NCBI GenBank assembly: GCA_965215265.1
Contig: OZ244048.1
Span: 1,280,001 to 1,344,000 of the forward strand
Reading direction: 5' to 3'
Origin: Candidatus Poribacteria bacterium
GTDB lineage: Bacteria; Poribacteria; WGA-4E; WGA-3G
DNA: 64,000 bases
Below the pieces are notes generated by a model. That model was not told the origin of the DNA. It saw only the letters and a program-made list of their open reading frames with translations, and searched no databases. Positions 1 through 64,000 of this stretch are shown piece after piece; within the stretch, counting starts at the first letter, position 1; every line of letters starts with the position of its first letter. The position numbers were made by a program, and so were the translations under genes.

Positions 1-268
1 AGAACTTGTAGTCTTGAAAAACGAGTCCTATCTTCTGTCTAAAGTAAGGAAGATTTAGGCGATTTAGTTCAGCGAGGGGTTGCCCAAGGACGTTCAGATG
101 CCCTTCGGTTGGTATTAAGTCGCGGTATAACAATCGCAGTAGGGTTGTTTTCCCTGCTCCGCTTGGCCCGACGAGAAAAACAAACTCGCCGCGTTCAACG
201 CGAAAACTAACCTTCTCAAGCACGCTGAGTTCGCTATAACTGAAACTAACCTGATGAACCTGGATCAT
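1..268 (-). CDS. ftsE: Cell division ATP-binding protein FtsE (5' part, runs off window; absent from ORF track)
   Basis: Manual translation from ATG at 268: MIQVHQVSFSYSELSVLEKVSFRVERGEFVFLVGPSGAGKTTLLRLLYRDLIPTEG...RQKIGLVFQDYKF. Has Walker A and an FtsE-like IGxVFQDYK Q-loop. Confidence 0.8.
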   Translation of the reverse strand, partial: MIQVHQVSFSYSELSVLEKVSFRVERGEFVFLVGPSGAGKTTLLRLLYRDLIPTEGHLNVLGQPLAELNRLNLPYFRQKIGLVFQDYKF

Positions 269-345
269 TTTTCTCTAAAAGCACTAAGGTGCATTTGGCC
301 TGAGCCGTTCGGAGGCAAGGGGCATCTTGTCAGTGCTGTTGTGGT

Positions 346-2646
346 TTATGTCTCCTTATATTTACACGTTTTGGAATCGCAGACGATAAATGTCTTTCCT
401 GTCGTTTTTTCGATTTTCTCAACGAGGTAAGGAGCTTCGCATTCAGGGCATGGTTGCGGTAAGGGTTTGTCCCATGTTGAAAATTCGCACGTCGGATAGT
501 TGCTACATCCATAAAAGATCTTTCCGCGTCGGGTTCGACGTTCTCCGATATAGCCGTTGCAGTTAGCTTCAGGGCAGTCAACGCCCATGGGAATTGGCTT
601 TGCGTTTTTGCATGCTGGAAATCCACTGCAGGATAAAAATTGTGCCCCGGTGCGGCTAGTTTTGATAACCATCTGTTCCCCGCACTTTTCGCAAGTGTAC
701 TCGGTAGTTTGGGGTTCTGCTATGGGTTCTTCATCAGCGTTGAGGCGTTTGATATTCTGGCATTCTGGATAGTTTCCGCATCCGAGGAAACGTCCGTAGC
801 GTCCCCACTTGACAATCATGGTAGCTCCGCACTTTTCACAGACGGAGTCGGATTCGGTTTCCATTGCCTTTCGTGCCTGATACATCTTATCAGGTGCCTC
901 TTGCAAGGCGGTTTGAAATGACGGATAAAACTCGTCTAACATAAATGCCCACTTAACATTGCCATCTGCGACGGTATCGAGTTGTTTCTCCATCTGTGCT
1001 GTGAATTCAACATCAACAATGTTGGGGAATCCATAAATAAGGAGTTGATTGACAAGTCGTCCAACATCTGTAGGTAAGAGGCGGCCTTGTTCTTTTGTCA
1101 CGTATCCACGGTCTTGAATGGTTGAGAGAATGCTTGCGTACGTGCTGGGCCGACCGATTTCTTTCGCTTCTAACGTTTTAACAAGCGTTGCCTCATTATA
1201 ACGGGGTGGCGGTTGCGTCCAATGTTGCTTAGGTAACAGTTTGTGAAGTTTGAGGGTATCGCCTTCTTTTACTACAGGCAGGTTTGGGTTTTCTGTGGAT
1301 GTCTCACCTATAGGTGTTTTTTCTCCGTTTTGTTCTATGTCATCTTTCCCTTCCATATAGACGCTCCGGAACCCCTTAAACTTGATAACCGACCCGGTCG
1401 CCCGAAACAGGTACTGCCCTGCTTTTATATCGATGGTGGTTGCGTCAAAAATAGCGGGCCTCATTTGACTGGCGATGAACCGCATCCAAATCAGTTCGTA
1501 GAGGCGGTACTGTTCCTGAGTCAGGTAAGGTTTCAGTGCTGTCGGTGTCCGCAACGGCATGGTGGGGCGTACAGCTTCGTGTGCATCTTGCGCACCCTTT
1601 TTGGTTTTGTATTGGACAGCACGGGTAGGCAAGTATTCTGTTCCGTATGTTGTTTTAATGTATTTGCGTGCGGCTTGGAGTGCTTCCTGGGCGACGCGCG
1701 TTGAATCGGTGCGCATGTAGGTGATGAGCCCGATGGCTCCTTCCTTTCCAATTTCTAATCCTTCGTAGAGTTGTTGCGCGATGCGCATCGTTCTTTTGGC
1801 AGTAAACCTGAGTTTACGTGAGGCTTCCTGCTGCAAGGTACTGGTAATAAAAGGTGGGACTGGCCGTTGTTTTCGCTCACGTTTTTGCACCTTATCGACG
1901 ATGTATGTTTGATTTTGTGCGTCATCGGCGATTTCTTTTGCCAGGTCTTCATCGATGCGGAATCCGTAGTTATTGATGTCGCCTTTCTTAGTCCCGATTC
2001 GGTATAGTTTGGCAAGGAACAGATGTTTCTGCAAGTTTTGCTCTGTGATGGGTGAGAGGGTTGCAGTGAGTGTCCAATATTCTTTCGGTTTAAAGGCTTC
2101 AATTTCCACTTCGCGTTCGCAGATGAACCGTACTGCGACGGATTGCACGCGTCCTGCGCTCAGTCCGGGTTTGACACTACGCCACAAAATGGGGCTAATC
2201 TGATATCCGACGAGTCTATCTAAAACGCGCCGTGCTTGTTGCGCGTCGACGAGTGACATGTTAATCTGTCCTGGATTCTGAATGGCTTGTAATATCGCGT
2301 CTTTGGTGATTTCGTTATAGACTATCCGATAAATGGGCTTTTTCGTCTTTTTTAATTCTTCAGCAATATGCCAGCAGATGGCTTCGCCTTCCCGGTCCGG
2401 ATCTGCGGCGAGGAAGATGCTGTCTACCTTCCGTGCGGATTCTGTGAGAGCTTTAATAACCTTTCCTTTTCCGTGAATACGGACATATTTAGGCTTAAAA
2501 GCATTTTCTATATCGACACCGAGTTCCTTTTTCGGCAGATCTCGGATGTGCCCGACGGAAGATTCGAGAATGTAATTCTTACCTAAAATCTTCTTAATGG
2601 TTTTCGCTTTCGCGGGGGATTCAACAACGACGAGTGACTTGGACAT
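346..2646 (-). CDS. topA: DNA topoisomerase I
   Basis: TOPRIM VVESPAKAK and DPDREGEAI, SAGRVQS, catalytic ITYMRTDS, C-terminal zinc ribbons. Confidence 0.97.
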   Translation of the reverse strand: MSKSLVVVESPAKAKTIKKILGKNYILESSVGHIRDLPKKELGVDIENAFKPKYVRIHGKGKVIKALTESARKVDSIFLAADPDREGEAICWHIAEELKKTKKPIYRIVYNEITKDAILQAIQNPGQINMSLVDAQQARRVLDRLVGYQISPILWRSVKPGLSAGRVQSVAVRFICEREVEIEAFKPKEYWTLTATLSPITEQNLQKHLFLAKLYRIGTKKGDINNYGFRIDEDLAKEIADDAQNQTYIVDKVQKRERKQRPVPPFITSTLQQEASRKLRFTAKRTMRIAQQLYEGLEIGKEGAIGLITYMRTDSTRVAQEALQAARKYIKTTYGTEYLPTRAVQYKTKKGAQDAHEAVRPTMPLRTPTALKPYLTQEQYRLYELIWMRFIASQMRPAIFDATTIDIKAGQYLFRATGSVIKFKGFRSVYMEGKDDIEQNGEKTPIGETSTENPNLPVVKEGDTLKLHKLLPKQHWTQPPPRYNEATLVKTLEAKEIGRPSTYASILSTIQDRGYVTKEQGRLLPTDVGRLVNQLLIYGFPNIVDVEFTAQMEKQLDTVADGNVKWAFMLDEFYPSFQTALQEAPDKMYQARKAMETESDSVCEKCGATMIVKWGRYGRFLGCGNYPECQNIKRLNADEEPIAEPQTTEYTCEKCGEQMVIKTSRTGAQFLSCSGFPACKNAKPIPMGVDCPEANCNGYIGERRTRRGKIFYGCSNYPTCEFSTWDKPLPQPCPECEAPYLVEKIEKTTGKTFIVCDSKTCKYKET

Positions 2647-2884
2647 GTTAGGTTCCTATAAGTTTTATCAAAATATCCTCTTATGTTAATGCCTTTTTAC
2701 TATTAACGCAACATGAAATCAGAAAGTTGCAAAGTTTGTAAAGTCTCTAAATTTTTTTGTGCAGTATCGGCTTAGTTTTATTTTTGGGGAGGGTTTTCAT
2801 GTTCTTTATGTTTCTAATGTATTGTATTGATTGTCAAAATTCCTTATAAAAAGCGGTGCCCTTTCGTGTCTTGTGTAGTTGGTT

Positions 2885-3661
2885 TCATTCTTGGGCAAAT
2901 TCGACAAGTTCTGTGAGGCGCTGTCGCATTTCTGTGCGATGGACGATAGTATCGATGAAACCGTGTTCTAATAATGCCTCTGCTTTCTGAAAGTTTTCTG
3001 GGAGTTCTTCGTGTAGGCTGGCGACGGCTAAGGGTCCAGCAAAACCGATGCGTGCCCCGGGTTCTGCGATAATGACATCACCGAGGGAGGTATAACTGGC
3101 GGTGGCACCGCCAAACGTTGGATCGGTGACGACAGAGATGTAAAAAACGCCCTTTTTCGCGTATTCCGCACAAGCTGCTGCAGTTTTTGCCATTTGCATT
3201 AAGGCGAGGGTGCCTTCCTGCATCCGCATGCCGCCGCTGACAGAGACGATGATTAAAGGCAGCTTGTTCTCAAGGGCACGTTCAATACAGCGAGTCACCT
3301 TTTCACCGATGACGGAACCGCAAGTTCCGCCTATGAATCCGACATCGCCTACCGCGATTGCAGTGGGATGTCCGCCGATGTTTGCGATGCCTGAGAGCAT
3401 TTCAGATCGGAGTCCTGTTTTGGCAATGTCACGGGCGAGCTTCTCCGGATAGTCCGGGAATTTTAACGAATCAATTGAATAAAGATGTGCATCGTATTCC
3501 TCGAAGCTGCCTTTATCTATGATGAGGTTGAGCCGCTCGTGAGCTGTCAGATAGTGATGATACCCACAGTGCTGGCACACTTTCAGATTTTTGATAAATG
3601 TCTCTTCGGTGAACTGAAGGTTGCAATTTTTACAAAAGAGTGTTTTTGAAGTGTCGTTCAT
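2885..3661 (-). CDS. accD: Acetyl-CoA carboxylase carboxyltransferase beta subunit
   Basis: N-terminal C4 zinc finger, SGGMRMQEG, DPTFGG, AEPGARIGFAG. Confidence 0.93.
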   Translation of the reverse strand: MNDTSKTLFCKNCNLQFTEETFIKNLKVCQHCGYHHYLTAHERLNLIIDKGSFEEYDAHLYSIDSLKFPDYPEKLARDIAKTGLRSEMLSGIANIGGHPTAIAVGDVGFIGGTCGSVIGEKVTRCIERALENKLPLIIVSVSGGMRMQEGTLALMQMAKTAAACAEYAKKGVFYISVVTDPTFGGATASYTSLGDVIIAEPGARIGFAGPLAVASLHEELPENFQKAEALLEHGFIDTIVHRTEMRQRLTELVEFAQE

Positions 3662-3822
3662 TTTTTGTTTAACAGAATTTGCGTTTTTGTTTTGTGTGTA
3701 GAAGAATGGTGTATCGCGCTTTCCGATTGTACTTTAGCGAAAGCGCGACACGAATAATTATACAGCCGTGTGTGAAACTTTCCAAGGTACAACAAAGTTG
3801 GATGCGATGGAAAAAAGATGGG

Positions 3823-4640
3823 TTAACGTCCTGTTTTGAGACGGCCCCAGGTCATCGAGAGTTTGCCGGCAGGCTCAACGTCGAGTGCCTCCTTCGCCCC
3901 TTGGTCTTTGAAGGTGTTAATATCATCTTCGCTCAGCGCTCGGTTCCAGAGCCGAACTTCGTCAATAATTCCTGCGAAAATGTAGTTTTCCCGTTCACAA
4001 TCCTGTCCGATTCGCCATGGATCGTCATTGGCACCGAGTTTCCCTGGAACGTTGCCATCAACGACAGGTTCTCCGTCGACGTATATTATGCCGGTCTTGC
4101 CATCGTTGGTAAAAGCAATATGTACCCATTTTCCGGTTTCAGGTAAATCGGTTGCGATATCATTTCTGCCGGCTTCGGTTTCAACTCTAAGCTTGAAGGT
4201 ACCACCTTCGCTAAACAGTCCGTATTGCACTCTACCTCCGCAGCCGCCATGGACGGATTTTCCAACGATTTGGCGCACTCCGTTCCAATGTTCAGCGTTA
4301 ATCCACGCCATGAAGGTGCATTCGTTAACATTAAGTTTGTCTGTGCTTTCGCGGTAACGAAGGTACCACTACCATCTCCTCCAAATTCGAGTGCTGTTTC
4401 AAATTTTCCTTTGACCCATACAGGATTGTCAATTTCGCCGTCGTGTCCGTTTCCGCTGAGGTCTTCAGCTCTCGCGCCTTTGCCTTCATCGTAGGCATGG
4501 TAGAGTACCAAGCCTTCGATAAAGTCTTGTGCCGCGGCAAACGGTATAGCACCTATAAGGATGGTTAGTACTATACCACTGAATGCTACCTTGCGTAGAT
4601 TTTTACGACACGACTCATTGTAAAAAATAGCTTTTTTCAT
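3823..4640 (-). CDS. Secreted LamG-like jellyroll protein, frameshifted near 4351 (1-bp deletion; artefact or pseudogene)
   Basis: ORFs 4086..4706 and 3823..4311 join into one ~272-aa protein if one base is added at FVT/ESTDKLNVNECTFMAW. The joined protein is colinear with the intact paralog at 62135..62896. Confidence 0.8.
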
Positions 4641-4832
4641 TTTCGGAACTTCCTCCTTATTTTTTGAAAGATAAAATATTTTACCAATATTCAGGGTTTT
4701 TGTCAAGTTTATTTAGAGAACGTTCATAACGTAGGGCTAAATCGCACTGCCTATGCTCGGCCCTCCTTGAAATTTTTCAGAAATTCTGATAGTCTTATAC
4801 TTAATCACATTAGCAATAGCGGAGAATAATGC

Positions 4833-5669
4833 ATGCACACCATCTACTCCACTTTGACAGAAGAAGAAAAGTGGTATTTTGATTTACACGGATTTCTCAT
4901 CTTACGGAATGTTATTCCTAAGGCTGAGGTTGGAGAGATGTTGAAGGTGCTTCGGCACTGGTTAACTATTGACGAGAGTGGTCTCCCATCTCCGTTAAAA
5001 CGGAGTCGACAAGAACCGTGCAAAACGCATCTTGATCATGTTCAATACGGGCATAAGTTGTTCGCGGAGCTCGCGATGAATCAGGAGCTTATGCGGGTCG
5101 TAGCAGGGTTAACGATGAACGCGCCGCGCTTGTTCCACTGTAATTTCACGATGATGACGAAACACGATTCGCCACAACATTTTCATAGGGATGATAGCGG
5201 TTTTAAGTTTCCCCCGGGGTTTCGCAATCCACATAACGATTATCAGGCTGCGGCGGGGCATATCTACTGTAGTCACATTGCGACGTGGGTTGCCCTCGTG
5301 GATGTGCCTCCGGGCACAGGTTTCTGTCTCGTTCCGGGCAGTCATAAATCTGAGTTTCCGATGCCGGTGCATCTGCCGGTGAAACATAATCCTCCGACAT
5401 CTATCACATTGCCAATGAATGCGGGTGATATAGCCATTTTTTCTACCAATCTTCTACACGATGCGAGTCCATGGACAGAGGAGTACCCCCGCATGAATAT
5501 CTTTCAACGTTATCAACTGAGTGCCTATTTCAATGAGTCGGGAAAGGGTGGGTACCCTCTTGACGAACATCGCCACAAGATTCCGGATGAGCAGTATGAA
5601 TTGGAATCACTCTCGAAAGACGTGAAAGCGGTTGTGCAGCGTATTTTACCAAAAGGAGGTAAAGAATGA
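4833..5669 (+). CDS. Phytanoyl-CoA dioxygenase (PhyH) family protein
   Basis: HRD iron motif, LVPGSHK, AGDIAIF, distal LLH. Confidence 0.85.
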   Translation: MHTIYSTLTEEEKWYFDLHGFLILRNVIPKAEVGEMLKVLRHWLTIDESGLPSPLKRSRQEPCKTHLDHVQYGHKLFAELAMNQELMRVVAGLTMNAPRLFHCNFTMMTKHDSPQHFHRDDSGFKFPPGFRNPHNDYQAAAGHIYCSHIATWVALVDVPPGTGFCLVPGSHKSEFPMPVHLPVKHNPPTSITLPMNAGDIAIFSTNLLHDASPWTEEYPRMNIFQRYQLSAYFNESGKGGYPLDEHRHKIPDEQYELESLSKDVKAVVQRILPKGGKE

Positions 5670-6430
5670 GTTTGAAAGATCAAGTCTGTCTTATCACCGG
5701 TGGCGGGAGCGGCATTGGACGTGGTGCTGCCTGCATCATGGCGAAGGACGGTGCGACAGTGGTTCTTGCCGGCAGAACTGCTGCAAAATTGGCGGCTGTC
5801 ACAGCTGAAATTGAAGCGGCGGGCGGAAGTGCCATCAGCTACACGGTTGATGTTGCAGACTATTCTGGTGTCCAAGCGATGGTTGCCGATGTACTGGCGA
5901 AGTTTGGACGCATTGATGTCCTCGTGAACAATGCTGGACACAGTTCGCTTAACCGGCGGCTTCTCAACACAACACAGGAAGAAATGCGTTCAGTTATCGA
6001 TTCAAATCTGATCGGTACTTTCTTTTGTACGCAGTCAGTCGTGCCGGCGATGTTGAAAGCGAAATCGGGTACAATTATCAATATCTCTTCGCTCGCTGCG
6101 ATGACCCCCGGTCCGTTTAGCGGTTTTCCGTATGGCGCGGCGAAAGCAGCAGTCATCAATTTTACAGAATATCTCAATACAGATTTAAGAAACACAGGCA
6201 TCCGTGCAAGCGTTATTATCCCTGGTGAAGTTGCCACGCCGATTTTGGACAAACGCCCGGTTCCTCCGGATGCCGAAGCACGCCAGATGATGGTAGATGT
6301 TGACGAGACATCCGCTGCCATACACCTCATAGCAACGTTACCGCAGCGAAGCAACATCCCTGAGTTAGTTATCCGTCCTACGATGCACCGGAGCACAGAA
6401 GGCGAGCTCGTTCAATTTAACGAAATATAG
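5666..6430 (+). CDS. Short-chain dehydrogenase/reductase
   Basis: TGGGSGIG, NNAG, YGAAK; ATGA overlap with the upstream gene. Confidence 0.9.
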   Translation: MSLKDQVCLITGGGSGIGRGAACIMAKDGATVVLAGRTAAKLAAVTAEIEAAGGSAISYTVDVADYSGVQAMVADVLAKFGRIDVLVNNAGHSSLNRRLLNTTQEEMRSVIDSNLIGTFFCTQSVVPAMLKAKSGTIINISSLAAMTPGPFSGFPYGAAKAAVINFTEYLNTDLRNTGIRASVIIPGEVATPILDKRPVPPDAEARQMMVDVDETSAAIHLIATLPQRSNIPELVIRPTMHRSTEGELVQFNEI

Positions 6431-6454
6431 GGTATCTTGAGCAAGGCTATGCTC

Positions 6455-7495
6455 CTACCGGTAAATTGACGTTTGCGGATGATAACGTGCCCAAGCGAAC
6501 CAATAGATATTGACAGCAGGCAGCCGTTCTAAATATTCGCCTTTGTATTTGCCGGCAGTTGCCGCCCCGGTAATGAGGTTCCACTGTGTGCCGGAATCGT
6601 CTTCTGCTACATGGCCGTTTTGCGAGATAAAGGTTAGTAGCGTATTCCCTAACTGCCGCGTAAAGACTGCTGTTGCAAAAGAATCTGTGTCGTGAAAAAT
6701 TAACAACGGCACTTCATTCAAAGTATCGTTGATTAAAGTGGTTTCTGCAAACTGTGTGAGCGGATAGGCGCGATACCGGCTTTCTCCGTTTTTGTTCGGT
6801 ACTTGAACGCCGATGACGAGTGCTTTATTTGGGAGCCGGTCATCGGTGTAGTTCATCCCGCTCACGCCTGCGCGGGTACTGGCATGGTAGTCTGCGTAGA
6901 CATCTCGTTTTTTGCTTTCACTCGTTCTATTTCCCGACATGACAGATAGCACCTGTGTCGTCGGGTAATTCATCTGCCATGTTTTCCACGCAATCTGTGG
7001 CATAGCGGCAAGGGGTTTTAACCGCTTGCCCTTGAGTTCCCCTTGTATCGCTTCACCCGTAATGTGGGACCAGAGTGAACGGGTCTGATGATCGTACATC
7101 AAAAGTGCGTCTCGCCATAGTTTGCCGCTGACTCCGAACGTATAGGTTTTTCCTTCCAGTTCTCGGCTATACACGATAGCGGTTTTGCACAAGGGTCACC
7201 AGGTTGTGGCAATCTTCTGTCCACCGACAACGTCATTGACAATTTCATGCCCATTTAGCAGATAGAGGGAGTAGGCGTGGCTTTCCCCGTTGAAGCTAAC
7301 ACCGATAACAGGTGCAGCCGCGTCTAATTGTGCGTTCGCTGCAGGAACGAACTGTGGTTCAGTGATTGCCGGGATGGCATCAAACGGGAGCAGCGTCCGA
7401 ATCGCGTCCTTTGAATAATCGGTTACACTGCGTTCAGCGGAAGTAACAAATGGGAAAATGGACATTAGGAGTATGAGGAGGCTGTAGATTTTCAT
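6455..7495 (-). CDS. DUF3179-family secreted selenoprotein (Sec100, UPLC motif)
   Basis: ORFs 7196..7606 and 6455..7192 share a frame and are separated only by TGA (7196-7198) in ATTW-U-PLCKT, which matches the CPLC motif of DUF3179. Also DAIPAITEPQF, HEIVND and FGVSGKL...LLMYD..T.SLWS; signal peptide from ATG 7495. Confidence 0.85.
7166..7180 (-). promoter_or_regulatory. Putative bacterial SECIS hairpin
   Basis: GCUAU-CGUGU-AUAGC stem-loop starting 15 nt after the in-frame UGA, with G in the second loop position. Confidence 0.55.
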
Positions 7496-7679
7496 AAGAG
7501 TTCCTTTCGTTTTTCGACATAAATATGTTGAGAATAGCGGAAACGAGTTAATAACATTATACTTCAAGAGACTTAAGAGATGCAAGTTATACGCAGAGAT
7601 GGGCAAAACTATGTGACACCTGCAGGGCGAAACCGATTGATGAAGATAACCAGGCGTAAGAGTTTGCAGATGGCCCCGA

Positions 7680-10322
7680 TTAGACCTCCTCCGCAGTCGT
7701 CACGACTTGGTAATCCACGTTCAGGGCTTCTAGGAAATGCCGTTCACCGCATCGGATTTTATCGCTCTCACCCCGCCTAAGCTCCCCTACATCCGTTGTG
7801 CCTTTCGTCTCTCGCACTAAGTACAGCGTCTCACCCATCGATTCACCATGCGCATCACGCTCCTCTTTCACTATCGCCCAATCCGGATTATACGCACCTA
7901 TCGGCGTCGGAACGGTAAAGAACGCCGGAAGTTTGAGGTAGCACCGGATGTCATCCCGGTTTTCTAAACCCTTAACAAACTCGCGTTCTACCTCCGAATC
8001 ACATATCACCTTATCATAGACGCAACGCTTCGCCGGCACCAGATATTTCTCCCAACTTTCCAACTCGCAATCCAATTGGCACATCTCGTAAACTTCGCCT
8101 ATCTTCTCATATTTTATCCCCGCAATCAACTGCTCTCTAAGCTTCTCTCTGATGAGCCGTACCACAACCTTTACGAATTCAGGGGGATTGTCTATCGCCG
8201 CACGTTGCTGTTCAGTGCGCTTGAGGATTTCTAACAGCGTCGCGCGCGTCAACCGCAGCGGCGGCGTGGTATGCTCCAACCGATGCGCTATGTCACTCAA
8301 AACGTCCGAACGCCCCGATAACTGATAGGTAAAATGACTCTCCCCACTGTGCCGCCCCTCAAACCTCGTCGTTTCTTCATCAATCACCACGTCCCCTTTA
8401 CCAATTTTGAGGGTAGGCGCTAAAATCTTTGTTTCATCTAAGCCGGCGACAACGGCTCCAACTAATGCCTCCGTCTCAATCTCGACCTGGTATCGCGTCT
8501 TATGTTTTATCCGTTCCCACAACGTCTGAAACTCAGGCGTAAGCACTTTCATTTTGTCTAAGCGTGCGGTGTCCCGTTTTCGCGCATCCGCCGGGGTGGA
8601 CGAGTGCCCCACATCCCCTAGCTCCTCACGCACCTCACTTTGCAGCTGCTCTATGTAGCTCGTATAACTCTCGTTTGCGATGACAGTCAGCACATTGATG
8701 GACTCATCAGGAATCCGTTTACCCGCCTGATTCACCGCAAGCCGAACACCGCGCCCGATTTCCTGCCGTTTTTTCATCTCGGAGACAGTCTGGTTTAGCG
8801 TGCAAATTTGAAACACATTCGGACTATCCCAGCCTTCACGCAGTGCGGAGTGTGAAAAGATGAAGCAAGTCGGCTCATCAAACGAGAGCAGTCTCTCTTT
8901 GTCTTTCATGATGAGTTGATACGCCTCGGCATCTTTCTGTGCGTCTCCGGTTTTGCTATCTTCATAGACGACTTTCCCGCCCTTCCTGCTTTGGGCAAAA
9001 TAGGCGGCTTGCACATCCGCGGCACGCAGCGCTCGCCAGGCCGCAAATCCCGCCGCTTGTTTCAACTCATTGAAACATTTCTCAAACAGCTGACGAATGA
9101 TACCGGCTTCGCTGGCATAATTATCCACCTTATCAATAAAGAAGAGCGATAGCACCTTGATGTTATGTTCTCGGAGCCGCGCTTGTTTTCGAAAGTGCGC
9201 TTCTATTGTATACCGGATTTGCGCCTCAAAAATATCAGAGTTATCTGCCCCATGTGATTCGCCCGTTCTGATTTCTATACCGTTATCAAAGCGCACAGAT
9301 GCCCAGCTCAAGTCAATCTCGTTGACACGGTAGCCGCGATATTCCGGCAGATTTGTCTTGCGAACGGCTCCCAAATCATCTCCTGTTTTGACAGTGAGGG
9401 TTGTGCGTTTGACAGTGCCGCTCTTCTGCAGTTTATGAACTGCGAGCTTCGCCGTCACGCGGGTTTTCTGACTCTGAATGCTCTTGACTTCTATGAACGC
9501 CCGAGTTGTGTTTTCGCTCTTTTCAATACCCGCGACTTCTATCCGTTTGACTAAGCCTTGGCGATAGGCATCATAAGGTGTGAGGCGATAGACGCAATTG
9601 TAGAGATGCCGATGTGTGGCACTGTAGCGCAATGCGAAGAGCGGAGATAAGTTTGCCAACGATTTGAGGCTGAGGGTGCTTTCCATGTGCTGCGGCTCGT
9701 CTAAGATGAGAATAGGGCGCGCTGCTTGAATGAGGTGAATCGGGGTGTCGCCCTGCAGCCTGTCGGTGCGTTGCTGAATGATGTTAGTCGCTTTGTTGAA
9801 GGAGGCAAGCGTCATCACCAGGAACTCCACACTCCCCGAGAGTGCGAATTGCCGAACTTGCGAGAGATTCGCAGAATCGTAAGCATAGTAACAATAAGGT
9901 AGGTTCTGATATAAGTTTTTGAAGTGCGCCTCCGTCATCTGAAGGGTTTTCACCACGCCTTCACGAATTGCGACAGATGGCACGACAATAATAAACTTCC
10001 GCATGCCGTAATGTTGAAAGAGTTCCAGCGCGGTGCGTAAGTAGATGTAAGTCTTCCCGGTGCCGGTTTCCATCTCTACAGAGAAGTTTGGAAACTCCAT
10101 GGATTCTGTTAGATTAGCGTCAAGTGCATCGCCAATGAGCGGCTGAAGATTGGCGTTCAGTTGTTCTGGTTCTAAGTCAAGCCGGTTTGGTATAACGGCG
10201 GCGTGAGTGTCGCCACCGAATTGAAGGCTAACCTCAACGCGGGGCTGCCCTTCAAACAGCTTGATAACCGCATCTATTGCCTCCCGTTGGTAAGCTTGAT
10301 TGGCATCAAATTCAAACTGCAT
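7680..10322 (-). CDS. res: Type III restriction endonuclease subunit Res
   Basis: NFSVEMETGTGKT, ILDEPQ, SAT, SALREGWD, QEIGRGVRL helicase motifs; C-terminal YNPDWA...ETK nuclease motif. Confidence 0.95.
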   Translation of the reverse strand: MQFEFDANQAYQREAIDAVIKLFEGQPRVEVSLQFGGDTHAAVIPNRLDLEPEQLNANLQPLIGDALDANLTESMEFPNFSVEMETGTGKTYIYLRTALELFQHYGMRKFIIVVPSVAIREGVVKTLQMTEAHFKNLYQNLPYCYYAYDSANLSQVRQFALSGSVEFLVMTLASFNKATNIIQQRTDRLQGDTPIHLIQAARPILILDEPQHMESTLSLKSLANLSPLFALRYSATHRHLYNCVYRLTPYDAYRQGLVKRIEVAGIEKSENTTRAFIEVKSIQSQKTRVTAKLAVHKLQKSGTVKRTTLTVKTGDDLGAVRKTNLPEYRGYRVNEIDLSWASVRFDNGIEIRTGESHGADNSDIFEAQIRYTIEAHFRKQARLREHNIKVLSLFFIDKVDNYASEAGIIRQLFEKCFNELKQAAGFAAWRALRAADVQAAYFAQSRKGGKVVYEDSKTGDAQKDAEAYQLIMKDKERLLSFDEPTCFIFSHSALREGWDSPNVFQICTLNQTVSEMKKRQEIGRGVRLAVNQAGKRIPDESINVLTVIANESYTSYIEQLQSEVREELGDVGHSSTPADARKRDTARLDKMKVLTPEFQTLWERIKHKTRYQVEIETEALVGAVVAGLDETKILAPTLKIGKGDVVIDEETTRFEGRHSGESHFTYQLSGRSDVLSDIAHRLEHTTPPLRLTRATLLEILKRTEQQRAAIDNPPEFVKVVVRLIREKLREQLIAGIKYEKIGEVYEMCQLDCELESWEKYLVPAKRCVYDKVICDSEVEREFVKGLENRDDIRCYLKLPAFFTVPTPIGAYNPDWAIVKEERDAHGESMGETLYLVRETKGTTDVGELRRGESDKIRCGERHFLEALNVDYQVVTTAEEV

Positions 10323-10336
10323 CTCTCCTCTTCTTT

Positions 10337-10564
10337 CTCGTATCTGCTCGTAAAATGTTACCTTTTGGTAACATTTTCTTAGACTGCTTTTTGGTTGTGA
10401 GAACGGCCTGTAATTCAGTCACCGTGTGGGTTTTGAGGCGATTCGCACACGTTGTTTCCTCGTATCTCCTTGTAAAACGTTACCATTTGGTAACATTACC
10501 GGCTTGTTGTGGGAACGGCTAAGAAATCAGTCACCGTGTGGGTTTTGAGGCGATTCGCACACGT
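10337..10564. repeat. Two-unit tandem repeat (~112-122 bp) with palindromes, between mod and res
   Basis: Identical 38-mer TCAGTCACCGTGTGGGTTTTGAGGCGATTCGCACACGT at 10415 and 10527. Each unit also carries a GTTACC-N4-GGTAAC palindrome (11-bp arms at 10352-10377). Confidence 0.85.
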
Positions 10565-10623
10565 CATTTTTCGCAGAAAAAAAATAAATTGCAAAAAGTG
10601 TAACGTTTTCCATATGCCGTGTG

Positions 10624-12439
10624 TTAGATTGTCTTGAGTCTGCATTGTAGCGCCAGATTGGCGGCAAGCGTATCGGTTAGCGCGATATCTCGGCAGACAA
10701 ACACCGTCTCTTTTTCAAGCGGCAGCCGAACTATATCCGCAGGTGTGAGTTCGGCATCTAAACAGATGAGAAACGACTGCGCATCTCCCGGCGTGCTAAC
10801 CCGAACGACACGGTTTCTCTCAAGTCCTGCTACCCGTTCAAAAGTGCAGTTGAGGGGGTATCCCTCTTTGAGTGCGACTTCATAGAGCACATCCTCTTCC
10901 TGCCAGCCGGGGCGGAGGGGCTCCACGGTGTTCTCCAACTGTTGGATATAGATTTGCGGATCGTCGGTTTGGAGCGTCTCTTGTTCTCGATAGTTGGATG
11001 CTGCGAGTTTGAAGACGCGGAAGCCTGTGGGTGTGAGCATATTTTGACAGGCGCGGCGGATGCGTTCCTTACCGATTTGTGCGATGTCTTCAAACCCGGC
11101 GTTGCGTGCGGCAGATTTTTGGGGTGTGCGTTCAGGCAGCTGCACCATGATGAATTGGCGATTGCCGCCGTCTTCTTGATTGAGTTCCATAACCGCTTGT
11201 GCCGTCGTGCAGGAACCCGCAAAAAAATCTAAAATCAAATCGTCTGCGTCAGCCGCTATCTGCAAAAATAGTTTGATAAGTTTTACAGGTTTCGGATAAT
11301 CAAAAACGGATAGGTCTAATTTTTCTAAGTCACACCGCCCATCAGAGGTTAGTGCGATGTCAACCCATGAACGCGGCGTGAGTCCTTCTTTGTCTCTAAG
11401 AAACCTTTTCCTTTTTGGCTTTGAGTTACCGGTTTTACCCCACCAGATTAGATTTTCATTAACCAATTTTTGAAAATTTGATTTGGTATAGGTCCAGCAG
11501 CGTGTAAATTTTTTGTTTGTAGGCGAGACGATTTCATAAGTCCGTGTTGGATCGTTATCTCCAGTTCTCGTCAAGTCCGTTGAGGCCCATGGACCTCGGG
11601 GATCATTATCTGGGTTTTTGTATTCTGCCCGTTGTTTTTTTGTAAGTGGTTGAAATAATTGCCCAATATTTCCTACACTCCGAGCGTACATCAGAATATG
11701 TTCATGTTGTCTGAAAAATAATTTTGAATCAGCCCCGGCCCCAGCTTTTTTACGCCATACAAAACCGCCGATGAAATTTTCTTCGCCAAAGATTTCATTC
11801 ATCAAGAGGCGAAGATTATGCACTTCATGATCATCAATACTGACGAAGATGATACCGTCGTCCGTGAGCAGCTGGCGTGCTAGAAAGAGGCGCGGATACA
11901 TCATCGAGAGCCACGCGGAATGATAACGACCGCTGCGCTCCGGATTGCTGGTTAGCAGGTTGCCCTCGGCATCGCTCTGTCCTGACAGTTGGAGGTAGGT
12001 ATCTAACGGGTTAGCGTAGTTATCGGTGTAGACAAGGTCTTTGCCCGTGTTGTAGGGTGGATCAATGTAGATGGCTTTGATGCGTCCGAAATACGGTTTA
12101 TAGAGGAGTTTGAGGACTTCAAGGTTGTCGCCTTCAATGAAGAGGTTTGGGGTGTCCTTGAAGCGTAGCGATTCTTGTGTGGCTGGTTTTAAAGTTGCCT
12201 GGGTAGGTGTGCTGAGAATTCGGATGGCTTCGCGCTTACCTGCCCAATTGAAGTTATATCTCTCTGCGGTATCGGTTTGTTTCTGCTCTACCCCCCCCTT
12301 GATAATTGTTAAGTAAAGCGTTAAGTTTCTCGGTATCAAATGCGCCTTCGGACACACATTCAGGGAAGAGGGCCTTGAGTTCGCGGAGGCGTTCGTCATT
12401 TGCGGTGGTGGCAATGCTTTGGATTTTCTCTGTTTTCAT
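10624..12439 (-). CDS. mod: Type III DNA methyltransferase Mod, copy 1 (frameshifted at G8 tract 12291-12298)
   Basis: DPPY (motif IV) and DFFAGS (motif I) in beta-class order. The real N-terminus MKTEKIQS...LKALFPECVSEG (ORF 12254..12439) joins ORF 10624..12414 if the tract is G7 or G10 (~604 aa with G7). Confidence 0.9.
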
Positions 12440-12562
12440 CGGTGTGACTTTATGATTCGTCGACGCTATCTAGTGCAGCGTTAAGTTTTCGTAGTTTCAT
12501 AACTACAGCGGTGATTAGATTATCCGGATCGGACTGGATCCACTTTTGTGAACTGTTGTAGA

Positions 12563-12592
12563 ATTATAGCACAATTGCGGAAGGGAACGCAA
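12563..12592 (-). promoter_or_regulatory. Sigma70-type promoter upstream of mod copy 1
   Basis: TTGCGT-N18-TATAAT with TG extended -10 on the minus strand, in the spacer between the mod genes. Confidence 0.6.
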
Positions 12593-12620
12593 GGATAAAT
12601 CAAATTTAAAATGCCGTGTG

Positions 12621-14460
12621 TTAGATTGTCTTGAGTCTGCATTGTAGCGCCAGATTGGCGGCAAGCGTATCGGTTAGCGCGACATCTCGGCAGACAAACA
12701 CCGTCTCTTTTTCAAGCGGCAGCCGAACTATATCCGCAGGTGTGAGTTCGGCATCTAAACAGATGAGAAACGACTGCGCATCTCCCGGCGTGCTAACCCG
12801 AACGACACGGTTTCTCTCAAGTCCTGCTACCCGTTCAAAAGTGCAGTTGAGGGGGTATCCCTCTTTGAGTGCGACTTCATAGAGCACATCCTCTTCCTGC
12901 CAGCCGGGGCGGAGGGGCTCCACGGTGTTCTCCAACTGTTGGATATAGATTTGCGGATCGTCGGTTTGGAGTGTCTCTTGTTCCCGATAGTTGGATGCTG
13001 CGAGTTTGAAGACGCGGAAGCCTGTGGGGGTGAGCACATTTTGACAGGCGCGGCGGATGCGTTCCTTGCCGATTTGTGCGATGTCTTCAAACCCGGCGTT
13101 GCGTGCGGCAGATTTTTGGGGTGTGCGTTCAGGCAGCTGCACCATGATGAATTGGCGATTGCCGCCGTCTTCTTGATTGAGTTCCATAACTGCTTGTGCC
13201 GTCGTGCAGGAACCCGCAAAAAAATCTAAAACAATAGCATCCTTGTTCGCAATGAATTGGAGGAGGTGTTTGATTAAACCCACTGGCTTCGGATAATCGA
13301 ATATATGATATTCTTTAAATATTTCTCGTAGTTGTGTTCGCCCATCGCTGTTTCTTTCCACACCGGCTAAGAAACTTCGTAGAACTCTTTTAGATTCATT
13401 GAGGTAAAGTTTATATGCTATCTGCCATTCTTCGTTTTGATTTTTCATAAAAACAATCCTGCTATTTTCCTTGGCTTGAAGGAAACGTTTTTCTGACCAT
13501 CGCCACTTGTTCAGGACTGTTGAATTGTCAGGGCAGATGATTTCATACTGATGTCCCACATAACCGCCATATTGTTCTTGTGATTCAAATGGACGAGTTT
13601 TATAGGGGCCTAGCGTTGTATAATGCTCATCTTTCTCTGTATATGCCTCCTCCTCTTCTTGAGTTAAAGGTCGTCTTAATTTATCAATTGCTTGGAGATG
13701 TTTAGCGTAAGCGAGGATATATTCGTGGTCAGTCGCACAGTACTTAGCCTGATTCCCCGCCCCGCTGTGCCGCTGCCACACTAGCTGTTGCAGGCAATTT
13801 TCTTCGCCAAAAATTTCATTCATCAAAAGACGGAGATTGTGTACCTCATGATCATCAATACTGACGAAGATGATACCGTCATCTGTTAGCAGCTGACGTG
13901 CAAGGAAGAGGCGCGGATACATCATCGAGAGCCACGCAGAGTGATAACGACCGCTGCGCTCCGGATTGCTGGTTAGTAGGTTGCCCTCGGCATCGCTCTG
14001 TCCCGACAGTTGGAGGTAGGTATCTAACGGCTTGGCGTAGTTATCAGGGTAGACAAAGTCTGTGCCCGTGTTGTAGGGTGGATCAATGTAGATGGCTTTG
14101 ATGCGTCCGAAATACGGTTTATAGAGGAGTTTGAGGACTTCGAGGTTGTCGCCTTCAATGAAGAGGTTAGGGGTGTCCTTGAAGCGTAGCGATTCTTGTG
14201 TGGCTGGCTTTAAAGTGGCCTGGGTAGGTGCGCTGAGGATTCGGATGGCTTCGCGCTTACCTGCCCAATTGAAGTTATATCTCTCTGCGGTATCGGTTTG
14301 TTTCTGCTCTACCCCCCCCTTGATAATTGTTAAGTAAAGTGTTAAGTTTCTCGGTATCAAATGCGCCTTCGGACACACATTCAGGGAAGAGGGCCTTGAG
14401 TTGGAGGAGGCGTTCGTCGTTTGCGGTGGTGGTAATGCTTTGGATTTTCTCTGTTTTCAT
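12621..14460 (-). CDS. mod: Type III DNA methyltransferase Mod, copy 2 (frameshifted at G8 tract 14312-14319)
   Basis: Same motifs and same G8 frameshift as copy 1, but a different central TRD; ~612 aa with G7. Confidence 0.9.
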
Positions 14461-14512
14461 CGGTGTTACCTTATCAAGACAGCGTTATGCTGATGCGTAA
14501 GATCGCGCTACG

Positions 14513-15970
14513 TTACACTTCACTTGAGGAATCTGCTTTTTTATAAGCCTCCAGCTTCCGGTGTAATGTGCGCACGCCAATGTCCAGAATTTTCGCTGCC
14601 TCTGTTTTATTACCGTCGGTTTCTTCTAACGTTTTGCAGATAGCAGCCCTCTCGATTTCCGCCATTGTCATGCCAACCTGACCGATGTTTTCACTCCGCG
14701 GATCACGGAATGTTACCGGGACTGCTCCTGATTGTAAACCCTCGACCTGATTACCGCTCTGCTGTACAACATCAGTAGGCGAAAACGTCAAAAACTCTTC
14801 CGTACTCCCCTGTTCCAGCACCTTCGCAGCGGCTAAAATCACTTCTAATGTTTTACGGATAACCGCTGGTTCGATGTCGGCTGGTGCTTGAGCCCAGTTA
14901 GGAACCTCATCTGAAATCAAAATCGGCTCTTCGTTTGTCTGAAGGGCTTCGGAAAAATCTTTGTGTTCGAGCAGGCGGATGGCGGATAAGATAATCGCCA
15001 TTGTTGTCTGGTAGATGGTTTGTTCGAGTTCTGGGGGCTGCTTTTCAATAGGGCTTATCACCGTTGTCCCCGGTCCTCCTTGCGCCCGTGGAACTGCTGG
15101 AAGTAGCACCTTTGCCTCCTCATCTCTATCTGAAGATTCGGAAGGAACGAGTTCGGCTGCGGTCGAAAACGGGGCCATCGCTAACTCAGGTTCAAGAGCA
15201 AAATCTTTAAGTTCAAGGATGTCAGATGTCGCTAAGATGATAGCAGCTTCAACAGCATTTTTGAGTTGGCGAATATTACCGGGCCATGGTGCATTTTCGA
15301 GATAATTGAGTGCGTCAGGCGAGAGCCCCCGGATCGATCTCTCATATTTCGTGCTGAATTCTTTAATAAAAGTATGCACCAGCGGCGGAATATCTTCGCG
15401 CCGCTCACGAAGTGGCGGAATGTGAATGCGAAAGGAGTTCAGACGGTAGTAGAGGTCCTCCCTGAATTCCTGATTCTCAACCGAGCTGCTAAGTTCCTTG
15501 TTTGTGGCAGCCACGATGCGGACATCAACTTTAATATTCCGATCGCCCCCGAGTCGTGTAAATTCATGCGTCTCTAAAACGCGGAGAAACTTTACTTGTA
15601 CCTCAAGGGACATTTCCCCTACTTCATCAAGCAGGAGCGTGCTCCCATCTGCCTGTTCAAACACCCCGCGCCGTTGCGCCACCGCCCCCGTATACGCACC
15701 CCTTTCATGCCCAAAAAGTTCACTCTGTAGCAGTTCATTGTTGTTGAACGTACTACAGTTGATAGCTTTAAAGGGCCTCTCTTTGCGCGGACTCGCGTCA
15801 TGAATGGCTTGCGCAATAACCTCTTTGCCGACACCCGTTTCGCCGGTGATGAGAACCGTCGCTTTCGTCGGGGCAACCTTGCGGATGAACCGAAAAATCT
15901 CCCGCATCGCTTTTGAGGTACCGATAATCGGTTGTGAATTACCACCAATAAGGTGCGTTTGAAGATTCAT
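14513..15970 (-). CDS. Sigma54-dependent enhancer-binding protein (AAA+ plus Fis HTH, no N-terminal sensor domain)
   Basis: GETGVGKE, ELFGHERGAYTGA, LLDEVGEM, FREDLYYRL, WPGNIRQL, C-terminal GNKTEAAKILDI HTH. Confidence 0.92.
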   Translation of the reverse strand: MNLQTHLIGGNSQPIIGTSKAMREIFRFIRKVAPTKATVLITGETGVGKEVIAQAIHDASPRKERPFKAINCSTFNNNELLQSELFGHERGAYTGAVAQRRGVFEQADGSTLLLDEVGEMSLEVQVKFLRVLETHEFTRLGGDRNIKVDVRIVAATNKELSSSVENQEFREDLYYRLNSFRIHIPPLRERREDIPPLVHTFIKEFSTKYERSIRGLSPDALNYLENAPWPGNIRQLKNAVEAAIILATSDILELKDFALEPELAMAPFSTAAELVPSESSDRDEEAKVLLPAVPRAQGGPGTTVISPIEKQPPELEQTIYQTTMAIILSAIRLLEHKDFSEALQTNEEPILISDEVPNWAQAPADIEPAVIRKTLEVILAAAKVLEQGSTEEFLTFSPTDVVQQSGNQVEGLQSGAVPVTFRDPRSENIGQVGMTMAEIERAAICKTLEETDGNKTEAAKILDIGVRTLHRKLEAYKKADSSSEV

Positions 15971-15990
15971 ACGAGTTCCCTATATATTTG

Positions 15991-16749
15991 TTAAAGAGAT
16001 GACGCTGCTGCTTCTAAGTGAGTGCCGAGGACAATCTCAACAAGTCGTTCTGGATGCTGCGTGACCTGCTCAAAAACGTGAAAACCTTCACGACATGCTG
16101 CGGCACATAATTTTTTGAAGATGAGCGCTTTCAGGGCCCAATTGCTAGTTTTCAGACTGTCACGCAACGCCTTCCCTGTTTCAATAACGTGAACATTCAG
16201 TAAATCATCAGCAATCAGATACCTGTGTCTCCGAGCAATGAGGAAAATCAAGGTTGCTGCATGTTGCCGCTCAAAAGCGTGCTCAAATATCCAAATGTCT
16301 TCTTGCCTCAAGAGCGACAAAACAAGGTTATACCTGCTAATTAAAGCAGTGAGGAATTCGGGAATTTTATGCTCGCCGAGCAGAGTCGGACGCGACGGAA
16401 TATTAAAAGGGACGATAACGTCATGCTCACTGGTCAGGCGTTCGCTGTCTATAACCCGTGGATGATTCCACGGGAAATACCAATCAACCCTTGTTTTTCC
16501 ATAATCCGCGTGCCCCCGAACCTGTTTTAAGCCTTCCCTGATTAACTTGGCCTGCGGTCCTTTAAACATCTCGCCTGCACGGGCACTGTAATCCCGGTCC
16601 TCATGATACCAGCCTTCCGCGTTGTAACCGCTCAGCTCCTTTTTTCTACGTGCGAGCCGCTTATATGAACAGTAATCTGCTTCTCGCAGCAGGTTATCGG
16701 GGGTATGTTTCTGCCGCTTTGTGTAAGAACTCAACACCAATATCTTCAC
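15991..16749 (-). CDS. Hypothetical protein (weak resemblance to DUF6884-like proteins)
   Basis: 252-aa ORF with GTG start 3 nt after the secF stop; N-terminal KILVLSSYTKRQ and A.EMFKG...IREG. Confidence 0.6.
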   Translation of the reverse strand: MKILVLSSYTKRQKHTPDNLLREADYCSYKRLARRKKELSGYNAEGWYHEDRDYSARAGEMFKGPQAKLIREGLKQVRGHADYGKTRVDWYFPWNHPRVIDSERLTSEHDVIVPFNIPSRPTLLGEHKIPEFLTALISRYNLVLSLLRQEDIWIFEHAFERQHAATLIFLIARRHRYLIADDLLNVHVIETGKALRDSLKTSNWALKALIFKKLCAAACREGFHVFEQVTQHPERLVEIVLGTHLEAAASSL

Positions 16750-16752
16750 ATA

Positions 16753-17919
16753 CTAAGCCTCTTGTTGCTGGCGCGTTCGGTTCCACAGATACAGAATCGG
16801 GCTGGCGATGAACACTGATGAGTAGGTACCTACCATCACTCCAACGATAAGCGCTAAGGCGAACGTGTTAATTTCCTCTCCTGTACTCGACAGCAAGAAG
16901 ATAACCAGCACAACAAATAACGTAGTCAACGACGTTATGACTGTACGACTCAGCGATTGATTGATGCTCCGGTTAAGTACCTCTATATAGGGCACACCGC
17001 GCAACGTACCTAGGTTTTCACGAATGCGGTCGAATACCACAATCGTATCATTAAGCGAGTACCCGATAATGGTTAGAAACGCAGCCACAGTGGGTAGGTT
17101 AATCTCTTTTGACAGCACGGCGAAGATGCCTAATGTAATCAGAACGTCGTGGACGAGCGCTGCAATTGCCCCGACGGCGAAACGGAGCTCAAACCGCCAC
17201 GAAATATAGACTAGTAAGATCACGATCGACCAGAGCACGGACCAGAGCGCTGCCCATTTTAAATCGCGCCCGACACTCGGACCTACCTCGGAAACGTTCA
17301 CCCCACTCGGCAAGGCCTGCCATCCTTCACCGCCTTCGAGCAGCGCATCCGTCAGAATTCTACCGATGCTTGCCTGGATTTGGAGTGTTGCGTTTTCGCT
17401 GGCATCAATTCCGAGTCCCTCTGCGAAGGTGAGTTGGAGTGCTGTTCCATCTGCTATCGGTTCCAGTGCACTAATCTGAACCCGTCTTTGTAAATCGCCA
17501 TCAACTAGCTGCACCGTGTCACCGACTTCCAAAAGATGAACTTTCTCTGCACTACTACTCACCTGAAGCATCGTCGCCGTGGAATCCCCCGGATCACCCA
17601 AGAGCGGAATGTCAATCAGTTGTTGTTGAAACTCTGGGCGATGTCCCATAGAGATGGTCGCTTCGTTTTCGCTTGGATCCAATTGAATTTTCGCCCGGTC
17701 GTAACCTAAGGCTGCCAGTTTCGTTTGCAGCTCCGATTCTGTTACCGTTCTATTGAATTTCGCCCGGATTTTCACACCACCACGAAAGTCTATTCCAAAA
17801 TTCGGTCCTTGATGGATGACAAGGAAAATCACTCCGATAACAATGAGTGTGCCGGAAAATAGAAATCCGGTGCGGTGTTTGTTGATAAAATCGAAATTTG
17901 TATTTTTCAGTAATTCCAA
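16753..17919 (-). CDS. secF: Protein translocase subunit SecF
   Basis: NFGIDFRGG, VGPSVG, HDVLIT, GYSLNDTIVVFDRIRE. Confidence 0.96.
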   Translation of the reverse strand: MELLKNTNFDFINKHRTGFLFSGTLIVIGVIFLVIHQGPNFGIDFRGGVKIRAKFNRTVTESELQTKLAALGYDRAKIQLDPSENEATISMGHRPEFQQQLIDIPLLGDPGDSTATMLQVSSSAEKVHLLEVGDTVQLVDGDLQRRVQISALEPIADGTALQLTFAEGLGIDASENATLQIQASIGRILTDALLEGGEGWQALPSGVNVSEVGPSVGRDLKWAALWSVLWSIVILLVYISWRFELRFAVGAIAALVHDVLITLGIFAVLSKEINLPTVAAFLTIIGYSLNDTIVVFDRIRENLGTLRGVPYIEVLNRSINQSLSRTVITSLTTLFVVLVIFLLSSTGEEINTFALALIVGVMVGTYSSVFIASPILYLWNRTRQQQEA

Positions 17920-17953
17920 TGCTCTGTCCTTGTTTTTCGGGAATCCTGCTTCC

Positions 17954-19912
17954 CTATATGCTTAGTTTTTCCACTTTCCTGTTCCCAATTGCTAAGCCGT
18001 AGATTTCTCTAGTGACAATAATCGCCGTGAACATACTGGCGAGAATACCTATACCGAGTGTAATCGCGAACCCCTTGATAGGCCCAGTACCGAAATGATA
18101 CAGCACGAGTGCCGTAAAAAATGTCGTCAGATTCGCATCCAAAATCGTCAGAAACGCACGTTGATAGCCGTTGGTAATCGCGTCCCAGACCAGCTTCCCC
18201 GAACGCAACTCCTCCCGAATCCGCTCGAAGATGAGGACGTTAGCATCAACAGACATCCCGATAGTCAGTACCAGGCCTGCTATGCCGGGAAGTGTTAGCG
18301 CTGCACCGAAACCTGCCAAGGCACCCAGAATAATCAGCATATTAAACACAAGGGCAATAATCGCAATGAGTCCAGATAGCCTATAGTAAAATAGCATAAA
18401 TAATAGGACAACACCCAGGCCGATCACGGCAGCGGTAATTCCGTCGTCAATAGATTCCTGACCCAAGGTCGGCCCCACAGTCCGCTCTTCAGCAATTTGG
18501 ACGCCGACGGGAAAAGCACCTGCCTTCAGAATGTTCGACAGATAGCTCGCCTCATCAAACGTGAAATTTCCTTCAATTATCGCATTCCCGACAATCTGGT
18601 CTTGGATAATAGGCGCAGATTGAATTTTGCCATCAAGAAGAATCGCTAAATGTTCACCAACGTGGTTCCCTGTAATCTCAGCAAACTTACGGGTACCGCT
18701 GCTATCAAAACTCATTGAGACGACAATGTCAAAACTAGTTCTCCCTGCCGACGGCCTCGCGTCTGTAATCCGGTCGCCAGTTAATAAAATAGGACTTTGC
18801 AAAACATACCAGTCGCCAGTTTCATAATGATACCCGATTTCACTCCCATCAGGAATTGTGTCTGGCGGTGCACTATCAGCTCTGCCGCTCCATAAACTCC
18901 CACCTGTCGGGGATTTTTCCACTACCTTAAATTCTAAACGCCCCATCGTCCTCACAATTTGGAGCGGTGCTGAAGAGTCTTTCGCACCGGGTAATTCGAC
19001 AATGATGCGCGGACTATTCGCCTCACGCCGGATAGATGGTTCGGAAACGCCGAACGCATCAACACGATTCCGCAAAACGATAAGGACCTGTTCAATAGCC
19101 TGCTCGCTATATTTCTCAATACCAGACTCGCCCAACCGCACTTGATAGGTGACTTGCGTTCCGGAATCCGCAATTACGGTTGTATCTTCAAAAAAATCTA
19201 ACTCGTTTAGCAGCTGCTCTGCTTTCTTCAGGTATGTCTGCTTGCCTGCAGCATCTGACCGGAGACGCGAAGGGATACCTACGAACACCTTCAATGCACC
19301 TTCGGCAGTTACTGGTTCCACGTCCCTGCATAACACCTCTTCTGCTCTCAACGTCTCTGGAATCGAGAGCCTATGTTCGCGGAGCAGCTCCCGCTTTGAG
19401 GTCTCTAAATCTACCTCAAGCACCAGATGAACTCCACCCTTCAAATCTAAGCCTAACTTTAAACGGTTATCCGGTAGCAGTCGCCGCAGCATTGTGGGAA
19501 GGCTGCCATATAGGTGTAAGTTTTCCAGCGTTTCGTGCGGGGTTTCCCGGGCTCCATCCGAGAGGAGCCGGACATAAAATTCATGAACCTCGGTCGTATC
19601 AAATTGATAATCAACGTTCTCTTCAAATTCAAGTTTGTTCAAATGAACTCGGAAAACATCTTCCAGATTATGAATCGCGTCCTGAAAGTTAATGCCCTCA
19701 GGATAGGTAACTTCTGATAGGTCCACCTTGAAAGCAACAGTGTCATCCTCTTCACTTATCTCAAAATTCGGCAGTTTTTCCTGCATCCAAAGCGGTAGAT
19801 TGCCATACAAAGGATTGTAGAGGCCATCCGGTGTCGGAATAAGATATAGGGCTGCAAACAGAAAAACCCCGATAATTAAAACAATTTTCCAGATATTGAA
19901 TGTATACATCAA
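17954..19912 (-). CDS. secD: Protein translocase subunit SecD
   Basis: LGLDLKGG, RNRVDAFGVSEP, VGPTLG, GMSVDANVLIFERIREE. Confidence 0.96.
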   Translation of the reverse strand: MMYTFNIWKIVLIIGVFLFAALYLIPTPDGLYNPLYGNLPLWMQEKLPNFEISEEDDTVAFKVDLSEVTYPEGINFQDAIHNLEDVFRVHLNKLEFEENVDYQFDTTEVHEFYVRLLSDGARETPHETLENLHLYGSLPTMLRRLLPDNRLKLGLDLKGGVHLVLEVDLETSKRELLREHRLSIPETLRAEEVLCRDVEPVTAEGALKVFVGIPSRLRSDAAGKQTYLKKAEQLLNELDFFEDTTVIADSGTQVTYQVRLGESGIEKYSEQAIEQVLIVLRNRVDAFGVSEPSIRREANSPRIIVELPGAKDSSAPLQIVRTMGRLEFKVVEKSPTGGSLWSGRADSAPPDTIPDGSEIGYHYETGDWYVLQSPILLTGDRITDARPSAGRTSFDIVVSMSFDSSGTRKFAEITGNHVGEHLAILLDGKIQSAPIIQDQIVGNAIIEGNFTFDEASYLSNILKAGAFPVGVQIAEERTVGPTLGQESIDDGITAAVIGLGVVLLFMLFYYRLSGLIAIIALVFNMLIILGALAGFGAALTLPGIAGLVLTIGMSVDANVLIFERIREELRSGKLVWDAITNGYQRAFLTILDANLTTFFTALVLYHFGTGPIKGFAITLGIGILASMFTAIIVTREIYGLAIGNRKVEKLSI

Positions 19913-19937
19913 TTCTTCCTATACTGAAACGATTATG

Positions 19938-20010
19938 CGCGCCTGGGAGGAATCGAACCCCCGACACGAGGCTTAGGAAGCCCCTGCTCTATCCGCTGAG
20001 CTACAGGCGC
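19938..20010 (-). tRNA. tRNA-Arg (anticodon CCU), CCA not encoded
   Basis: GCGCCTGTAGCTCAGCGGATAGAGCAGGGGCTTCCTAAGCCTCGTGTCGGGGGTTCGATTCCTCCCAGGCGCG folds as a cloverleaf with acceptor GCGCCTG/CAGGCGC, T-loop GTTCGATT and anticodon CCT. Confidence 0.95.
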
Positions 20011-20036
20011 ATGTATTTCTGTCTATAAAGCAGTAC

Positions 20037-20588
20037 TTAAAATTCAAGAAGCGAGAAAACCACATCCGTGCTCAACTTGGCTCGCCCGTTGAGTGCTGTC
20101 AACTCAATTAACAACGCCACCCCCACTAATTCACCCTCCAGTTTCTTGACGAGTTCGATCGACGCAGCAAGCGTACCGCCTGTTGCCAACACATCGTCAC
20201 AGATGAGAACCCGGCTCTGCTTCGGAAACGCATCTTGGTGAATGGCAAGCGTATCCGTCCCATACTCCAAGTCGTAACTAACTTCGTGCGTTTCCCACGG
20301 CAGCTTCCCTTTTTTACGGATTGGCACAAAACCAACCCCTAACCGGTATGCCAAAGCACCGGCGAGAATGAAGCCGCGCGCATCAATGCCAACAATCACG
20401 TCGATCGCATGAGATTCATACGCCGCCGCCAATACCTCAATGGCATCACGAAGTGCCGTTTTATTTCCTAAAAGCGGCGTAATGTCTTTGAATAAGATAC
20501 CAGGCTCCGGAAAATCAGGAACATTCCGAATAAATTGTGAAACCGTCTTACAAACTGAGAGTCTATCTGAGAAATCTGGCATACGCAT
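20037..20588 (-). CDS. apt: Adenine phosphoribosyltransferase
   Basis: PDFPEPGILFKDITPLL, DARGF, RKKGKLP, YDLEYG, DDVLATGGT. Confidence 0.95.
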   Translation of the reverse strand: MRMPDFSDRLSVCKTVSQFIRNVPDFPEPGILFKDITPLLGNKTALRDAIEVLAAAYESHAIDVIVGIDARGFILAGALAYRLGVGFVPIRKKGKLPWETHEVSYDLEYGTDTLAIHQDAFPKQSRVLICDDVLATGGTLAASIELVKKLEGELVGVALLIELTALNGRAKLSTDVVFSLLEF

Positions 20589-20589
20589 T

Positions 20590-21645
20590 TTATCCTTCCT
20601 GCTGTCCGTTTGGATGAATCATAATCTTCATGCCTTTTCGCGATTTCATCGTCTCAAACGCCTTTTCAATTTCAACAAGTCCGAAGTGGTGCGTGATGAG
20701 TGGACGCACGCGCACAAGTCCTTTTTCGAGCAGCCGTACTGCCAATTCATGATGACGTGGAACACAGCCATGGGAACCTGTTACAAAGCACTCTTTGTAA
20801 TGGATGGTATTGGACAAAATATTCATGGGACGCGTCGTCTTGGGCAGTCCGCCAAACAGATTGACATAACCCCGGTGTGCTACCATCTCAACCGCTTGTT
20901 CATGTGCTTTAACCGACGCACACGTCGTCACAACGATGTCTGGCCCTGCACCCCCGGTCTCTTCACGGCAACGTTCGACTACGTCCTCTTCTTCAGAGGC
21001 GATATAGGTGTCTGCTTCATAAAACTTCGCGATTTCCATCCGCAGTTTGCTACGTTGCACCCCGATAACCTGCGTTGCGCCCATTAACCGTGCCAGATCG
21101 ATCATCATACATCCGATCGGACCTAACCCGATAATAACAACCTTTTTGCCCAAGGACATGTTGACTAATTCAAGTCCATTAATCGCACAGCCAAGCGGTT
21201 CAGCAAGTGCTGCCTCGTCAAAACTCAGCGACATCTCGAACGGCGTAACCGGACCTTCCTCCAAAACCAGACGCGGAAGTTTCATATATTGTGCAAAAGC
21301 ACCAGGGATCTGGTAACCGATGGCGTAGTTAATAGCACAGTTGTTCCCGATGCCGTTCCGGCACCAGTGGCACTGACCGCATGGCACATCTGCCCCGATT
21401 GAAACCCGGTCTCCTTCCTGAACACGCGTTACGTTCTTACCCGTTTTCACAATCACACCGGAATTTTCATGCCCAATGATTGTAGGCGGCTTGACGCGCG
21501 GATTGCCATGATGCAGGATGCGCACATCTGAACCACAAATACTCACAGATTCAACACGCATCAAAGCCGAATCATCGTCAATCGCCGGATCCGGAACCTC
21601 TTTGACACTTAAATTTTCAAGGTTTTCAAGTATAGCCGCTTTCAT
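20590..21645 (-). CDS. Zinc-dependent (sugar) alcohol dehydrogenase, iditol 2-dehydrogenase-like
   Basis: CGSD, GHE, CGQCHWC, GLGPIG; likely start MKAAIL at 21645. Confidence 0.88.
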   Translation of the reverse strand: MKAAILENLENLSVKEVPDPAIDDDSALMRVESVSICGSDVRILHHGNPRVKPPTIIGHENSGVIVKTGKNVTRVQEGDRVSIGADVPCGQCHWCRNGIGNNCAINYAIGYQIPGAFAQYMKLPRLVLEEGPVTPFEMSLSFDEAALAEPLGCAINGLELVNMSLGKKVVIIGLGPIGCMMIDLARLMGATQVIGVQRSKLRMEIAKFYEADTYIASEEEDVVERCREETGGAGPDIVVTTCASVKAHEQAVEMVAHRGYVNLFGGLPKTTRPMNILSNTIHYKECFVTGSHGCVPRHHELAVRLLEKGLVRVRPLITHHFGLVEIEKAFETMKSRKGMKIMIHPNGQQEG

Positions 21646-21715
21646 CGTTTCCCTCTTTCCGTTTTCGTTTGTATGCTGGCACAGCAAAAAATAGCCCACC
21701 GCGTAACAGCTGAGC

Positions 21716-22783
21716 TCAAGGATGAATCAATACCTTGGCGTAAAATTCGCCTTTATCCCTCATCTTATGCAACATTTCTGTGCTATCTACCAACGGGACG
21801 CGATGCGTAATTAAAGGCGAGAGTATCAACTGCCCAGAGGCCATTGAGGCAAGCACGGCACGCCAATCATCGTCATTGCCGGCTGCACTGTAATCAGAAT
21901 TCCATGTACCAAAGAGGTTCAACTCGCGTCGCATTATCTGAGAAAGAAGCGATGCTGGGAACGTCACATCGGCAATCGGATTTCCGAGAAAAACGACGCT
22001 GCCACCATGCCCGACACAGCCAAGTGCCTGGCAATAGGTAGCCGGCACGCCTGCGGCTTCAATTGCCACGTGCGCGCCCTTACTGTCCGTCTGCTCGTTG
22101 ACGATATCAATCGCCTCGTGCCCGGCCGTTATGCTGTTAAAGGCACGTTCGAATCCTAATTGCTTTGCTAATTCAAGTTTCTCTGCAATAATATCAAAGA
22201 GAATAACGGTTGGTGCGCCCATTATCCGTGCCCACTGTGCCACCATCAATCCGATTGGACCAGCGCCGAAGATTACCACTGTTTTGCCCACGAGTGAATT
22301 GGACACACGGCGCAACGCATGCAGGGCTACCGCTGCGGGCTCTGTCATCGCCGCCTTTTCTAGTGATACCCCGACCGGTACACGAATTAAATTCTCCACC
22401 GGGGCTACCACGAACTCAGCAAACGCACCATCACTGCGTGAACCCAGGTAGTCGTAATCATCGCATTGCACATATTTCGCTTGTTCACAAGCACGACAAT
22501 TCCCACACCACAACAGCGGAAAGACAACAACCGCGTCACCCGGCGAAAATCCGTTAACCCCGGGACCACAAGCATCAACAATCCCAGCGAACTCGTGCCC
22601 GCATATAGTCGGAAAACTATAAGTCCCTTTCGAAAAAATACGTGGTATATCCGAACCGCATACCCCACAGAAACCGACGCGAACACGCACCTCACCCTGC
22701 GAAACCGCCGGAACAGGGAGCTGTTCCAACCTCAGATCACCGAGCCCGTGTAGAACCAGTGCTGCCATCTCACTCTCTGTCAT
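21716..22783 (-). CDS. Galactitol-1-phosphate 5-dehydrogenase-like zinc dehydrogenase
   Basis: GVCGSDIPR, GHEFAG, YDYLGSRSDGAFAEF, GTWNS; likely start MTESEM at 22783. Confidence 0.85.
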   Translation of the reverse strand: MTESEMAALVLHGLGDLRLEQLPVPAVSQGEVRVRVGFCGVCGSDIPRIFSKGTYSFPTICGHEFAGIVDACGPGVNGFSPGDAVVVFPLLWCGNCRACEQAKYVQCDDYDYLGSRSDGAFAEFVVAPVENLIRVPVGVSLEKAAMTEPAAVALHALRRVSNSLVGKTVVIFGAGPIGLMVAQWARIMGAPTVILFDIIAEKLELAKQLGFERAFNSITAGHEAIDIVNEQTDSKGAHVAIEAAGVPATYCQALGCVGHGGSVVFLGNPIADVTFPASLLSQIMRRELNLFGTWNSDYSAAGNDDDWRAVLASMASGQLILSPLITHRVPLVDSTEMLHKMRDKGEFYAKVLIHP

Positions 22784-23495
22784 TATGTCCTTTTTTCTGC
22801 AAACCTTTTTCAATAGCGTGCTGAATCCGAGCAATGTTTTCTGAGCGAGAACCCGTTTTATGAAAGACGCTACTCGTACCGCCCACGAGGATATTCGCAC
22901 CCGCTTCAATCATTTTAGGGATGTTATTAAAACTCACGTTGCCGTCAACTTCAATCGGAACAGAGAGGCCCCGCTTATCTAAAAATTCACGGCACCCCGA
23001 AATCTTACGCAGGGCAGCCGGAACCAATTGCTGGCCTGCAAATCCCGGATTCACCGTCATAATCAGTACAAAATCGAGACGTTCGACGACATAACCTAAG
23101 GTAGAGAAGGGGGTGGCAGGATTGAGCGCAGCACCTGCCCTGATACCGTTGGCCTGGATAACCGACAGCGTCCTATCCAGATGTCTCGCCGATTCTACAT
23201 GAACTGCGATTTGCTGCACGCCAATCTTTGTAACCGCATCCACAAAGAAATCATTGTGTTCCACCATCAAGTGAACGTCAAAGGCGGATGTCGTCTTCGC
23301 ACGGAGCTGCTCAAGCAGCGCCAATCCTATCGGCATATTGGGAACGAAGTGCGCATCCATCAAATCGAAGTGGAACAGGTCAATTCCGCACGATTCCAAT
23401 GAACGAATATCTGCCTCAAGGTTACATAAATCCGCGCACATTACAGACGGCGCAATCTGAATCTTTTCTTCTACTGACAGCAAAAAAATCTCCAA
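22770..23495 (-). CDS. Ribulose-phosphate 3-epimerase family protein (Rpe/AlsE-like)
   Basis: APSVMCAD, HFDLMDAHFVPN, DVHLM, MTVNPGFAGQ, IEVDGN. Confidence 0.88.
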   Translation of the reverse strand: MEIFLLSVEEKIQIAPSVMCADLCNLEADIRSLESCGIDLFHFDLMDAHFVPNMPIGLALLEQLRAKTTSAFDVHLMVEHNDFFVDAVTKIGVQQIAVHVESARHLDRTLSVIQANGIRAGAALNPATPFSTLGYVVERLDFVLIMTVNPGFAGQQLVPAALRKISGCREFLDKRGLSVPIEVDGNVSFNNIPKMIEAGANILVGGTSSVFHKTGSRSENIARIQHAIEKGLQKKGHNDRE

Positions 23496-23580
23496 TCTGC
23501 TTGAAGTTGCTTAATTAGTATACCATTAAATGCAGCATTTGTCAAATTTTTGCTGGGCAGTACATGGGCAGCTTTTAACG

Positions 23581-24642
23581 CTATCCTCTCGTGCTCAGCT
23601 TATGGGACAAAGTACCCCTAAGCTGAGAATAAAGGTCGGCCGGCGGATCAAAGGGGATGTTGATCGGTTGGTGAGAGATTGTGCTAGCATAGATGCCCAA
23701 AACGGCATTCCATTGGTGTAATGCACGCTTCAGATGGGTGCCGGCCGGGCGGTTATCATCTTCAAGCCAGTCAAACATTGCATTGGTAAGTGCCGCTTGG
23801 GCTGAGTCGTTGCTTTTTACACGGGCCTCCTCTGTCTGAAACATCGGCGGACCGTACTCACTTACCTTCCTGGTTGCAATGCCCCAGTCCCCAAATTCCT
23901 CATAGAAAACCATTCCGTCTTCGCCATAGGCGGCAATACGGCAGTGCTTATAACTCTCCGGATCGGTTGTCACACGAGGGGCAGTTGTTCCAGTGTTCCA
24001 CTGTCCATGCACGCCGTTTTCAAACAGTACCTGACAAGTGGTGCTCTCTGGTGCTGGATACGGTCCATCCAGAGATGCTGCACCACTGGCGTTCCCAAAA
24101 ACCCTAACTACGTGAGCATCATCATTGAGACACATTGCCCAATCAATGATATGGGTGCCTTGCGCAGCGAGATTCATACCACATGAGAAATCTAAAAACA
24201 GCAGTTTGCCCAGGTACCCGTATTCCACTGTTTTACGACAACGTATCAAGTGTGGATGCCAGCGGAATTGCTTACCTACAGCGAATTTCGTAGCAGTTTC
24301 GGCCTCCAATTCACACAGCATCCGCCAATCGGCTACCCCGCAAGCGATAGGCTTCTCAACGATACACCCCGGCACCTGCAATTCAGAGACCATGGGCATC
24401 AATTCACCCCACTGGTCAGGCATCGTAACAAGGTGTACCAAGTCCGGTTGCTCCGTGCGAATCATCTGTTCGGCATTCGCGTAACTTGTAATCCCGAAAG
24501 TTTCAGCGAATTTTGCACGTCGTTCCTCATCCGAACGGTTGGCACATCCAACCAGCTCGCCTCGATAAACATGTTTATAGGCGTTCGCGTGCCTATATGC
24601 TCTACTTCCACATCCTATGATAGCACATCGGTATTTTCGCAT
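23581..24642 (-). CDS. Gfo/Idh/MocA oxidoreductase
   Basis: IIGCGSR Rossmann motif, VEKP, GTHIID. Confidence 0.85.
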   Translation of the reverse strand: MRKYRCAIIGCGSRAYRHANAYKHVYRGELVGCANRSDEERRAKFAETFGITSYANAEQMIRTEQPDLVHLVTMPDQWGELMPMVSELQVPGCIVEKPIACGVADWRMLCELEAETATKFAVGKQFRWHPHLIRCRKTVEYGYLGKLLFLDFSCGMNLAAQGTHIIDWAMCLNDDAHVVRVFGNASGAASLDGPYPAPESTTCQVLFENGVHGQWNTGTTAPRVTTDPESYKHCRIAAYGEDGMVFYEEFGDWGIATRKVSEYGPPMFQTEEARVKSNDSAQAALTNAMFDWLEDDNRPAGTHLKRALHQWNAVLGIYASTISHQPINIPFDPPADLYSQLRGTLSHKLSTRG

Positions 24643-24645
24643 ATT

Positions 24646-25368
24646 TTAAATACCTGACTTTTCAACCATCTGCCTGACGGTGTTCACGGATGCCTGCAAA
24701 CATGCCTTTCCATGAGGGACAGTTGCATCGCGCGGATCTTCGCCTCCGACCCCTTGGGGCCAAACCGACCGGTCCGATGAAAGTTGAGAAAGATCTACTA
24801 GCTCCTCTCGCAGTGCCATCACGCAGGCGGTTTCATTTTTGGCTGCGTGGTCCATCTGCGTCTGCCAAAAACCGTGAAATTCAGGCGTGACACCTAACAG
24901 TTTAAGACCGAAACGGGCTTCACGCTCCGAAAGGTTCCTTGTCCAAGAATGCCGCGACGGACCGTGCCCATCCGCAAACACGCCCTGAAACCCGGCACGT
25001 TTAAGTTGTTCTAGAATCACGTCGATTAACTGCAGGAAAAACCCGTCTGAAACCCAATAGCAACTTCCATCTAGCTGCCGGGGCGGGGTGGTTACGTCCG
25101 CGTAATCCATCCCTTGCAATTGCTTGCCCTCTACCGAAAGACGCGAACGATCCGGCCCCAAGTGAATCGGCGGCATGACAATACCGCCGAACTGCCGTGC
25201 GCATTGAACCATCACGCCCTCACTTATAATCGCATCAGAACCGAGGGGTAGATGTTCACCATGCCATTCAAGCGTGCCCAAGGGTAAATAAGCGAGCGGA
25301 CACGCAGCAAGCCGAGAACGAAACTCATGAGGTAATAGTTCAGTGTAATGCACTTTATCTGTATTCAT
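24646..25368 (-). CDS. Creatininase family amidohydrolase
   Basis: PLGTLEWHGEHLPLGSD, GHG, DHAAKNET. Confidence 0.88.
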   Translation of the reverse strand: MNTDKVHYTELLPHEFRSRLAACPLAYLPLGTLEWHGEHLPLGSDAIISEGVMVQCARQFGGIVMPPIHLGPDRSRLSVEGKQLQGMDYADVTTPPRQLDGSCYWVSDGFFLQLIDVILEQLKRAGFQGVFADGHGPSRHSWTRNLSEREARFGLKLLGVTPEFHGFWQTQMDHAAKNETACVMALREELVDLSQLSSDRSVWPQGVGGEDPRDATVPHGKACLQASVNTVRQMVEKSGI

Positions 25369-25379
25369 AACAATTCCAA

Positions 25380-26220
25380 CTAATGCGCTGATTTAATCCT
25401 GCCCCACACTGACGTTAATCTACCTTCCGGAGATACAGAGGTAAAGCCGAAAATTTTACCTAATCCGTCGTTCATGATTTCGTTAATATCGGCCTCAGTT
25501 AACGCTGTGTTAAAGATAGCAACATCGTCCATGAGCCCCCACCCTGGGCGCTGGTCCGGCATCCCCCCGATATGCAGGTTTTGCCCCGATAATCCAAAAA
25601 CGCCACCTGTTTTTGCTTGCGCGTCAACCTTCCCATCAACGTAAGCTATCATCTCTTCACCATCGTAGGTGAAAGCGATGTGATGCCACTTGTCGTCATT
25701 CACAAGCGTCGGGCCAGAAACCCATGACGGTGCGAGCTGCCCGCTGCCAATCTCTACCTTGCCGTGTCCGCCCCCCCCTACCGGGCCCGAAAATATTCAA
25801 CAGGCAGGTATACATGAAATTGATGATGGCGTGGTCGTCGTTACAACAGCCACCAAGCACAACCTTATCTTTTTTCTGTAGCTTAACCCAGGTCGTAGTG
25901 GTGTACGCTTCCGCGCAGCTATCCAAACTCTTTGAGGTTTCAACCCGGGCATGTTGGAATTCCTTATCACCTGACAGGCTTAACGCCTTTTCAAATTTCC
26001 CATCATCTACCAATTCTGCACCCTTTATCAGCTCGGCATCGTTCCCATTGTCTGATGAATCAGGGGACATATCTCTGTTATCAACTTCATCAAAGAGCCA
26101 TACGCCAACCAGATTATCCGTATCAATTGCCGCACCGCTCACCCCTATGAATATCACCGCAATAGCGATAAAACAGGTTACCGCCAAAAAAGATAATTTC
26201 TGCACAGTAATTTCCCTCAT
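25380..26220 (-). CDS. Secreted LamG-like protein, frameshifted at G8 tract 25771-25778
   Basis: With G7 it reads NIFGPGRGGGHGKVEIGSGQLAPSWVSGPTLVNDDKWHH, colinear with paralog 30774..31586 (NVFGPGRSGNQGKIEVGSG); ~279 aa. Confidence 0.82.
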
Positions 26221-26432
26221 CGTTTTAAAATATACGGTTATTCTACATGAGCGTGATGAGTGCCTATGTTATGAACCGAAAACCAGGAACACAATCACAC
26301 CCAAAATTATATAGAAAAATAGGATAGGTTTCATCACGTATCTCTTTACGTTCAGTTCAAAAAAACTTGAGAAAACAAGACGGCAATGCTATTATATACT
26401 GCAGATGTCGCAAGTCCTGCTCTGATTAATAA

Positions 26433-26461
26433 AGTTTAACGTATCAAACCTTTTTTGTCAA
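26433..26461 (-). promoter_or_regulatory. Sigma70-type promoter for the LamG gene and downstream sugar cluster
   Basis: TTGACA-N17-TAAACT on the minus strand. Confidence 0.55.
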
Positions 26462-26592
26462 GAAATTTGGGATTCCCTGGGGAGGCGCGCTAAAATCCTG
26501 GAGGGCAGGTTTGCTCCGGTTAACCTGATTGTAAATAGATAAAAGGTAGGAGCGATTTACCGTGAAATGGCTAATTGTTCTAATAGGTATCG

Positions 26593-28752
26593 TCAGCGTT
26601 TCATGTGCTTTTGCCGCTGCTGATGCAGCATCGCCACAATCGCATCATGTCCATTAGATTCCGCAAGTGTCAATGCTGTGTCCCCCTCTCGGTTTTTCAG
26701 CGTGACATCGGCATCATGGGCAAGCAGCAGCTGCACGATATCAGGATAACCGCGCCACGCTGCATACATCAACGCTGTTTCCCCGACACCGTTTTGTGCA
26801 TCAACAGCCGCGCCCTTCTCAAGCAAACGTCTTGTTATTTCCACGTTGCCGATTTTGTGAGCGACAAAGATAAGGGGCGTGTTCCCTCTTGCATCCGCCA
26901 CATTAACTTCGGCACCGTTCTCAAGCAGGAGCATCACCATATCCGGATAACCTTTCTGGGCAGCGATGAGCAGGGGCGTACGTCTTAACCAATCCGGTGC
27001 GTTCACGTCAGCGTGCCTTGTTTTTATGGAGACATGCGCGCCTTCCACATCTCCCGCCCAGACACTCCTGAGAAACAGATCGGATAACTCAACCATCACG
27101 TGTTCCTTATTTGCTGGGAGATGCTCATACACTTCCATAACTCCACTCGGCCAACGTAACTCTAACCTGTCCACAGTAGTGTTTCCGTCGATACCGAAAA
27201 GCACACGTGCATCTTGGCTACTCATGTAACTCGCCCCCGGCTGCACCTCGCGTATCTGTGTTGTTCCCCCGGTTGTTAAGGTGAGGCGCGTCCCAATTCC
27301 GTCACGATTGCTGATTGTGCCCACCGTTTTTATCCGCACCCAATTCTGACGATTTCCGCCATCGTTTCGGAGTAAAGTTGCATGCCGATTAGACTGCATG
27401 ACAAGAATGTCTGCATCGCCATCGTTATCGTAGTCTGCAAAACTCGCGCCACGGCTTACGCCCATACTCTCAAAATATGCACCTGCACTTCTGGAGATTT
27501 CCTCAAACGTGCCGTCGCCTTTATTGCGAAACAGTTGATCCGGTTGTGCATAAGTCAGAATATCATGCGTCTCTTCAATGTTGTCAATGATGTGCCCATT
27601 CGCAATAAAAATATCAAGCCGGGCATCATTATCTGCATCAAAAAAAAGGGTACCGAATCCAACGTAGAGATAACTCTCTTTTCCGAGATGTGCCTCATAG
27701 ATAACATCCGTAAACGTGCCATCCCCATTGTTGCGATAGAGGACGTTTGTTTCATAGGAGAGATTTGTGACGAAGATATCCAGCAGCCCGTCTCCGTTGT
27801 AATCCCCAGTTGCAGCGCCCATTCCTGCTTGAGCAATGCCATCGAAACTATAAGCAGAACCTGCGAGAAGCGAGATTTCACTGAAAGTACCGTCCCCGTT
27901 GTTGTAAAAAAAATCGTTCCGCGTGTCGTCGTTTGCAACGTAAAGATCCGGTGTGCCATCGTTGTTGAAATCCGCTGAGACTACGCCCAACCCTTTGCCA
28001 TGGAACAAACCGCCGATATTCCCTACCCCTGCTGCTTGAGTGATATCGCTAAACGTCCCATCGCCGTTGTTATGATACAGTCTGTCTGGTGCACCTTCAA
28101 ATAGAGATGGATGGCAATAGGTCACCTTTCCATCTTCCCCGCACGGCCGATAAGAAATATCAAGCGAATACACAAGGTAGTTTACTACAAAAAGATCGAG
28201 GTGCCCGTCCCGGTCATAGTCAAAAAATGTGGCGCTACTGCTCCAGGCCGCGTCACCGACACCTGCCTTGTTTGTCACATCCGTGAACGTCCCGTCCCCG
28301 TTATTCCGATAAAGCACATTAGGACCGAAATTCGTAATGTAGATATCAACGTTGCCATCGTTATCGTAATCCGCGCATGCTACGCCTTGTCCATAGTTAC
28401 CCGAATTGCCTACGCCTGCCGCCGCTGTAATATCTATAAACGTCCCATCTCCTTTATTTTGATAGAACGCGCTGCTCCCAAGGGCAGCTGCATTTTTGAC
28501 AGTTGAATCAGGCCAATACCCGCTGTTCACAAGATAGATGTCCAGGGCCCCGTCATTATTGGCATCAAAGAAGGCACCACCGGCACCGAGCGTCTCAGGT
28601 AGACGGTACGCGCCCGCCGCACCGTTGATATGATGGAAATCAATGCCCGCCGCCGTTGTAACATCAACGAATTGAACGTTTCCGAAACAGAGAGAGGAGA
28701 TTGGACACAAAAGGTAGGAGATTAGCGTCAGAAATCGTGCGCTGTTTATCAT
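26593..28752 (-). CDS. FG-GAP/VCBS repeat, ASPIC/UnbV protein (CRTAC1-like) fused to C-terminal ankyrin repeats
   Basis: Repeated DYDNDG.D/LYxNxGDGTF units, NRDGIG...FG...WPSG ASPIC domain, TPLLIAA/TPL/TALMYAA ankyrins; start MINSAR overlaps the upstream stop (ATGA). Confidence 0.9.
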   Translation of the reverse strand: MINSARFLTLISYLLCPISSLCFGNVQFVDVTTAAGIDFHHINGAAGAYRLPETLGAGGAFFDANNDGALDIYLVNSGYWPDSTVKNAAALGSSAFYQNKGDGTFIDITAAAGVGNSGNYGQGVACADYDNDGNVDIYITNFGPNVLYRNNGDGTFTDVTNKAGVGDAAWSSSATFFDYDRDGHLDLFVVNYLVYSLDISYRPCGEDGKVTYCHPSLFEGAPDRLYHNNGDGTFSDITQAAGVGNIGGLFHGKGLGVVSADFNNDGTPDLYVANDDTRNDFFYNNGDGTFSEISLLAGSAYSFDGIAQAGMGAATGDYNGDGLLDIFVTNLSYETNVLYRNNGDGTFTDVIYEAHLGKESYLYVGFGTLFFDADNDARLDIFIANGHIIDNIEETHDILTYAQPDQLFRNKGDGTFEEISRSAGAYFESMGVSRGASFADYDNDGDADILVMQSNRHATLLRNDGGNRQNWVRIKTVGTISNRDGIGTRLTLTTGGTTQIREVQPGASYMSSQDARVLFGIDGNTTVDRLELRWPSGVMEVYEHLPANKEHVMVELSDLFLRSVWAGDVEGAHVSIKTRHADVNAPDWLRRTPLLIAAQKGYPDMVMLLLENGAEVNVADARGNTPLIFVAHKIGNVEITRRLLEKGAAVDAQNGVGETALMYAAWRGYPDIVQLLLAHDADVTLKNREGDTALTLAESNGHDAIVAMLHQQRQKHMKR

Positions 28753-29603
28753 CGCTCTACGTCTTTCGCGAGCCGGAACCCAATAAAACTCGTCCCGAGC
28801 TCCGGATAATGGCCGATTCGCGTAGAACACCGGGCCAATCCCTCACGGTTTAACCAGGAACCACCACGCACAACCCGCCGGCTCCCTATACGCGGACCCA
28901 TCGGATTACGGGCATCACGCCGATGGTAATACGTATCCGAATACCAATCTGACACCCATTCCCACACGTTGCCTGCCATATCGTACGCACCGTACGGACT
29001 CGCACCCGTCGGATAGTGCCCCACCGGCGAGAGGCCGGCAAACCCATCTTTGCCACGCCAAACGTTCGCATGCAACGTTTGCGCCTGAATCCTTTGTGCG
29101 AACCGGCTGCCCCACGGCCACCGACGCGCATCTGTTCCTCTAGAGGCCTTTTCCCATTCTGCTTCTGTGGGTAAACGCTTGCCTATCCATGCTGCATACG
29201 CAACCGCCGAATACCAAGAAATGCCCACAACCGGGTAGTTCGCTCTGGTACGTGCAATATCAGGCCACGTACCAAACTCGTTCCCGTAACTTATCGGTGT
29301 GTGTTCGCTCTGCTTGTCACCCAACGCCACCCAAAACCGGTGATACTCCGCATTCGTTACTTCTGTTTTGTCGATGTAGTAGGCATCCAAATAGATTTTA
29401 TCTGCAGGGGACTCATTCGGCATTTCTTCATTACTCCCCATCACGAAATTACCGGCAGGAATAAGACACATCTCATCTGCTGCGAGTGTGCAAAACACGA
29501 TGCCGAAAAAAGCCGATACGCAAATTAATACTGTTCTATTTACTGTGTGCCCTAAGACGTTCATATTCTTGATAGGTGGTATCTGCCGCAGCATCACCTG
29601 CAA
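28749..29603 (-). CDS. Formylglycine-generating enzyme (FGE/SUMF1) family protein
   Basis: FVMGS, EVTNAEY, RLPTEAEWEKA, DMAGNVWEW, RGGSW, IGFR; exact start uncertain (possibly 29564). Confidence 0.9.
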   Translation of the reverse strand: MQVMLRQIPPIKNMNVLGHTVNRTVLICVSAFFGIVFCTLAADEMCLIPAGNFVMGSNEEMPNESPADKIYLDAYYIDKTEVTNAEYHRFWVALGDKQSEHTPISYGNEFGTWPDIARTRANYPVVGISWYSAVAYAAWIGKRLPTEAEWEKASRGTDARRWPWGSRFAQRIQAQTLHANVWRGKDGFAGLSPVGHYPTGASPYGAYDMAGNVWEWVSDWYSDTYYHRRDARNPMGPRIGSRRVVRGGSWLNREGLARCSTRIGHYPELGTSFIGFRLAKDVER

Positions 29604-30681
29604 GCCGGTACGCTTTCGAGAGATTCAGGTAGAAGCGTGCCTCGGACGGTTCTAAGCGGATCGCAACTTCATACTGTTTTATCGCTTCGGTATACTGCTC
29701 CAACATCACATATACACCACCCAGACTATTCCGATAAGTGGCAACATCCGGTTGACGTTGAATGACATTTTGGTACATTGAAAGTGCCTGTCTGTACTTT
29801 TGCTGCTGGAAATAGAGATAACCGAGCATTTCATAGCCGCGAATCTCTTCGGGTGCAAGTCTAATATAATGTTCTAAAGCAACTCTTGCCTTATTCCATT
29901 TTTGCCTCTTCAACTCCAGCCTTCCTACTTCATACCACGCTGCAGCGTTGTCGGGTTCTTGTTCTACATACCTTTCTAGGTGCATGAGTTTTTCTTCTTG
30001 AAGTGACAAGGTTTCAAAACGTTGTAAGATTTCGTGTGCCTCTGCTATCTTACCGATACGCCGGTACGCTGTTCCTAAACTAAAATGCGCCTTCGTGTGA
30101 AGCCGATCTAATTCAAGTACATGCTGAAAGACAGCAATAGCAGCGTTCCACTCCTCTTTTTCGAGCAGGACAAGTCCCAACGTATAGCGTGCCGCTTCAG
30201 ATATCGGGTTAAGTCTGATTGCCTCCTGAAGTTCTGTGCGTGCAGCCTCAAGCTCGTGTTCACGAAAATAGGCGATGCCTAACAACGTGCGCGCCCGTGC
30301 ATGCTCACCATCTAACATAACCGCTTGCCGCAATACCTCAATCGCCTTCGCGGGTGTACCCAACTGAATCAGCAACGCATCGCCCAGCTCGTAGTACGCC
30401 TCGATATAGTCCACATCAGCAGTGATGGCGTGCCGGAAAGATTCCACCGCAGTCTGAAATTCAGAGGCATCTTTATAAATTAAGCCCAACACGCAGTGTG
30501 CGTCCGCTAACGTAGAATCAAGTGCAACCGCCTTCTCCAAAGCGACTTTCGCTTTTTCTGCTTCGCCCTGTGACAGCGCACGCAATCCCTGGTCGTACAA
30601 CCGCGCCGCTTCCGGATTATACCGTGCATTCCCACCCTGAACCCATACGAGCAGCGCGATTAAGCTGATAATAAACTTCAC
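29536..30681 (-). CDS. Tetratricopeptide repeat protein with signal peptide
   Basis: Many TPR units; likely GTG start at 30681 (MKFIISLIALL). The longer ORF start falls within a REP-like hairpin. Confidence 0.88.
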   Translation of the reverse strand: MKFIISLIALLVWVQGGNARYNPEAARLYDQGLRALSQGEAEKAKVALEKAVALDSTLADAHCVLGLIYKDASEFQTAVESFRHAITADVDYIEAYYELGDALLIQLGTPAKAIEVLRQAVMLDGEHARARTLLGIAYFREHELEAARTELQEAIRLNPISEAARYTLGLVLLEKEEWNAAIAVFQHVLELDRLHTKAHFSLGTAYRRIGKIAEAHEILQRFETLSLQEEKLMHLERYVEQEPDNAAAWYEVGRLELKRQKWNKARVALEHYIRLAPEEIRGYEMLGYLYFQQQKYRQALSMYQNVIQRQPDVATYRNSLGGVYVMLEQYTEAIKQYEVAIRLEPSEARFYLNLSKAYRLAGDAAADTTYQEYERLRAHSK

Positions 30682-30773
30682 AGTCTCACTCCGAATCGCA
30701 ATTTTCCCAGCATGTTTGGCCTGGAGGATGCATCGCCCGAGCACGATACATCCGCCTACTGCCTAAACTGTAA

Positions 30774-31586
30774 TTATTGCGATTTTATCGCAGCCCAAGC
30801 CGTCGTTAACCGACCTTGTGGAGAAACCGGCGTTAATCCAAGCACAGAACCGAGCCCATTGTTCATCAACGTCTGAATGTCAGCTTGTTCGAGCGGAACA
30901 TTAAACACGGCAATCTCGTCTATTAAGCCGAGTGCCTGTCTTTCTGTAGCTGTACCACCCAAATTCACATCAAGTCCTGCAATTCCAAAATTACCGGTCG
31001 TATCCTGCTCAGCATCGACTTCGCCATCAACGTAGATAATTTTCTTCGCGCCATCATACGTGAAAGCGAGGTGGTGCCACGTATCATCGTTAACCGTAGC
31101 AGTACCGGAGAGCCACCGAGGGTTAAGGCTACCGCTCCCTACCTCAATTTTCCCTTGGTTCCCACTTCGCCCTGGGCCGAACACATTCAAAATGTTCTGC
31201 CAACCGGCAGCATAAGCGAGAATCATGTGATCGTCCGCGCAGCACGCGCTATGTGGATCCCCTTTTCGCTGGATTTTCACCCATGCTACACCTGTATACG
31301 CTTCACTTGTGCTTTCTAAACTAGCGGAACTCGGAACGTTAACGTAATCATCATCACCGTCGAGACTGAGTGCTTTTCCCCACTTGCCTCCGTCGGCAAC
31401 CGCTGCACCGTTCATCAATTCACCATCGTTTCCATTGTCGCTTAAATCGCTAACATCGCCGTCGTCAAAAAGCCAAACCGCGACAGCCGTTGTGCTATCA
31501 ACTGCTGCGAAACTCTGCAGTGCCAAAATAAAACATATTCCCAGCACCGCGGCCGTGACAACAACCGTTTGCAAATTTTTCCGCAT
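30774..31586 (-). CDS. Secreted LamG-like jellyroll protein
   Basis: Signal peptide, AVWLFDD, WHHLAFTYDG, GLIDEIAVFN, tail VSPQGRLTTAWAAIK. Confidence 0.88.
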   Translation of the reverse strand: MRKNLQTVVVTAAVLGICFILALQSFAAVDSTTAVAVWLFDDGDVSDLSDNGNDGELMNGAAVADGGKWGKALSLDGDDDYVNVPSSASLESTSEAYTGVAWVKIQRKGDPHSACCADDHMILAYAAGWQNILNVFGPGRSGNQGKIEVGSGSLNPRWLSGTATVNDDTWHHLAFTYDGAKKIIYVDGEVDAEQDTTGNFGIAGLDVNLGGTATERQALGLIDEIAVFNVPLEQADIQTLMNNGLGSVLGLTPVSPQGRLTTAWAAIKSQ

Positions 31587-31734
31587 CGTTATATCTCCCT
31601 ATAAGTACATGATAGTTTCGTAAACCAAATCCATTTAGGTTTCCTATTATATCATAAAGTGAGCATCACGTCAAATCACTTTCTTTCTGTCATGCACAAA
31701 AAACTAAATAGGCTCTCTAAAATAAAACATCCTC

Positions 31735-31763
31735 TTGACATTTTTAAGGTTTTTCGGTATATT
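31735..31763 (+). promoter_or_regulatory. Sigma70 promoter
   Basis: TTGACA-N17-TATATT, with an AGGAGG RBS before ATG 31854. Confidence 0.7.
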
Positions 31764-31853
31764 AATACTAAGATAACAGTCAATAACGCATATCCGGTAA
31801 AAAATCCAAACCCAGCGTAACATACAAAAACGTGACATTAGGAGGAATATGGC

Positions 31854-33551
31854 ATGTTAGTAGATGACAACAGAGAAGAACACCGTATGATGATTTTCGG
31901 TAACGATAGTCGATATGTCCAGGATCGGTTAATCCATGAAGCGCATGAGAACCCTGGGGGTATCCTGGCGCAGAAAGTCCATGCCCAATCCTATACCGTC
32001 ACGTTGTATGTATTGCTCAAACATTATGGCCTCACGCCTGTGTTCCGAATCAAGCCGCGCATCCGATTTCAACGTTCTAACTACGATAATCTCTCTTCGA
32101 GTGCACCGCTCCAGTATAGTCTTGATGACATCATCCATTTTGCGGAACTCAAACGGGGGATAGATCTCACAGAAAAACTTGACGATACAAAACTGGCAGA
32201 GATCCTCGGGGATGCCCCCACACTCGTTGAATTGGAGCAAGATCATGCCCTCCAACTTGTCTCGCAACGTGATGTCTCCCTTAGGAACCCGCCTTTCAAA
32301 ACCAAGACGAAGGTCTTCGGGCAAGGGGAGGAGGGCGGTGTAGAAGAAGGCGGGATACCGATAGGTAAATTCCTGGACGCACTCAACCAACCGCAAAACA
32401 CTGAGCAGATTTTCAAAGAGTTTTCCAGAGGTACTGACTTTGCACGCGACCTGCGTGAAGCACTCGATCCGCTTTCAAACTTTGAATTCCAATTCGGGCT
32501 CTATTCGCGCTACGAACGGCGCGATTGTGTTTTAAGTACTGAAAATCCTGAAAATAGTGGCAGCTACCGGGCCACATTTGACCCGTGGACCGCCTTGGGA
32601 TATATTCGGACAACCGACGATACACAGCAGTTCCAGATACTGGGACACGAACGCGGCACGCGCTGGGAACACAAAATTATGCTAGAGGCACTTGATGCGC
32701 GCACATTAGACCGGCTTGCTAAACAGTTTCGCACACTCCGGCAGCAATATCTCATAGGGCGCGTCTTATCCAAAAGCCAGACCGCCCTCAATATCTTAGC
32801 ACATCTCCGCGAAGCTCAACTCAATCATACCCCCGATTTTCCCTCCGGATACAAACTCAGCCTCGAAATCCGCTTAGCCGACAAGCGATTTTCCGTTATT
32901 CAACACCGACAAAAACTACGGCAGCTCTTTAACGGAAACGGCACGTATCAACTGCATCCGCTCAACGATGATATTGTTGAAAAGCATCAGAATCTGGCAA
33001 AGGGGGTACGGGACGGGGTTGTCTGGACACTTGATAATGTCAACCTTTTCACGGGATTCCCAACCGTCCAACAGAACGACGCAGGAATTCTTATCAACAG
33101 AACGCCCCCGCAAAACAAGTTTGTCGTCCGTTCTGCTGCAGAACTTCGGGAACGCCTCCCCAAAAACGGGTTTGAGAAATGTTGGAATGAGGTAGTTGAC
33201 ACAGGCGGCTATACAATCCTCAACAAAACCACTGGCAGAGGCTATACTGTTAGCTACGGGCATAGGGATACCGGCAGAACTCTAGAAGGCAACGTTACAC
33301 AAGAGGGACGCACCCACTTCCTCTCTATCGAGTATCTCGGCACTGCACACACACACAGCAGCAACCCTGCACCGCAAGAATCAGCCCAAGCTCACCCCGG
33401 CTTTTTACAGCAATTCTTCAACCGGTTCAGGACTCATAACCAACAACCGGTCCCCGCGCAGATGCGCTCTCTCATTCACACTGAACAACACGTCTTGGCT
33501 GAGATGAAAGAACTGGCGCAGTTTTGTAAGCAGAAATTGGAGATCCCCTAA
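31854..33551 (+). CDS. Hypothetical protein, possibly a triphosphate tunnel metalloenzyme (VTC/CYTH-like)
   Basis: 565-aa ORF with promoter and RBS; motifs REEHR, PRIR, YERR...YRATFD, WEHK and SK resemble the VTC domain order. Confidence 0.55.
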   Translation: MLVDDNREEHRMMIFGNDSRYVQDRLIHEAHENPGGILAQKVHAQSYTVTLYVLLKHYGLTPVFRIKPRIRFQRSNYDNLSSSAPLQYSLDDIIHFAELKRGIDLTEKLDDTKLAEILGDAPTLVELEQDHALQLVSQRDVSLRNPPFKTKTKVFGQGEEGGVEEGGIPIGKFLDALNQPQNTEQIFKEFSRGTDFARDLREALDPLSNFEFQFGLYSRYERRDCVLSTENPENSGSYRATFDPWTALGYIRTTDDTQQFQILGHERGTRWEHKIMLEALDARTLDRLAKQFRTLRQQYLIGRVLSKSQTALNILAHLREAQLNHTPDFPSGYKLSLEIRLADKRFSVIQHRQKLRQLFNGNGTYQLHPLNDDIVEKHQNLAKGVRDGVVWTLDNVNLFTGFPTVQQNDAGILINRTPPQNKFVVRSAAELRERLPKNGFEKCWNEVVDTGGYTILNKTTGRGYTVSYGHRDTGRTLEGNVTQEGRTHFLSIEYLGTAHTHSSNPAPQESAQAHPGFLQQFFNRFRTHNQQPVPAQMRSLIHTEQHVLAEMKELAQFCKQKLEIP

Positions 33552-33571
33552 CAGTAAAGGAGATAGTTACC

Positions 33572-34402
33572 ATGCCTCAAAATAGAAAAGTCCTCATCAC
33601 CGGTGCCGCCGGGTACATCGCCGGACGGATGCTCCCACAATTGCGACAACGCTACGAACTCCGCCTGCTAGACATAAAAAATACGAATCGAGCAGGAGAA
33701 CCTGTCGACGGAGTTCAGATTGCCGAATTGAGCGACCCCGATAGAGATGCCTACCGACACCATTTCCACGGCGTTGATGCCGTCATCCACTGCGCCTTTA
33801 AAGGCGGCAGCTTTGAGAATGAATTCGCAAACGTCCAGATGGCATATAACCTCTATCAGACATGCATAGAGACCGATGTCCGACGTGTCGTTGTCTGTAG
33901 CTCCAACCACGCCGCTGACTACTATGAACGGCTTATATGGGCAGATAAGTGCGAAGTGGTTACACCCGACATGCGTCCGTTATCCGATAATTTCTACGGG
34001 TGGGCAAAAGAGGCTTATGAACACCTCGGCTTTGTCTTTGCTACCGGGCACGTCGATGGAAAGAAACTCCAGAATATCCAACTCCGCATCGGCGGACCAC
34101 GGGAAACCGACATGGCGAATGCTTCTGCTGACGACTTAAAGCAGATGCACCGTGGACTCGGCGCATACCTGAGCACCCCCGATCAGCTACAACTTTTCGT
34201 TAAGAGCATTGAGACGGAAAACATAGAAGATGAAAATGGCATACCATTCCAAATCTTCTACGGCATCAGTGACAATTCGCATAAATTCTGGAGCATCGCC
34301 AATGCACGAAAAGTCATCGGATACGCACCGCGGGACAATAGCCAAGTCCGTTTCGCCAGCCGGCTCGCAGAATTATTGCAAGAGGCAAACGCTAACGCCT
34401 AA
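33572..34402 (+). CDS. NAD-dependent epimerase/dehydratase (uronate dehydrogenase-like)
   Basis: TGAAGYIA, SSNHA, YGWAK, LRIG, YGISDN. Confidence 0.85.
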   Translation: MPQNRKVLITGAAGYIAGRMLPQLRQRYELRLLDIKNTNRAGEPVDGVQIAELSDPDRDAYRHHFHGVDAVIHCAFKGGSFENEFANVQMAYNLYQTCIETDVRRVVVCSSNHAADYYERLIWADKCEVVTPDMRPLSDNFYGWAKEAYEHLGFVFATGHVDGKKLQNIQLRIGGPRETDMANASADDLKQMHRGLGAYLSTPDQLQLFVKSIETENIEDENGIPFQIFYGISDNSHKFWSIANARKVIGYAPRDNSQVRFASRLAELLQEANANA

Positions 34403-36288
34403 AACGAGGCACCTAAATTCACGTGGATCTTACCACGCAGGACAGATTCACCAGCGGCAAGCCCATAATTCAGACGGAGGATACCTCCACGCGATTCAAG
34501 GCGAGCCCCGAACCCATAGCCGACGCGGAGCCGCTCAAAAACCGAGGGACGTTCCACTAACGTCACTGCCCCCATATCTGTGAAAATAAAAACTTGGGAG
34601 GAACGTCCTACCAGAAAGCGATATTCTAACGAAGTATGCACGCGCCGCGGGCCAGAAAACCAGTCTTCATCATAACCGCGCAGTGTGTTCGCGCCGCCTA
34701 AATAAAACAATTCTGTTGGCGGGAAGCGCGTTCCCCAGGCCACCGCCCCGTGCAATCCGAGCGCCACCGTCTGATTCTGCCACGTCGGAAAATATTGCTG
34801 CAGCGAGAGCCAGACTTTCCGCAGTCGGAAATCACTGCGCGACACCTCAAACGCAAGGCTATCGCGCCGCCCACGAGTCGGATTCAAAAAATAGTCGCGC
34901 GTATCCCGCGTCAACTCAATGGTCAGACTATACTTTGTTCCCTTGTAGTGCGACGATGCGTCCAAAACAGACGCGACATCCGTAGGCAGCGCCGCGGAAC
35001 GCTCAGCGTCCGGATTCGAAACTCCGACCGGCAATGCCCCGGAAACGGAAGGTTCAGGGCCCGCATCTAAAACTGTCGCACCGCCTGAAACAAACCCCGC
35101 CTCCGGAACGTTGAGGCGGATATACCCTACTGTCAACACGCCTTCAAAGAACCGCCCGAAATTCGCTTTCCCACTCAGCCTCGCATACTGCTCCTCGGAC
35201 ACCGCCTCAGTGTACGGATTGCGCTGGGCAACTGTCCCATATCCAACTCCAGCTGCTATCGGTTTGCCTGCTATCCACGGTTCCTCATACGCAAAACGCA
35301 ACGTTTTCCTTAGACCTGTTTTCCAATAGAAACTCACTTGCCGCCCTGTTCCCAACAGATTGGTTTCGCGTGCCTCAAGCACCCCGGTCACCTGCGGTGC
35401 CGCATCTACATCCGAGGCCGGGGGCGCGTACCCGATGACACCACTCAGCCGTCCTGTTCGCGCCTCTGTCACACGCGCATGGAAATTAATCATATCGGCT
35501 TTCTCACTCGCCTCTAATACATTCGGATTGATGGAATAAAAATATCCTAAATTGCGCAACCGGCGATAACTTAGGTCAATCTTCCGCTGATCGAACCGTT
35601 CCCCCGATTTGACAAGTATTTCCCGAAGCACCACACGCTTTTTTGTCTTTTTCAGACCGGTCACCTTAACCTCGCCAATCTGAATTGGCGAACCCTTACG
35701 CACATTCAATTGGAAATCTACGCTACCGCGCGCTGATACAAACTGGAAGCCAGTCGGTTCCACCTCAACTTTTGGGTAGCCGTGCTCACTGTACAACTGC
35801 TGAATCCGCTCTATTCCACCTTCCAAAGCAGCTTGTGTAAACCGCGTCCCCTCGCGCAATCCGAGCACTTGCCGAATGTCGGTTTCAGAAAATCGTGGTG
35901 CAACTGCTGACTCAATCTTTAACGTCACCACGCCGACACGTACTTGTTTCCCCTCTACTATTCTTACCGTAATCGAGACTGGCTTTTCCTTAACGTTTCC
36001 CGTCTCTGCAGGCAGGGCATCCGGCGTGAGTTCAGCAAATACAAAACCGGCTTCACGATACGCAGCGAGGACGCGCTCAAAGCCATCTACAAATTCCTCA
36101 CGTAGATACGTCTGTCCTGCTTGCAACCCGCACTGCTCTTCCAACTTCTTATCATTGAAGTGCACATGTCCTTCAAACCGGAGCTGCCTAAGCCGGTAGC
36201 GCTGCTCTGAAGCTTCCGCCTGCAACCCAACGCAGGGCAGCGGAAAATAAAAAACCAAAACTATGAAAAAAAGAAGTCGCAGTATCAT
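34399..36288 (-). CDS. Omp85/BamA-TamA family outer membrane protein with POTRA domains
   Basis: POTRA repeats, ETNLLGTG, FYLGGANTLRGY, C-terminal IHVNLGASF beta-signal. Confidence 0.88.
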   Translation of the reverse strand: MILRLLFFIVLVFYFPLPCVGLQAEASEQRYRLRQLRFEGHVHFNDKKLEEQCGLQAGQTYLREEFVDGFERVLAAYREAGFVFAELTPDALPAETGNVKEKPVSITVRIVEGKQVRVGVVTLKIESAVAPRFSETDIRQVLGLREGTRFTQAALEGGIERIQQLYSEHGYPKVEVEPTGFQFVSARGSVDFQLNVRKGSPIQIGEVKVTGLKKTKKRVVLREILVKSGERFDQRKIDLSYRRLRNLGYFYSINPNVLEASEKADMINFHARVTEARTGRLSGVIGYAPPASDVDAAPQVTGVLEARETNLLGTGRQVSFYWKTGLRKTLRFAYEEPWIAGKPIAAGVGYGTVAQRNPYTEAVSEEQYARLSGKANFGRFFEGVLTVGYIRLNVPEAGFVSGGATVLDAGPEPSVSGALPVGVSNPDAERSAALPTDVASVLDASSHYKGTKYSLTIELTRDTRDYFLNPTRGRRDSLAFEVSRSDFRLRKVWLSLQQYFPTWQNQTVALGLHGAVAWGTRFPPTELFYLGGANTLRGYDEDWFSGPRRVHTSLEYRFLVGRSSQVFIFTDMGAVTLVERPSVFERLRVGYGFGARLESRGGILRLNYGLAAGESVLRGKIHVNLGASF

Positions 36289-36929
36289 ATCAATTTCACC
36301 TTATAATTCATATCGTATCGTGTAAGAATAATCGCCCGAGCACGACACCTCTTTTCTGCTTGATTGGTGCTTCCGGTTTATAATCTGTGCATTTGTAGGC
36401 GGGCGATGAATTGCTTGTTCCCTGCCCCAAGGTGCCTCACATCCGGAATATCTCTTATCCGCCGGCAAATCCCTCAATCCTGATGAAATCAAACGAGTCT
36501 CGTTAGGATGTCGTGGGTATGCAGCAGGCATTTGCACGTCCGTTTTTTTCTAAAACGGGTGGTACAAGGCTTCGGATTTGCATCCATGTTTCAAAACGCG
36601 GTAAAAAGTTGTCAATCTCACAAAAAAGTGTTATAATATACTATGGAAACGCCTTTGGGTTCAGGTTTTGCTTCTCTCATTATACCATAGGAGTCCTCCG
36701 GCGCGCACATCTTTATTTTTTTTACACCGGGCTCACGTGATGTTTTCCTTTATAGCAAACTTCCTAGAAAAGAGAAACACAACGATGGAGTTACAGTATA
36801 CCTTGGCAGCGGCGGCACAACTGAAAAAATAAGCCACGCAAAAACCGAGATTTGCCAGGGGACGCTTTCTAAATTTTTAAACCGAACTCACGTTCGGTTA
36901 AACTGAACTGAATTGAGAGGTGCATCAGG

Positions 36930-37703
36930 ATGCGTTTTGAAAACAGGGTGGCTTTTGTAACAGGGGGTGGCGGGCCTCTAGGGATTGGCAGGGCGGCATG
37001 TCTTGCCTTCGCCTGTGAAGGTGCGTCCGTGGTCGTCGCTGGAGGCAGAAGTGCGGATGCCGTCGCTGCAGAAATTCAGCGTAACGGAGGCAAGGCAATC
37101 TCCGTACCGCTAGATGTTACCGTACCTGAGCAAGTCCAAGCAGCAATGGATACCACGGTAGCTCGTTTTAAACGGGTGGATATTCTCTTTAATAATGCAG
37201 GTATCCTCGGGCGTGAGCCGTTGTTTGAACTCAAACCAGAGCAATTTGATAAGGTGATGGCAGTGAACGTTAAAGGATGTCTGTTATGTGCACAGGCAGC
37301 CGCCAAGGTGATGATAGACACAGGTATACGGGGCCGGATTATTAATAATTCTTCGATCTTTGCAGAAGAATCACACGTTGGAGTTTTGAGTTATTGTGTG
37401 AGCAAAGCGGCGTTGAATCGGCTGACCCGCAGTCTCGCACTCGAGTTGCGTCCGTATGGCATTACAGTGAATGCGATAGCGCCAGGGGGCGGTGCGCCGA
37501 CAGGCATGAATGCTGCCCAAAACCTACCCAAGGATGAAACTCTGCCCCAGTTGCCGCCTGTTTCACCGGATGCACCCCCGCTTGAACGCGGTGCGACTGT
37601 CTGGGACTATATCGGCGGTGTACTGTTTCTGGCTTCCGATGAAGCCGCTTATATTAGCGGAGAAATTATGACCATTGACGGAGGCGCGGTGGCACGCCGA
37701 TAA
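36930..37703 (+). CDS. SDR family oxidoreductase
   Basis: TGGGGPLGIG, NNAG, YCVSK, VNAIAPG, IDGG. Confidence 0.9.
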   Translation: MRFENRVAFVTGGGGPLGIGRAACLAFACEGASVVVAGGRSADAVAAEIQRNGGKAISVPLDVTVPEQVQAAMDTTVARFKRVDILFNNAGILGREPLFELKPEQFDKVMAVNVKGCLLCAQAAAKVMIDTGIRGRIINNSSIFAEESHVGVLSYCVSKAALNRLTRSLALELRPYGITVNAIAPGGGAPTGMNAAQNLPKDETLPQLPPVSPDAPPLERGATVWDYIGGVLFLASDEAAYISGEIMTIDGGAVARR

Positions 37704-37719
37704 ATAAGGAGGCAATCGG

Positions 37720-38157
37720 TTGGGGTTTATTAGTACATTAGCACCTTATGGGCTCTTAATCTTTGAGTGGCTTAAAGAACACGGTTTATTTCTCGGCATT
37801 ATCTCATCTATCATTTTTGTGGTGAGCCTCACCGGATGCGCAGCCGTTATCGCTTACCTGCCTTCTGACTATTTTATCCGCAAAAAACAGGTCCGTCGTA
37901 TTAAGCAACCTGTTTTACGGGTGTGTCTAAGCTTGTTCAAAAACTTTCTCGCTATGATTCTTATTGTTGTAGGAATTATCCAAATCCCGTTACCTGGGCA
38001 AGGTATTTTGACAATTTTAATAGGGATTTTGATGAGTGACATCCCTGGCAAGCGGCGGTGGGAACGTCGTCTCATTCAAATACCTGCAGTGTTCAAAGGG
38101 GCAAATGGTATCCGCGCCTGTTTTAAACGCCCACCGCTCGTGTTAGAACAAAAGTAG
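37720..38157 (+). CDS. Small membrane protein (PGPGW-like family)
   Basis: Hydrophobic helices; KN..A..L...G...PLPGQGILTILIG...D.PGK.R.ERRL; TTG start with AGGAGG RBS. Confidence 0.7.
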   Translation: MGFISTLAPYGLLIFEWLKEHGLFLGIISSIIFVVSLTGCAAVIAYLPSDYFIRKKQVRRIKQPVLRVCLSLFKNFLAMILIVVGIIQIPLPGQGILTILIGILMSDIPGKRRWERRLIQIPAVFKGANGIRACFKRPPLVLEQK

Positions 38158-38174
38158 AGTAATTGTGTTCTCGT

Positions 38175-38838
38175 CTACCGATCAAACAACCGCTTATGAA
38201 TTTCCAACAGTCATTGGAGCTCTTTAATGGGTTCAACGTGGTCGTCGACGCGAAGGTCTATGTAACGGTCATTGAAGCCGCTGTAGTCCCCATTTTCGCG
38301 TACAACGAGTAGTGCCGCAGACTGCTGTCCGCGTCTATCGCCTCCATTTTCTTGCGCAGCGATGAGTTTATCAGCGAGTTCGCCTTGGGATTTCTCAAAG
38401 GCTTTCCGCATCGCCTTGACGACTGCTTCTCCGGCAAGAATATTGCCTTGGGCAGTATAATTTTTGCCTGATGCGGTGCCTGCCCACTCCTGGCATTTAT
38501 CTCCGGTATAGTTTGCGATGTTGCCTTTCGCGTCCACGATGCCGACTTGCCGAGTTGCATGTCCCCCATCCGCTGCGATGAGACGTTCTAAGGTCTGTTC
38601 TGCCGAAAGCCCACTTTTAAGCCCTTCGGACCGCATGTGGTGTTTGCCCAAGATTGCGTTGCAACTGCTCCAACGCCTGCTTCTGCCCAAGGGACAACTG
38701 CACCGACAGCGAATAATTTAGATTGCACGGCAACCCCAAGGTCTCCGTTATCCGGTCGTATGCAACAATGGAAAACGTCGCGACGGGGAATGCAGGCTCA
38801 GAAACGGATAAAAATAGACTAAAGGGCAAAAAAAGCAT
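38175..38838 (-). pseudogene. DUF1028 (Ntn-hydrolase-like) pseudogene
   Basis: ATFSIVAYD / DLGVAVQSK...VGAVATQS / RQVGIVD...QGNIL...GGDRRGQQSAAL...DLRVDDH is split by frameshifts near 38755 and 38618, has small deletions, and has a TGA at 38211 inside ELQ*LLEIH. Confidence 0.8.
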
Positions 38839-38899
38839 CAGGTGCTCCTATGAGGCATATTCTGAGGTTGCTTGGACAGCGAGGGAAAAATAGCGTCCT

Positions 38900-40198
38900 T
38901 TACTCTTCTTCAAATCGGATCTTCATTGCAGCAGCATGCCCTTCTAACCCCTCTACTTCGGCGAGTTTAACAACAGCCGGCGTGACTTTCTCTAAAGCGG
39001 TTTTGGTGTAAGAAATAAGGCTGGTCTTCTTTATGAAATCGTCAACACTTAAGGGTGAAGCGTAACGAGCAGCAGTTCCGGTCGGCAGGACGTGATTGGG
39101 GCCCGCAATGTAATCGCCAACCGCTTCAGGCGAATAAGGTCCGAGCAAAACGGCACCAGCGTTTTGGATTTTCCCTAACCATTCCAGCGGATTCTCTACG
39201 TGCAATTCAACGTGTTCCGGCGCGATTTGATTGGTGAGTTCAACGGCTTCGTCTAAATTGGTGACAACAAACGCGACACCGTAGTTTTCTAAAGCCTGTT
39301 GAATCTGGTTTAGGCGCGGCAGATCCTCGGTTTGGAGCTGCACTGCGGCCCTGACCTGTTCAGCAAAACCGAGTGATTCGGTAAACAGGATTGCAGAACA
39401 GTCCGCGCTGTGCTCTGCTTGTGAAATCAAATCGGCGGCGATATAATCCGGATCGGCGGTGCTATCCGCAATGACGAGAATTTCGCTTGGGCCAGCCAGT
39501 TTATCTATATCGACATGCCCGTAAACCTCTTTTTTTGCAAGTTGGACGTAGAGATTGCCGGGGCCCACAACCTTGTCGACAGGGGGTATCGTCTCTGTTC
39601 CATAAGCCAGGGCCGCCACAGCTTGGGCCCCGCCACACTTATAGAGTTCTCGCACGCCACATTCAGCAGCAGCAACTACCATGTGTGGGTTAATCTGCCG
39701 ATTCCGTAGCGGGCCCATACAGACAGCAATTTCCTCAACGCCACAGATGGTAGCGGGTATGACGTTCATTAGCAACGAAGACACGAGGGCCTGACTCACT
39801 GACGGAATACAGATGCCGACGCGTTTTAAGGGACGGATGAGATGCCCTAGAATAACGCCATCTGCTTCTGTAGACACCCAGGAAGTACGCAGCTGCTTTT
39901 GGTGGAACTTCTCAATGTTCTTTCTAGCATGGGTAACTGCTTCAATAAATTCGGAGGTTACCTCTAAATAAGCCTGCCCAAATTCTTCAGGTGTTACCTT
40001 GAGCTCTTTTGGAGAAAAACGTGGGGCATCGAGTTTTCTCGTATATCGTGCGACAGCTTTATCGCCTTCATTTCGTACGTCGCTCAGGGTGCGTCGTACT
40101 GTTTTGAAGATGCCCTCATCGGTTAACTTTCCTCTCGCCTGCAATTTTGTTAGGAAAGCCTTTGCTTCTGGCGTATGCGTTTGAAGTATTCGCAACAT
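38900..40198 (-). CDS. hisD: Histidinol dehydrogenase
   Basis: GGAQAVAALAYGTE, GPGN, AGPSE, SQAEH, APEH, GDYIAGPNHVLPT. Confidence 0.96.
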   Translation of the reverse strand: MLRILQTHTPEAKAFLTKLQARGKLTDEGIFKTVRRTLSDVRNEGDKAVARYTRKLDAPRFSPKELKVTPEEFGQAYLEVTSEFIEAVTHARKNIEKFHQKQLRTSWVSTEADGVILGHLIRPLKRVGICIPSVSQALVSSLLMNVIPATICGVEEIAVCMGPLRNRQINPHMVVAAAECGVRELYKCGGAQAVAALAYGTETIPPVDKVVGPGNLYVQLAKKEVYGHVDIDKLAGPSEILVIADSTADPDYIAADLISQAEHSADCSAILFTESLGFAEQVRAAVQLQTEDLPRLNQIQQALENYGVAFVVTNLDEAVELTNQIAPEHVELHVENPLEWLGKIQNAGAVLLGPYSPEAVGDYIAGPNHVLPTGTAARYASPLSVDDFIKKTSLISYTKTALEKVTPAVVKLAEVEGLEGHAAAMKIRFEEE

Positions 40199-40257
40199 CG
40201 TTCAATAAGTGCTTCCTTTTCGCGGGTGTACTGCGTCCTGTTTAATCCGGCTTTGTG

Positions 40258-41526
40258 CTAAGCGGCGTTGACTCTGAGAATATCTGCGCCGATGTTGTTC
40301 AATTTTTTCTCAATTGCTTCGTAGCCCCGGTCAATGTGATAGACACGCGAGACTACGGTTTCGCCAACGGCAGCCATACCGGCAGCCACTAATACGGCAC
40401 CAGCCCGCAAGTCAGATGCCATGACAGGGGCACCACTGAGACGCGCGCCACCGTGAATCAGGGCGCGCCTGCCATCCAGCATGATATTCGCGCCCATGCG
40501 GTTCAACTCGGCTGCGTGTATGAACCTATCTGTGTGCACCTTTTCAGTGATGACGCTGGTGCCTGTTGCGAGGCAGAGGAGCCCCATTAACTGTGCCTGC
40601 ATATCGGTAGGGAACCCCGGAAACGGCGCGGTTGTCACATCAATCGCTCTGAATTCTCTGGGTGTTGTGACTCGTACACCCGAGTCGTCCCAATCCAATT
40701 CCACACCCGCCTCAATGAGTTTCTCCGCGACAGCGGGCAGCTGCTGCGGTGTGATGCCTTTGACATACACATCCCCGCGCGTAATTGCTGCAGCTGCCAT
40801 AAAGGTCCCTGCTTCAATATCGTCGGATATGACGGTGTGTTCGGTGCCGCGTAACTGTTTGACCCCGTGGATTGTAAGTACGGAAGAGCCGATGCCCTCA
40901 ATATTTGCACCCATCGCGTTGAGAAACCGGGCTAAATCGCTGATATGCGGCTCGCGTGCAGCACCGCGAATAACGGTGGTTCCCTCAGCCAAAGTCGCCG
41001 CCATCATTACGTTGGCCGTCGCACCGACACTCGGCCCGTATTGTCCAGTGAGGTACATTTCTGTTCCACGCAGCCGTTGCGCTTGCGCATAGATGTACCC
41101 CTTTTCCACCTGCACGTCTGTACCTAAGTTCTCCAAGCCGCGGATGTGCAAGTCTATCGGCCGGGGCCCAATCGCGCAGCCACCGGGGAATGAAACTTTG
41201 GCACGCCCGAGCTTTGCGACAAGCGGACCTAAGACATAGATGGACGCACGCATTTTCCGGACGAGCTCATAGGGCGCCTCATACTCCAGATGGTTCACCG
41301 GCTCAATATAGAGTGTCGATTTTTTTAGTTTCGTTGATGCCCCAAGACCTTCAAGCACTGCACATAGTGTTGCTACGTCTGTTAAATTTGGCACATTGTG
41401 AAGTACGCTGACACCATCCCCGAGAATCGCAGCCGCGACTGCGATAGGGAGCACAGCGTTTTTGCAACCGCTTACCGGAATTGTACCTTCAAGCCTTGTT
41501 GAACCCTTGACAATTAATTTTTCCAT
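40258..41526 (-). CDS. murA: UDP-N-acetylglucosamine 1-carboxyvinyltransferase
   Basis: KNAVLP, RKMRAS, PGGCAIGPRPIDLH, PGFPTDMQ, DLRAGA, IDRGY. Confidence 0.97.
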   Translation of the reverse strand: MEKLIVKGSTRLEGTIPVSGCKNAVLPIAVAAAILGDGVSVLHNVPNLTDVATLCAVLEGLGASTKLKKSTLYIEPVNHLEYEAPYELVRKMRASIYVLGPLVAKLGRAKVSFPGGCAIGPRPIDLHIRGLENLGTDVQVEKGYIYAQAQRLRGTEMYLTGQYGPSVGATANVMMAATLAEGTTVIRGAAREPHISDLARFLNAMGANIEGIGSSVLTIHGVKQLRGTEHTVISDDIEAGTFMAAAAITRGDVYVKGITPQQLPAVAEKLIEAGVELDWDDSGVRVTTPREFRAIDVTTAPFPGFPTDMQAQLMGLLCLATGTSVITEKVHTDRFIHAAELNRMGANIMLDGRRALIHGGARLSGAPVMASDLRAGAVLVAAGMAAVGETVVSRVYHIDRGYEAIEKKLNNIGADILRVNAA

Positions 41527-41711
41527 TTTTCATTCTCCTACGGATGCTTGCAATTTTAGACCACTATTGGTAAATCTTAACGACTAAAGATGGGGGCTTA
41601 CCAGAAATGAGTCTATTTCCTTGTGAAGAATCAGGAGCTGCCAACGAGATTTACTCCGCACTTACAGCAGCATAAAACATCATAGTACTGAGTTATTCTA
41701 AAAACCTCTAT

Positions 41712-41727
41712 TGCATAAACGATGCCA
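41712..41727 (-). promoter_or_regulatory. Putative sigma54 (-24/-12) promoter upstream of murA
   Basis: Minus strand reads TGGCATCGTTTATGCA (GG-N10-GC). Confidence 0.55.
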
Positions 41728-41780
41728 AACCTATCTTTGTTACAAATATAGTGGTACAAGGCACGTAAACATTTTCGGGT

Positions 41781-41798
41781 TGTGTCAAAATAGACACA
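41781..41798. promoter_or_regulatory. Palindromic operator / bEBP upstream activator site
   Basis: TGTGTC-AAAATA-GACACA, about 80-100 bp upstream of the predicted sigma54 start site. Confidence 0.5.
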
Positions 41799-41964
41799 TG
41801 TTATTTTACCATTCTTTTGAAATCACATTACCTCTTGTCTTAGTGGAAACGCGACAGCCCTTTTTTCGCTCGCTATCAAACAGATAAGCAGAATTCATTT
41901 GCACTAAATCGGAATCTTTGATAAAATCTAATTTCAATTTCTCTCATTTTATGAGGTAAAGCAG

Positions 41965-43017
41965 ATGGCAGACAAAACATATCGTATCGGAATTATCGGT
42001 TGTGGCGGTATGGGGCGTTCTCATGCCCGGAATTGGACAAGCACCGGCCGGGCAGAAGTTGTGACTGCATCAGACATCAGTGCTGATTCGGCTGCAAAAT
42101 TTGCTTCGGAGTTATCGCTTCCGACACACTATACTGATTTTAACGAGATGTGCGAGAAGGAAACGTTGGATATCGTGAGCATCACGACCTGGCAGAGCGT
42201 GCGTGCAGAGCCAACTATAGCGGCTGCCGAGAGCGGCGTTCTCGGTGTAATCACTGAAAAGCCGATGGCCGCATCGGTAGGTGATGCACAGGACATGATG
42301 GACGTTTGCGAGAAACATGGCACAAAACTTGTAGTTGGACATCAACGCCGGTTCAGCCCGCAAAACTGCGAGGCCCGCCGACTGATACAAGAAGGCGCAA
42401 TCGGCGAACCCCAAGCGATGCTCCGGCGAGATGGACACGGTTTACTGAATCGCGGCACGCACGAAATTGACGAGATGCGCTACATCCTTGGAGATCCAGA
42501 GCCGCTATGGCTCATCGGGCAGGTCGCACGCCGCACAGACCGGTGGGAACGGCGGGTCCGATGCGAAGATCTCTGCATGGCTGAAATCTGCTTTCAAGGC
42601 GGGATCCGCGGTATTTACGAAAGCGATTTGCCAGAGCCTGCACTGCGCGGGGATGTTGTTTACGGCAACGATGGGCAACTCCGCCGGGGTAGTGACGGCA
42701 CAATTGAACTGCTCAACAGCAAAGCATCTGGATGGCAATCGATTAAACCGCGCCAGAGTGAACCGAATCAGTTTGACGAGATGTTAGCCTGGATAGAAGG
42801 CGATATCGACGAACATCGGAACGCTGGCAAGCACGGACTCTGTACAATAGAAATTCTGATGGCGATTTATGAATCGCTTCGTATCAAAAATGTGGTGACG
42901 TTCCCACTAACGACGCGGCCGAATCCGCTGGATCTGTTGGTTGAAGGCGGAACCTTGCCGGTGTTTGTTGAGGGACGCTATGACATTCGCGCACCGTTCC
43001 CCGAACAGAAAAAGTAG
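41965..43017 (+). CDS. Gfo/Idh/MocA oxidoreductase
   Basis: IGCGGMG, EKPMA, GHQRRF, GTHEID. Confidence 0.88.
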   Translation: MADKTYRIGIIGCGGMGRSHARNWTSTGRAEVVTASDISADSAAKFASELSLPTHYTDFNEMCEKETLDIVSITTWQSVRAEPTIAAAESGVLGVITEKPMAASVGDAQDMMDVCEKHGTKLVVGHQRRFSPQNCEARRLIQEGAIGEPQAMLRRDGHGLLNRGTHEIDEMRYILGDPEPLWLIGQVARRTDRWERRVRCEDLCMAEICFQGGIRGIYESDLPEPALRGDVVYGNDGQLRRGSDGTIELLNSKASGWQSIKPRQSEPNQFDEMLAWIEGDIDEHRNAGKHGLCTIEILMAIYESLRIKNVVTFPLTTRPNPLDLLVEGGTLPVFVEGRYDIRAPFPEQKK

Positions 43018-43049
43018 CGGTGCCACAAATGATGAGATGCCCCCTTTAA

Positions 43050-43074
43050 GGGCAGGCTTCCGAGCCTGCCCTGC
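43050..43074. repeat. REP-like GC hairpin between convergent genes
   Basis: GGGCAGGCT-TCCG-AGCCTGCCC. Similar hairpins, some preceded by GTAG, occur near 30728-30759 and 51713-51742. Confidence 0.55.
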
Positions 43075-43477
43075 CTTTGCTGAATTGTTCCTAAACTTAG
43101 ACGCTAATCCGCTTTTAGCACGTCACCTCTTTTCCTTCGCTACCGTAAACCGCCATTCGTTCGGCGGTTGTTATCTCCTCGCAACTCCCAGGTTTGTAAT
43201 GAAACTGGAGCGCACGGCGACGGGCACTCGAATGGTTAAACGGGCTACCATAGTCATGCACCACTACCATGATGGTAACTTATGAGGTGACGTGCTAATG
43301 ATTTTCAGGAATATCCCCAAAGTTGTCTGAACCGCTCGCTTTTCTTAACCCCTAACTATACGAAAATTTTTGTCTACTGCAGCCCCATGAAGGTTGCTGT
43401 AATGTTCAATCCACTATAAATCTCGTCAAAGCCTTTTGATGTTTTGATTTTTAAAGACATTACCTAAGGAGTCTCCG

Positions 43478-43597
43478 ACGAGATTTACACACGAGTACTC
43501 ACGACATAAGCGTTGACGGTACGGAGAGATACGAAAAACGAGATTTACACAGGAGTTTCCAAAACATAACCCTTGATGGTACGGAGATATACAAAAA
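43478..43597. repeat. 60-bp tandem repeat (2 units); third diverged unit inverted at ~45974..46033
   Basis: Units begin ACGAGATTTACAC and share ACATAA.C.TTGA.GGTACGGAGA.ATAC.AAAA. Confidence 0.85.
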
Positions 43598-43947
43598 AGC
43601 GTACCAAATGATGCTTTTTGGGGAGATAAGATGTACAATTTGTCTCATCTAACATTTTTCACCTCTAAAACGACTTATTCCGTTATTTTTTGTTAAATGT
43701 GAAAAATCACGACGGTATTCACAGATTTTTAGGTACGCAGACAGAAAAATGAAAAAAAATTGTCCAAATTCCTAAAAATTCTGAAAAAAGTGCAAATTAG
43801 GTATAAACTTTTTTGATCTCATCTTTATACATAACTATAGAACAGAAAAAAGAAAAGACATTCGTATTGTGATTTAGTTGTTGTTTACACAAAAGTGGAA
43901 GATGTGGTAAACTCACCCATGTCTTTCGTAAACGAAGGAGGTTTCTG

Positions 43948-44490
43948 ATGAACCGTTTCTTTTCTTACGCGATACTTTTTATCGCCATGCTCTGTGTAGG
44001 GCTGAGTTTTGTCTCAACGCACACCGAAGCCGCACTTGACATTCATTCAGGTTATGCTAACGACGTGCTCTCTCCGCAAGGTGACGAGCTGCCCTATACT
44101 TACGGTGAAGCCGTGGTAGAGAGTATGTGGACGAGTGGGCGTTGGGCGTATAGCACACACTCTATCTTCATCGGCAACTACGCTGGAGGCCCGTTTGGCC
44201 CACAAGATATTGACTTTGATGTTACCTACGTCTGCGAAATCAGGGGTACTAATCGTTTGGAGAGAGTTTTCGAGCAGTCGGTAAAAATCTTAGCGCCTTA
44301 CTATGACGTTGGTTGGGTAGATGCAACCTGGTCCGACAGCAACCGACAACTGTCTGTGCGGCGGGATGGGCTCCCTAATGAAGAGTACACTTTTGCCGCG
44401 TATACCGAACTTGATGCGAGAGATGCCGCTCGCGTTCGGGATTCAGCGACATGGCGGGCAGAATATTTAATCATAATTAATCCGTTTTGA
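43948..44490 (+). CDS. Secreted hypothetical protein
   Basis: AAGGAGG RBS, signal peptide ending TEAA, 180 aa rich in aromatic residues. Confidence 0.75.
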   Translation: MNRFFSYAILFIAMLCVGLSFVSTHTEAALDIHSGYANDVLSPQGDELPYTYGEAVVESMWTSGRWAYSTHSIFIGNYAGGPFGPQDIDFDVTYVCEIRGTNRLERVFEQSVKILAPYYDVGWVDATWSDSNRQLSVRRDGLPNEEYTFAAYTELDARDAARVRDSATWRAEYLIIINPF

Positions 44491-44553
44491 TGCCTTGAGA
44501 TGCCACACTTGAGGGGGAGCTCGCTCCCCCTCTCACCGCATAAGGAGATTCGT

Positions 44554-45576
44554 ATGAAACTTTTTTTCGCCCTGATGTTCGTGTTGCTTTTTGCTGCAAC
44601 CGCATCTCCAAAAATTGTGTTTTATTCCGAGCGTGATGGCAATAAAGAAATTTACATCATGAATGATGATGGCAGCCACCTTCGCAGAGTCACGGACAAT
44701 CCCGCGGCAGATCTCCGTCCCTTATGGGCACCAGATGGACAGACCATCGCATTCCAGCGCGGTAGCTACACACCGGACGGTAGACAAGTCTCAGATCTTA
44801 TCCTCATCAACCCAGACGGTAGCAACGAGAGAACTTTAGTAAACAACGATGAAGCGTTTTCGTCTGTGTATCCCGCTTTTTTCATGCGAGAGGGAAGGGA
44901 ACTTGCAATTGCCAGATGGGACCTGAACGCGCTCACTTTACGGCTTTTCTTCATGGATGTTGAAAGTGGTGTGACACGCCCACTCCGAGGCGTTGAGGAT
45001 ATAACAGATGCAGACATCTCCCCAGATGGCCGTTTCATCGCCTTTTCAAAGACACCGAGCTTTGAAAAGAACATCCACCTCGTCGCACCAGATGGACGCG
45101 GAGAGAAACCCCTCCTGCCACCTAATGCAGACCCCGATGTCCTACTCCTTCGCTTCTCTCCGCGCTGGGCACCGGATAGTAAACGCCTGATGTTTGTTGA
45201 AGAATGGCTTGATATTGTAGAGAAGGAAAACGAAGAGGGCCCTTTTATTGACTTTGTTGTCACAGAAAACAACCTGCTCATCTACCACATTGGCTCGGAA
45301 AAGACAGAACGCTTGCCGCTCCCACACGGGTTTCGCACGGCGACATCTTGTTGGATGAACAATAACCAGATTCTCTTTGCCGCAGATACCACAGGTTTGA
45401 TAACTAAAGTGCATGGCAACTACGACATTTACCACTACAACCTTACAAGTAGAACGCTGACGCAGCTCACCACACATACTGCAGCAGACAAGTCTCCTCG
45501 ATGGATAGCCGGCACGCTTGAGGTGTCTGCAAAACAAAAAAAAACAACGCAGTGGGGAAAAGTGAAGGCCGACTAG
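44554..45576 (+). CDS. TolB-like (PD40 beta-propeller) secreted protein
   Basis: AAGGAG RBS before MKLFF; KIVFYSERDGNKEIYIMNDDGS, WAPDG, SPDG repeats; tail VSAKQKKTTQWGKVKAD. Confidence 0.85.
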   Translation: MKLFFALMFVLLFAATASPKIVFYSERDGNKEIYIMNDDGSHLRRVTDNPAADLRPLWAPDGQTIAFQRGSYTPDGRQVSDLILINPDGSNERTLVNNDEAFSSVYPAFFMREGRELAIARWDLNALTLRLFFMDVESGVTRPLRGVEDITDADISPDGRFIAFSKTPSFEKNIHLVAPDGRGEKPLLPPNADPDVLLLRFSPRWAPDSKRLMFVEEWLDIVEKENEEGPFIDFVVTENNLLIYHIGSEKTERLPLPHGFRTATSCWMNNNQILFAADTTGLITKVHGNYDIYHYNLTSRTLTQLTTHTAADKSPRWIAGTLEVSAKQKKTTQWGKVKAD

Positions 45577-45584
45577 ATTGATAG

Positions 45585-45683
45585 ATGAAGAGTACACTTT
45601 TGCCGCTCGCGTTTCGGATTCAGCGACGTGGCGGGCAGAATATTTAATCATAATTAATCCGTTTTGATGCCTTGAGATGCCAC
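45585..45683. repeat. Direct-repeat copy of 44378..44506 (3' end of the 43948 gene) with a 30-bp internal deletion
   Basis: ATGAAGAGTACACTTTTGCCGC|TCGCGT...GAGATGCCAC; the deletion lies between TGCCGC micro-homologies. Confidence 0.9.
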
Positions 45684-45960
45684 TCGTTTTTTAAGAGCAC
45701 CGCGCCGGTGCTCAGAAACAGCAGTATGTTCAGAAAAATCAAGTAGGCCAAATCCGAGAAAGTACCGCCGATAGCGGCGTTTCCCCACGCAGTGCCACTG
45801 GTAAAGACAGGCATGCCACTTAAGTCCAGCGGTTCCACGTCACTCCAATTTTTCGGTGTGATGTTTGCTATAAAGGCATCTTCGTCTGACTTTACGAATC
45901 CAGCTTGTGAGGGCATATCGTTGATATTGACTCGCGTGAACCAGTTGCTACTTGAGAACG
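45644..45960 (-). pseudogene. C-terminal fragment of an ABC-2-type permease-like membrane protein
   Basis: PLDLSGMPVF...DLAYLIFLNILLFLSTGAVLL tail with no N-terminal part; abuts the right inverted repeat. Confidence 0.45.
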
Positions 45961-46212
45961 CCCCTTGTTCCTGCTTTTTGTATATTTCAGCCCCATCAAC
46001 GCTTAGGTATTGACAGCCCGTGTGAAAATCTCGTCGGAGACTCCTTAGGGAATGTCTTTAAAAATCAAAACATCAAAGGCTTTGACGAGATTTATAGTGG
46101 ATTGAACATTACAGCAACCTTCATGGGGCTGCAGTAGACAAAAATTTTCGTATAGTTAGGGGTTAAGAAAAGCGAGCGGTTCAGACAACTTTGGGGATAT
46201 TCCTGAAAATCA

Positions 46213-47072
46213 TTAGCACGTCACCTCTTTTCCTTCGCTACCGTAAACCGCCATTCGTTCGGCGGTTGTTATCTCCTCGCAACTCCCAGGTTTGTAATGA
46301 AACTGGAGCGCACGGCGACGGGCACTCGAACGGTTAACCGGACTGCCATGATGGAGTAAGCCGTGCCAGAAGAGACAGCCACCCGGTTTGAGAGGCACCA
46401 TCGTATCGCGTGCAACTGGGACATCTGTATCGCAAATCTGCCAATCGCGCCGTTTGAAATGAATCCTGGGACCCTCATTATGAGAACCCGGGATGATGTG
46501 CAGGCAGCCGTTTTCAGGCGTGGCTTCGTCAAGCGCTACCCACACCCCTACGACTGTCGTGCCGAAAGGGACATTAAAATAGGCACAATCCTGATGCCAC
46601 GGCTTTTCAGAACCGAATCGTGGCGGTTTCACTAACGCCATATCCTGGAAAAGTTCAGGTGCCTCGCCCATCATTTGTTCAAGGGTACGAAGCAGTCCTG
46701 CATGTGCTGCCATGGCGTTCAAGCGAGTTCATGATCAACAAATCGGAAAATTTTTCGGATTGCATCCCGACGTTCATCAGGGGCCATCTCGTTTTTACGT
46801 TTGGCGAGAGACGGTTCAAATTGGATTGCCCGGAAATCAGGACAGTTTCCATCCATCAGATAAACCATACCAGCCAAAGCGTCATCAACTTCCTTTTCAC
46901 TAAAGGCATCGTGGATGACGAGATAGCCGTGCTGATGGAAGTGTTGGATGTCAGCCTCGGTTACGGCTGAAAATCCACCACGCATCCCTTCTGCTACTGT
47001 ATCAAATCTATAAAGTTCCGCAGGATAAGGGATGGCTGATGTACTCTGTTCGCTTGCTGCTTCGGAATTCAT
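46213..47072 (-). CDS. Phytanoyl-CoA dioxygenase family protein, frameshifted near 46727
   Basis: ORFs 46719..47123 and 46213..46722 join if one base is added (VDHE[P]RLNAMA); KPWHQD, NGCL..IPGSH, LHHGS; ~286 aa. Confidence 0.82.
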
Positions 47073-47303
47073 AAAATACCTCCCAGTGGATTGTGAGTAA
47101 AAGGGAAGGGAAGTTCTCCCCACAAGCAGGGAGGAATCCCCTTTCTTTTCTGTCCTGACGGACAGAAAAAAAATACCTATCTTGCAACTTTCGGCTGTGT
47201 TAGTGATACTGCCAATGAATCAAGACGGAATGCGCGTATGGCATTCGACTCACCTGAATTTTGGTGTCGCTATCTTACTGACTCAACATTATAAGCTGCA
47301 TCC

Positions 47304-48317
47304 TTAGATCTCACCCCGGCTCTCCTGTTCAAGCAGGTCTAAGAAATCGTTAACGCGGTTAATAGCTGCTTGGGCACGTTCGCGGGCCGATTGACTTTTC
47401 TCTTCTTCCGACAGCCAGCACCGTCGTTGCGGAAGCCATTCCGTTTTTAGAGAACTAAGTTGATTTAGAAAATGCGGGTCCGCTGTCTCACTAACAAAAT
47501 ACTCTATCACACCGAGTAACCCGTACTTCCGATTTACCTCCATATCCTCTAATTCACCTACCATGTGGGCAAAGAGTTGTTGATTCCTATCCTGTCTTGC
47601 TTGTGCAACCTCACGTGAGGAAGCGGTAAGCAGTTTATCTACAAATTCCTGCTTAGAGTTAATCCACCTCGGTAGGTTCCTGACGTAGTCTTCCAAATCG
47701 AAATGCCCCCGCTGCAGCGCGAAGTGAGCATGGATATGAATGTTACGGAAGAACGCCGTATATCCAACATTTGGATCCATGGTATCCGCATCATAGAGAA
47801 TTTGATTCTCAATGTTCCCATATAGAAGTTTAAAATCTTCGGCAGTCAGATTCATCGGTTTTAGATGGGCCAACACAACGGCTGTTGCGGCTTCCACGAA
47901 CTCGCGCTCAAAGTCGTACATCGCCAATATATTTTCCGTAATCACAGCACCGGACTCATGATGCACTTTTCCATGGAGGTTGTGCTTATTGTACAGTTCA
48001 GTAACGACGTTCTGTCCACTTGGAGTGAGCACCTCGTTTAACCAGAAGCCGTTGTGGTCCAAAATCCGCTTGCCGTTGTCGTCTGTTAAGATGACACCGT
48101 CGTAACGTTTGGTGATGTCATGTAACGTCCCAGCGACTTCAAGTAACTTGACATCACCACCCTCACGTTTTCCCAGTTCCATGCTCAGCGCACGGACGCG
48201 GAGCGTGTGGTTCCAGGTATAGTGCCGCCATTGAAAGCCGACGCGGTTGTGTTCCCAGAGTTCAAACGTTTCATTCACTAAGGTTTCCAATTCATTCAAA
48301 ACTTGAGCGTAGTTCAT
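47304..48317 (-). CDS. HD-domain protein
   Basis: WNHTLRV, LHDITK, HHESG, LYDAD. Confidence 0.8.
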   Translation of the reverse strand: MNYAQVLNELETLVNETFELWEHNRVGFQWRHYTWNHTLRVRALSMELGKREGGDVKLLEVAGTLHDITKRYDGVILTDDNGKRILDHNGFWLNEVLTPSGQNVVTELYNKHNLHGKVHHESGAVITENILAMYDFEREFVEAATAVVLAHLKPMNLTAEDFKLLYGNIENQILYDADTMDPNVGYTAFFRNIHIHAHFALQRGHFDLEDYVRNLPRWINSKQEFVDKLLTASSREVAQARQDRNQQLFAHMVGELEDMEVNRKYGLLGVIEYFVSETADPHFLNQLSSLKTEWLPQRRCWLSEEEKSQSARERAQAAINRVNDFLDLLEQESRGEI

Positions 48318-48455
48318 ATTTGAATGTTTTTAACCTCCTGTTTTCAGAGACTTTCTCGCCGTTGTCGTATTTTTAAGCACCTTTGCTAAGCGGTAATTGC
48401 CGCAGTTCTCCTATTAGCGATTTCGAGTCTTGAAGTTAGGCGAACCTCAGCCAAT

Positions 48456-49247
48456 TCATGGCTTATTGCCGTATGTGACGCGAATGAGTGACAACCCGTG
48501 CGCAGGTACCGACGGCCCAGCCGCTGCCCGATCCTTTGCTTTGATGATCCGACGGAGCTCCGCTGGCACGTTTTCGCAATTCACATATTTGAGTATCGTG
48601 CCGACAATAGCCCGAACCATCCCTCTCAGAAAGGAGTCTGCCTCAATTTCAAAATAGACGTGTTCGCCTGCCTTCCAGCAAGCTGCCTCATAAATTTCAC
48701 ACATAGGATTTAAACGATCGCTTCCAGTTCTTCGGAAAGCGGAAAAATCCTGTTTGCCTACAAGGTTTGCGCACAGAGCGTCAGCTCGCGAAATATCAAT
48801 AGTTTGTGCCGGATAGAAGTAACACCTATGGCGCGACAGTGCGGACGGATACGCACGATTCAAAATTGTATACCGATACCGCCGGCTTGTCGCACTGAAA
48901 CGAGCGTGAAAGTCCGACGGCACCTCCGTTGCTGCAAGGATAACTATATCCCTTGGCAGAATAGTATTGAGCCCTTTCTGAAAAGCGACAAGAGGTATCT
49001 CCGGTCTCGCATCTATTTTTTCTTTCTCACTCCCCACAGTAGTCTGTGCTAGATGGAAGTTAGCAACTTGCCCTTCAGCGTGAACACCTGTATCAGTCCT
49101 ACCAGCCCCAATAATTTGGACACGCGTTTTGGTTAACTTGCTCAGCGCATCCTCAACGGTGCCTTGAATTGTTGGCTGGTTAGGTTGTTTCTGCCATCCG
49201 TGATAATTGGTTCCGTCATATTCAAGTACCAGTTTGATGTTCCGCAT
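48456..49247 (-). CDS. truA: tRNA pseudouridine(38-40) synthase
   Basis: YDGTNYHGWQ, AGRTDTGVHA, FHARF, FLRGMVRAIVG. Confidence 0.96.
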   Translation of the reverse strand: MRNIKLVLEYDGTNYHGWQKQPNQPTIQGTVEDALSKLTKTRVQIIGAGRTDTGVHAEGQVANFHLAQTTVGSEKEKIDARPEIPLVAFQKGLNTILPRDIVILAATEVPSDFHARFSATSRRYRYTILNRAYPSALSRHRCYFYPAQTIDISRADALCANLVGKQDFSAFRRTGSDRLNPMCEIYEAACWKAGEHVYFEIEADSFLRGMVRAIVGTILKYVNCENVPAELRRIIKAKDRAAAGPSVPAHGLSLIRVTYGNKP

Positions 49248-49417
49248 TTTTTATCGATACGCAGTTTATCACATTCAGCATTCAGTGTCAAGTTTTTTCG
49301 GAATCAAAAAAGTGCCCGTGGTGTGCGAATTGGGCTATCGCGAAGGTTCAAATTTGAGTGGCTATGAAAAACTAACGGATTCGGTATCTTAATTGCCCCT
49401 CTGTTAGGGGCACTATC

Positions 49418-50701
49418 CTATTTCTTTATCGCGCCAAACGTTACGCCACGTAGTAGATGGCTCCGCATCAAGAACGTGAAAATGGCAACCGGCAGTAGAA
49501 ATACGAACGTCGCAGCAGCGATTTTGCCCCAATCCATACCCGTTGAACCTGTCGCACTCGTAATTGAAGGTGGAGCAGTTGCAGCCCTGCCGCCGACTTC
49601 GGTTAGGACAATCGCAAAAGCGAATTCGTTCCACGCCGTAATCAGACAGAAAACCGCTGTTGCTGCCATGCCTGTAACCGATTGCGGCAGGACGACTCTC
49701 AGGAAGGTTTGAAACCTTGTGTAACCATCAACGAGGGCAGCATCCTCATACTCCGTTGGAATCTCATCAATAAACCCTTTCATGAGCCACACTGCAAACG
49801 AAACATTGAAGGTAGTGTATAGCAAAATGAGACCGAAGTGCGTATCTCGTAAGCCCAGAGCACTATACATCAGATATATTGGAATCACGACAACCACGGG
49901 CGGCAGCATGCGAGTACTCAGAATAAAAAATAGCAAGTCATCTTTGCCCGCAATATTGAATCGGGAAAAGGCGTAAGCGGACAGTGTGCCTAACCCTACT
50001 GCCAATATAGTACTTCCACCAGCGATGATAACACTATTGAACAATTGGTAGAAGTACGCAGAACCGTTGTTTGCTAAGACAATACAGACTGCAATTGTGG
50101 CAAAAAGGGTCGGCCCAACAAAGGCGAACCGCAGCTTTCCTGTATCCGTCGGTTCCTTGCGTTTCCACAATACACCCAGCGAAGACGGTAAAATCAGTCC
50201 GTATGTTACAAGACAACAGACTATCAAGGACCAGAATTGGAATCGGACATCCGCTTGAAGGCGTGTTTGAAGTGGCGGCAGACTAAAAAAACTATACAGA
50301 CACGTTACAACAAAAATACCGTTCCAGGCTAAGCCGATGTGCCTTGCCTGCTTCGACAGTGTGTCCACAATGCCATGTTGCCGGTTTTCTGCATTATGAC
50401 GGACAAGTGAAAAGAAGGCAAATAGCAGCAGGCCCCCGACAGCTTCTGCTATGAAGAGATAGGTTACGCCTGGCACAGCCGCAGCATCTATTAACTTTTG
50501 ATAATTTTCCAAAGATATCTGGAAAATAAACTTCGGGAGTTTGGTATGAATATCCGCCGGGGCTTTCAATGAAGTCGCCAAAATCCAGTAAATCGGAGTG
50601 ATATAGATAAGCATCACAATGCCTACGAACGCTAGAATCAGGTAGTGTACAAAATTCTTCCGATTTTTTGGTCTGCTCTTTCTAGGGTGCCGGTTTCGCA
50701 T
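49418..50701 (-). CDS. Carbohydrate ABC transporter permease (MalG-type, with extra membrane insertion)
   Basis: EYEDAALVDG EAA loop, AWNEF; ~150-aa hydrophobic insert after the first helix. Confidence 0.9.
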   Translation of the reverse strand: MRNRHPRKSRPKNRKNFVHYLILAFVGIVMLIYITPIYWILATSLKAPADIHTKLPKFIFQISLENYQKLIDAAAVPGVTYLFIAEAVGGLLLFAFFSLVRHNAENRQHGIVDTLSKQARHIGLAWNGIFVVTCLYSFFSLPPLQTRLQADVRFQFWSLIVCCLVTYGLILPSSLGVLWKRKEPTDTGKLRFAFVGPTLFATIAVCIVLANNGSAYFYQLFNSVIIAGGSTILAVGLGTLSAYAFSRFNIAGKDDLLFFILSTRMLPPVVVVIPIYLMYSALGLRDTHFGLILLYTTFNVSFAVWLMKGFIDEIPTEYEDAALVDGYTRFQTFLRVVLPQSVTGMAATAVFCLITAWNEFAFAIVLTEVGGRAATAPPSITSATGSTGMDWGKIAAATFVFLLPVAIFTFLMRSHLLRGVTFGAIKK

Positions 50702-50765
50702 GAATATTCCTTGTGAATGAGAGTCAAAGTGAATTTGTTTAGAGGAATTTCCTATAGCTTCCGGA

Positions 50766-51674
50766 TTAGTTATCTCGCTTGACGCGATTGAGATATTTTA
50801 CGTAGATATTGCTAAGTGCGACAATAATAACCAGAAGTAGATAAGCCATTGCACACGCTTTGCCTGTGTTGAAATTCCGAAAAGCGAGTTTGTAGAGGTT
50901 CATCGACACAGTCTCCGTAGCAGTAGCAGGGCCACCTTCGCGAGTCAGTACATAGACGATGTCAAACATTTTGAACGCATCCATGGTTCGGAATAAGAGC
51001 GCTATCAGTAAGAGTGGCGACACTAGCGGCAGCGTAATCCATCTGAACTTGAACCATGTGGAAGCCCTGTCAACATCAGCCGCTTCATAGAGGGACTTGG
51101 GGACGGCGCTCAATCCGGCCAATGCAATCAGCATCATAAATGGCGACCACATCCACGTATCCACAATAACAACTGCTAACATGGCTATCTTCGGGTCTGT
51201 TGTCCAGCCGATAGGTGAGTTAAGGAACGGACTGAGGAAAAAATTAAGTAATCCAGCATTATCGGAGGCGAGGATATTTCGCCAAAAAAGGCCAACGACG
51301 ACTGGCGATAGCATCATGGGTAGTAGCAGCAGCGTTGTCACAAACCCTTTATATCGGAATTCGCGATTTAATAAGAGAGCCAGTCCAAACCCAATCACAA
51401 ATTGGGCTGCTACAGCTAAAATCACAAAGTAGGCTGTCGTCTGAAAATAACCCCAGATATCCGGGTCTGCGAGCAGGCGTGCGTAATTTCGCGTACCGAT
51501 AAACCTCGGGGCTGTCGGCATGGAGGCTTTATATCTATGGAAACTTAGATAGAGGGACCACAGCAACGGGAAGATATTCATCAAAATGAGCAGAATCATA
51601 GTCGGCATGATGAATGCCATTTTCACTTGATAGTCGCTCATACCGCGTGACGGCGGGGTTAAGGCTTGCTGCAT
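50766..51674 (-). CDS. Carbohydrate ABC transporter permease (MalF-type)
   Basis: LYEAADVDRA EAA loop, DTWMWSPF, GGP. Confidence 0.92.
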   Translation of the reverse strand: MQQALTPPSRGMSDYQVKMAFIMPTMILLILMNIFPLLWSLYLSFHRYKASMPTAPRFIGTRNYARLLADPDIWGYFQTTAYFVILAVAAQFVIGFGLALLLNREFRYKGFVTTLLLLPMMLSPVVVGLFWRNILASDNAGLLNFFLSPFLNSPIGWTTDPKIAMLAVVIVDTWMWSPFMMLIALAGLSAVPKSLYEAADVDRASTWFKFRWITLPLVSPLLLIALLFRTMDAFKMFDIVYVLTREGGPATATETVSMNLYKLAFRNFNTGKACAMAYLLLVIIVALSNIYVKYLNRVKRDN

Positions 51675-51786
51675 GTTTCGTTGGCAAATATATTTTATAA
51701 GATGAGGTTACGGTAGGACGCACGAAAGGCATGCGTCCCAACGTAACCTATAGCTCGATTGAAGTCATTAATCAGCGAGAACAAAG

Positions 51787-53103
51787 TTATTCATCGTAGT
51801 AACCTGCATCCTCAAAGATTTCCTCGTGCTTTCGTGCAATTGCATCTAGCGCTTCCTTCGGGCTCTTCAGTTTGGAGATGGCTGCACTCCAATTCGTCTG
51901 GCAGGCCTCAAGTAGTTCCGCGTATTCGGGGACCGCCCAAAAATCTCGTAGATAGGGGAAGCTTGCAGCGAACGCCTCATTATATGGAGTCGCTTTCCGG
52001 AAGGCATCTGATTTTAATATCTCTCTATGTGGGGTAAAACCACCAAGACGTGCCCATTTTTCCTGAACAGATGTCTGCATAAACCATTTCATATACTGCT
52101 TCGCAATATCCCGGTTTTTAGAGTAAGAGGAAATCGACATTCCTTGGCCCCCGATGCTGATATAGTGCCCTTTAGGACCGGCAGGCGCAATAAAGAACCC
52201 ACTTTTATCGTGAGAAGTCGGATTCGTTTTCGCATCCACCACCCCGGGGAAAAAAGCGAAGTAATTCATCGACATCGCCACCTTTCCTGAAGTATAGGCA
52301 TTGAGTGTCTCTTGCCAATAGTAGTTCGGCGCATCTGGCGGAGCAAATTGGAGCAAATCCGTATAATATTGAAGTGCCTGAACAGAATCTTCGGTGTTAA
52401 TATAGCCTGCAATTTTGTAGTTTTCTGCGTCGCCATAGTTGCCACCGAAACTCCACATTACTTGTTGGAAGCCCATTGTGATGCCGTCGTATTCTTTACT
52501 ATACCACGTCGCAATGCCGTAGAAGTCTTGCTCCGGACGCGTGAAAAACTCAGCCACATCACGGAGCTGCGCGTATGTCTTCGGCGGCCCAAGGGGATAG
52601 CCATACTTCGCTTGGAACGATTCCATCTCTTTCGCATCTTCAAACAGATCTTTGCGATACACGTAACCAGCCGCATCCACTTCTGCCGGCAGTGCCCAGT
52701 ACGTTCCCGAACCTTTCGGATATTCTGCGAACGCTGTCATAGCAGGACGGTAGATAGAATCAATATCAATGTTGGTGTTAATCCAATCCGTGAGGTCAAG
52801 GTAGTGCCCGCCTGCAGAATTTCTGCCGAGCCACTGACTATCGCCTATGACGATGTCGTAGAGGTCGCTTTTGCCTACGAATGCGGTGAAAACCTTATCT
52901 TGGAAACTGCTCCATGGAATTTTAACGACATTCACCGGAATCCCCGTTTCTGCCGTAAAGTCTTTGGAGAGTTCCTCTAAATAGTTCGCAGGATCCCATT
53001 CTGCCCACACAATCGTTAAAGATTGTTGGGCGTTAGCAGGCTGGCTGATAAACGCCAACGCGAATATCAGGACAACAACTAGACTTATGTGAACCTTTTT
53101 CAT
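51787..53103 (-). CDS. Sugar ABC transporter substrate-binding protein
   Basis: Signal peptide; WAEWDPAN, GDSQWLG, YRKDLF, GGQG. Confidence 0.9.
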   Translation of the reverse strand: MKKVHISLVVVLIFALAFISQPANAQQSLTIVWAEWDPANYLEELSKDFTAETGIPVNVVKIPWSSFQDKVFTAFVGKSDLYDIVIGDSQWLGRNSAGGHYLDLTDWINTNIDIDSIYRPAMTAFAEYPKGSGTYWALPAEVDAAGYVYRKDLFEDAKEMESFQAKYGYPLGPPKTYAQLRDVAEFFTRPEQDFYGIATWYSKEYDGITMGFQQVMWSFGGNYGDAENYKIAGYINTEDSVQALQYYTDLLQFAPPDAPNYYWQETLNAYTSGKVAMSMNYFAFFPGVVDAKTNPTSHDKSGFFIAPAGPKGHYISIGGQGMSISSYSKNRDIAKQYMKWFMQTSVQEKWARLGGFTPHREILKSDAFRKATPYNEAFAASFPYLRDFWAVPEYAELLEACQTNWSAAISKLKSPKEALDAIARKHEEIFEDAGYYDE

Positions 53104-53243
53104 GTATCAAACTCCTTTCATTGGGAGCACTGCTCCCTCCTCATTAAAAACGGTGGTGCCACAGTTTTTGTGCCCGGTAACGGTGCATATTTAACCAAAG
53201 TAGCAACATTAAACGCACGTCTACCGGTTTTAGTGCTAAAAGA

Positions 53244-53273
53244 ATTATAGCACATTTCAAGATTTTTTTGCAA
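53244..53273 (-). promoter_or_regulatory. Sigma70-type promoter for the sugar ABC operon
   Basis: TTGCAA-N18-TATAAT with TG extension on the minus strand. Confidence 0.5.
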
Positions 53274-53351
53274 AATCTTTTTTCGTCACATGGAGCGATA
53301 ATGCAACCTTGGGTGTGAGACATCACACGCCATCTGGTATCAGGTGAGACT

Positions 53352-53603
53352 TTAAAATATGCCGAACCCTAAAACAAGCCGGATAGTACCCAAGAAAATT
53401 GCAACAGCACAACAGATGAGTCCAGCAACCGCTAACTCTTTCTGGGCTGATACGATAACGGCAAGGATGCTAAAACAGAGGCCAAGCCCAGCAAACGGAA
53501 TGTTAACGTAGTTGAATGCTCCAAGGCACGGAATAACGCCAAACAACATTCCCAAAATTGCCAGAATTCCCCACACCAGGCTGAGAACGGATAATAGATT
53601 CAT
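53352..53603 (-). CDS. Small membrane protein (DUF4190-like)
   Basis: 83 aa, 2-3 hydrophobic helices, IPCLG; ATGA overlap with the upstream gene. Confidence 0.7.
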   Translation of the reverse strand: MNLLSVLSLVWGILAILGMLFGVIPCLGAFNYVNIPFAGLGLCFSILAVIVSAQKELAVAGLICCAVAIFLGTIRLVLGFGIF

Positions 53604-53974
53604 AGTAATTCTCCAGTCAAAAAAGCGGTTTTAGCAAAACGGATACCTGGATAGCAACTAATAATTGCCAAGAAAGTATTCATAACAAACAAAGAATAAA
53701 GAACAGTGCTTAAAGGATTCAAGCGATTTGCCTCCGTGAATCGTCCTTTTGAAATAGCGTAGAAGGCACTGCTCATCCCACAAAATGCACAAGGTTTGTT
53801 GAATTGTCTCTGCCATTCACATTCTGGGATGAGCTGCGTTAAGTGGTGTTGCGGCAGGACAAAAGGGACAGCAAGCACGATAAAAACGCCCGCACTCACG
53901 ATGTACCATATACAGAGTGCTACTGCCTTTAATGCTACGATTTTTTGCAACGTTTTACGTTTCAGCATCAGCAC
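53600..53974 (-). CDS. DUF2752-family membrane protein
   Basis: C.W...F..PC.FCGMS.AF...G.F..A...NP motif. Confidence 0.78.
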   Translation of the reverse strand: MLMLKRKTLQKIVALKAVALCIWYIVSAGVFIVLAVPFVLPQHHLTQLIPECEWQRQFNKPCAFCGMSSAFYAISKGRFTEANRLNPLSTVLYSLFVMNTFLAIISCYPGIRFAKTAFLTGELL

Positions 53975-55376
53975 TGCTCTGTTCCTCTGCCTGTTTCAGA
54001 CTGATAGCCCCACCCATGCATCGCAGCTTGAGAAGCGGGCCTCCGCCATTAATAGTCCCTTGCAATTGCCCGGCTTTAACAGGCTCTTCCCCGGCTACAT
54101 CAAATTGCGTGGTCATTCTGGTGCCGAGGCCTTTGGCATCAACAGTTACGCCAATATGCGACATGAGTGACACATCTATACTACCGCTGGTGGTTTCTAA
54201 AGTCCAATACGGGGTTCCCTGCTGCATTATCTGTGGTTGCTTTAACATCTGTGCGCGAATAGAACCCGCAGCGACTGTCGCTGTAACTTCCCCCTCGTTT
54301 TCTATCTCGACATTTCCACCGTAGGTTTTTACATCAACAGCGGCTTTGCAGGCATTGAGAATGATGTTGCCCCCCGAAGTTCTGCCGGAGATAGCCCCAT
54401 CAATCTCAACAAAACGGAGATTTCCGGCAGCGGTTTTAGCGTTAACATCGCCGGTGCCAGCCTTCACCTGAACATTTCCACCCGACGTTTGGACATCCAC
54501 CTTGCCATTGTAGCTGTTAATATGAATGTCGCCAGCAGCAGCTCTCGCAGTGAGAACCCCGTCCACATTCTCAAACCAGAGCCCACCGGCCGACGTTCTA
54601 GTATTCACGGTGCCTTGTATTGATGCCACTGAAAGACTACCACACGCTGTCTTTAAATTAAGATCATAACGTCGCGGCACAGTGATTTCAAATTGAACGT
54701 CTAACCGGTCAATTACTCTCTTCCACTGTGTACCCTTGAATGTCGCTTCAATCTTAACATCTGGCGTATCGTGTTCGATTTTGACATCAAAGTTTTTGAG
54801 GATATCGCCCGCGCGCCGGTCCGCTTTCAACTGTGCGCTACGACGTACCCGCACCTCAACTTTGTTACTATCCGCCGGGTGAATATCAATGTCTCCCAGG
54901 TCTGCATCAACAGTTAAACAGCCTCCAGGAGCAACGTGGAAGTCTTCTTCTATGTCAGCCAAGGTACTCTCGGTTAAAAAATCTGGTACCGATTTGCGAA
55001 TCAACTCACCAATTTTCCCTTCATTCAGGCCTTCAAGGTTTTCCAAGAACCGTCTCCGCAAAAAACCACTCATCCAATTCTTCGAATCGTGCTCAGTGGC
55101 TAATGCCTCGCTAAGGTATGCAGTGAGTTGCTGGTATGCGAGACTAATTTCGCCAAAAGATGCGTCAGCCTCTAGTGGTTCAAAGAGGGCTTTCGGTATA
55201 GCATCTAGGTCGTTGAGTCGCGTCAGCGCCTCATTAAATTGAGCAATGCATCGGTTTTCACCGTGCTTGAAAGTTCCAGTGAGCACGACACTCTCTACAA
55301 GTTTAGCGGTATGCTCCAACATGTGAAAAAGGCCACGCAGCTCCCTCTGTCTCTGCTCTTCCATAATACACCTCAT
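53955..55376 (-). CDS. DUF4097 (putative adhesin beta-repeat) protein with helical N-terminal domain
   Basis: Repeated T.xG.I/L units, GTINGGGP.LKL...G.I terminus; no signal peptide. Confidence 0.82.
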   Translation of the reverse strand: MRCIMEEQRQRELRGLFHMLEHTAKLVESVVLTGTFKHGENRCIAQFNEALTRLNDLDAIPKALFEPLEADASFGEISLAYQQLTAYLSEALATEHDSKNWMSGFLRRRFLENLEGLNEGKIGELIRKSVPDFLTESTLADIEEDFHVAPGGCLTVDADLGDIDIHPADSNKVEVRVRRSAQLKADRRAGDILKNFDVKIEHDTPDVKIEATFKGTQWKRVIDRLDVQFEITVPRRYDLNLKTACGSLSVASIQGTVNTRTSAGGLWFENVDGVLTARAAAGDIHINSYNGKVDVQTSGGNVQVKAGTGDVNAKTAAGNLRFVEIDGAISGRTSGGNIILNACKAAVDVKTYGGNVEIENEGEVTATVAAGSIRAQMLKQPQIMQQGTPYWTLETTSGSIDVSLMSHIGVTVDAKGLGTRMTTQFDVAGEEPVKAGQLQGTINGGGPLLKLRCMGGAISLKQAEEQSSADAET

Positions 55377-55382
55377 CTCTTT

Positions 55383-55982
55383 TTACTCGTCTAGTTCTCC
55401 GTATCCCTGTTCTTCTAAGAGGACCTTGAGTCTCTCTTTTGCTTTGTGTAACCGCCACTTTATAGTCGTTAAGGGAAGAGATAAAAATTCAGCCATCCGT
55501 TTTTGTGGCATTTCTGCCCAATAATAGAGTTGTATCACCTCTCGATATTCATCAGGAAGTTCGAGAATAGCTTCTTGGACAGCTTGCTTAAGCAATTTGC
55601 GTTCAAAAATCTGAGCCGGATCTTCCGCTGTCGTGTCTGATTCTCGGTGTAAGTGCGGCTCCATATCCTCCTGTAGTGCGTATCGACTCGCTTGTTTGTG
55701 GAATCGCAAGGCACGGTTACGCGTAATTGAATGGAGCCATGCACCGAAACGGTTCAAATTATTGAGCCGTGGTAAAGCCTCAAAAGCAAATAGGAAGGCA
55801 TCTTGCACAACATCTTCCGCATCGTTAGGATTCCGGACAATCTGTTGTGCGACAGCGAGCATCGCACGCCGGTAACGAAGGACTAATACGTCAAACGCAT
55901 TTGTATTCCCTTCAAGTGCGGCGAGGATTAATTCGGCATCGGTCGCGTTCGTTAATTCTTCGGCAGCCATCAACGTCTCCAC
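55383..55982 (-). CDS. ECF RNA polymerase sigma factor
   Basis: DAEDVVQDAF, FGAWLHSITRN, LP..YREVI, TIKWRLHKAK. Confidence 0.92.
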   Translation of the reverse strand: METLMAAEELTNATDAELILAALEGNTNAFDVLVLRYRRAMLAVAQQIVRNPNDAEDVVQDAFLFAFEALPRLNNLNRFGAWLHSITRNRALRFHKQASRYALQEDMEPHLHRESDTTAEDPAQIFERKLLKQAVQEAILELPDEYREVIQLYYWAEMPQKRMAEFLSLPLTTIKWRLHKAKERLKVLLEEQGYGELDE

Positions 55983-56081
55983 CCTGGGTTCTCCAGAGGC
56001 ACCGTAATTTGCTTTTGTAGATTAGAGACGGTTCGTGCGAAAAGGATAGTGAAAAATGCATGCACTCATCGCACGGGGCAT

Positions 56082-56555
56082 CTAGCCTGGTTTATAGAAC
56101 GTCACGAGACAGCCGCCAACTGCAGCGAGTAATATCCCGACAACGAATTGCCAACGCACGGTGCCCCAGCCGCCCGGCGGCGGATGCATCAACGTCGCAA
56201 CGATTGCGTTGACGATAGGCGCACCTGCAAACACGATAGACATCACCACAGCAGGCCGCCCGCCTGCCCCAAACGCCAATAGAACCCCAAACGCACCGAT
56301 CGCACCCACAAGCCCGGCCAAGAAAGACCAGGATACACCACCGCTTGTAAACTGAAATTCCGCTTTGTTAACAAGCAACATCATCGCAGAACCGATAACA
56401 GCTGTCAGAAGATAGGCAATACCGACAAACAGAAACGCTTTATAACGGCCATGCACGACATCTGCCATGGATATCTGCCCTTTGTGGAGAAAAACACCGT
56501 AAAGTCCCCAGCTTGTCACGGTCATAATCGCAAAAATTAACCATGTTTTAGACAT
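56082..56555 (-). CDS. Small DMT/EamA-like membrane protein
   Basis: WGLYG, five hydrophobic helices, VMSIVFAGAP. Confidence 0.7.
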   Translation of the reverse strand: MSKTWLIFAIMTVTSWGLYGVFLHKGQISMADVVHGRYKAFLFVGIAYLLTAVIGSAMMLLVNKAEFQFTSGGVSWSFLAGLVGAIGAFGVLLAFGAGGRPAVVMSIVFAGAPIVNAIVATLMHPPPGGWGTVRWQFVVGILLAAVGGCLVTFYKPG

Positions 56556-56649
56556 AATTTTGTTCCTTTTTTGTTCAGAAAAAACGAAATGCCTCCGCTT
56601 TTTACTTAGATTTCACAGAACATCTCTTTGCTGTGCCTCTCTCTAATCT

Positions 56650-57939
56650 TTACAGATACTTTTTAAACACGCCCAAGAGTTGCTCCGCAACCTTCTCATC
56701 ACTAAATTTCTGATGAACGTTGATTTTTCCGCGCTCTCCGAGGTGTCGCCGCCGAGCTTCATCGTTAAAGAGTTCAAGGATACCCTCAGCAATCGCATCA
56801 GCGGATTCCGGTTCAACCAAAATTCCGCCCCCAGTTGCATCAATCATTTCCGGAAAAGTGCCGTGCCGCGGTTGAATGGCGGGCACACCGTTCGCTAGTG
56901 CCTCTAGGATGGATAGCCCCTTCGATTCGCGATAAACAGTCGGAACAGAGAAAACATGTAGACGGTTAAGGAAGGCAATTTTCTGTGTACGGGTCACCTC
57001 GCCGTGATATACAAACGAATCTGCATAACCAGCTGCCTGGATTTTATCGTGGAGCTCCTCAAAATACGGTTCATCTTTCTTACCTAAGTACCCGGCGACA
57101 TGGAGATGGATAGTATCTGCCCCGAGTTCCCGCGTTAACTTCTCAAATGCTTCTACCAAAATGTGTAACCCTTTTTCTGGGCAAATCCGAGCCAAATAGC
57201 CTATGATGAAAGCAGGTCGCTCAGCTTTTTCAACTTCAGCCCCATGCCCAGCCAAATTTAAACCGAGCGGGACTACATCAATTTTGTTGACAGGAACCCT
57301 AAGATAGACATCACCCATAAATTCAGCATAGTATTGACACGGCGCAACAAATCCATCCACATCTGCAGCGCGTTCTGCTAGGAGGATTAACGCCTCAGAC
57401 TTGTACGGTTCAATCAAGTCTTGCAAGAAGATATCTTCGCCTTGTAGGGCACAGACAACTGGCACTTCTAACGCATTTTTAATTTCTCTCGCGAAACCGA
57501 CCAGCATAGAGTTTGTCAGATAAACAATATCAGGTGCATTATACTCCTTCAGCCACTGGACTAACTTCGCTAACTCCTTCTTCTGGTGGCCGTTTTCGCC
57601 TTTAAGCATTGAAACGGTAAGTGCACCGAGATCACTCGCATCAGTAGCACCACTGAAGCGGGCCAAACTGTTCAACAAACTTGGGCTATCAAACAGTCTA
57701 TCAACGGCCCACGGCGTATGCCGAAAAAGCGAGAGTTTTTGTTGGAGATAAACGTTAATCCCACCAAAAAAGACACGATCCATACTGACATTGGTTTCAT
57801 CCGTTCGGGTCGGTGTATACGTCGGTATCAACTCAACTTTATGCCCCTGCTTCTTAAGGGCCTTCGCAACCATATTGTCATGGATGCAGCTACCGCAATA
57901 CATCCCCGCGGCACCCGCAGTAATATAAGCAACTTTCAT
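56650..57939 (-). CDS. Glycosyltransferase family 4
   Basis: GAAGMYCGSC.HDN, ARICPEKG, ESKGLSILEALANGVP. Confidence 0.9.
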   Translation of the reverse strand: MKVAYITAGAAGMYCGSCIHDNMVAKALKKQGHKVELIPTYTPTRTDETNVSMDRVFFGGINVYLQQKLSLFRHTPWAVDRLFDSPSLLNSLARFSGATDASDLGALTVSMLKGENGHQKKELAKLVQWLKEYNAPDIVYLTNSMLVGFAREIKNALEVPVVCALQGEDIFLQDLIEPYKSEALILLAERAADVDGFVAPCQYYAEFMGDVYLRVPVNKIDVVPLGLNLAGHGAEVEKAERPAFIIGYLARICPEKGLHILVEAFEKLTRELGADTIHLHVAGYLGKKDEPYFEELHDKIQAAGYADSFVYHGEVTRTQKIAFLNRLHVFSVPTVYRESKGLSILEALANGVPAIQPRHGTFPEMIDATGGGILVEPESADAIAEGILELFNDEARRRHLGERGKINVHQKFSDEKVAEQLLGVFKKYL

Positions 57940-58034
57940 GTTTTTTTGGTTTTCCTATATCTGTTCCCAAATATGTTTACGTTGATGTCGGAGCTCCTAA
58001 TAGATGTATAAGCTGCGCTTTCACTCCGTATAAC

Positions 58035-59978
58035 TTATGAAGGCAGACGCTTTTTTTGCCAATTATAATAAAAAATTGCCGTACTTCCAAGCACCGCTAA
58101 CGCATATAGCCACAGAAACGGCATGGAGATAGGAGTAAAAAAGAAAATTATGGCAGCAATGAACAGAAGAACTCGCTCCCACAAAGAGAGAACATTGAAA
58201 GCATATCCAGCAATGCTCGACGCAAAAATAACAGTGCCGATTAAGGTCGGGGTAAGTTTTTGGGAGACAGCCCACAATCCAGGATTGCCTCCATCTGTAC
58301 TCAGCCACAGCAGCTCCGGACGCAGGACAAAGGCGTAAGGCAGTGCAAATCCTACCAGTGCAAACCTGAATGCTGCAAGCCCGGTTGACATTATTCCTGA
58401 ATTAGCAATTGCAGCAGCCGTATAGGCTGCTAAGGCAACAGGCGGCGTTACCATCGACATCATCCCGAAATAGAAGATAAAAAAGTGTGCAGCCAGAGGG
58501 ACTACCCCCAAGTCAAGCAACACCGGGCCTACCAAAATTGCCATCAGAAGATAACAGACAGAAGAAGGCAGCCCCATGCCCAGAATAATTGTTGAAACCA
58601 TCAGCAAGAGAAGTGCCAATATTAAATTTGTCGCAGCGAGCGGTAACAGCGCCGATGGCAATTTGCTGCCAATTCCGGTTAAGGTCACAACGCCTAAGAT
58701 GATACCCACACAAGCGGCAGCGGCAATCAGTGAGACACCGCTCTCGGCCGCGCCTACCATCGATTTTAGCCCCCCTTGCATCCCGATGCGGGTCTCAGCA
58801 TGAAAAAGACTGATACCTAACACAGCCAACAAACTCAAACTGACCGCCCGAAACGCTGTAGCTCCCAACAGCAAGAACCCGATTAGTGTCACAAAGGCGG
58901 TAAGAAAGACAACGCCCTGCATGCGGTTGCCTGCAGTTGTCCGTGCGGACGCTCGCTGATTCTCTAGTACATCCGCTTGTGGTTTAGATGCTTCAATCCG
59001 CTTCGCATAAAAATGGACGATGCAGAGCAGCGCCGTATAGTAAAGTATCGCTGGCAGTAACGCAGCCTTAATAATTGCCAAATACGTAACCGGAGGACTC
59101 ACAATTTCCAGCATCATGTACGCACCTGCACCCATAATCGGCGGTACTAATGCGCCCCCGGAACTTGCAGCCGCCTCAATACCGCCGGCGATCGGCGGTT
59201 GAAACCCGGCACGACGCATCAACGGTATGGTAAAAGTCCCGGTCGTTGCTGTGTTAGCCACAGCCGAACCCGACAGAGAACCCATCATCCCGCTGCTTAA
59301 AACTGCAACTTTCGCAGGACCGCCCGCGCTTGTACCGAAAAGCCGCCTCGCCAGCGACAGCACATAACGCGTCGCACCGGTCCCTGCCAACACGGCCCCA
59401 AACAGCACGAACAGAAAAACATACGTAAACATGACGCGCAGCGCAATACCGAAAGTACCTTGGCTCTGAAGGAACGTCTGACTAATGATACGCCGCAACG
59501 AATAACCCCGATGCGGGAAGAGCCAATCCGGCATAAACTGCCCCAGGCCAGCGTAAACGATGAAAGCGAGGGCAAGGCACATCAGGGTCATGCCTACTGT
59601 CCGACGCGTCGCCTCTAAGATGCAAATCAGACCGAACGCACCGATCAGGTAATCGAGCGGATGTTCCGCCGCAGCACGGTCCCCGAGCGATTTACCATTT
59701 ATCCATAAGCCTTCAAAGAGCGGCTCCGTCTGAATCAGCACATAACCGAAGCATAAAATAACACATCCTGCTATACTCACATCTAAAACTTGACAAATCC
59801 GATTATCTGCTACCCCTGGATGGACGGGATATTTTATAAACACCAAAACCAATCCCAACATTGCAAAGAGTGCCAATTGGGATTGTGGCGCAAGCTGCGG
59901 ATAGTTAACTTCCTTTAAAATGAAAAGGCAGAGCAATACCGCTACTATCAGAAAGAGAGTCTGTTTGAATTGTTTCAA
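58035..59978 (-). CDS. TRAP transporter fused permease (4TM/12TM)
   Basis: GGPAKVAV, GSAVANT, EAAASSGG...PPIMGA.A, LGMGLP, TPPVALAAY. Confidence 0.92.
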   Translation of the reverse strand: MKQFKQTLFLIVAVLLCLFILKEVNYPQLAPQSQLALFAMLGLVLVFIKYPVHPGVADNRICQVLDVSIAGCVILCFGYVLIQTEPLFEGLWINGKSLGDRAAAEHPLDYLIGAFGLICILEATRRTVGMTLMCLALAFIVYAGLGQFMPDWLFPHRGYSLRRIISQTFLQSQGTFGIALRVMFTYVFLFVLFGAVLAGTGATRYVLSLARRLFGTSAGGPAKVAVLSSGMMGSLSGSAVANTATTGTFTIPLMRRAGFQPPIAGGIEAAASSGGALVPPIMGAGAYMMLEIVSPPVTYLAIIKAALLPAILYYTALLCIVHFYAKRIEASKPQADVLENQRASARTTAGNRMQGVVFLTAFVTLIGFLLLGATAFRAVSLSLLAVLGISLFHAETRIGMQGGLKSMVGAAESGVSLIAAAACVGIILGVVTLTGIGSKLPSALLPLAATNLILALLLLMVSTIILGMGLPSSVCYLLMAILVGPVLLDLGVVPLAAHFFIFYFGMMSMVTPPVALAAYTAAAIANSGIMSTGLAAFRFALVGFALPYAFVLRPELLWLSTDGGNPGLWAVSQKLTPTLIGTVIFASSIAGYAFNVLSLWERVLLFIAAIIFFFTPISMPFLWLYALAVLGSTAIFYYNWQKKRLPS

Positions 59979-60123
59979 GAGTTCGCTTGTTAAAAATCCT
60001 GTCCTGCAAGTTGAAGGGTTGGGACTTTGGGGACATCGGTATGGCTTGTGCTTTTGGGTTCGCGCTACTGTTATTTTACATTGACGGATGCTGTCGATTT
60101 AAAACTGTTGGCTTAGGGAGCTC

Positions 60124-62088
60124 TTAACCGTTCAACCCGAGCACGCCGCTCAATTCCAATAAACGTTGGTTAATCTTTGTTTTCTCTATCCGATTGCCGT
60201 GGACGAATTCTTGATATTGCGGCAGGAGCGTATCTGGAAGCATGGCGCGCGAATTTGCTTCGCGCAATGCTAACAGGGCCATGAAAAGTTGCATCTCCGG
60301 CGAATGGTTCGGGACAAAGTCGTCTATTGCTTCGCGAAGGTCTGCATCGGTGACGGTGTGGTGCCCATTACGCTTTGAGATGTTATGCGCACGTTGTTGA
60401 ATGAGAAACAGGTCGCGTGCCGTCAATCCATCCGTGTTCGTCTCGCCTATCAGGGGTTGGAAATTAATGGTATCGCCGACTTCTTCTCCACAATAAATCC
60501 TCAAGATTGCAACTCTTTCGGCGGCTGGAGGTGGGAGTAAGATTAATTTGTAATCGAAGAGACCTGTCCTGCGAAAAATCTCTGGAATTAAGTCTGGCCG
60601 GCTGGTTGCGCCCACCCAGATCACCCTGCCATGCAATGAATTGTCGCTGATTGCATTGACGAGCGCTGTCGGGAGGGGCCGATCCACGTTTTCCGGTTGC
60701 ATGCTTGTATGCGGGGCGGCCTGCTCAATTTGGTCCATAAACACGACGACAGGCGCAATGCCTCGGATAAAGTTAATCGCCGCGTTTAGGTTCCTTTCAT
60801 AACTGTTGCCGTTCTCAGTGATGTTCGCAGTGACTTCGCCTACCTGATTAGCATACCGGAGTTGAACAAACGCCATGCCGGTTTTGCCCGCCAGCAACTT
60901 TGTTATATACACTTTCCCTGTTCCGGCCGGGCCGACGAGGAGTATACCTCTCGGGATGCGGCGCCAGTCGCCTTGTTTGATGCCCTCGCTTATATCTTGG
61001 ATCGCGCGGTTGACGTGCCCGGGGCCTTGCTGATGCATAAATTCTCTCACTGGACTCACTTCAAGTACGCCGTGGCTGAAAACTTTGATGTGTTCTCGTC
61101 GGTAACGGTGCAGGAGCTCGCCGCCGGACGCTTTTTGCCCTGTGGCAGCCGCTTGGCGCGCTATATCATGGATGCCGAACAGATTGACACCTACTGTTTC
61201 TCTAGCTAGCGTTTCCTGTTCTTGGACAGTGCCGAGACCCTGGCGCATCGTGGAATCCGCTTCTGAAATTGCGTATAGATGCTGAATGAAGTGTAAACGG
61301 CGCTCATAATCCGGAAACGGGATCTCTACTAACGGAATTTCAGGGTTCAAAGTCAGCTTCGGATGTATATCAAAGGTGTTTGGCGTAAGGAGCAATATAA
61401 TATGCTGCCGCCTTCTAATAGACAGGTCTGATGCCCAATGCTGGAGTTGATTGAAAAATCGTTGCAACTCATCATTCGCACCACTCGTGAGTGATGGATG
61501 ATTCGGCGCAATTTGCTCAAGGAAATTGATAATAAGGCCGACCTTCGCCCTGTCTTGATAGAGGAGCTCGCGGAGATGATTTTGCAATTCCTCTGTCGGT
61601 GCCGGATCCATCGTGGCGAACGGGTCTTCATGTAGCTTTCCAACGGCTAAGCCGGAATTTATGGGTCTTCGCGCAATATGAGGACTAACGTCATCGTTCG
61701 GGCTCCCCTCAAGATGCCGAAGTATCTGCAGCCAGGTGGCTACACTCTGAAAATGAAAAACACCGGATTTTTCATAGGGATGGACAATTTGAAGCGTTTC
61801 CTGCGTTTGGTACCATTGATGGGAGCGAGGAAATATAATCCCTTCCGTATTGTTGTATCCGATAACAAGGTCGCATCCTAAGAGGTGGAGTTGCTCCATC
61901 AGATAGGGGAGCGTTGGCAAGTAGCCGTAAACCTCATCGTATTGTAAGTCTTGCACATTAAAATGGAGTAAAAATTGGTGTGCTGAGGCTGCACGGTAAT
62001 GTGTTGCAATCTGTTCCCAAAACATGTTTTTTTTATCGACGCAGATTTTTGATGAGTCATAAGAAACCGGAGCAGCGGCAGGGTGCAA
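60124..62088 (-). CDS. AAA+ family protein with deviant Walker motifs
   Basis: GILLVGPAGTGKV, VVFMDQIE, ATSRPDL...RR.G.FD; real start may be the ATG at ~62025. Confidence 0.82.
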   Translation of the reverse strand: MHPAAAPVSYDSSKICVDKKNMFWEQIATHYRAASAHQFLLHFNVQDLQYDEVYGYLPTLPYLMEQLHLLGCDLVIGYNNTEGIIFPRSHQWYQTQETLQIVHPYEKSGVFHFQSVATWLQILRHLEGSPNDDVSPHIARRPINSGLAVGKLHEDPFATMDPAPTEELQNHLRELLYQDRAKVGLIINFLEQIAPNHPSLTSGANDELQRFFNQLQHWASDLSIRRRQHIILLLTPNTFDIHPKLTLNPEIPLVEIPFPDYERRLHFIQHLYAISEADSTMRQGLGTVQEQETLARETVGVNLFGIHDIARQAAATGQKASGGELLHRYRREHIKVFSHGVLEVSPVREFMHQQGPGHVNRAIQDISEGIKQGDWRRIPRGILLVGPAGTGKVYITKLLAGKTGMAFVQLRYANQVGEVTANITENGNSYERNLNAAINFIRGIAPVVVFMDQIEQAAPHTSMQPENVDRPLPTALVNAISDNSLHGRVIWVGATSRPDLIPEIFRRTGLFDYKLILLPPPAAERVAILRIYCGEEVGDTINFQPLIGETNTDGLTARDLFLIQQRAHNISKRNGHHTVTDADLREAIDDFVPNHSPEMQLFMALLALREANSRAMLPDTLLPQYQEFVHGNRIEKTKINQRLLELSGVLGLNG

Positions 62089-62134
62089 GCAGTCACTATG
62101 TGATCTTGCACCGCTGCACTGTATCCGGTTCTAT

Positions 62135-62896
62135 TTATTGTAACGCTTTAAGGTTGCCCCAAGTGGTTGCAAGTTTGGCACGTGCATCCACTGCAGTTAG
62201 CAGCCCTTGTAAATCGGCAATATCAGCTGCTGACAGTGCGCGATTCCAGAGGCGTACTTCGTCAATCAGCCCGGCAAAAACGTAGTTTAGCCGTTCGCAA
62301 TCCTGCCCAATTCGCCACGGATCTTCGTTGGCACTGAGTGCTCCAGGCACCTCGCCTTCTGCGACTGCTTCAGCGTTGATGTAGATTGTTGCGGTTTCTC
62401 CGTCGTTCGTAAAAGCGACATGAACCCATTCACCGACTGGCGGGAGATCGGTTTCTATGTCAGCCCTCCCGCCTTCGGTTTCAAAACGGAGTTTGAAGCC
62501 GCCACTCTCGCTAAACAGTCCATATTGGGTTCTGCCTGCACATCCGCCATGAACGGATTTTCCAACAATTTGGCGCGTCCCGTCCCAATGTTCTGCGTTA
62601 ATCCACGCCATGAAGGTGCATTCGTTAACGTTAAGTAGCGATGTGCTTTCGACAGTGACGAACGCGTCGCTCCCTTCTCCACCGAATTGGAGTGCCTTCC
62701 CGAATTTCCCATCAACCCAGTCAGGATTAGAAATTTCGCCATCGTGTCCATTTCCACTGGCATCTGCGGCGATGTTGCCTTCACCCTCATCGTACGGGTG
62801 ATGTAGAACGAGTCCATCGGAAAACACCGCCATAGCGATCGGCGTTAGCAAGATCAGCTGCACGATGATAACAGTGACAAATGATTTTCTAAGCAT
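62135..62896 (-). CDS. Secreted LamG-like jellyroll protein
   Basis: Signal peptide, GKFGKAL.F, WVHVAFT.DG, GLIDEVRLWNRALS, tail VDARAKLATTWGNLK. Confidence 0.9.
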   Translation of the reverse strand: MLRKSFVTVIIVQLILLTPIAMAVFSDGLVLHHPYDEGEGNIAADASGNGHDGEISNPDWVDGKFGKALQFGGEGSDAFVTVESTSLLNVNECTFMAWINAEHWDGTRQIVGKSVHGGCAGRTQYGLFSESGGFKLRFETEGGRADIETDLPPVGEWVHVAFTNDGETATIYINAEAVAEGEVPGALSANEDPWRIGQDCERLNYVFAGLIDEVRLWNRALSAADIADLQGLLTAVDARAKLATTWGNLKALQ

Positions 62897-63131
62897 GTTT
62901 TTCTCCTCATTGCATGACCGGCAGGGGGTTTCACTTTGATAATTTAGCCCACCCCGGTACAGCCGAATTATTTTTCACACTATCCATTTTAACCGATTTT
63001 CACGCCCCTTGTCAACAAAAAAACTCGTTTAGCGAGAATGTAGATTTCCCTTTGCTTTATACGGTAAATTTTGGTATCATAGGGACAACGATAAGAGACG
63101 CAAAACAACGCATGCGATAAAGGAAAAATGC

Positions 63132-63791
63132 ATGACAGAAAAAGAGTCTTTCACGCCTATCACGGTTGGGATTATGGGCGGGTCCGCTTCCGGAAAAACT
63201 ACGTTCGCCAACGCCTTAGCTGAGCAATTGGCGGAATTCTCCCCGATACTTCTGCATCAAGATGCATATTTTCGGGACTGGTCGGAATATTCACCGGAAG
63301 AACGCGAAAAGGTGATTACAGCGAATCATCCAGATGCCGTCCTATGGGATTTGCTAGTAGGAGATATTGAGGAGCTACGTAACCGGAACGCAATTCAAGT
63401 ACCTGCACCCGGCACCCGGGCAGCACGACAGGATGGGGGAGGCAGCAATTCACAGGTTCAACCTGCAGATGTCATCATTGTCGAGGGACACCTCATCTTC
63501 TGGAGTAGCGCGCTGCGCGAATTGATGGATATCAAGGTATTTCTCGATGTCGATGCGCACGAACGCGTTTTGCGGCGCATGCTTCGTGACGTAGCCGAAC
63601 GTGGGGGTGACCTGGTCTGGGCGATTGACTGGTACCGTAGAGATGTACTGCCTAACTTTCCTGTTTACACGGAACCTTGCAAACGGTTCGCCGACTTGGT
63701 TATCCCTTTTCAGCAGGAGAATCCCGTGGCGTTGCAGACGCTCGCTTCCGGAATCCGGGCGTGTATTGATGAACGGAATATAGGCGGTTAA
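63132..63791 (+). CDS. udk: Uridine kinase
   Basis: GGSASGKTT, QDAYF, NHPDA, IIVEG, RRMLRDVAERG. Confidence 0.8.
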   Translation: MTEKESFTPITVGIMGGSASGKTTFANALAEQLAEFSPILLHQDAYFRDWSEYSPEEREKVITANHPDAVLWDLLVGDIEELRNRNAIQVPAPGTRAARQDGGGSNSQVQPADVIIVEGHLIFWSSALRELMDIKVFLDVDAHERVLRRMLRDVAERGGDLVWAIDWYRRDVLPNFPVYTEPCKRFADLVIPFQQENPVALQTLASGIRACIDERNIGG

Positions 63792-64000
63792 CGCACATTT
63801 GGCACGTTAGCAAATCCCCCGCAAACGCTTTCTATCTTGAGGGAGGCTTGCAACACACCAGACCTATCTTCTCTTGCAAATCTTAAAATCCTGCCTATCC
63901 TAATTCAGAAAGCATTTCGCGAGCATCAATGCGAAAGCGCAGGCGAGGTATATAGCTCCCCACGCTTACAAATTGTCGTAGATATGCCGGTGCTGGGCAT

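Follow-up and report, generated by a model that had tools for sequence, protein, structure and literature searches.

A repeat-bounded islet between the Gfo and phyH genes of a Candidatus Poribacteria bacterium as a candidate recombination scar

A 64-kb stretch of Candidatus Poribacteria DNA (64,000 nucleotides, hereafter the window) carries an islet between a Gfo/Idh/MocA oxidoreductase gene and a convergent phyH-family dioxygenase gene (Table 1). Its outer ends repeat the 3' end of phyH in direct orientation, while long inverted repeats lie inside. Such a geometry recalls the att sites of integrated islands as well as the ends of transposable elements, and it raises the question of whether the islet is a mobile element, the remnant of one, or the product of recombination of another kind.

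Table 1. Features of the islet and its flanks (positions in the window)
Feature	Position	Strand	Basis or remarks
Native murA-Gfo spacer, with original u unit (41643-41703) and conserved spacer element	41643..41807	+	Local alignment
Gfo/Idh/MocA oxidoreductase, left flank	41965..43017	+	Pfam PF01408, E = 2e-24
Native Gfo-phyH spacer, 97 nt, G+C-rich hairpin	43018..43114	.	Length within 53-262 bp of empty relatives
P', displaced orphan phyH 3' end	43115..43251	-	118 nt identical to live copy, plus 19 nt of diverged genuine phyH
Junction filler, 32 nt, without phyH homology	43252..43283	.	Mean identity 0.28 to phyH of 50 relatives
Left arm	43284..43537	+	Reverse 15-mer, 68 nt, inverted u (43367-43427), ~50 nt, u1 (43478-43537)
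u2, tandem second copy of 60-nt unit	43538..43597	+	Tandem Repeats Finder: period 60, 2.0 copies, 81% matches
A+T-rich ORF1 upstream region	43598..43947	+	G+C about 0.31-0.36; promoter-like site 43884-43913
ORF1, intact 180-aa secreted beta-sandwich protein of unknown function	43948..44490	+	Family alignment, structure model
PD40/TolB-like beta-propeller, intact, secreted, 340 aa	44554..45576	+	Pfam PF07676, E = 6e-17
F2, orphan copy of ORF1 3' end	45585..45683	+	Duplicates 44378-44506 minus 30 nt
X, ABC-2-like permease fragment, C-terminal ~120 aa	45683..45973	-	Truncated at both ends
Right arm	45975..46227	-	u unit, ~50 nt, inverted u, 68 nt, last 15 nt of phyH
phyH-family dioxygenase gene	46213..47123	-	1-nt deletion near 46722-46726

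The insertion site and its contents

Poribacteria orthologues of the Gfo protein reached up to 95% identity, and the DNA of the closest relative was 82-84% identical. Along murA, Gfo, phyH and HD, no phylogenetic discordance pointed to an import. Among the 50 relatives holding both genes, Gfo and phyH were directly convergent and 53-262 bp apart in 44, which supplied the empty-site alleles that the sequence-only reading had proposed to look for. The ancestral order was Gfo, a short spacer and phyH, in convergent orientation. In the window, the left phyH fragment (P') lies 97 bp from Gfo, inside this range, indicating that P' is the displaced native 3' end and that the islet is an insertion. 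The 97 nt between them are the ancestral empty-site spacer, in which a hairpin is visible (GGGCAGGCT/AGCCTGCCC). In this lineage, an insertion of approximately 3.1 kb entered phyH 137-139 nt ahead of its stop codon. It left the final 137 nt of the native gene as an orphan next to Gfo, together with the native spacer, and phyH now ends in a second copy of its 3' end. The earlier suggestion that phyH had received a replacement 3' end agrees with these positions, as the left copy occupies the native place and the live end is the replacement.

The other six relatives carried 1.3-2.9 kb of unrelated DNA between Gfo and phyH, with two transposase genes (IS elements), WD40 genes, LRR genes and small secreted proteins. 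The Gfo-phyH site is a general insertion hotspot. A duplicated phyH 3' end was present in none of the 50 relatives with both genes, nor at any of the six occupied sites.

The phyH gene was found to be split by a 1-nt deletion, missed earlier, into two overlapping ORFs (46719-47123 and 46213-46722), with a Pfam PF05721 match in the C-terminal ORF only. One base is missing in alignment with phyH of relatives L001 and L007, and the relatives' phyH is in frame. The gene is probably a pseudogene, or else the deletion is a consensus error. Because phyH is already frameshifted, the claim that rearrangements would always leave it intact is moot.

ORF1, a PD40 propeller gene, a permease fragment and an orphaned 3' end of ORF1 make up the patchwork of the insert, along with a 60-nt unit (named u) in five copies; the islet as a whole counts two intact genes, three gene fragments and the five u copies. 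The G+C content of the coding cargo (about 0.50) is similar to that of the flanks. ORF1, with a signal-peptide-like N-terminus seen in its sequence, aligned over its full length with 16 of the 17 other members of its 18-protein family, and its structure model (pLDDT 80.5) had no convincing match in the PDB (TM 0.39 or less). The propeller protein matched TIGR02800 partially, below the cut-off. A PD40 gene similar to that of the islet (59% aa identity, 70% nt over 1037 nt) lies between murA and Gfo in relative L019, together with an ORF1-like remnant, and these cargo relatives carry neither the arms nor the 15-mer described below. Relative L007 has an 80-nt cargo remnant at 85% in the same murA-Gfo spacer. 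For the permease fragment, a phmmer search of the whole library gave eight matches, in which residues 32-97 lined up with the C-terminal ends of 215-, 256- and 545-aa proteins, and tblastn aligned residues 94-213 of P0141 to 45973-45683 (E = 4e-16).

Two repeats inside the islet had been missed earlier. One is a second direct repeat, in which 44378-44506 is copied at 45585-45683 with 3 mismatches; the 30-nt deletion in the copy lies between two TGCCGC hexamers, and the annotated 'ORF90' (45644-45916) of the permease fragment runs through into this copy. The other is the 60-nt u unit, whose five copies stand in tandem and inverted order in the arms and beside the left arm. The u copies derive from the original unit in the neighbouring murA-Gfo spacer. 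Local alignment of this spacer with islet positions 43537-43689 scored 58 (shuffles 29.5 +/- 4.3, maximum 49), and the first ~90 nt of the A+T-rich region upstream of ORF1 resemble it as well, the null for this likeness being 28-30 +/- 4. An orthologous u-like sequence is found in the murA-Gfo spacer of relative L001, and 41705-41808 is conserved in most relatives. In searches for the u motif, no copy turned up in the rest of the window or in 80 related loci (1.47 Mb).

Direct and inverted repeats at the islet boundaries

The direct repeat spans 137 nt (43115-43251 and 46213-46349; 97% identity). Its first 118 nt are identical (118/118) and its last 19 nt contain four mismatches (15/19), two synonymous and two non-synonymous (GSPFNH vs GSPVNR); the sequence-only reading had described both an exact and a diverged part. 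The diverged 19 nt of P' are 17/19 identical to phyH of L001. Gapped extension of the phyH homology into the 32-nt filler was not significant, with 358 of 500 shuffles equally good. In gene orientation, the mismatches are C/T, T/C, G/T and G/A and are therefore not adenine-specific; a diversity-generating retroelement was rejected on this ground and for the absence of an RT domain in the scanned window ORFs.

The inverted repeats are 100% complementary over 153 nt without gaps (43284-43436 vs 46075-46227), and their gapped alignment covers 254 nt (43284-43537 vs 46227-45975). One 1-nt indel and two mismatches separate the arms over the first ~210 nt, matching the three differences counted earlier, and identity falls to about 60% in the last ~45 nt. 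Across the window, only two inverted-repeat pairs of at least 30 nt were found, both from these arms, and the relatives' loci (1.47 Mb) contained a single inverted repeat of at least 60 nt at 90% or more, in L010. The search that had been proposed for further arm copies or different cargo returned none, either in the remainder of the 64-kb window or in the 80 related loci (1.47 Mb). No target-site duplication was observed beside the inverted repeats (flanks AACTTAT on the left, TTTTCCT on the right), the 15-mers at the arm ends being part of the inverted repeat and not direct repeats.

The 15-mer TTAGCACGTCACCTC occurs at 43115 (+), 43284 (-) and 46213 (+), the three places listed in the sequence-only reading, and no further match with up to 2 mismatches exists in the window; three matches arose in 0 of 100 shuffles. 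The copies are not independent, since the direct repeat overlaps the inverted one in these 15 nt. Relatives' phyH ends do not conserve the 15-mer, and in relatives 30 matches with up to 3 mismatches were found against about 36 expected, which is chance level. The bulged hairpin noted earlier is present, with one arm in the 32-nt filler and the other in the end of P' (43246-43258), but it is unexceptional (-8.5 kcal/mol, z = -1.13), since shuffling gave an equally or more stable fold in 31 of 200 cases.

We scanned 54 window ORFs (110 aa or more) for Pfam families of integrases, transposases, invertases and resolvases, and obtained no match in the 10 ORFs of the islet region or in 45 other ORFs of the window. 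The islet had already been said to lack an integrase and a transposase, and the same now applies to the other larger ORFs of the window. By eye, no paired R''/R' cores (attC-like) were seen at the islet junctions.

Origin of the islet

We read the islet as a lineage-specific recombination scar in an insertion-tolerant spacer, not as a dedicated mobile element, and give this reading about an even chance. DNA of a related Poribacterium may have come in through recombination anchored on phyH 3' homology, from a donor that would have had ORF1 and the propeller gene in its murA-Gfo spacer, an arrangement persisting in L019. The route could have been homology-facilitated illegitimate recombination or single-crossover integration of a circle. 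Either would duplicate the anchor and displace the old 3' end, and an orphan 3' part of the anchor is found distal to the insert, at its native position. Later local events (template switches, unequal or illegitimate recombination, possibly gene conversion) would have duplicated both the 3' end of ORF1 and the 254-nt arm. Because the near-identical tracts (0/118, 3/210 and 3/99 differences) end abruptly at sequence that is 60-80% identical, no fewer than two rounds of events are required.

Such an islet would today have no machinery of its own and could change only through host homologous recombination. Across the 118-bp direct repeat, this would loop out 3098 bp and restore the empty site; across the 210-bp arms, it would flip the 2.4-kb interior. 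A 15-bp repeat alone is too short as a RecA substrate. The 154-bp inner inversion proposed earlier through this repeat would require a dedicated enzyme, and we saw no evidence of one.

Some features argue against a scar. A 118/118 tract beside four mismatches in 19 nt is not predicted by a simple reciprocal crossover or by anchored insertion from a diverged donor, and an extra step is needed, either gene conversion or a later allele exchange; gene conversion between repeats of ~79% identity is inefficient. Moreover, the direct and the inverted near-identical tracts both abut the same 15-mer, as a break or a site-specific cut there would give. No clear microhomology was seen by eye at 43251/43252 and 43283/43284.

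The strongest alternative, although we consider it unlikely, is a decayed site-specific island; a remnant of tandem island integrations had been the second suggestion of the sequence-only reading. A tyrosine or serine recombinase would have targeted the phyH 3' end and brought a replacement end, with the 118-bp repeats as attL and attR; the integrase and most genes would then have been deleted, followed by an internal inverted duplication. As in attL/attR pairs, copies of the phyH 3' end stand as direct repeats on both sides of the insert and one of them re-closes the gene. The diverged 19-nt extension lies at the inner side of the distal repeat, where an element-borne attP extension belongs, and the gene fragments are consistent with heavy decay. 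However, the scanned islet and window ORFs lack a recombinase domain, the duplication recurs in 0 of 50 relatives and 0 of 6 occupied sites, the 15-mer and 3' end are too poorly conserved in relatives for a shared att site, and the DNA upstream of the cargo comes from the neighbouring spacer and not from an element backbone.

A non-autonomous cassette is less likely still. Here, the 15-mer and arm would form a recognition end, and a recombinase or transposase encoded elsewhere would excise, invert or insert the DNA. The terminal inverted repeats are long and near-perfect in their outer parts, as a TIR element would display, the core stands in direct, inverted, direct order with both identity tracts beginning at it, and L019 has genes related to the cargo in a different spacer. 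The sequence-only reading had suggested a secreted-protein cassette mobilised in trans, but the arm proved unique in the window and in 1.47 Mb of relatives' loci, and the inserts of the occupied relatives are unrelated. The L019 cargo lacks arms and core, the inverted repeats lack a target-site duplication, the core is simply the phyH end with chance-level matches in relatives, and the hairpin is not significant.

An assembly artefact, in which a chimeric or mis-joined metagenome consensus made the repeats, is about as unlikely. The record is a metagenome-assembled genome, the perfect 118-nt and 153-nt repeats stop abruptly, and the phyH frameshift together with an in-frame stop in another window gene could hint at consensus errors. 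Against this, the source contig measures 4.83 Mb, a size that argues against a short-read repeat mis-join and suggests that it was probably built from long reads spanning the 3.2-kb structure. The structure also lies mid-contig and contains coherent detail, namely a phyH extension that has diverged at the codon level, intact cargo genes that have relatives and a deletion of 30 nt flanked by hexamer repeats.

With very little probability in our judgement, an undescribed recombinase-less cassette system could use the 15-mer at the phyH stop as its crossover core, which an enzyme encoded elsewhere in the genome would cut. A cut at this core would explain why both tracts (118-nt direct and 210-nt inverted) start there, as well as the direct, inverted, direct order. 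If true, such a system could add, flip or remove secreted-protein genes at gene ends with the target frame undisturbed. We find it most improbable that the islet is a programmed invertible segment, a phase-variation switch flipping the cargo between the 254-bp arms and changing secreted-protein expression: two secreted-protein genes do lie between the inverted repeats, and from the map a flip would place both of them downstream of phyH and codirectional with it, but ORF1 retains its upstream region and promoter-like site either way round, the scanned window ORFs contain no invertase domain, no related locus has comparable arms and, to our knowledge, the arms are far longer than in known invertons.

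Comparison with known systems

Displacement of 3' ends, or homology-facilitated illegitimate recombination, was reportedly treated by de Vries & Wackernagel 2002 and by Jackson et al. 2009. In PMC5361080, 3'-end (C-terminal) displacement by this route is proposed for T6SS effector-immunity arrays and Rhs loci. As described there, a homology anchor in the resident gene lets new DNA in and leaves the old 3' part downstream as an orphan, a dedicated recombinase being unnecessary, and the islet is alike in these respects. In the islet, the anchor is a metabolic dioxygenase and not a polymorphic toxin, the displaced piece is just 137 nt and 118/118 identical to the live copy, and a 254-nt inverted duplication is added; the islet is also a single known case.

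Classical tRNA/tmRNA-type islands integrate at gene 3' ends, for which they bring a replacement, and show attL/attR geometry. The islet shares the direct repeats of the target 3' end flanking the insert, the one copy that re-closes the gene and the diverged extension inside the distal repeat. Unlike these islands, it has no integrase, its target is the end of a protein-coding gene that is not a common site in relatives, it consists of gene fragments and two genes, and the relatives lack an island at this position.

Salmonella tandem inversion duplications (TID) are a comparison case for inverted triplication by template switching. Origin-dependent inverted-repeat amplification (PMC4689423) is reported to yield an inverted triplication via replication template switching. 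The direct, inverted, direct order of the 15-mer and its neighbours and the clustering of duplications within a few kb are alike, whereas the three copies in the islet are non-contiguous, share no common segment boundary and have unrelated DNA between them, and the islet junctions lack short inverted repeats that would explain the turns.

In complex class 1 integrons, the 3' conserved segment is partially duplicated beside ISCR1-associated DNA, which is explained by homologous integration of a circle. There too, direct copies of a resident 3' segment bound the insert through single-crossover integration, but the scanned ORFs of the islet and window gave no ISCR, IS91 or integron integrase, and by eye the islet junctions lack attC-like cores.

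Provided that the scar reading holds, the locus would be a small, well-resolved example of uncultivated sponge symbionts gaining and reshuffling secreted-protein genes without dedicated elements, through anchored and illegitimate recombination in permissive spacers between convergent genes. A further caution is that att-like or TIR-like geometry need not mean mobility. The islet would carry much greater weight if its arms were multi-copy with different cargo. For the annotation of accessory genes in Poribacteria, the spacer is a useful landmark, empty in 44 relatives and filled with IS, WD40, LRR or secreted-protein DNA in six.

Insertion at the Gfo-phyH site

We scanned genome contigs with the protein encoded by Gfo, the Gfo/Idh/MocA oxidoreductase gene that borders the approximately 3.1-kb islet, and obtained 80 related loci (1.47 Mb). 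The named loci all belong to Poribacteria, save one from Zixibacteria and a few labelled 'uncultured bacterium'. No locus matches the window exactly; L001 comes closest, with 82-84% DNA identity over murA, Gfo, the dioxygenase-family gene phyH and the HD-domain gene (HD) beyond phyH. Both Gfo and phyH lay within the fetched flanks of 50 of the 80 loci. The sequence-only reading had proposed a search for empty sites, and these were found in 44 of the 50 relatives, in which the two genes are convergent with 53-262 bp between their stop codons. In the window, the Gfo stop codon lies 97 bp from that of P', the orphan phyH 3' end beside Gfo, and 3195 bp from that of the live phyH. The empty relatives together with the 97-bp gap indicate that P' and its spacer are the ancestral 3' end still in place and that the islet is an insertion. 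The earlier interpretation of an insertion carrying a replacement phyH 3' end thus holds, the distance from Gfo to P' being within the range of the empty relatives. The diverged last 19 nt of P' are true phyH sequence (17/19 identical to L001), and of their four mismatches with the live copy two are synonymous and two are not. The 32-nt filler past P' is unrelated to phyH (mean identity of 0.28 across the 50 relatives); homology of P' continuing through it by gapped alignment was rejected, as 358 of 500 shuffles scored equally. A 1-nt deletion near 46722-46726, as judged against L001 and L007, breaks the live phyH itself into two ORFs. The reading frame is uninterrupted in all relatives, so the gene is probably a pseudogene, or else the consensus is wrong.

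Both repeats described from the sequence were recovered. The direct repeat (43115-43251 and 46213-46349; 137 nt, 97% identity) is identical over its first 118 nt and carries four mismatches in the last 19. The inverted repeat pairs a left arm (43284-43537) with the reverse complement of a right arm (45975-46227); the outer ~210 nt differ by one 1-nt indel and two mismatches, and the inner ~45 nt are about 60% identical in a gapped alignment. Because the final 15 nt of phyH belong to both repeats, the 15-mer formed by its last five codons (TTAGCACGTCACCTC) occurs three times in the window, as first noticed, with no other copy even when 2 mismatches were allowed; three matches were reached in 0 of 100 shuffles. 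The only two inverted-repeat pairs of at least 30 nt in the 64-kb window both correspond to these arms, and the related loci contain one other inverted repeat of at least 60 nt at ≥90% identity, in L010. The motif GACGAGATTTA is present three times in the window, always inside the arms, and is absent from the 1.47 Mb of loci. Neither the arms, the filler nor the region from the PD40 beta-propeller gene to the right arm had a homologue in any of the 80 loci (blastn, word size 9, then 7), and 43018-46349 had no match in plasmid and phage DNA collections (blastn, distant mode). A protein search with a 70-aa ORF of the left arm gave no candidate and is uninformative, since gene calling had probably missed this ORF. 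That the repeats were created by an assembly artefact is unlikely, as the source assembly is chromosome-scale (one contig of 4,833,177 bp, carrying the exact ORF1 sequence) and the repeats are biologically coherent.

Six relatives have larger Gfo-phyH gaps, of 1270-2925 bp. At this site L077 has a gene for a DDE-type transposase, L024 an IS630-like gene bounded by 40-nt terminal inverted repeats, L011 small secreted proteins, L004 and L009 WD40-repeat proteins of ~830 aa, and L033 LRR proteins together with a 340-aa ORF; none of the six carries a duplicated phyH 3' end or the arms. The Gfo-phyH site is an insertion hotspot, not an att site. The phyH proteins of the relatives end in E/D-V-D-C or A-V-E-C, not E-V-T-C, which makes the 15-mer lineage-specific. 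As a conserved site it was rejected: when up to 3 mismatches were allowed, the 1.47 Mb contained 30 matches against about 36 expected, none of them at the relatives' phyH ends. A tRNA or tmRNA target was likewise dismissed, the sole tRNA of the window (19937-20010) being 23 kb away. In L006 and L053, close by Gfo identity, no phyH lies downstream of Gfo.

Contents and origin of the islet

Features from Gfo to phyH, in window coordinates
Feature	Position	Strand	Description
Gfo/Idh/MocA oxidoreductase	41965-43017	+	
Native Gfo-P' spacer			97 nt, with G+C-rich hairpin
P', orphan phyH 3' fragment	43115-43251	minus sense	
Filler	between P' and left arm		32 nt
Second tandem 60-nt unit, then A+T-rich region	after left arm		
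ORF1	43948-44490		180 aa, signal-peptide-like N-terminus; no Pfam/NCBIfam family
PD40/TolB-like beta-propeller gene	44554-45576		340 aa, signal-peptide-like N-terminus
Orphan copy of ORF1 3' end	45585-45683		
'ORF90', then right arm		minus	
phyH-family gene	46213-47123	minus	

Beside the two cargo genes, ORF1 and the PD40 gene, the islet holds several fragments. 'ORF90' is not a gene: it is a permease fragment cut at both ends, and its ORF continues into the orphan copy of the ORF1 3' end. When the frame is extended, its residues 32-97 match the very C-terminal ends of ABC-2-like permease-family proteins (215, 256 and 545 aa). The permease homology (45973-45683 by tblastn) starts right at the boundary of the right arm and stops two codons before the usual stop of the family. 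The ORF1 3' end (129 nt) is duplicated after the PD40 gene, and the copy differs by 3 mismatches and lacks 30 nt between two TGCCGC hexamers. A 60-nt unit forms an inverted pair in each arm, with one further tandem copy after the left arm. Together with the ~90 nt that follow, it resembles 41643-41807 in the spacer between murA and Gfo (score of 58; shuffles 28-30 ± 4, maximum 48-49), and L001 has an orthologous unit in its own murA-Gfo spacer. This resemblance and the L001 orthologue indicate that the unit is native to the spacer and that the islet copies are its paralogues.

The murA-Gfo spacer of L019 contains a remnant resembling ORF1 (42% identity across residues 101-173) as well as a PD40 gene with 59% protein identity, and 70% DNA identity over 1037 nt, to that of the islet; neither the arms nor the 15-mer were found in this cargo region. 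In L007, the same spacer retains an 80-nt PD40-gene remnant (85% identical). The ORF1-PD40 pair is therefore a feature of this clade, residing in the murA-Gfo spacer of at least two relatives. The islet cargo still has spacer-like DNA upstream, which fits DNA that moved with its surroundings rather than a sharply bounded cassette. In the protein collection, the ORF1 family numbers only 18 sequences. Its structural model is a beta-sandwich (pLDDT of 80.5), for which comparison with the PDB returned weak beta-sandwich matches, none convincing, leaving ORF1 without an assigned function.

Possible routes of entry and rearrangement

The islet had been described as recombinase-free. Pfam supported this, detecting no integrase, resolvase, invertase, transposase or reverse transcriptase in 10 ORFs of the islet region and 45 other window ORFs of at least 110 aa. 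No title found in the literature on Poribacteria and mobile elements concerns this locus. The locus shows an insertion in which the native phyH 3' end was displaced, together with several local direct and inverted duplications. Entry may have occurred by recombination anchored in phyH homology, with two candidate routes, homology-facilitated illegitimate recombination and the integration of a circle by a single crossover; by either route, the anchor would be duplicated and the old 3' end orphaned. The first of these has been put forward to explain orphan 3' regions at T6SS and Rhs loci (PMC5361080).

The three young repeat pairs differ at 0/118, 3/210 and 3/99 positions and could on that account be of similar age. 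Each stops abruptly against sequence of 60-80% identity, which calls for at least two rounds of events, namely duplication and then allele exchange or conversion. This two-round scheme is where the account is weakest. One anchored insertion of DNA from a diverged donor would not yield a perfect 118-nt tract beside 19 nt with 4 mismatches, and conversion is expected to be inefficient at a repeat identity of about 79%. Any change today would rely on host homologous recombination only, as a 3098-bp loop-out across the direct repeat or a 2.4-kb flip between the arms. The islet is best read as an insertion scar left by recombination in a variable spacer, a further case of an event type already known.

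Among the alternatives, a cut or crossover at the 15-mer, where both perfect tracts begin, has a small probability. The suggestion of a cassette mobilised in trans went unsupported, the arms having no other copy in the window, in the 80 related loci (1.47 Mb) or in the plasmid and phage collections. Tandem duplication of the block from the murA spacer to phyH followed by reciprocal deletions was rejected, as the spacer copies are ~60-65% alike versus 118/118 for the phyH copies. Import flagged by phylogenetic discordance was not retained, with L001 closest for murA, Gfo, phyH and HD alike. Intramolecular replicative transposition would have the wrong geometry, since both 15-mers appear to lie outside the arms and to adjoin the same arm end. 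The bulged hairpin reported between the first two 15-mers is present, but its signal is not above chance (fold z = -1.13; 31 of 200 shuffles fold equally well), and it was rejected as a recombination signal. The arms as structured RNA were dismissed (fold z of -1.8 and -0.08; one unrelated sub-threshold Rfam match in 41000-48500), as were a TIR transposon, for which there is no target-site duplication, and a DGR, given no RT and changes that are not at adenines.

Other repeats and window features

Several relatives (L003, L005, L013, L026, L051, L067, L071 and others) carry runs of a 7-nt tandem repeat just past the phyH stop, GTTATCR on one strand and CAGCAAT-like on the other; the window has none. 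L001 has a 998-nt tandem direct repeat (96%) between phyH and HD (12288-14466), so this neighbouring spacer is variable too. Dispersed G+C-rich repeat families of ~60-120 nt cluster around Gfo in L006 (8800-11620) and L053 (1100-19100), with a 119-nt repeat pair (92%) on either side of Gfo in L006; both loci encode very large secreted proteins where phyH is absent downstream. In L010, a 152-nt inverted repeat (97%; 9250-9401 and 18585-18735, 9.2 kb apart) brackets Gfo, and one of its arms adjoins a PD40 propeller gene, itself preceded by a gene for a 286-aa secreted protein. The same locus has a long tandem array with a 33-nt period (9451-9843).

Elsewhere in the window, a type III restriction-modification locus (7680-14378) comprises res (7680-10322) and two tandem mod genes (10624-12414 and 12621-14378) that are nearly identical in their 5' and 3' parts (625 nt at 98.7% and 679 nt at 94.7%); the differing middle is presumably the target-recognition region. 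A DUF3179 gene (6455-7606) has an in-frame TGA at 7196-7198 (...T-T-W-stop-P-L...), its halves matching profile positions 2-64 and 67-292; a nonsense mutation, an error in the consensus or stop-codon recoding would each account for the TGA. The regions 4833-5669 and 26593-30744 hold a second PhyH-family gene, a cluster of eukaryote-like repeat proteins (FG-GAP and ankyrin, TPR) and an FGE-sulfatase gene, the repeat proteins and the FGE-sulfatase gene being expected in a sponge symbiont.
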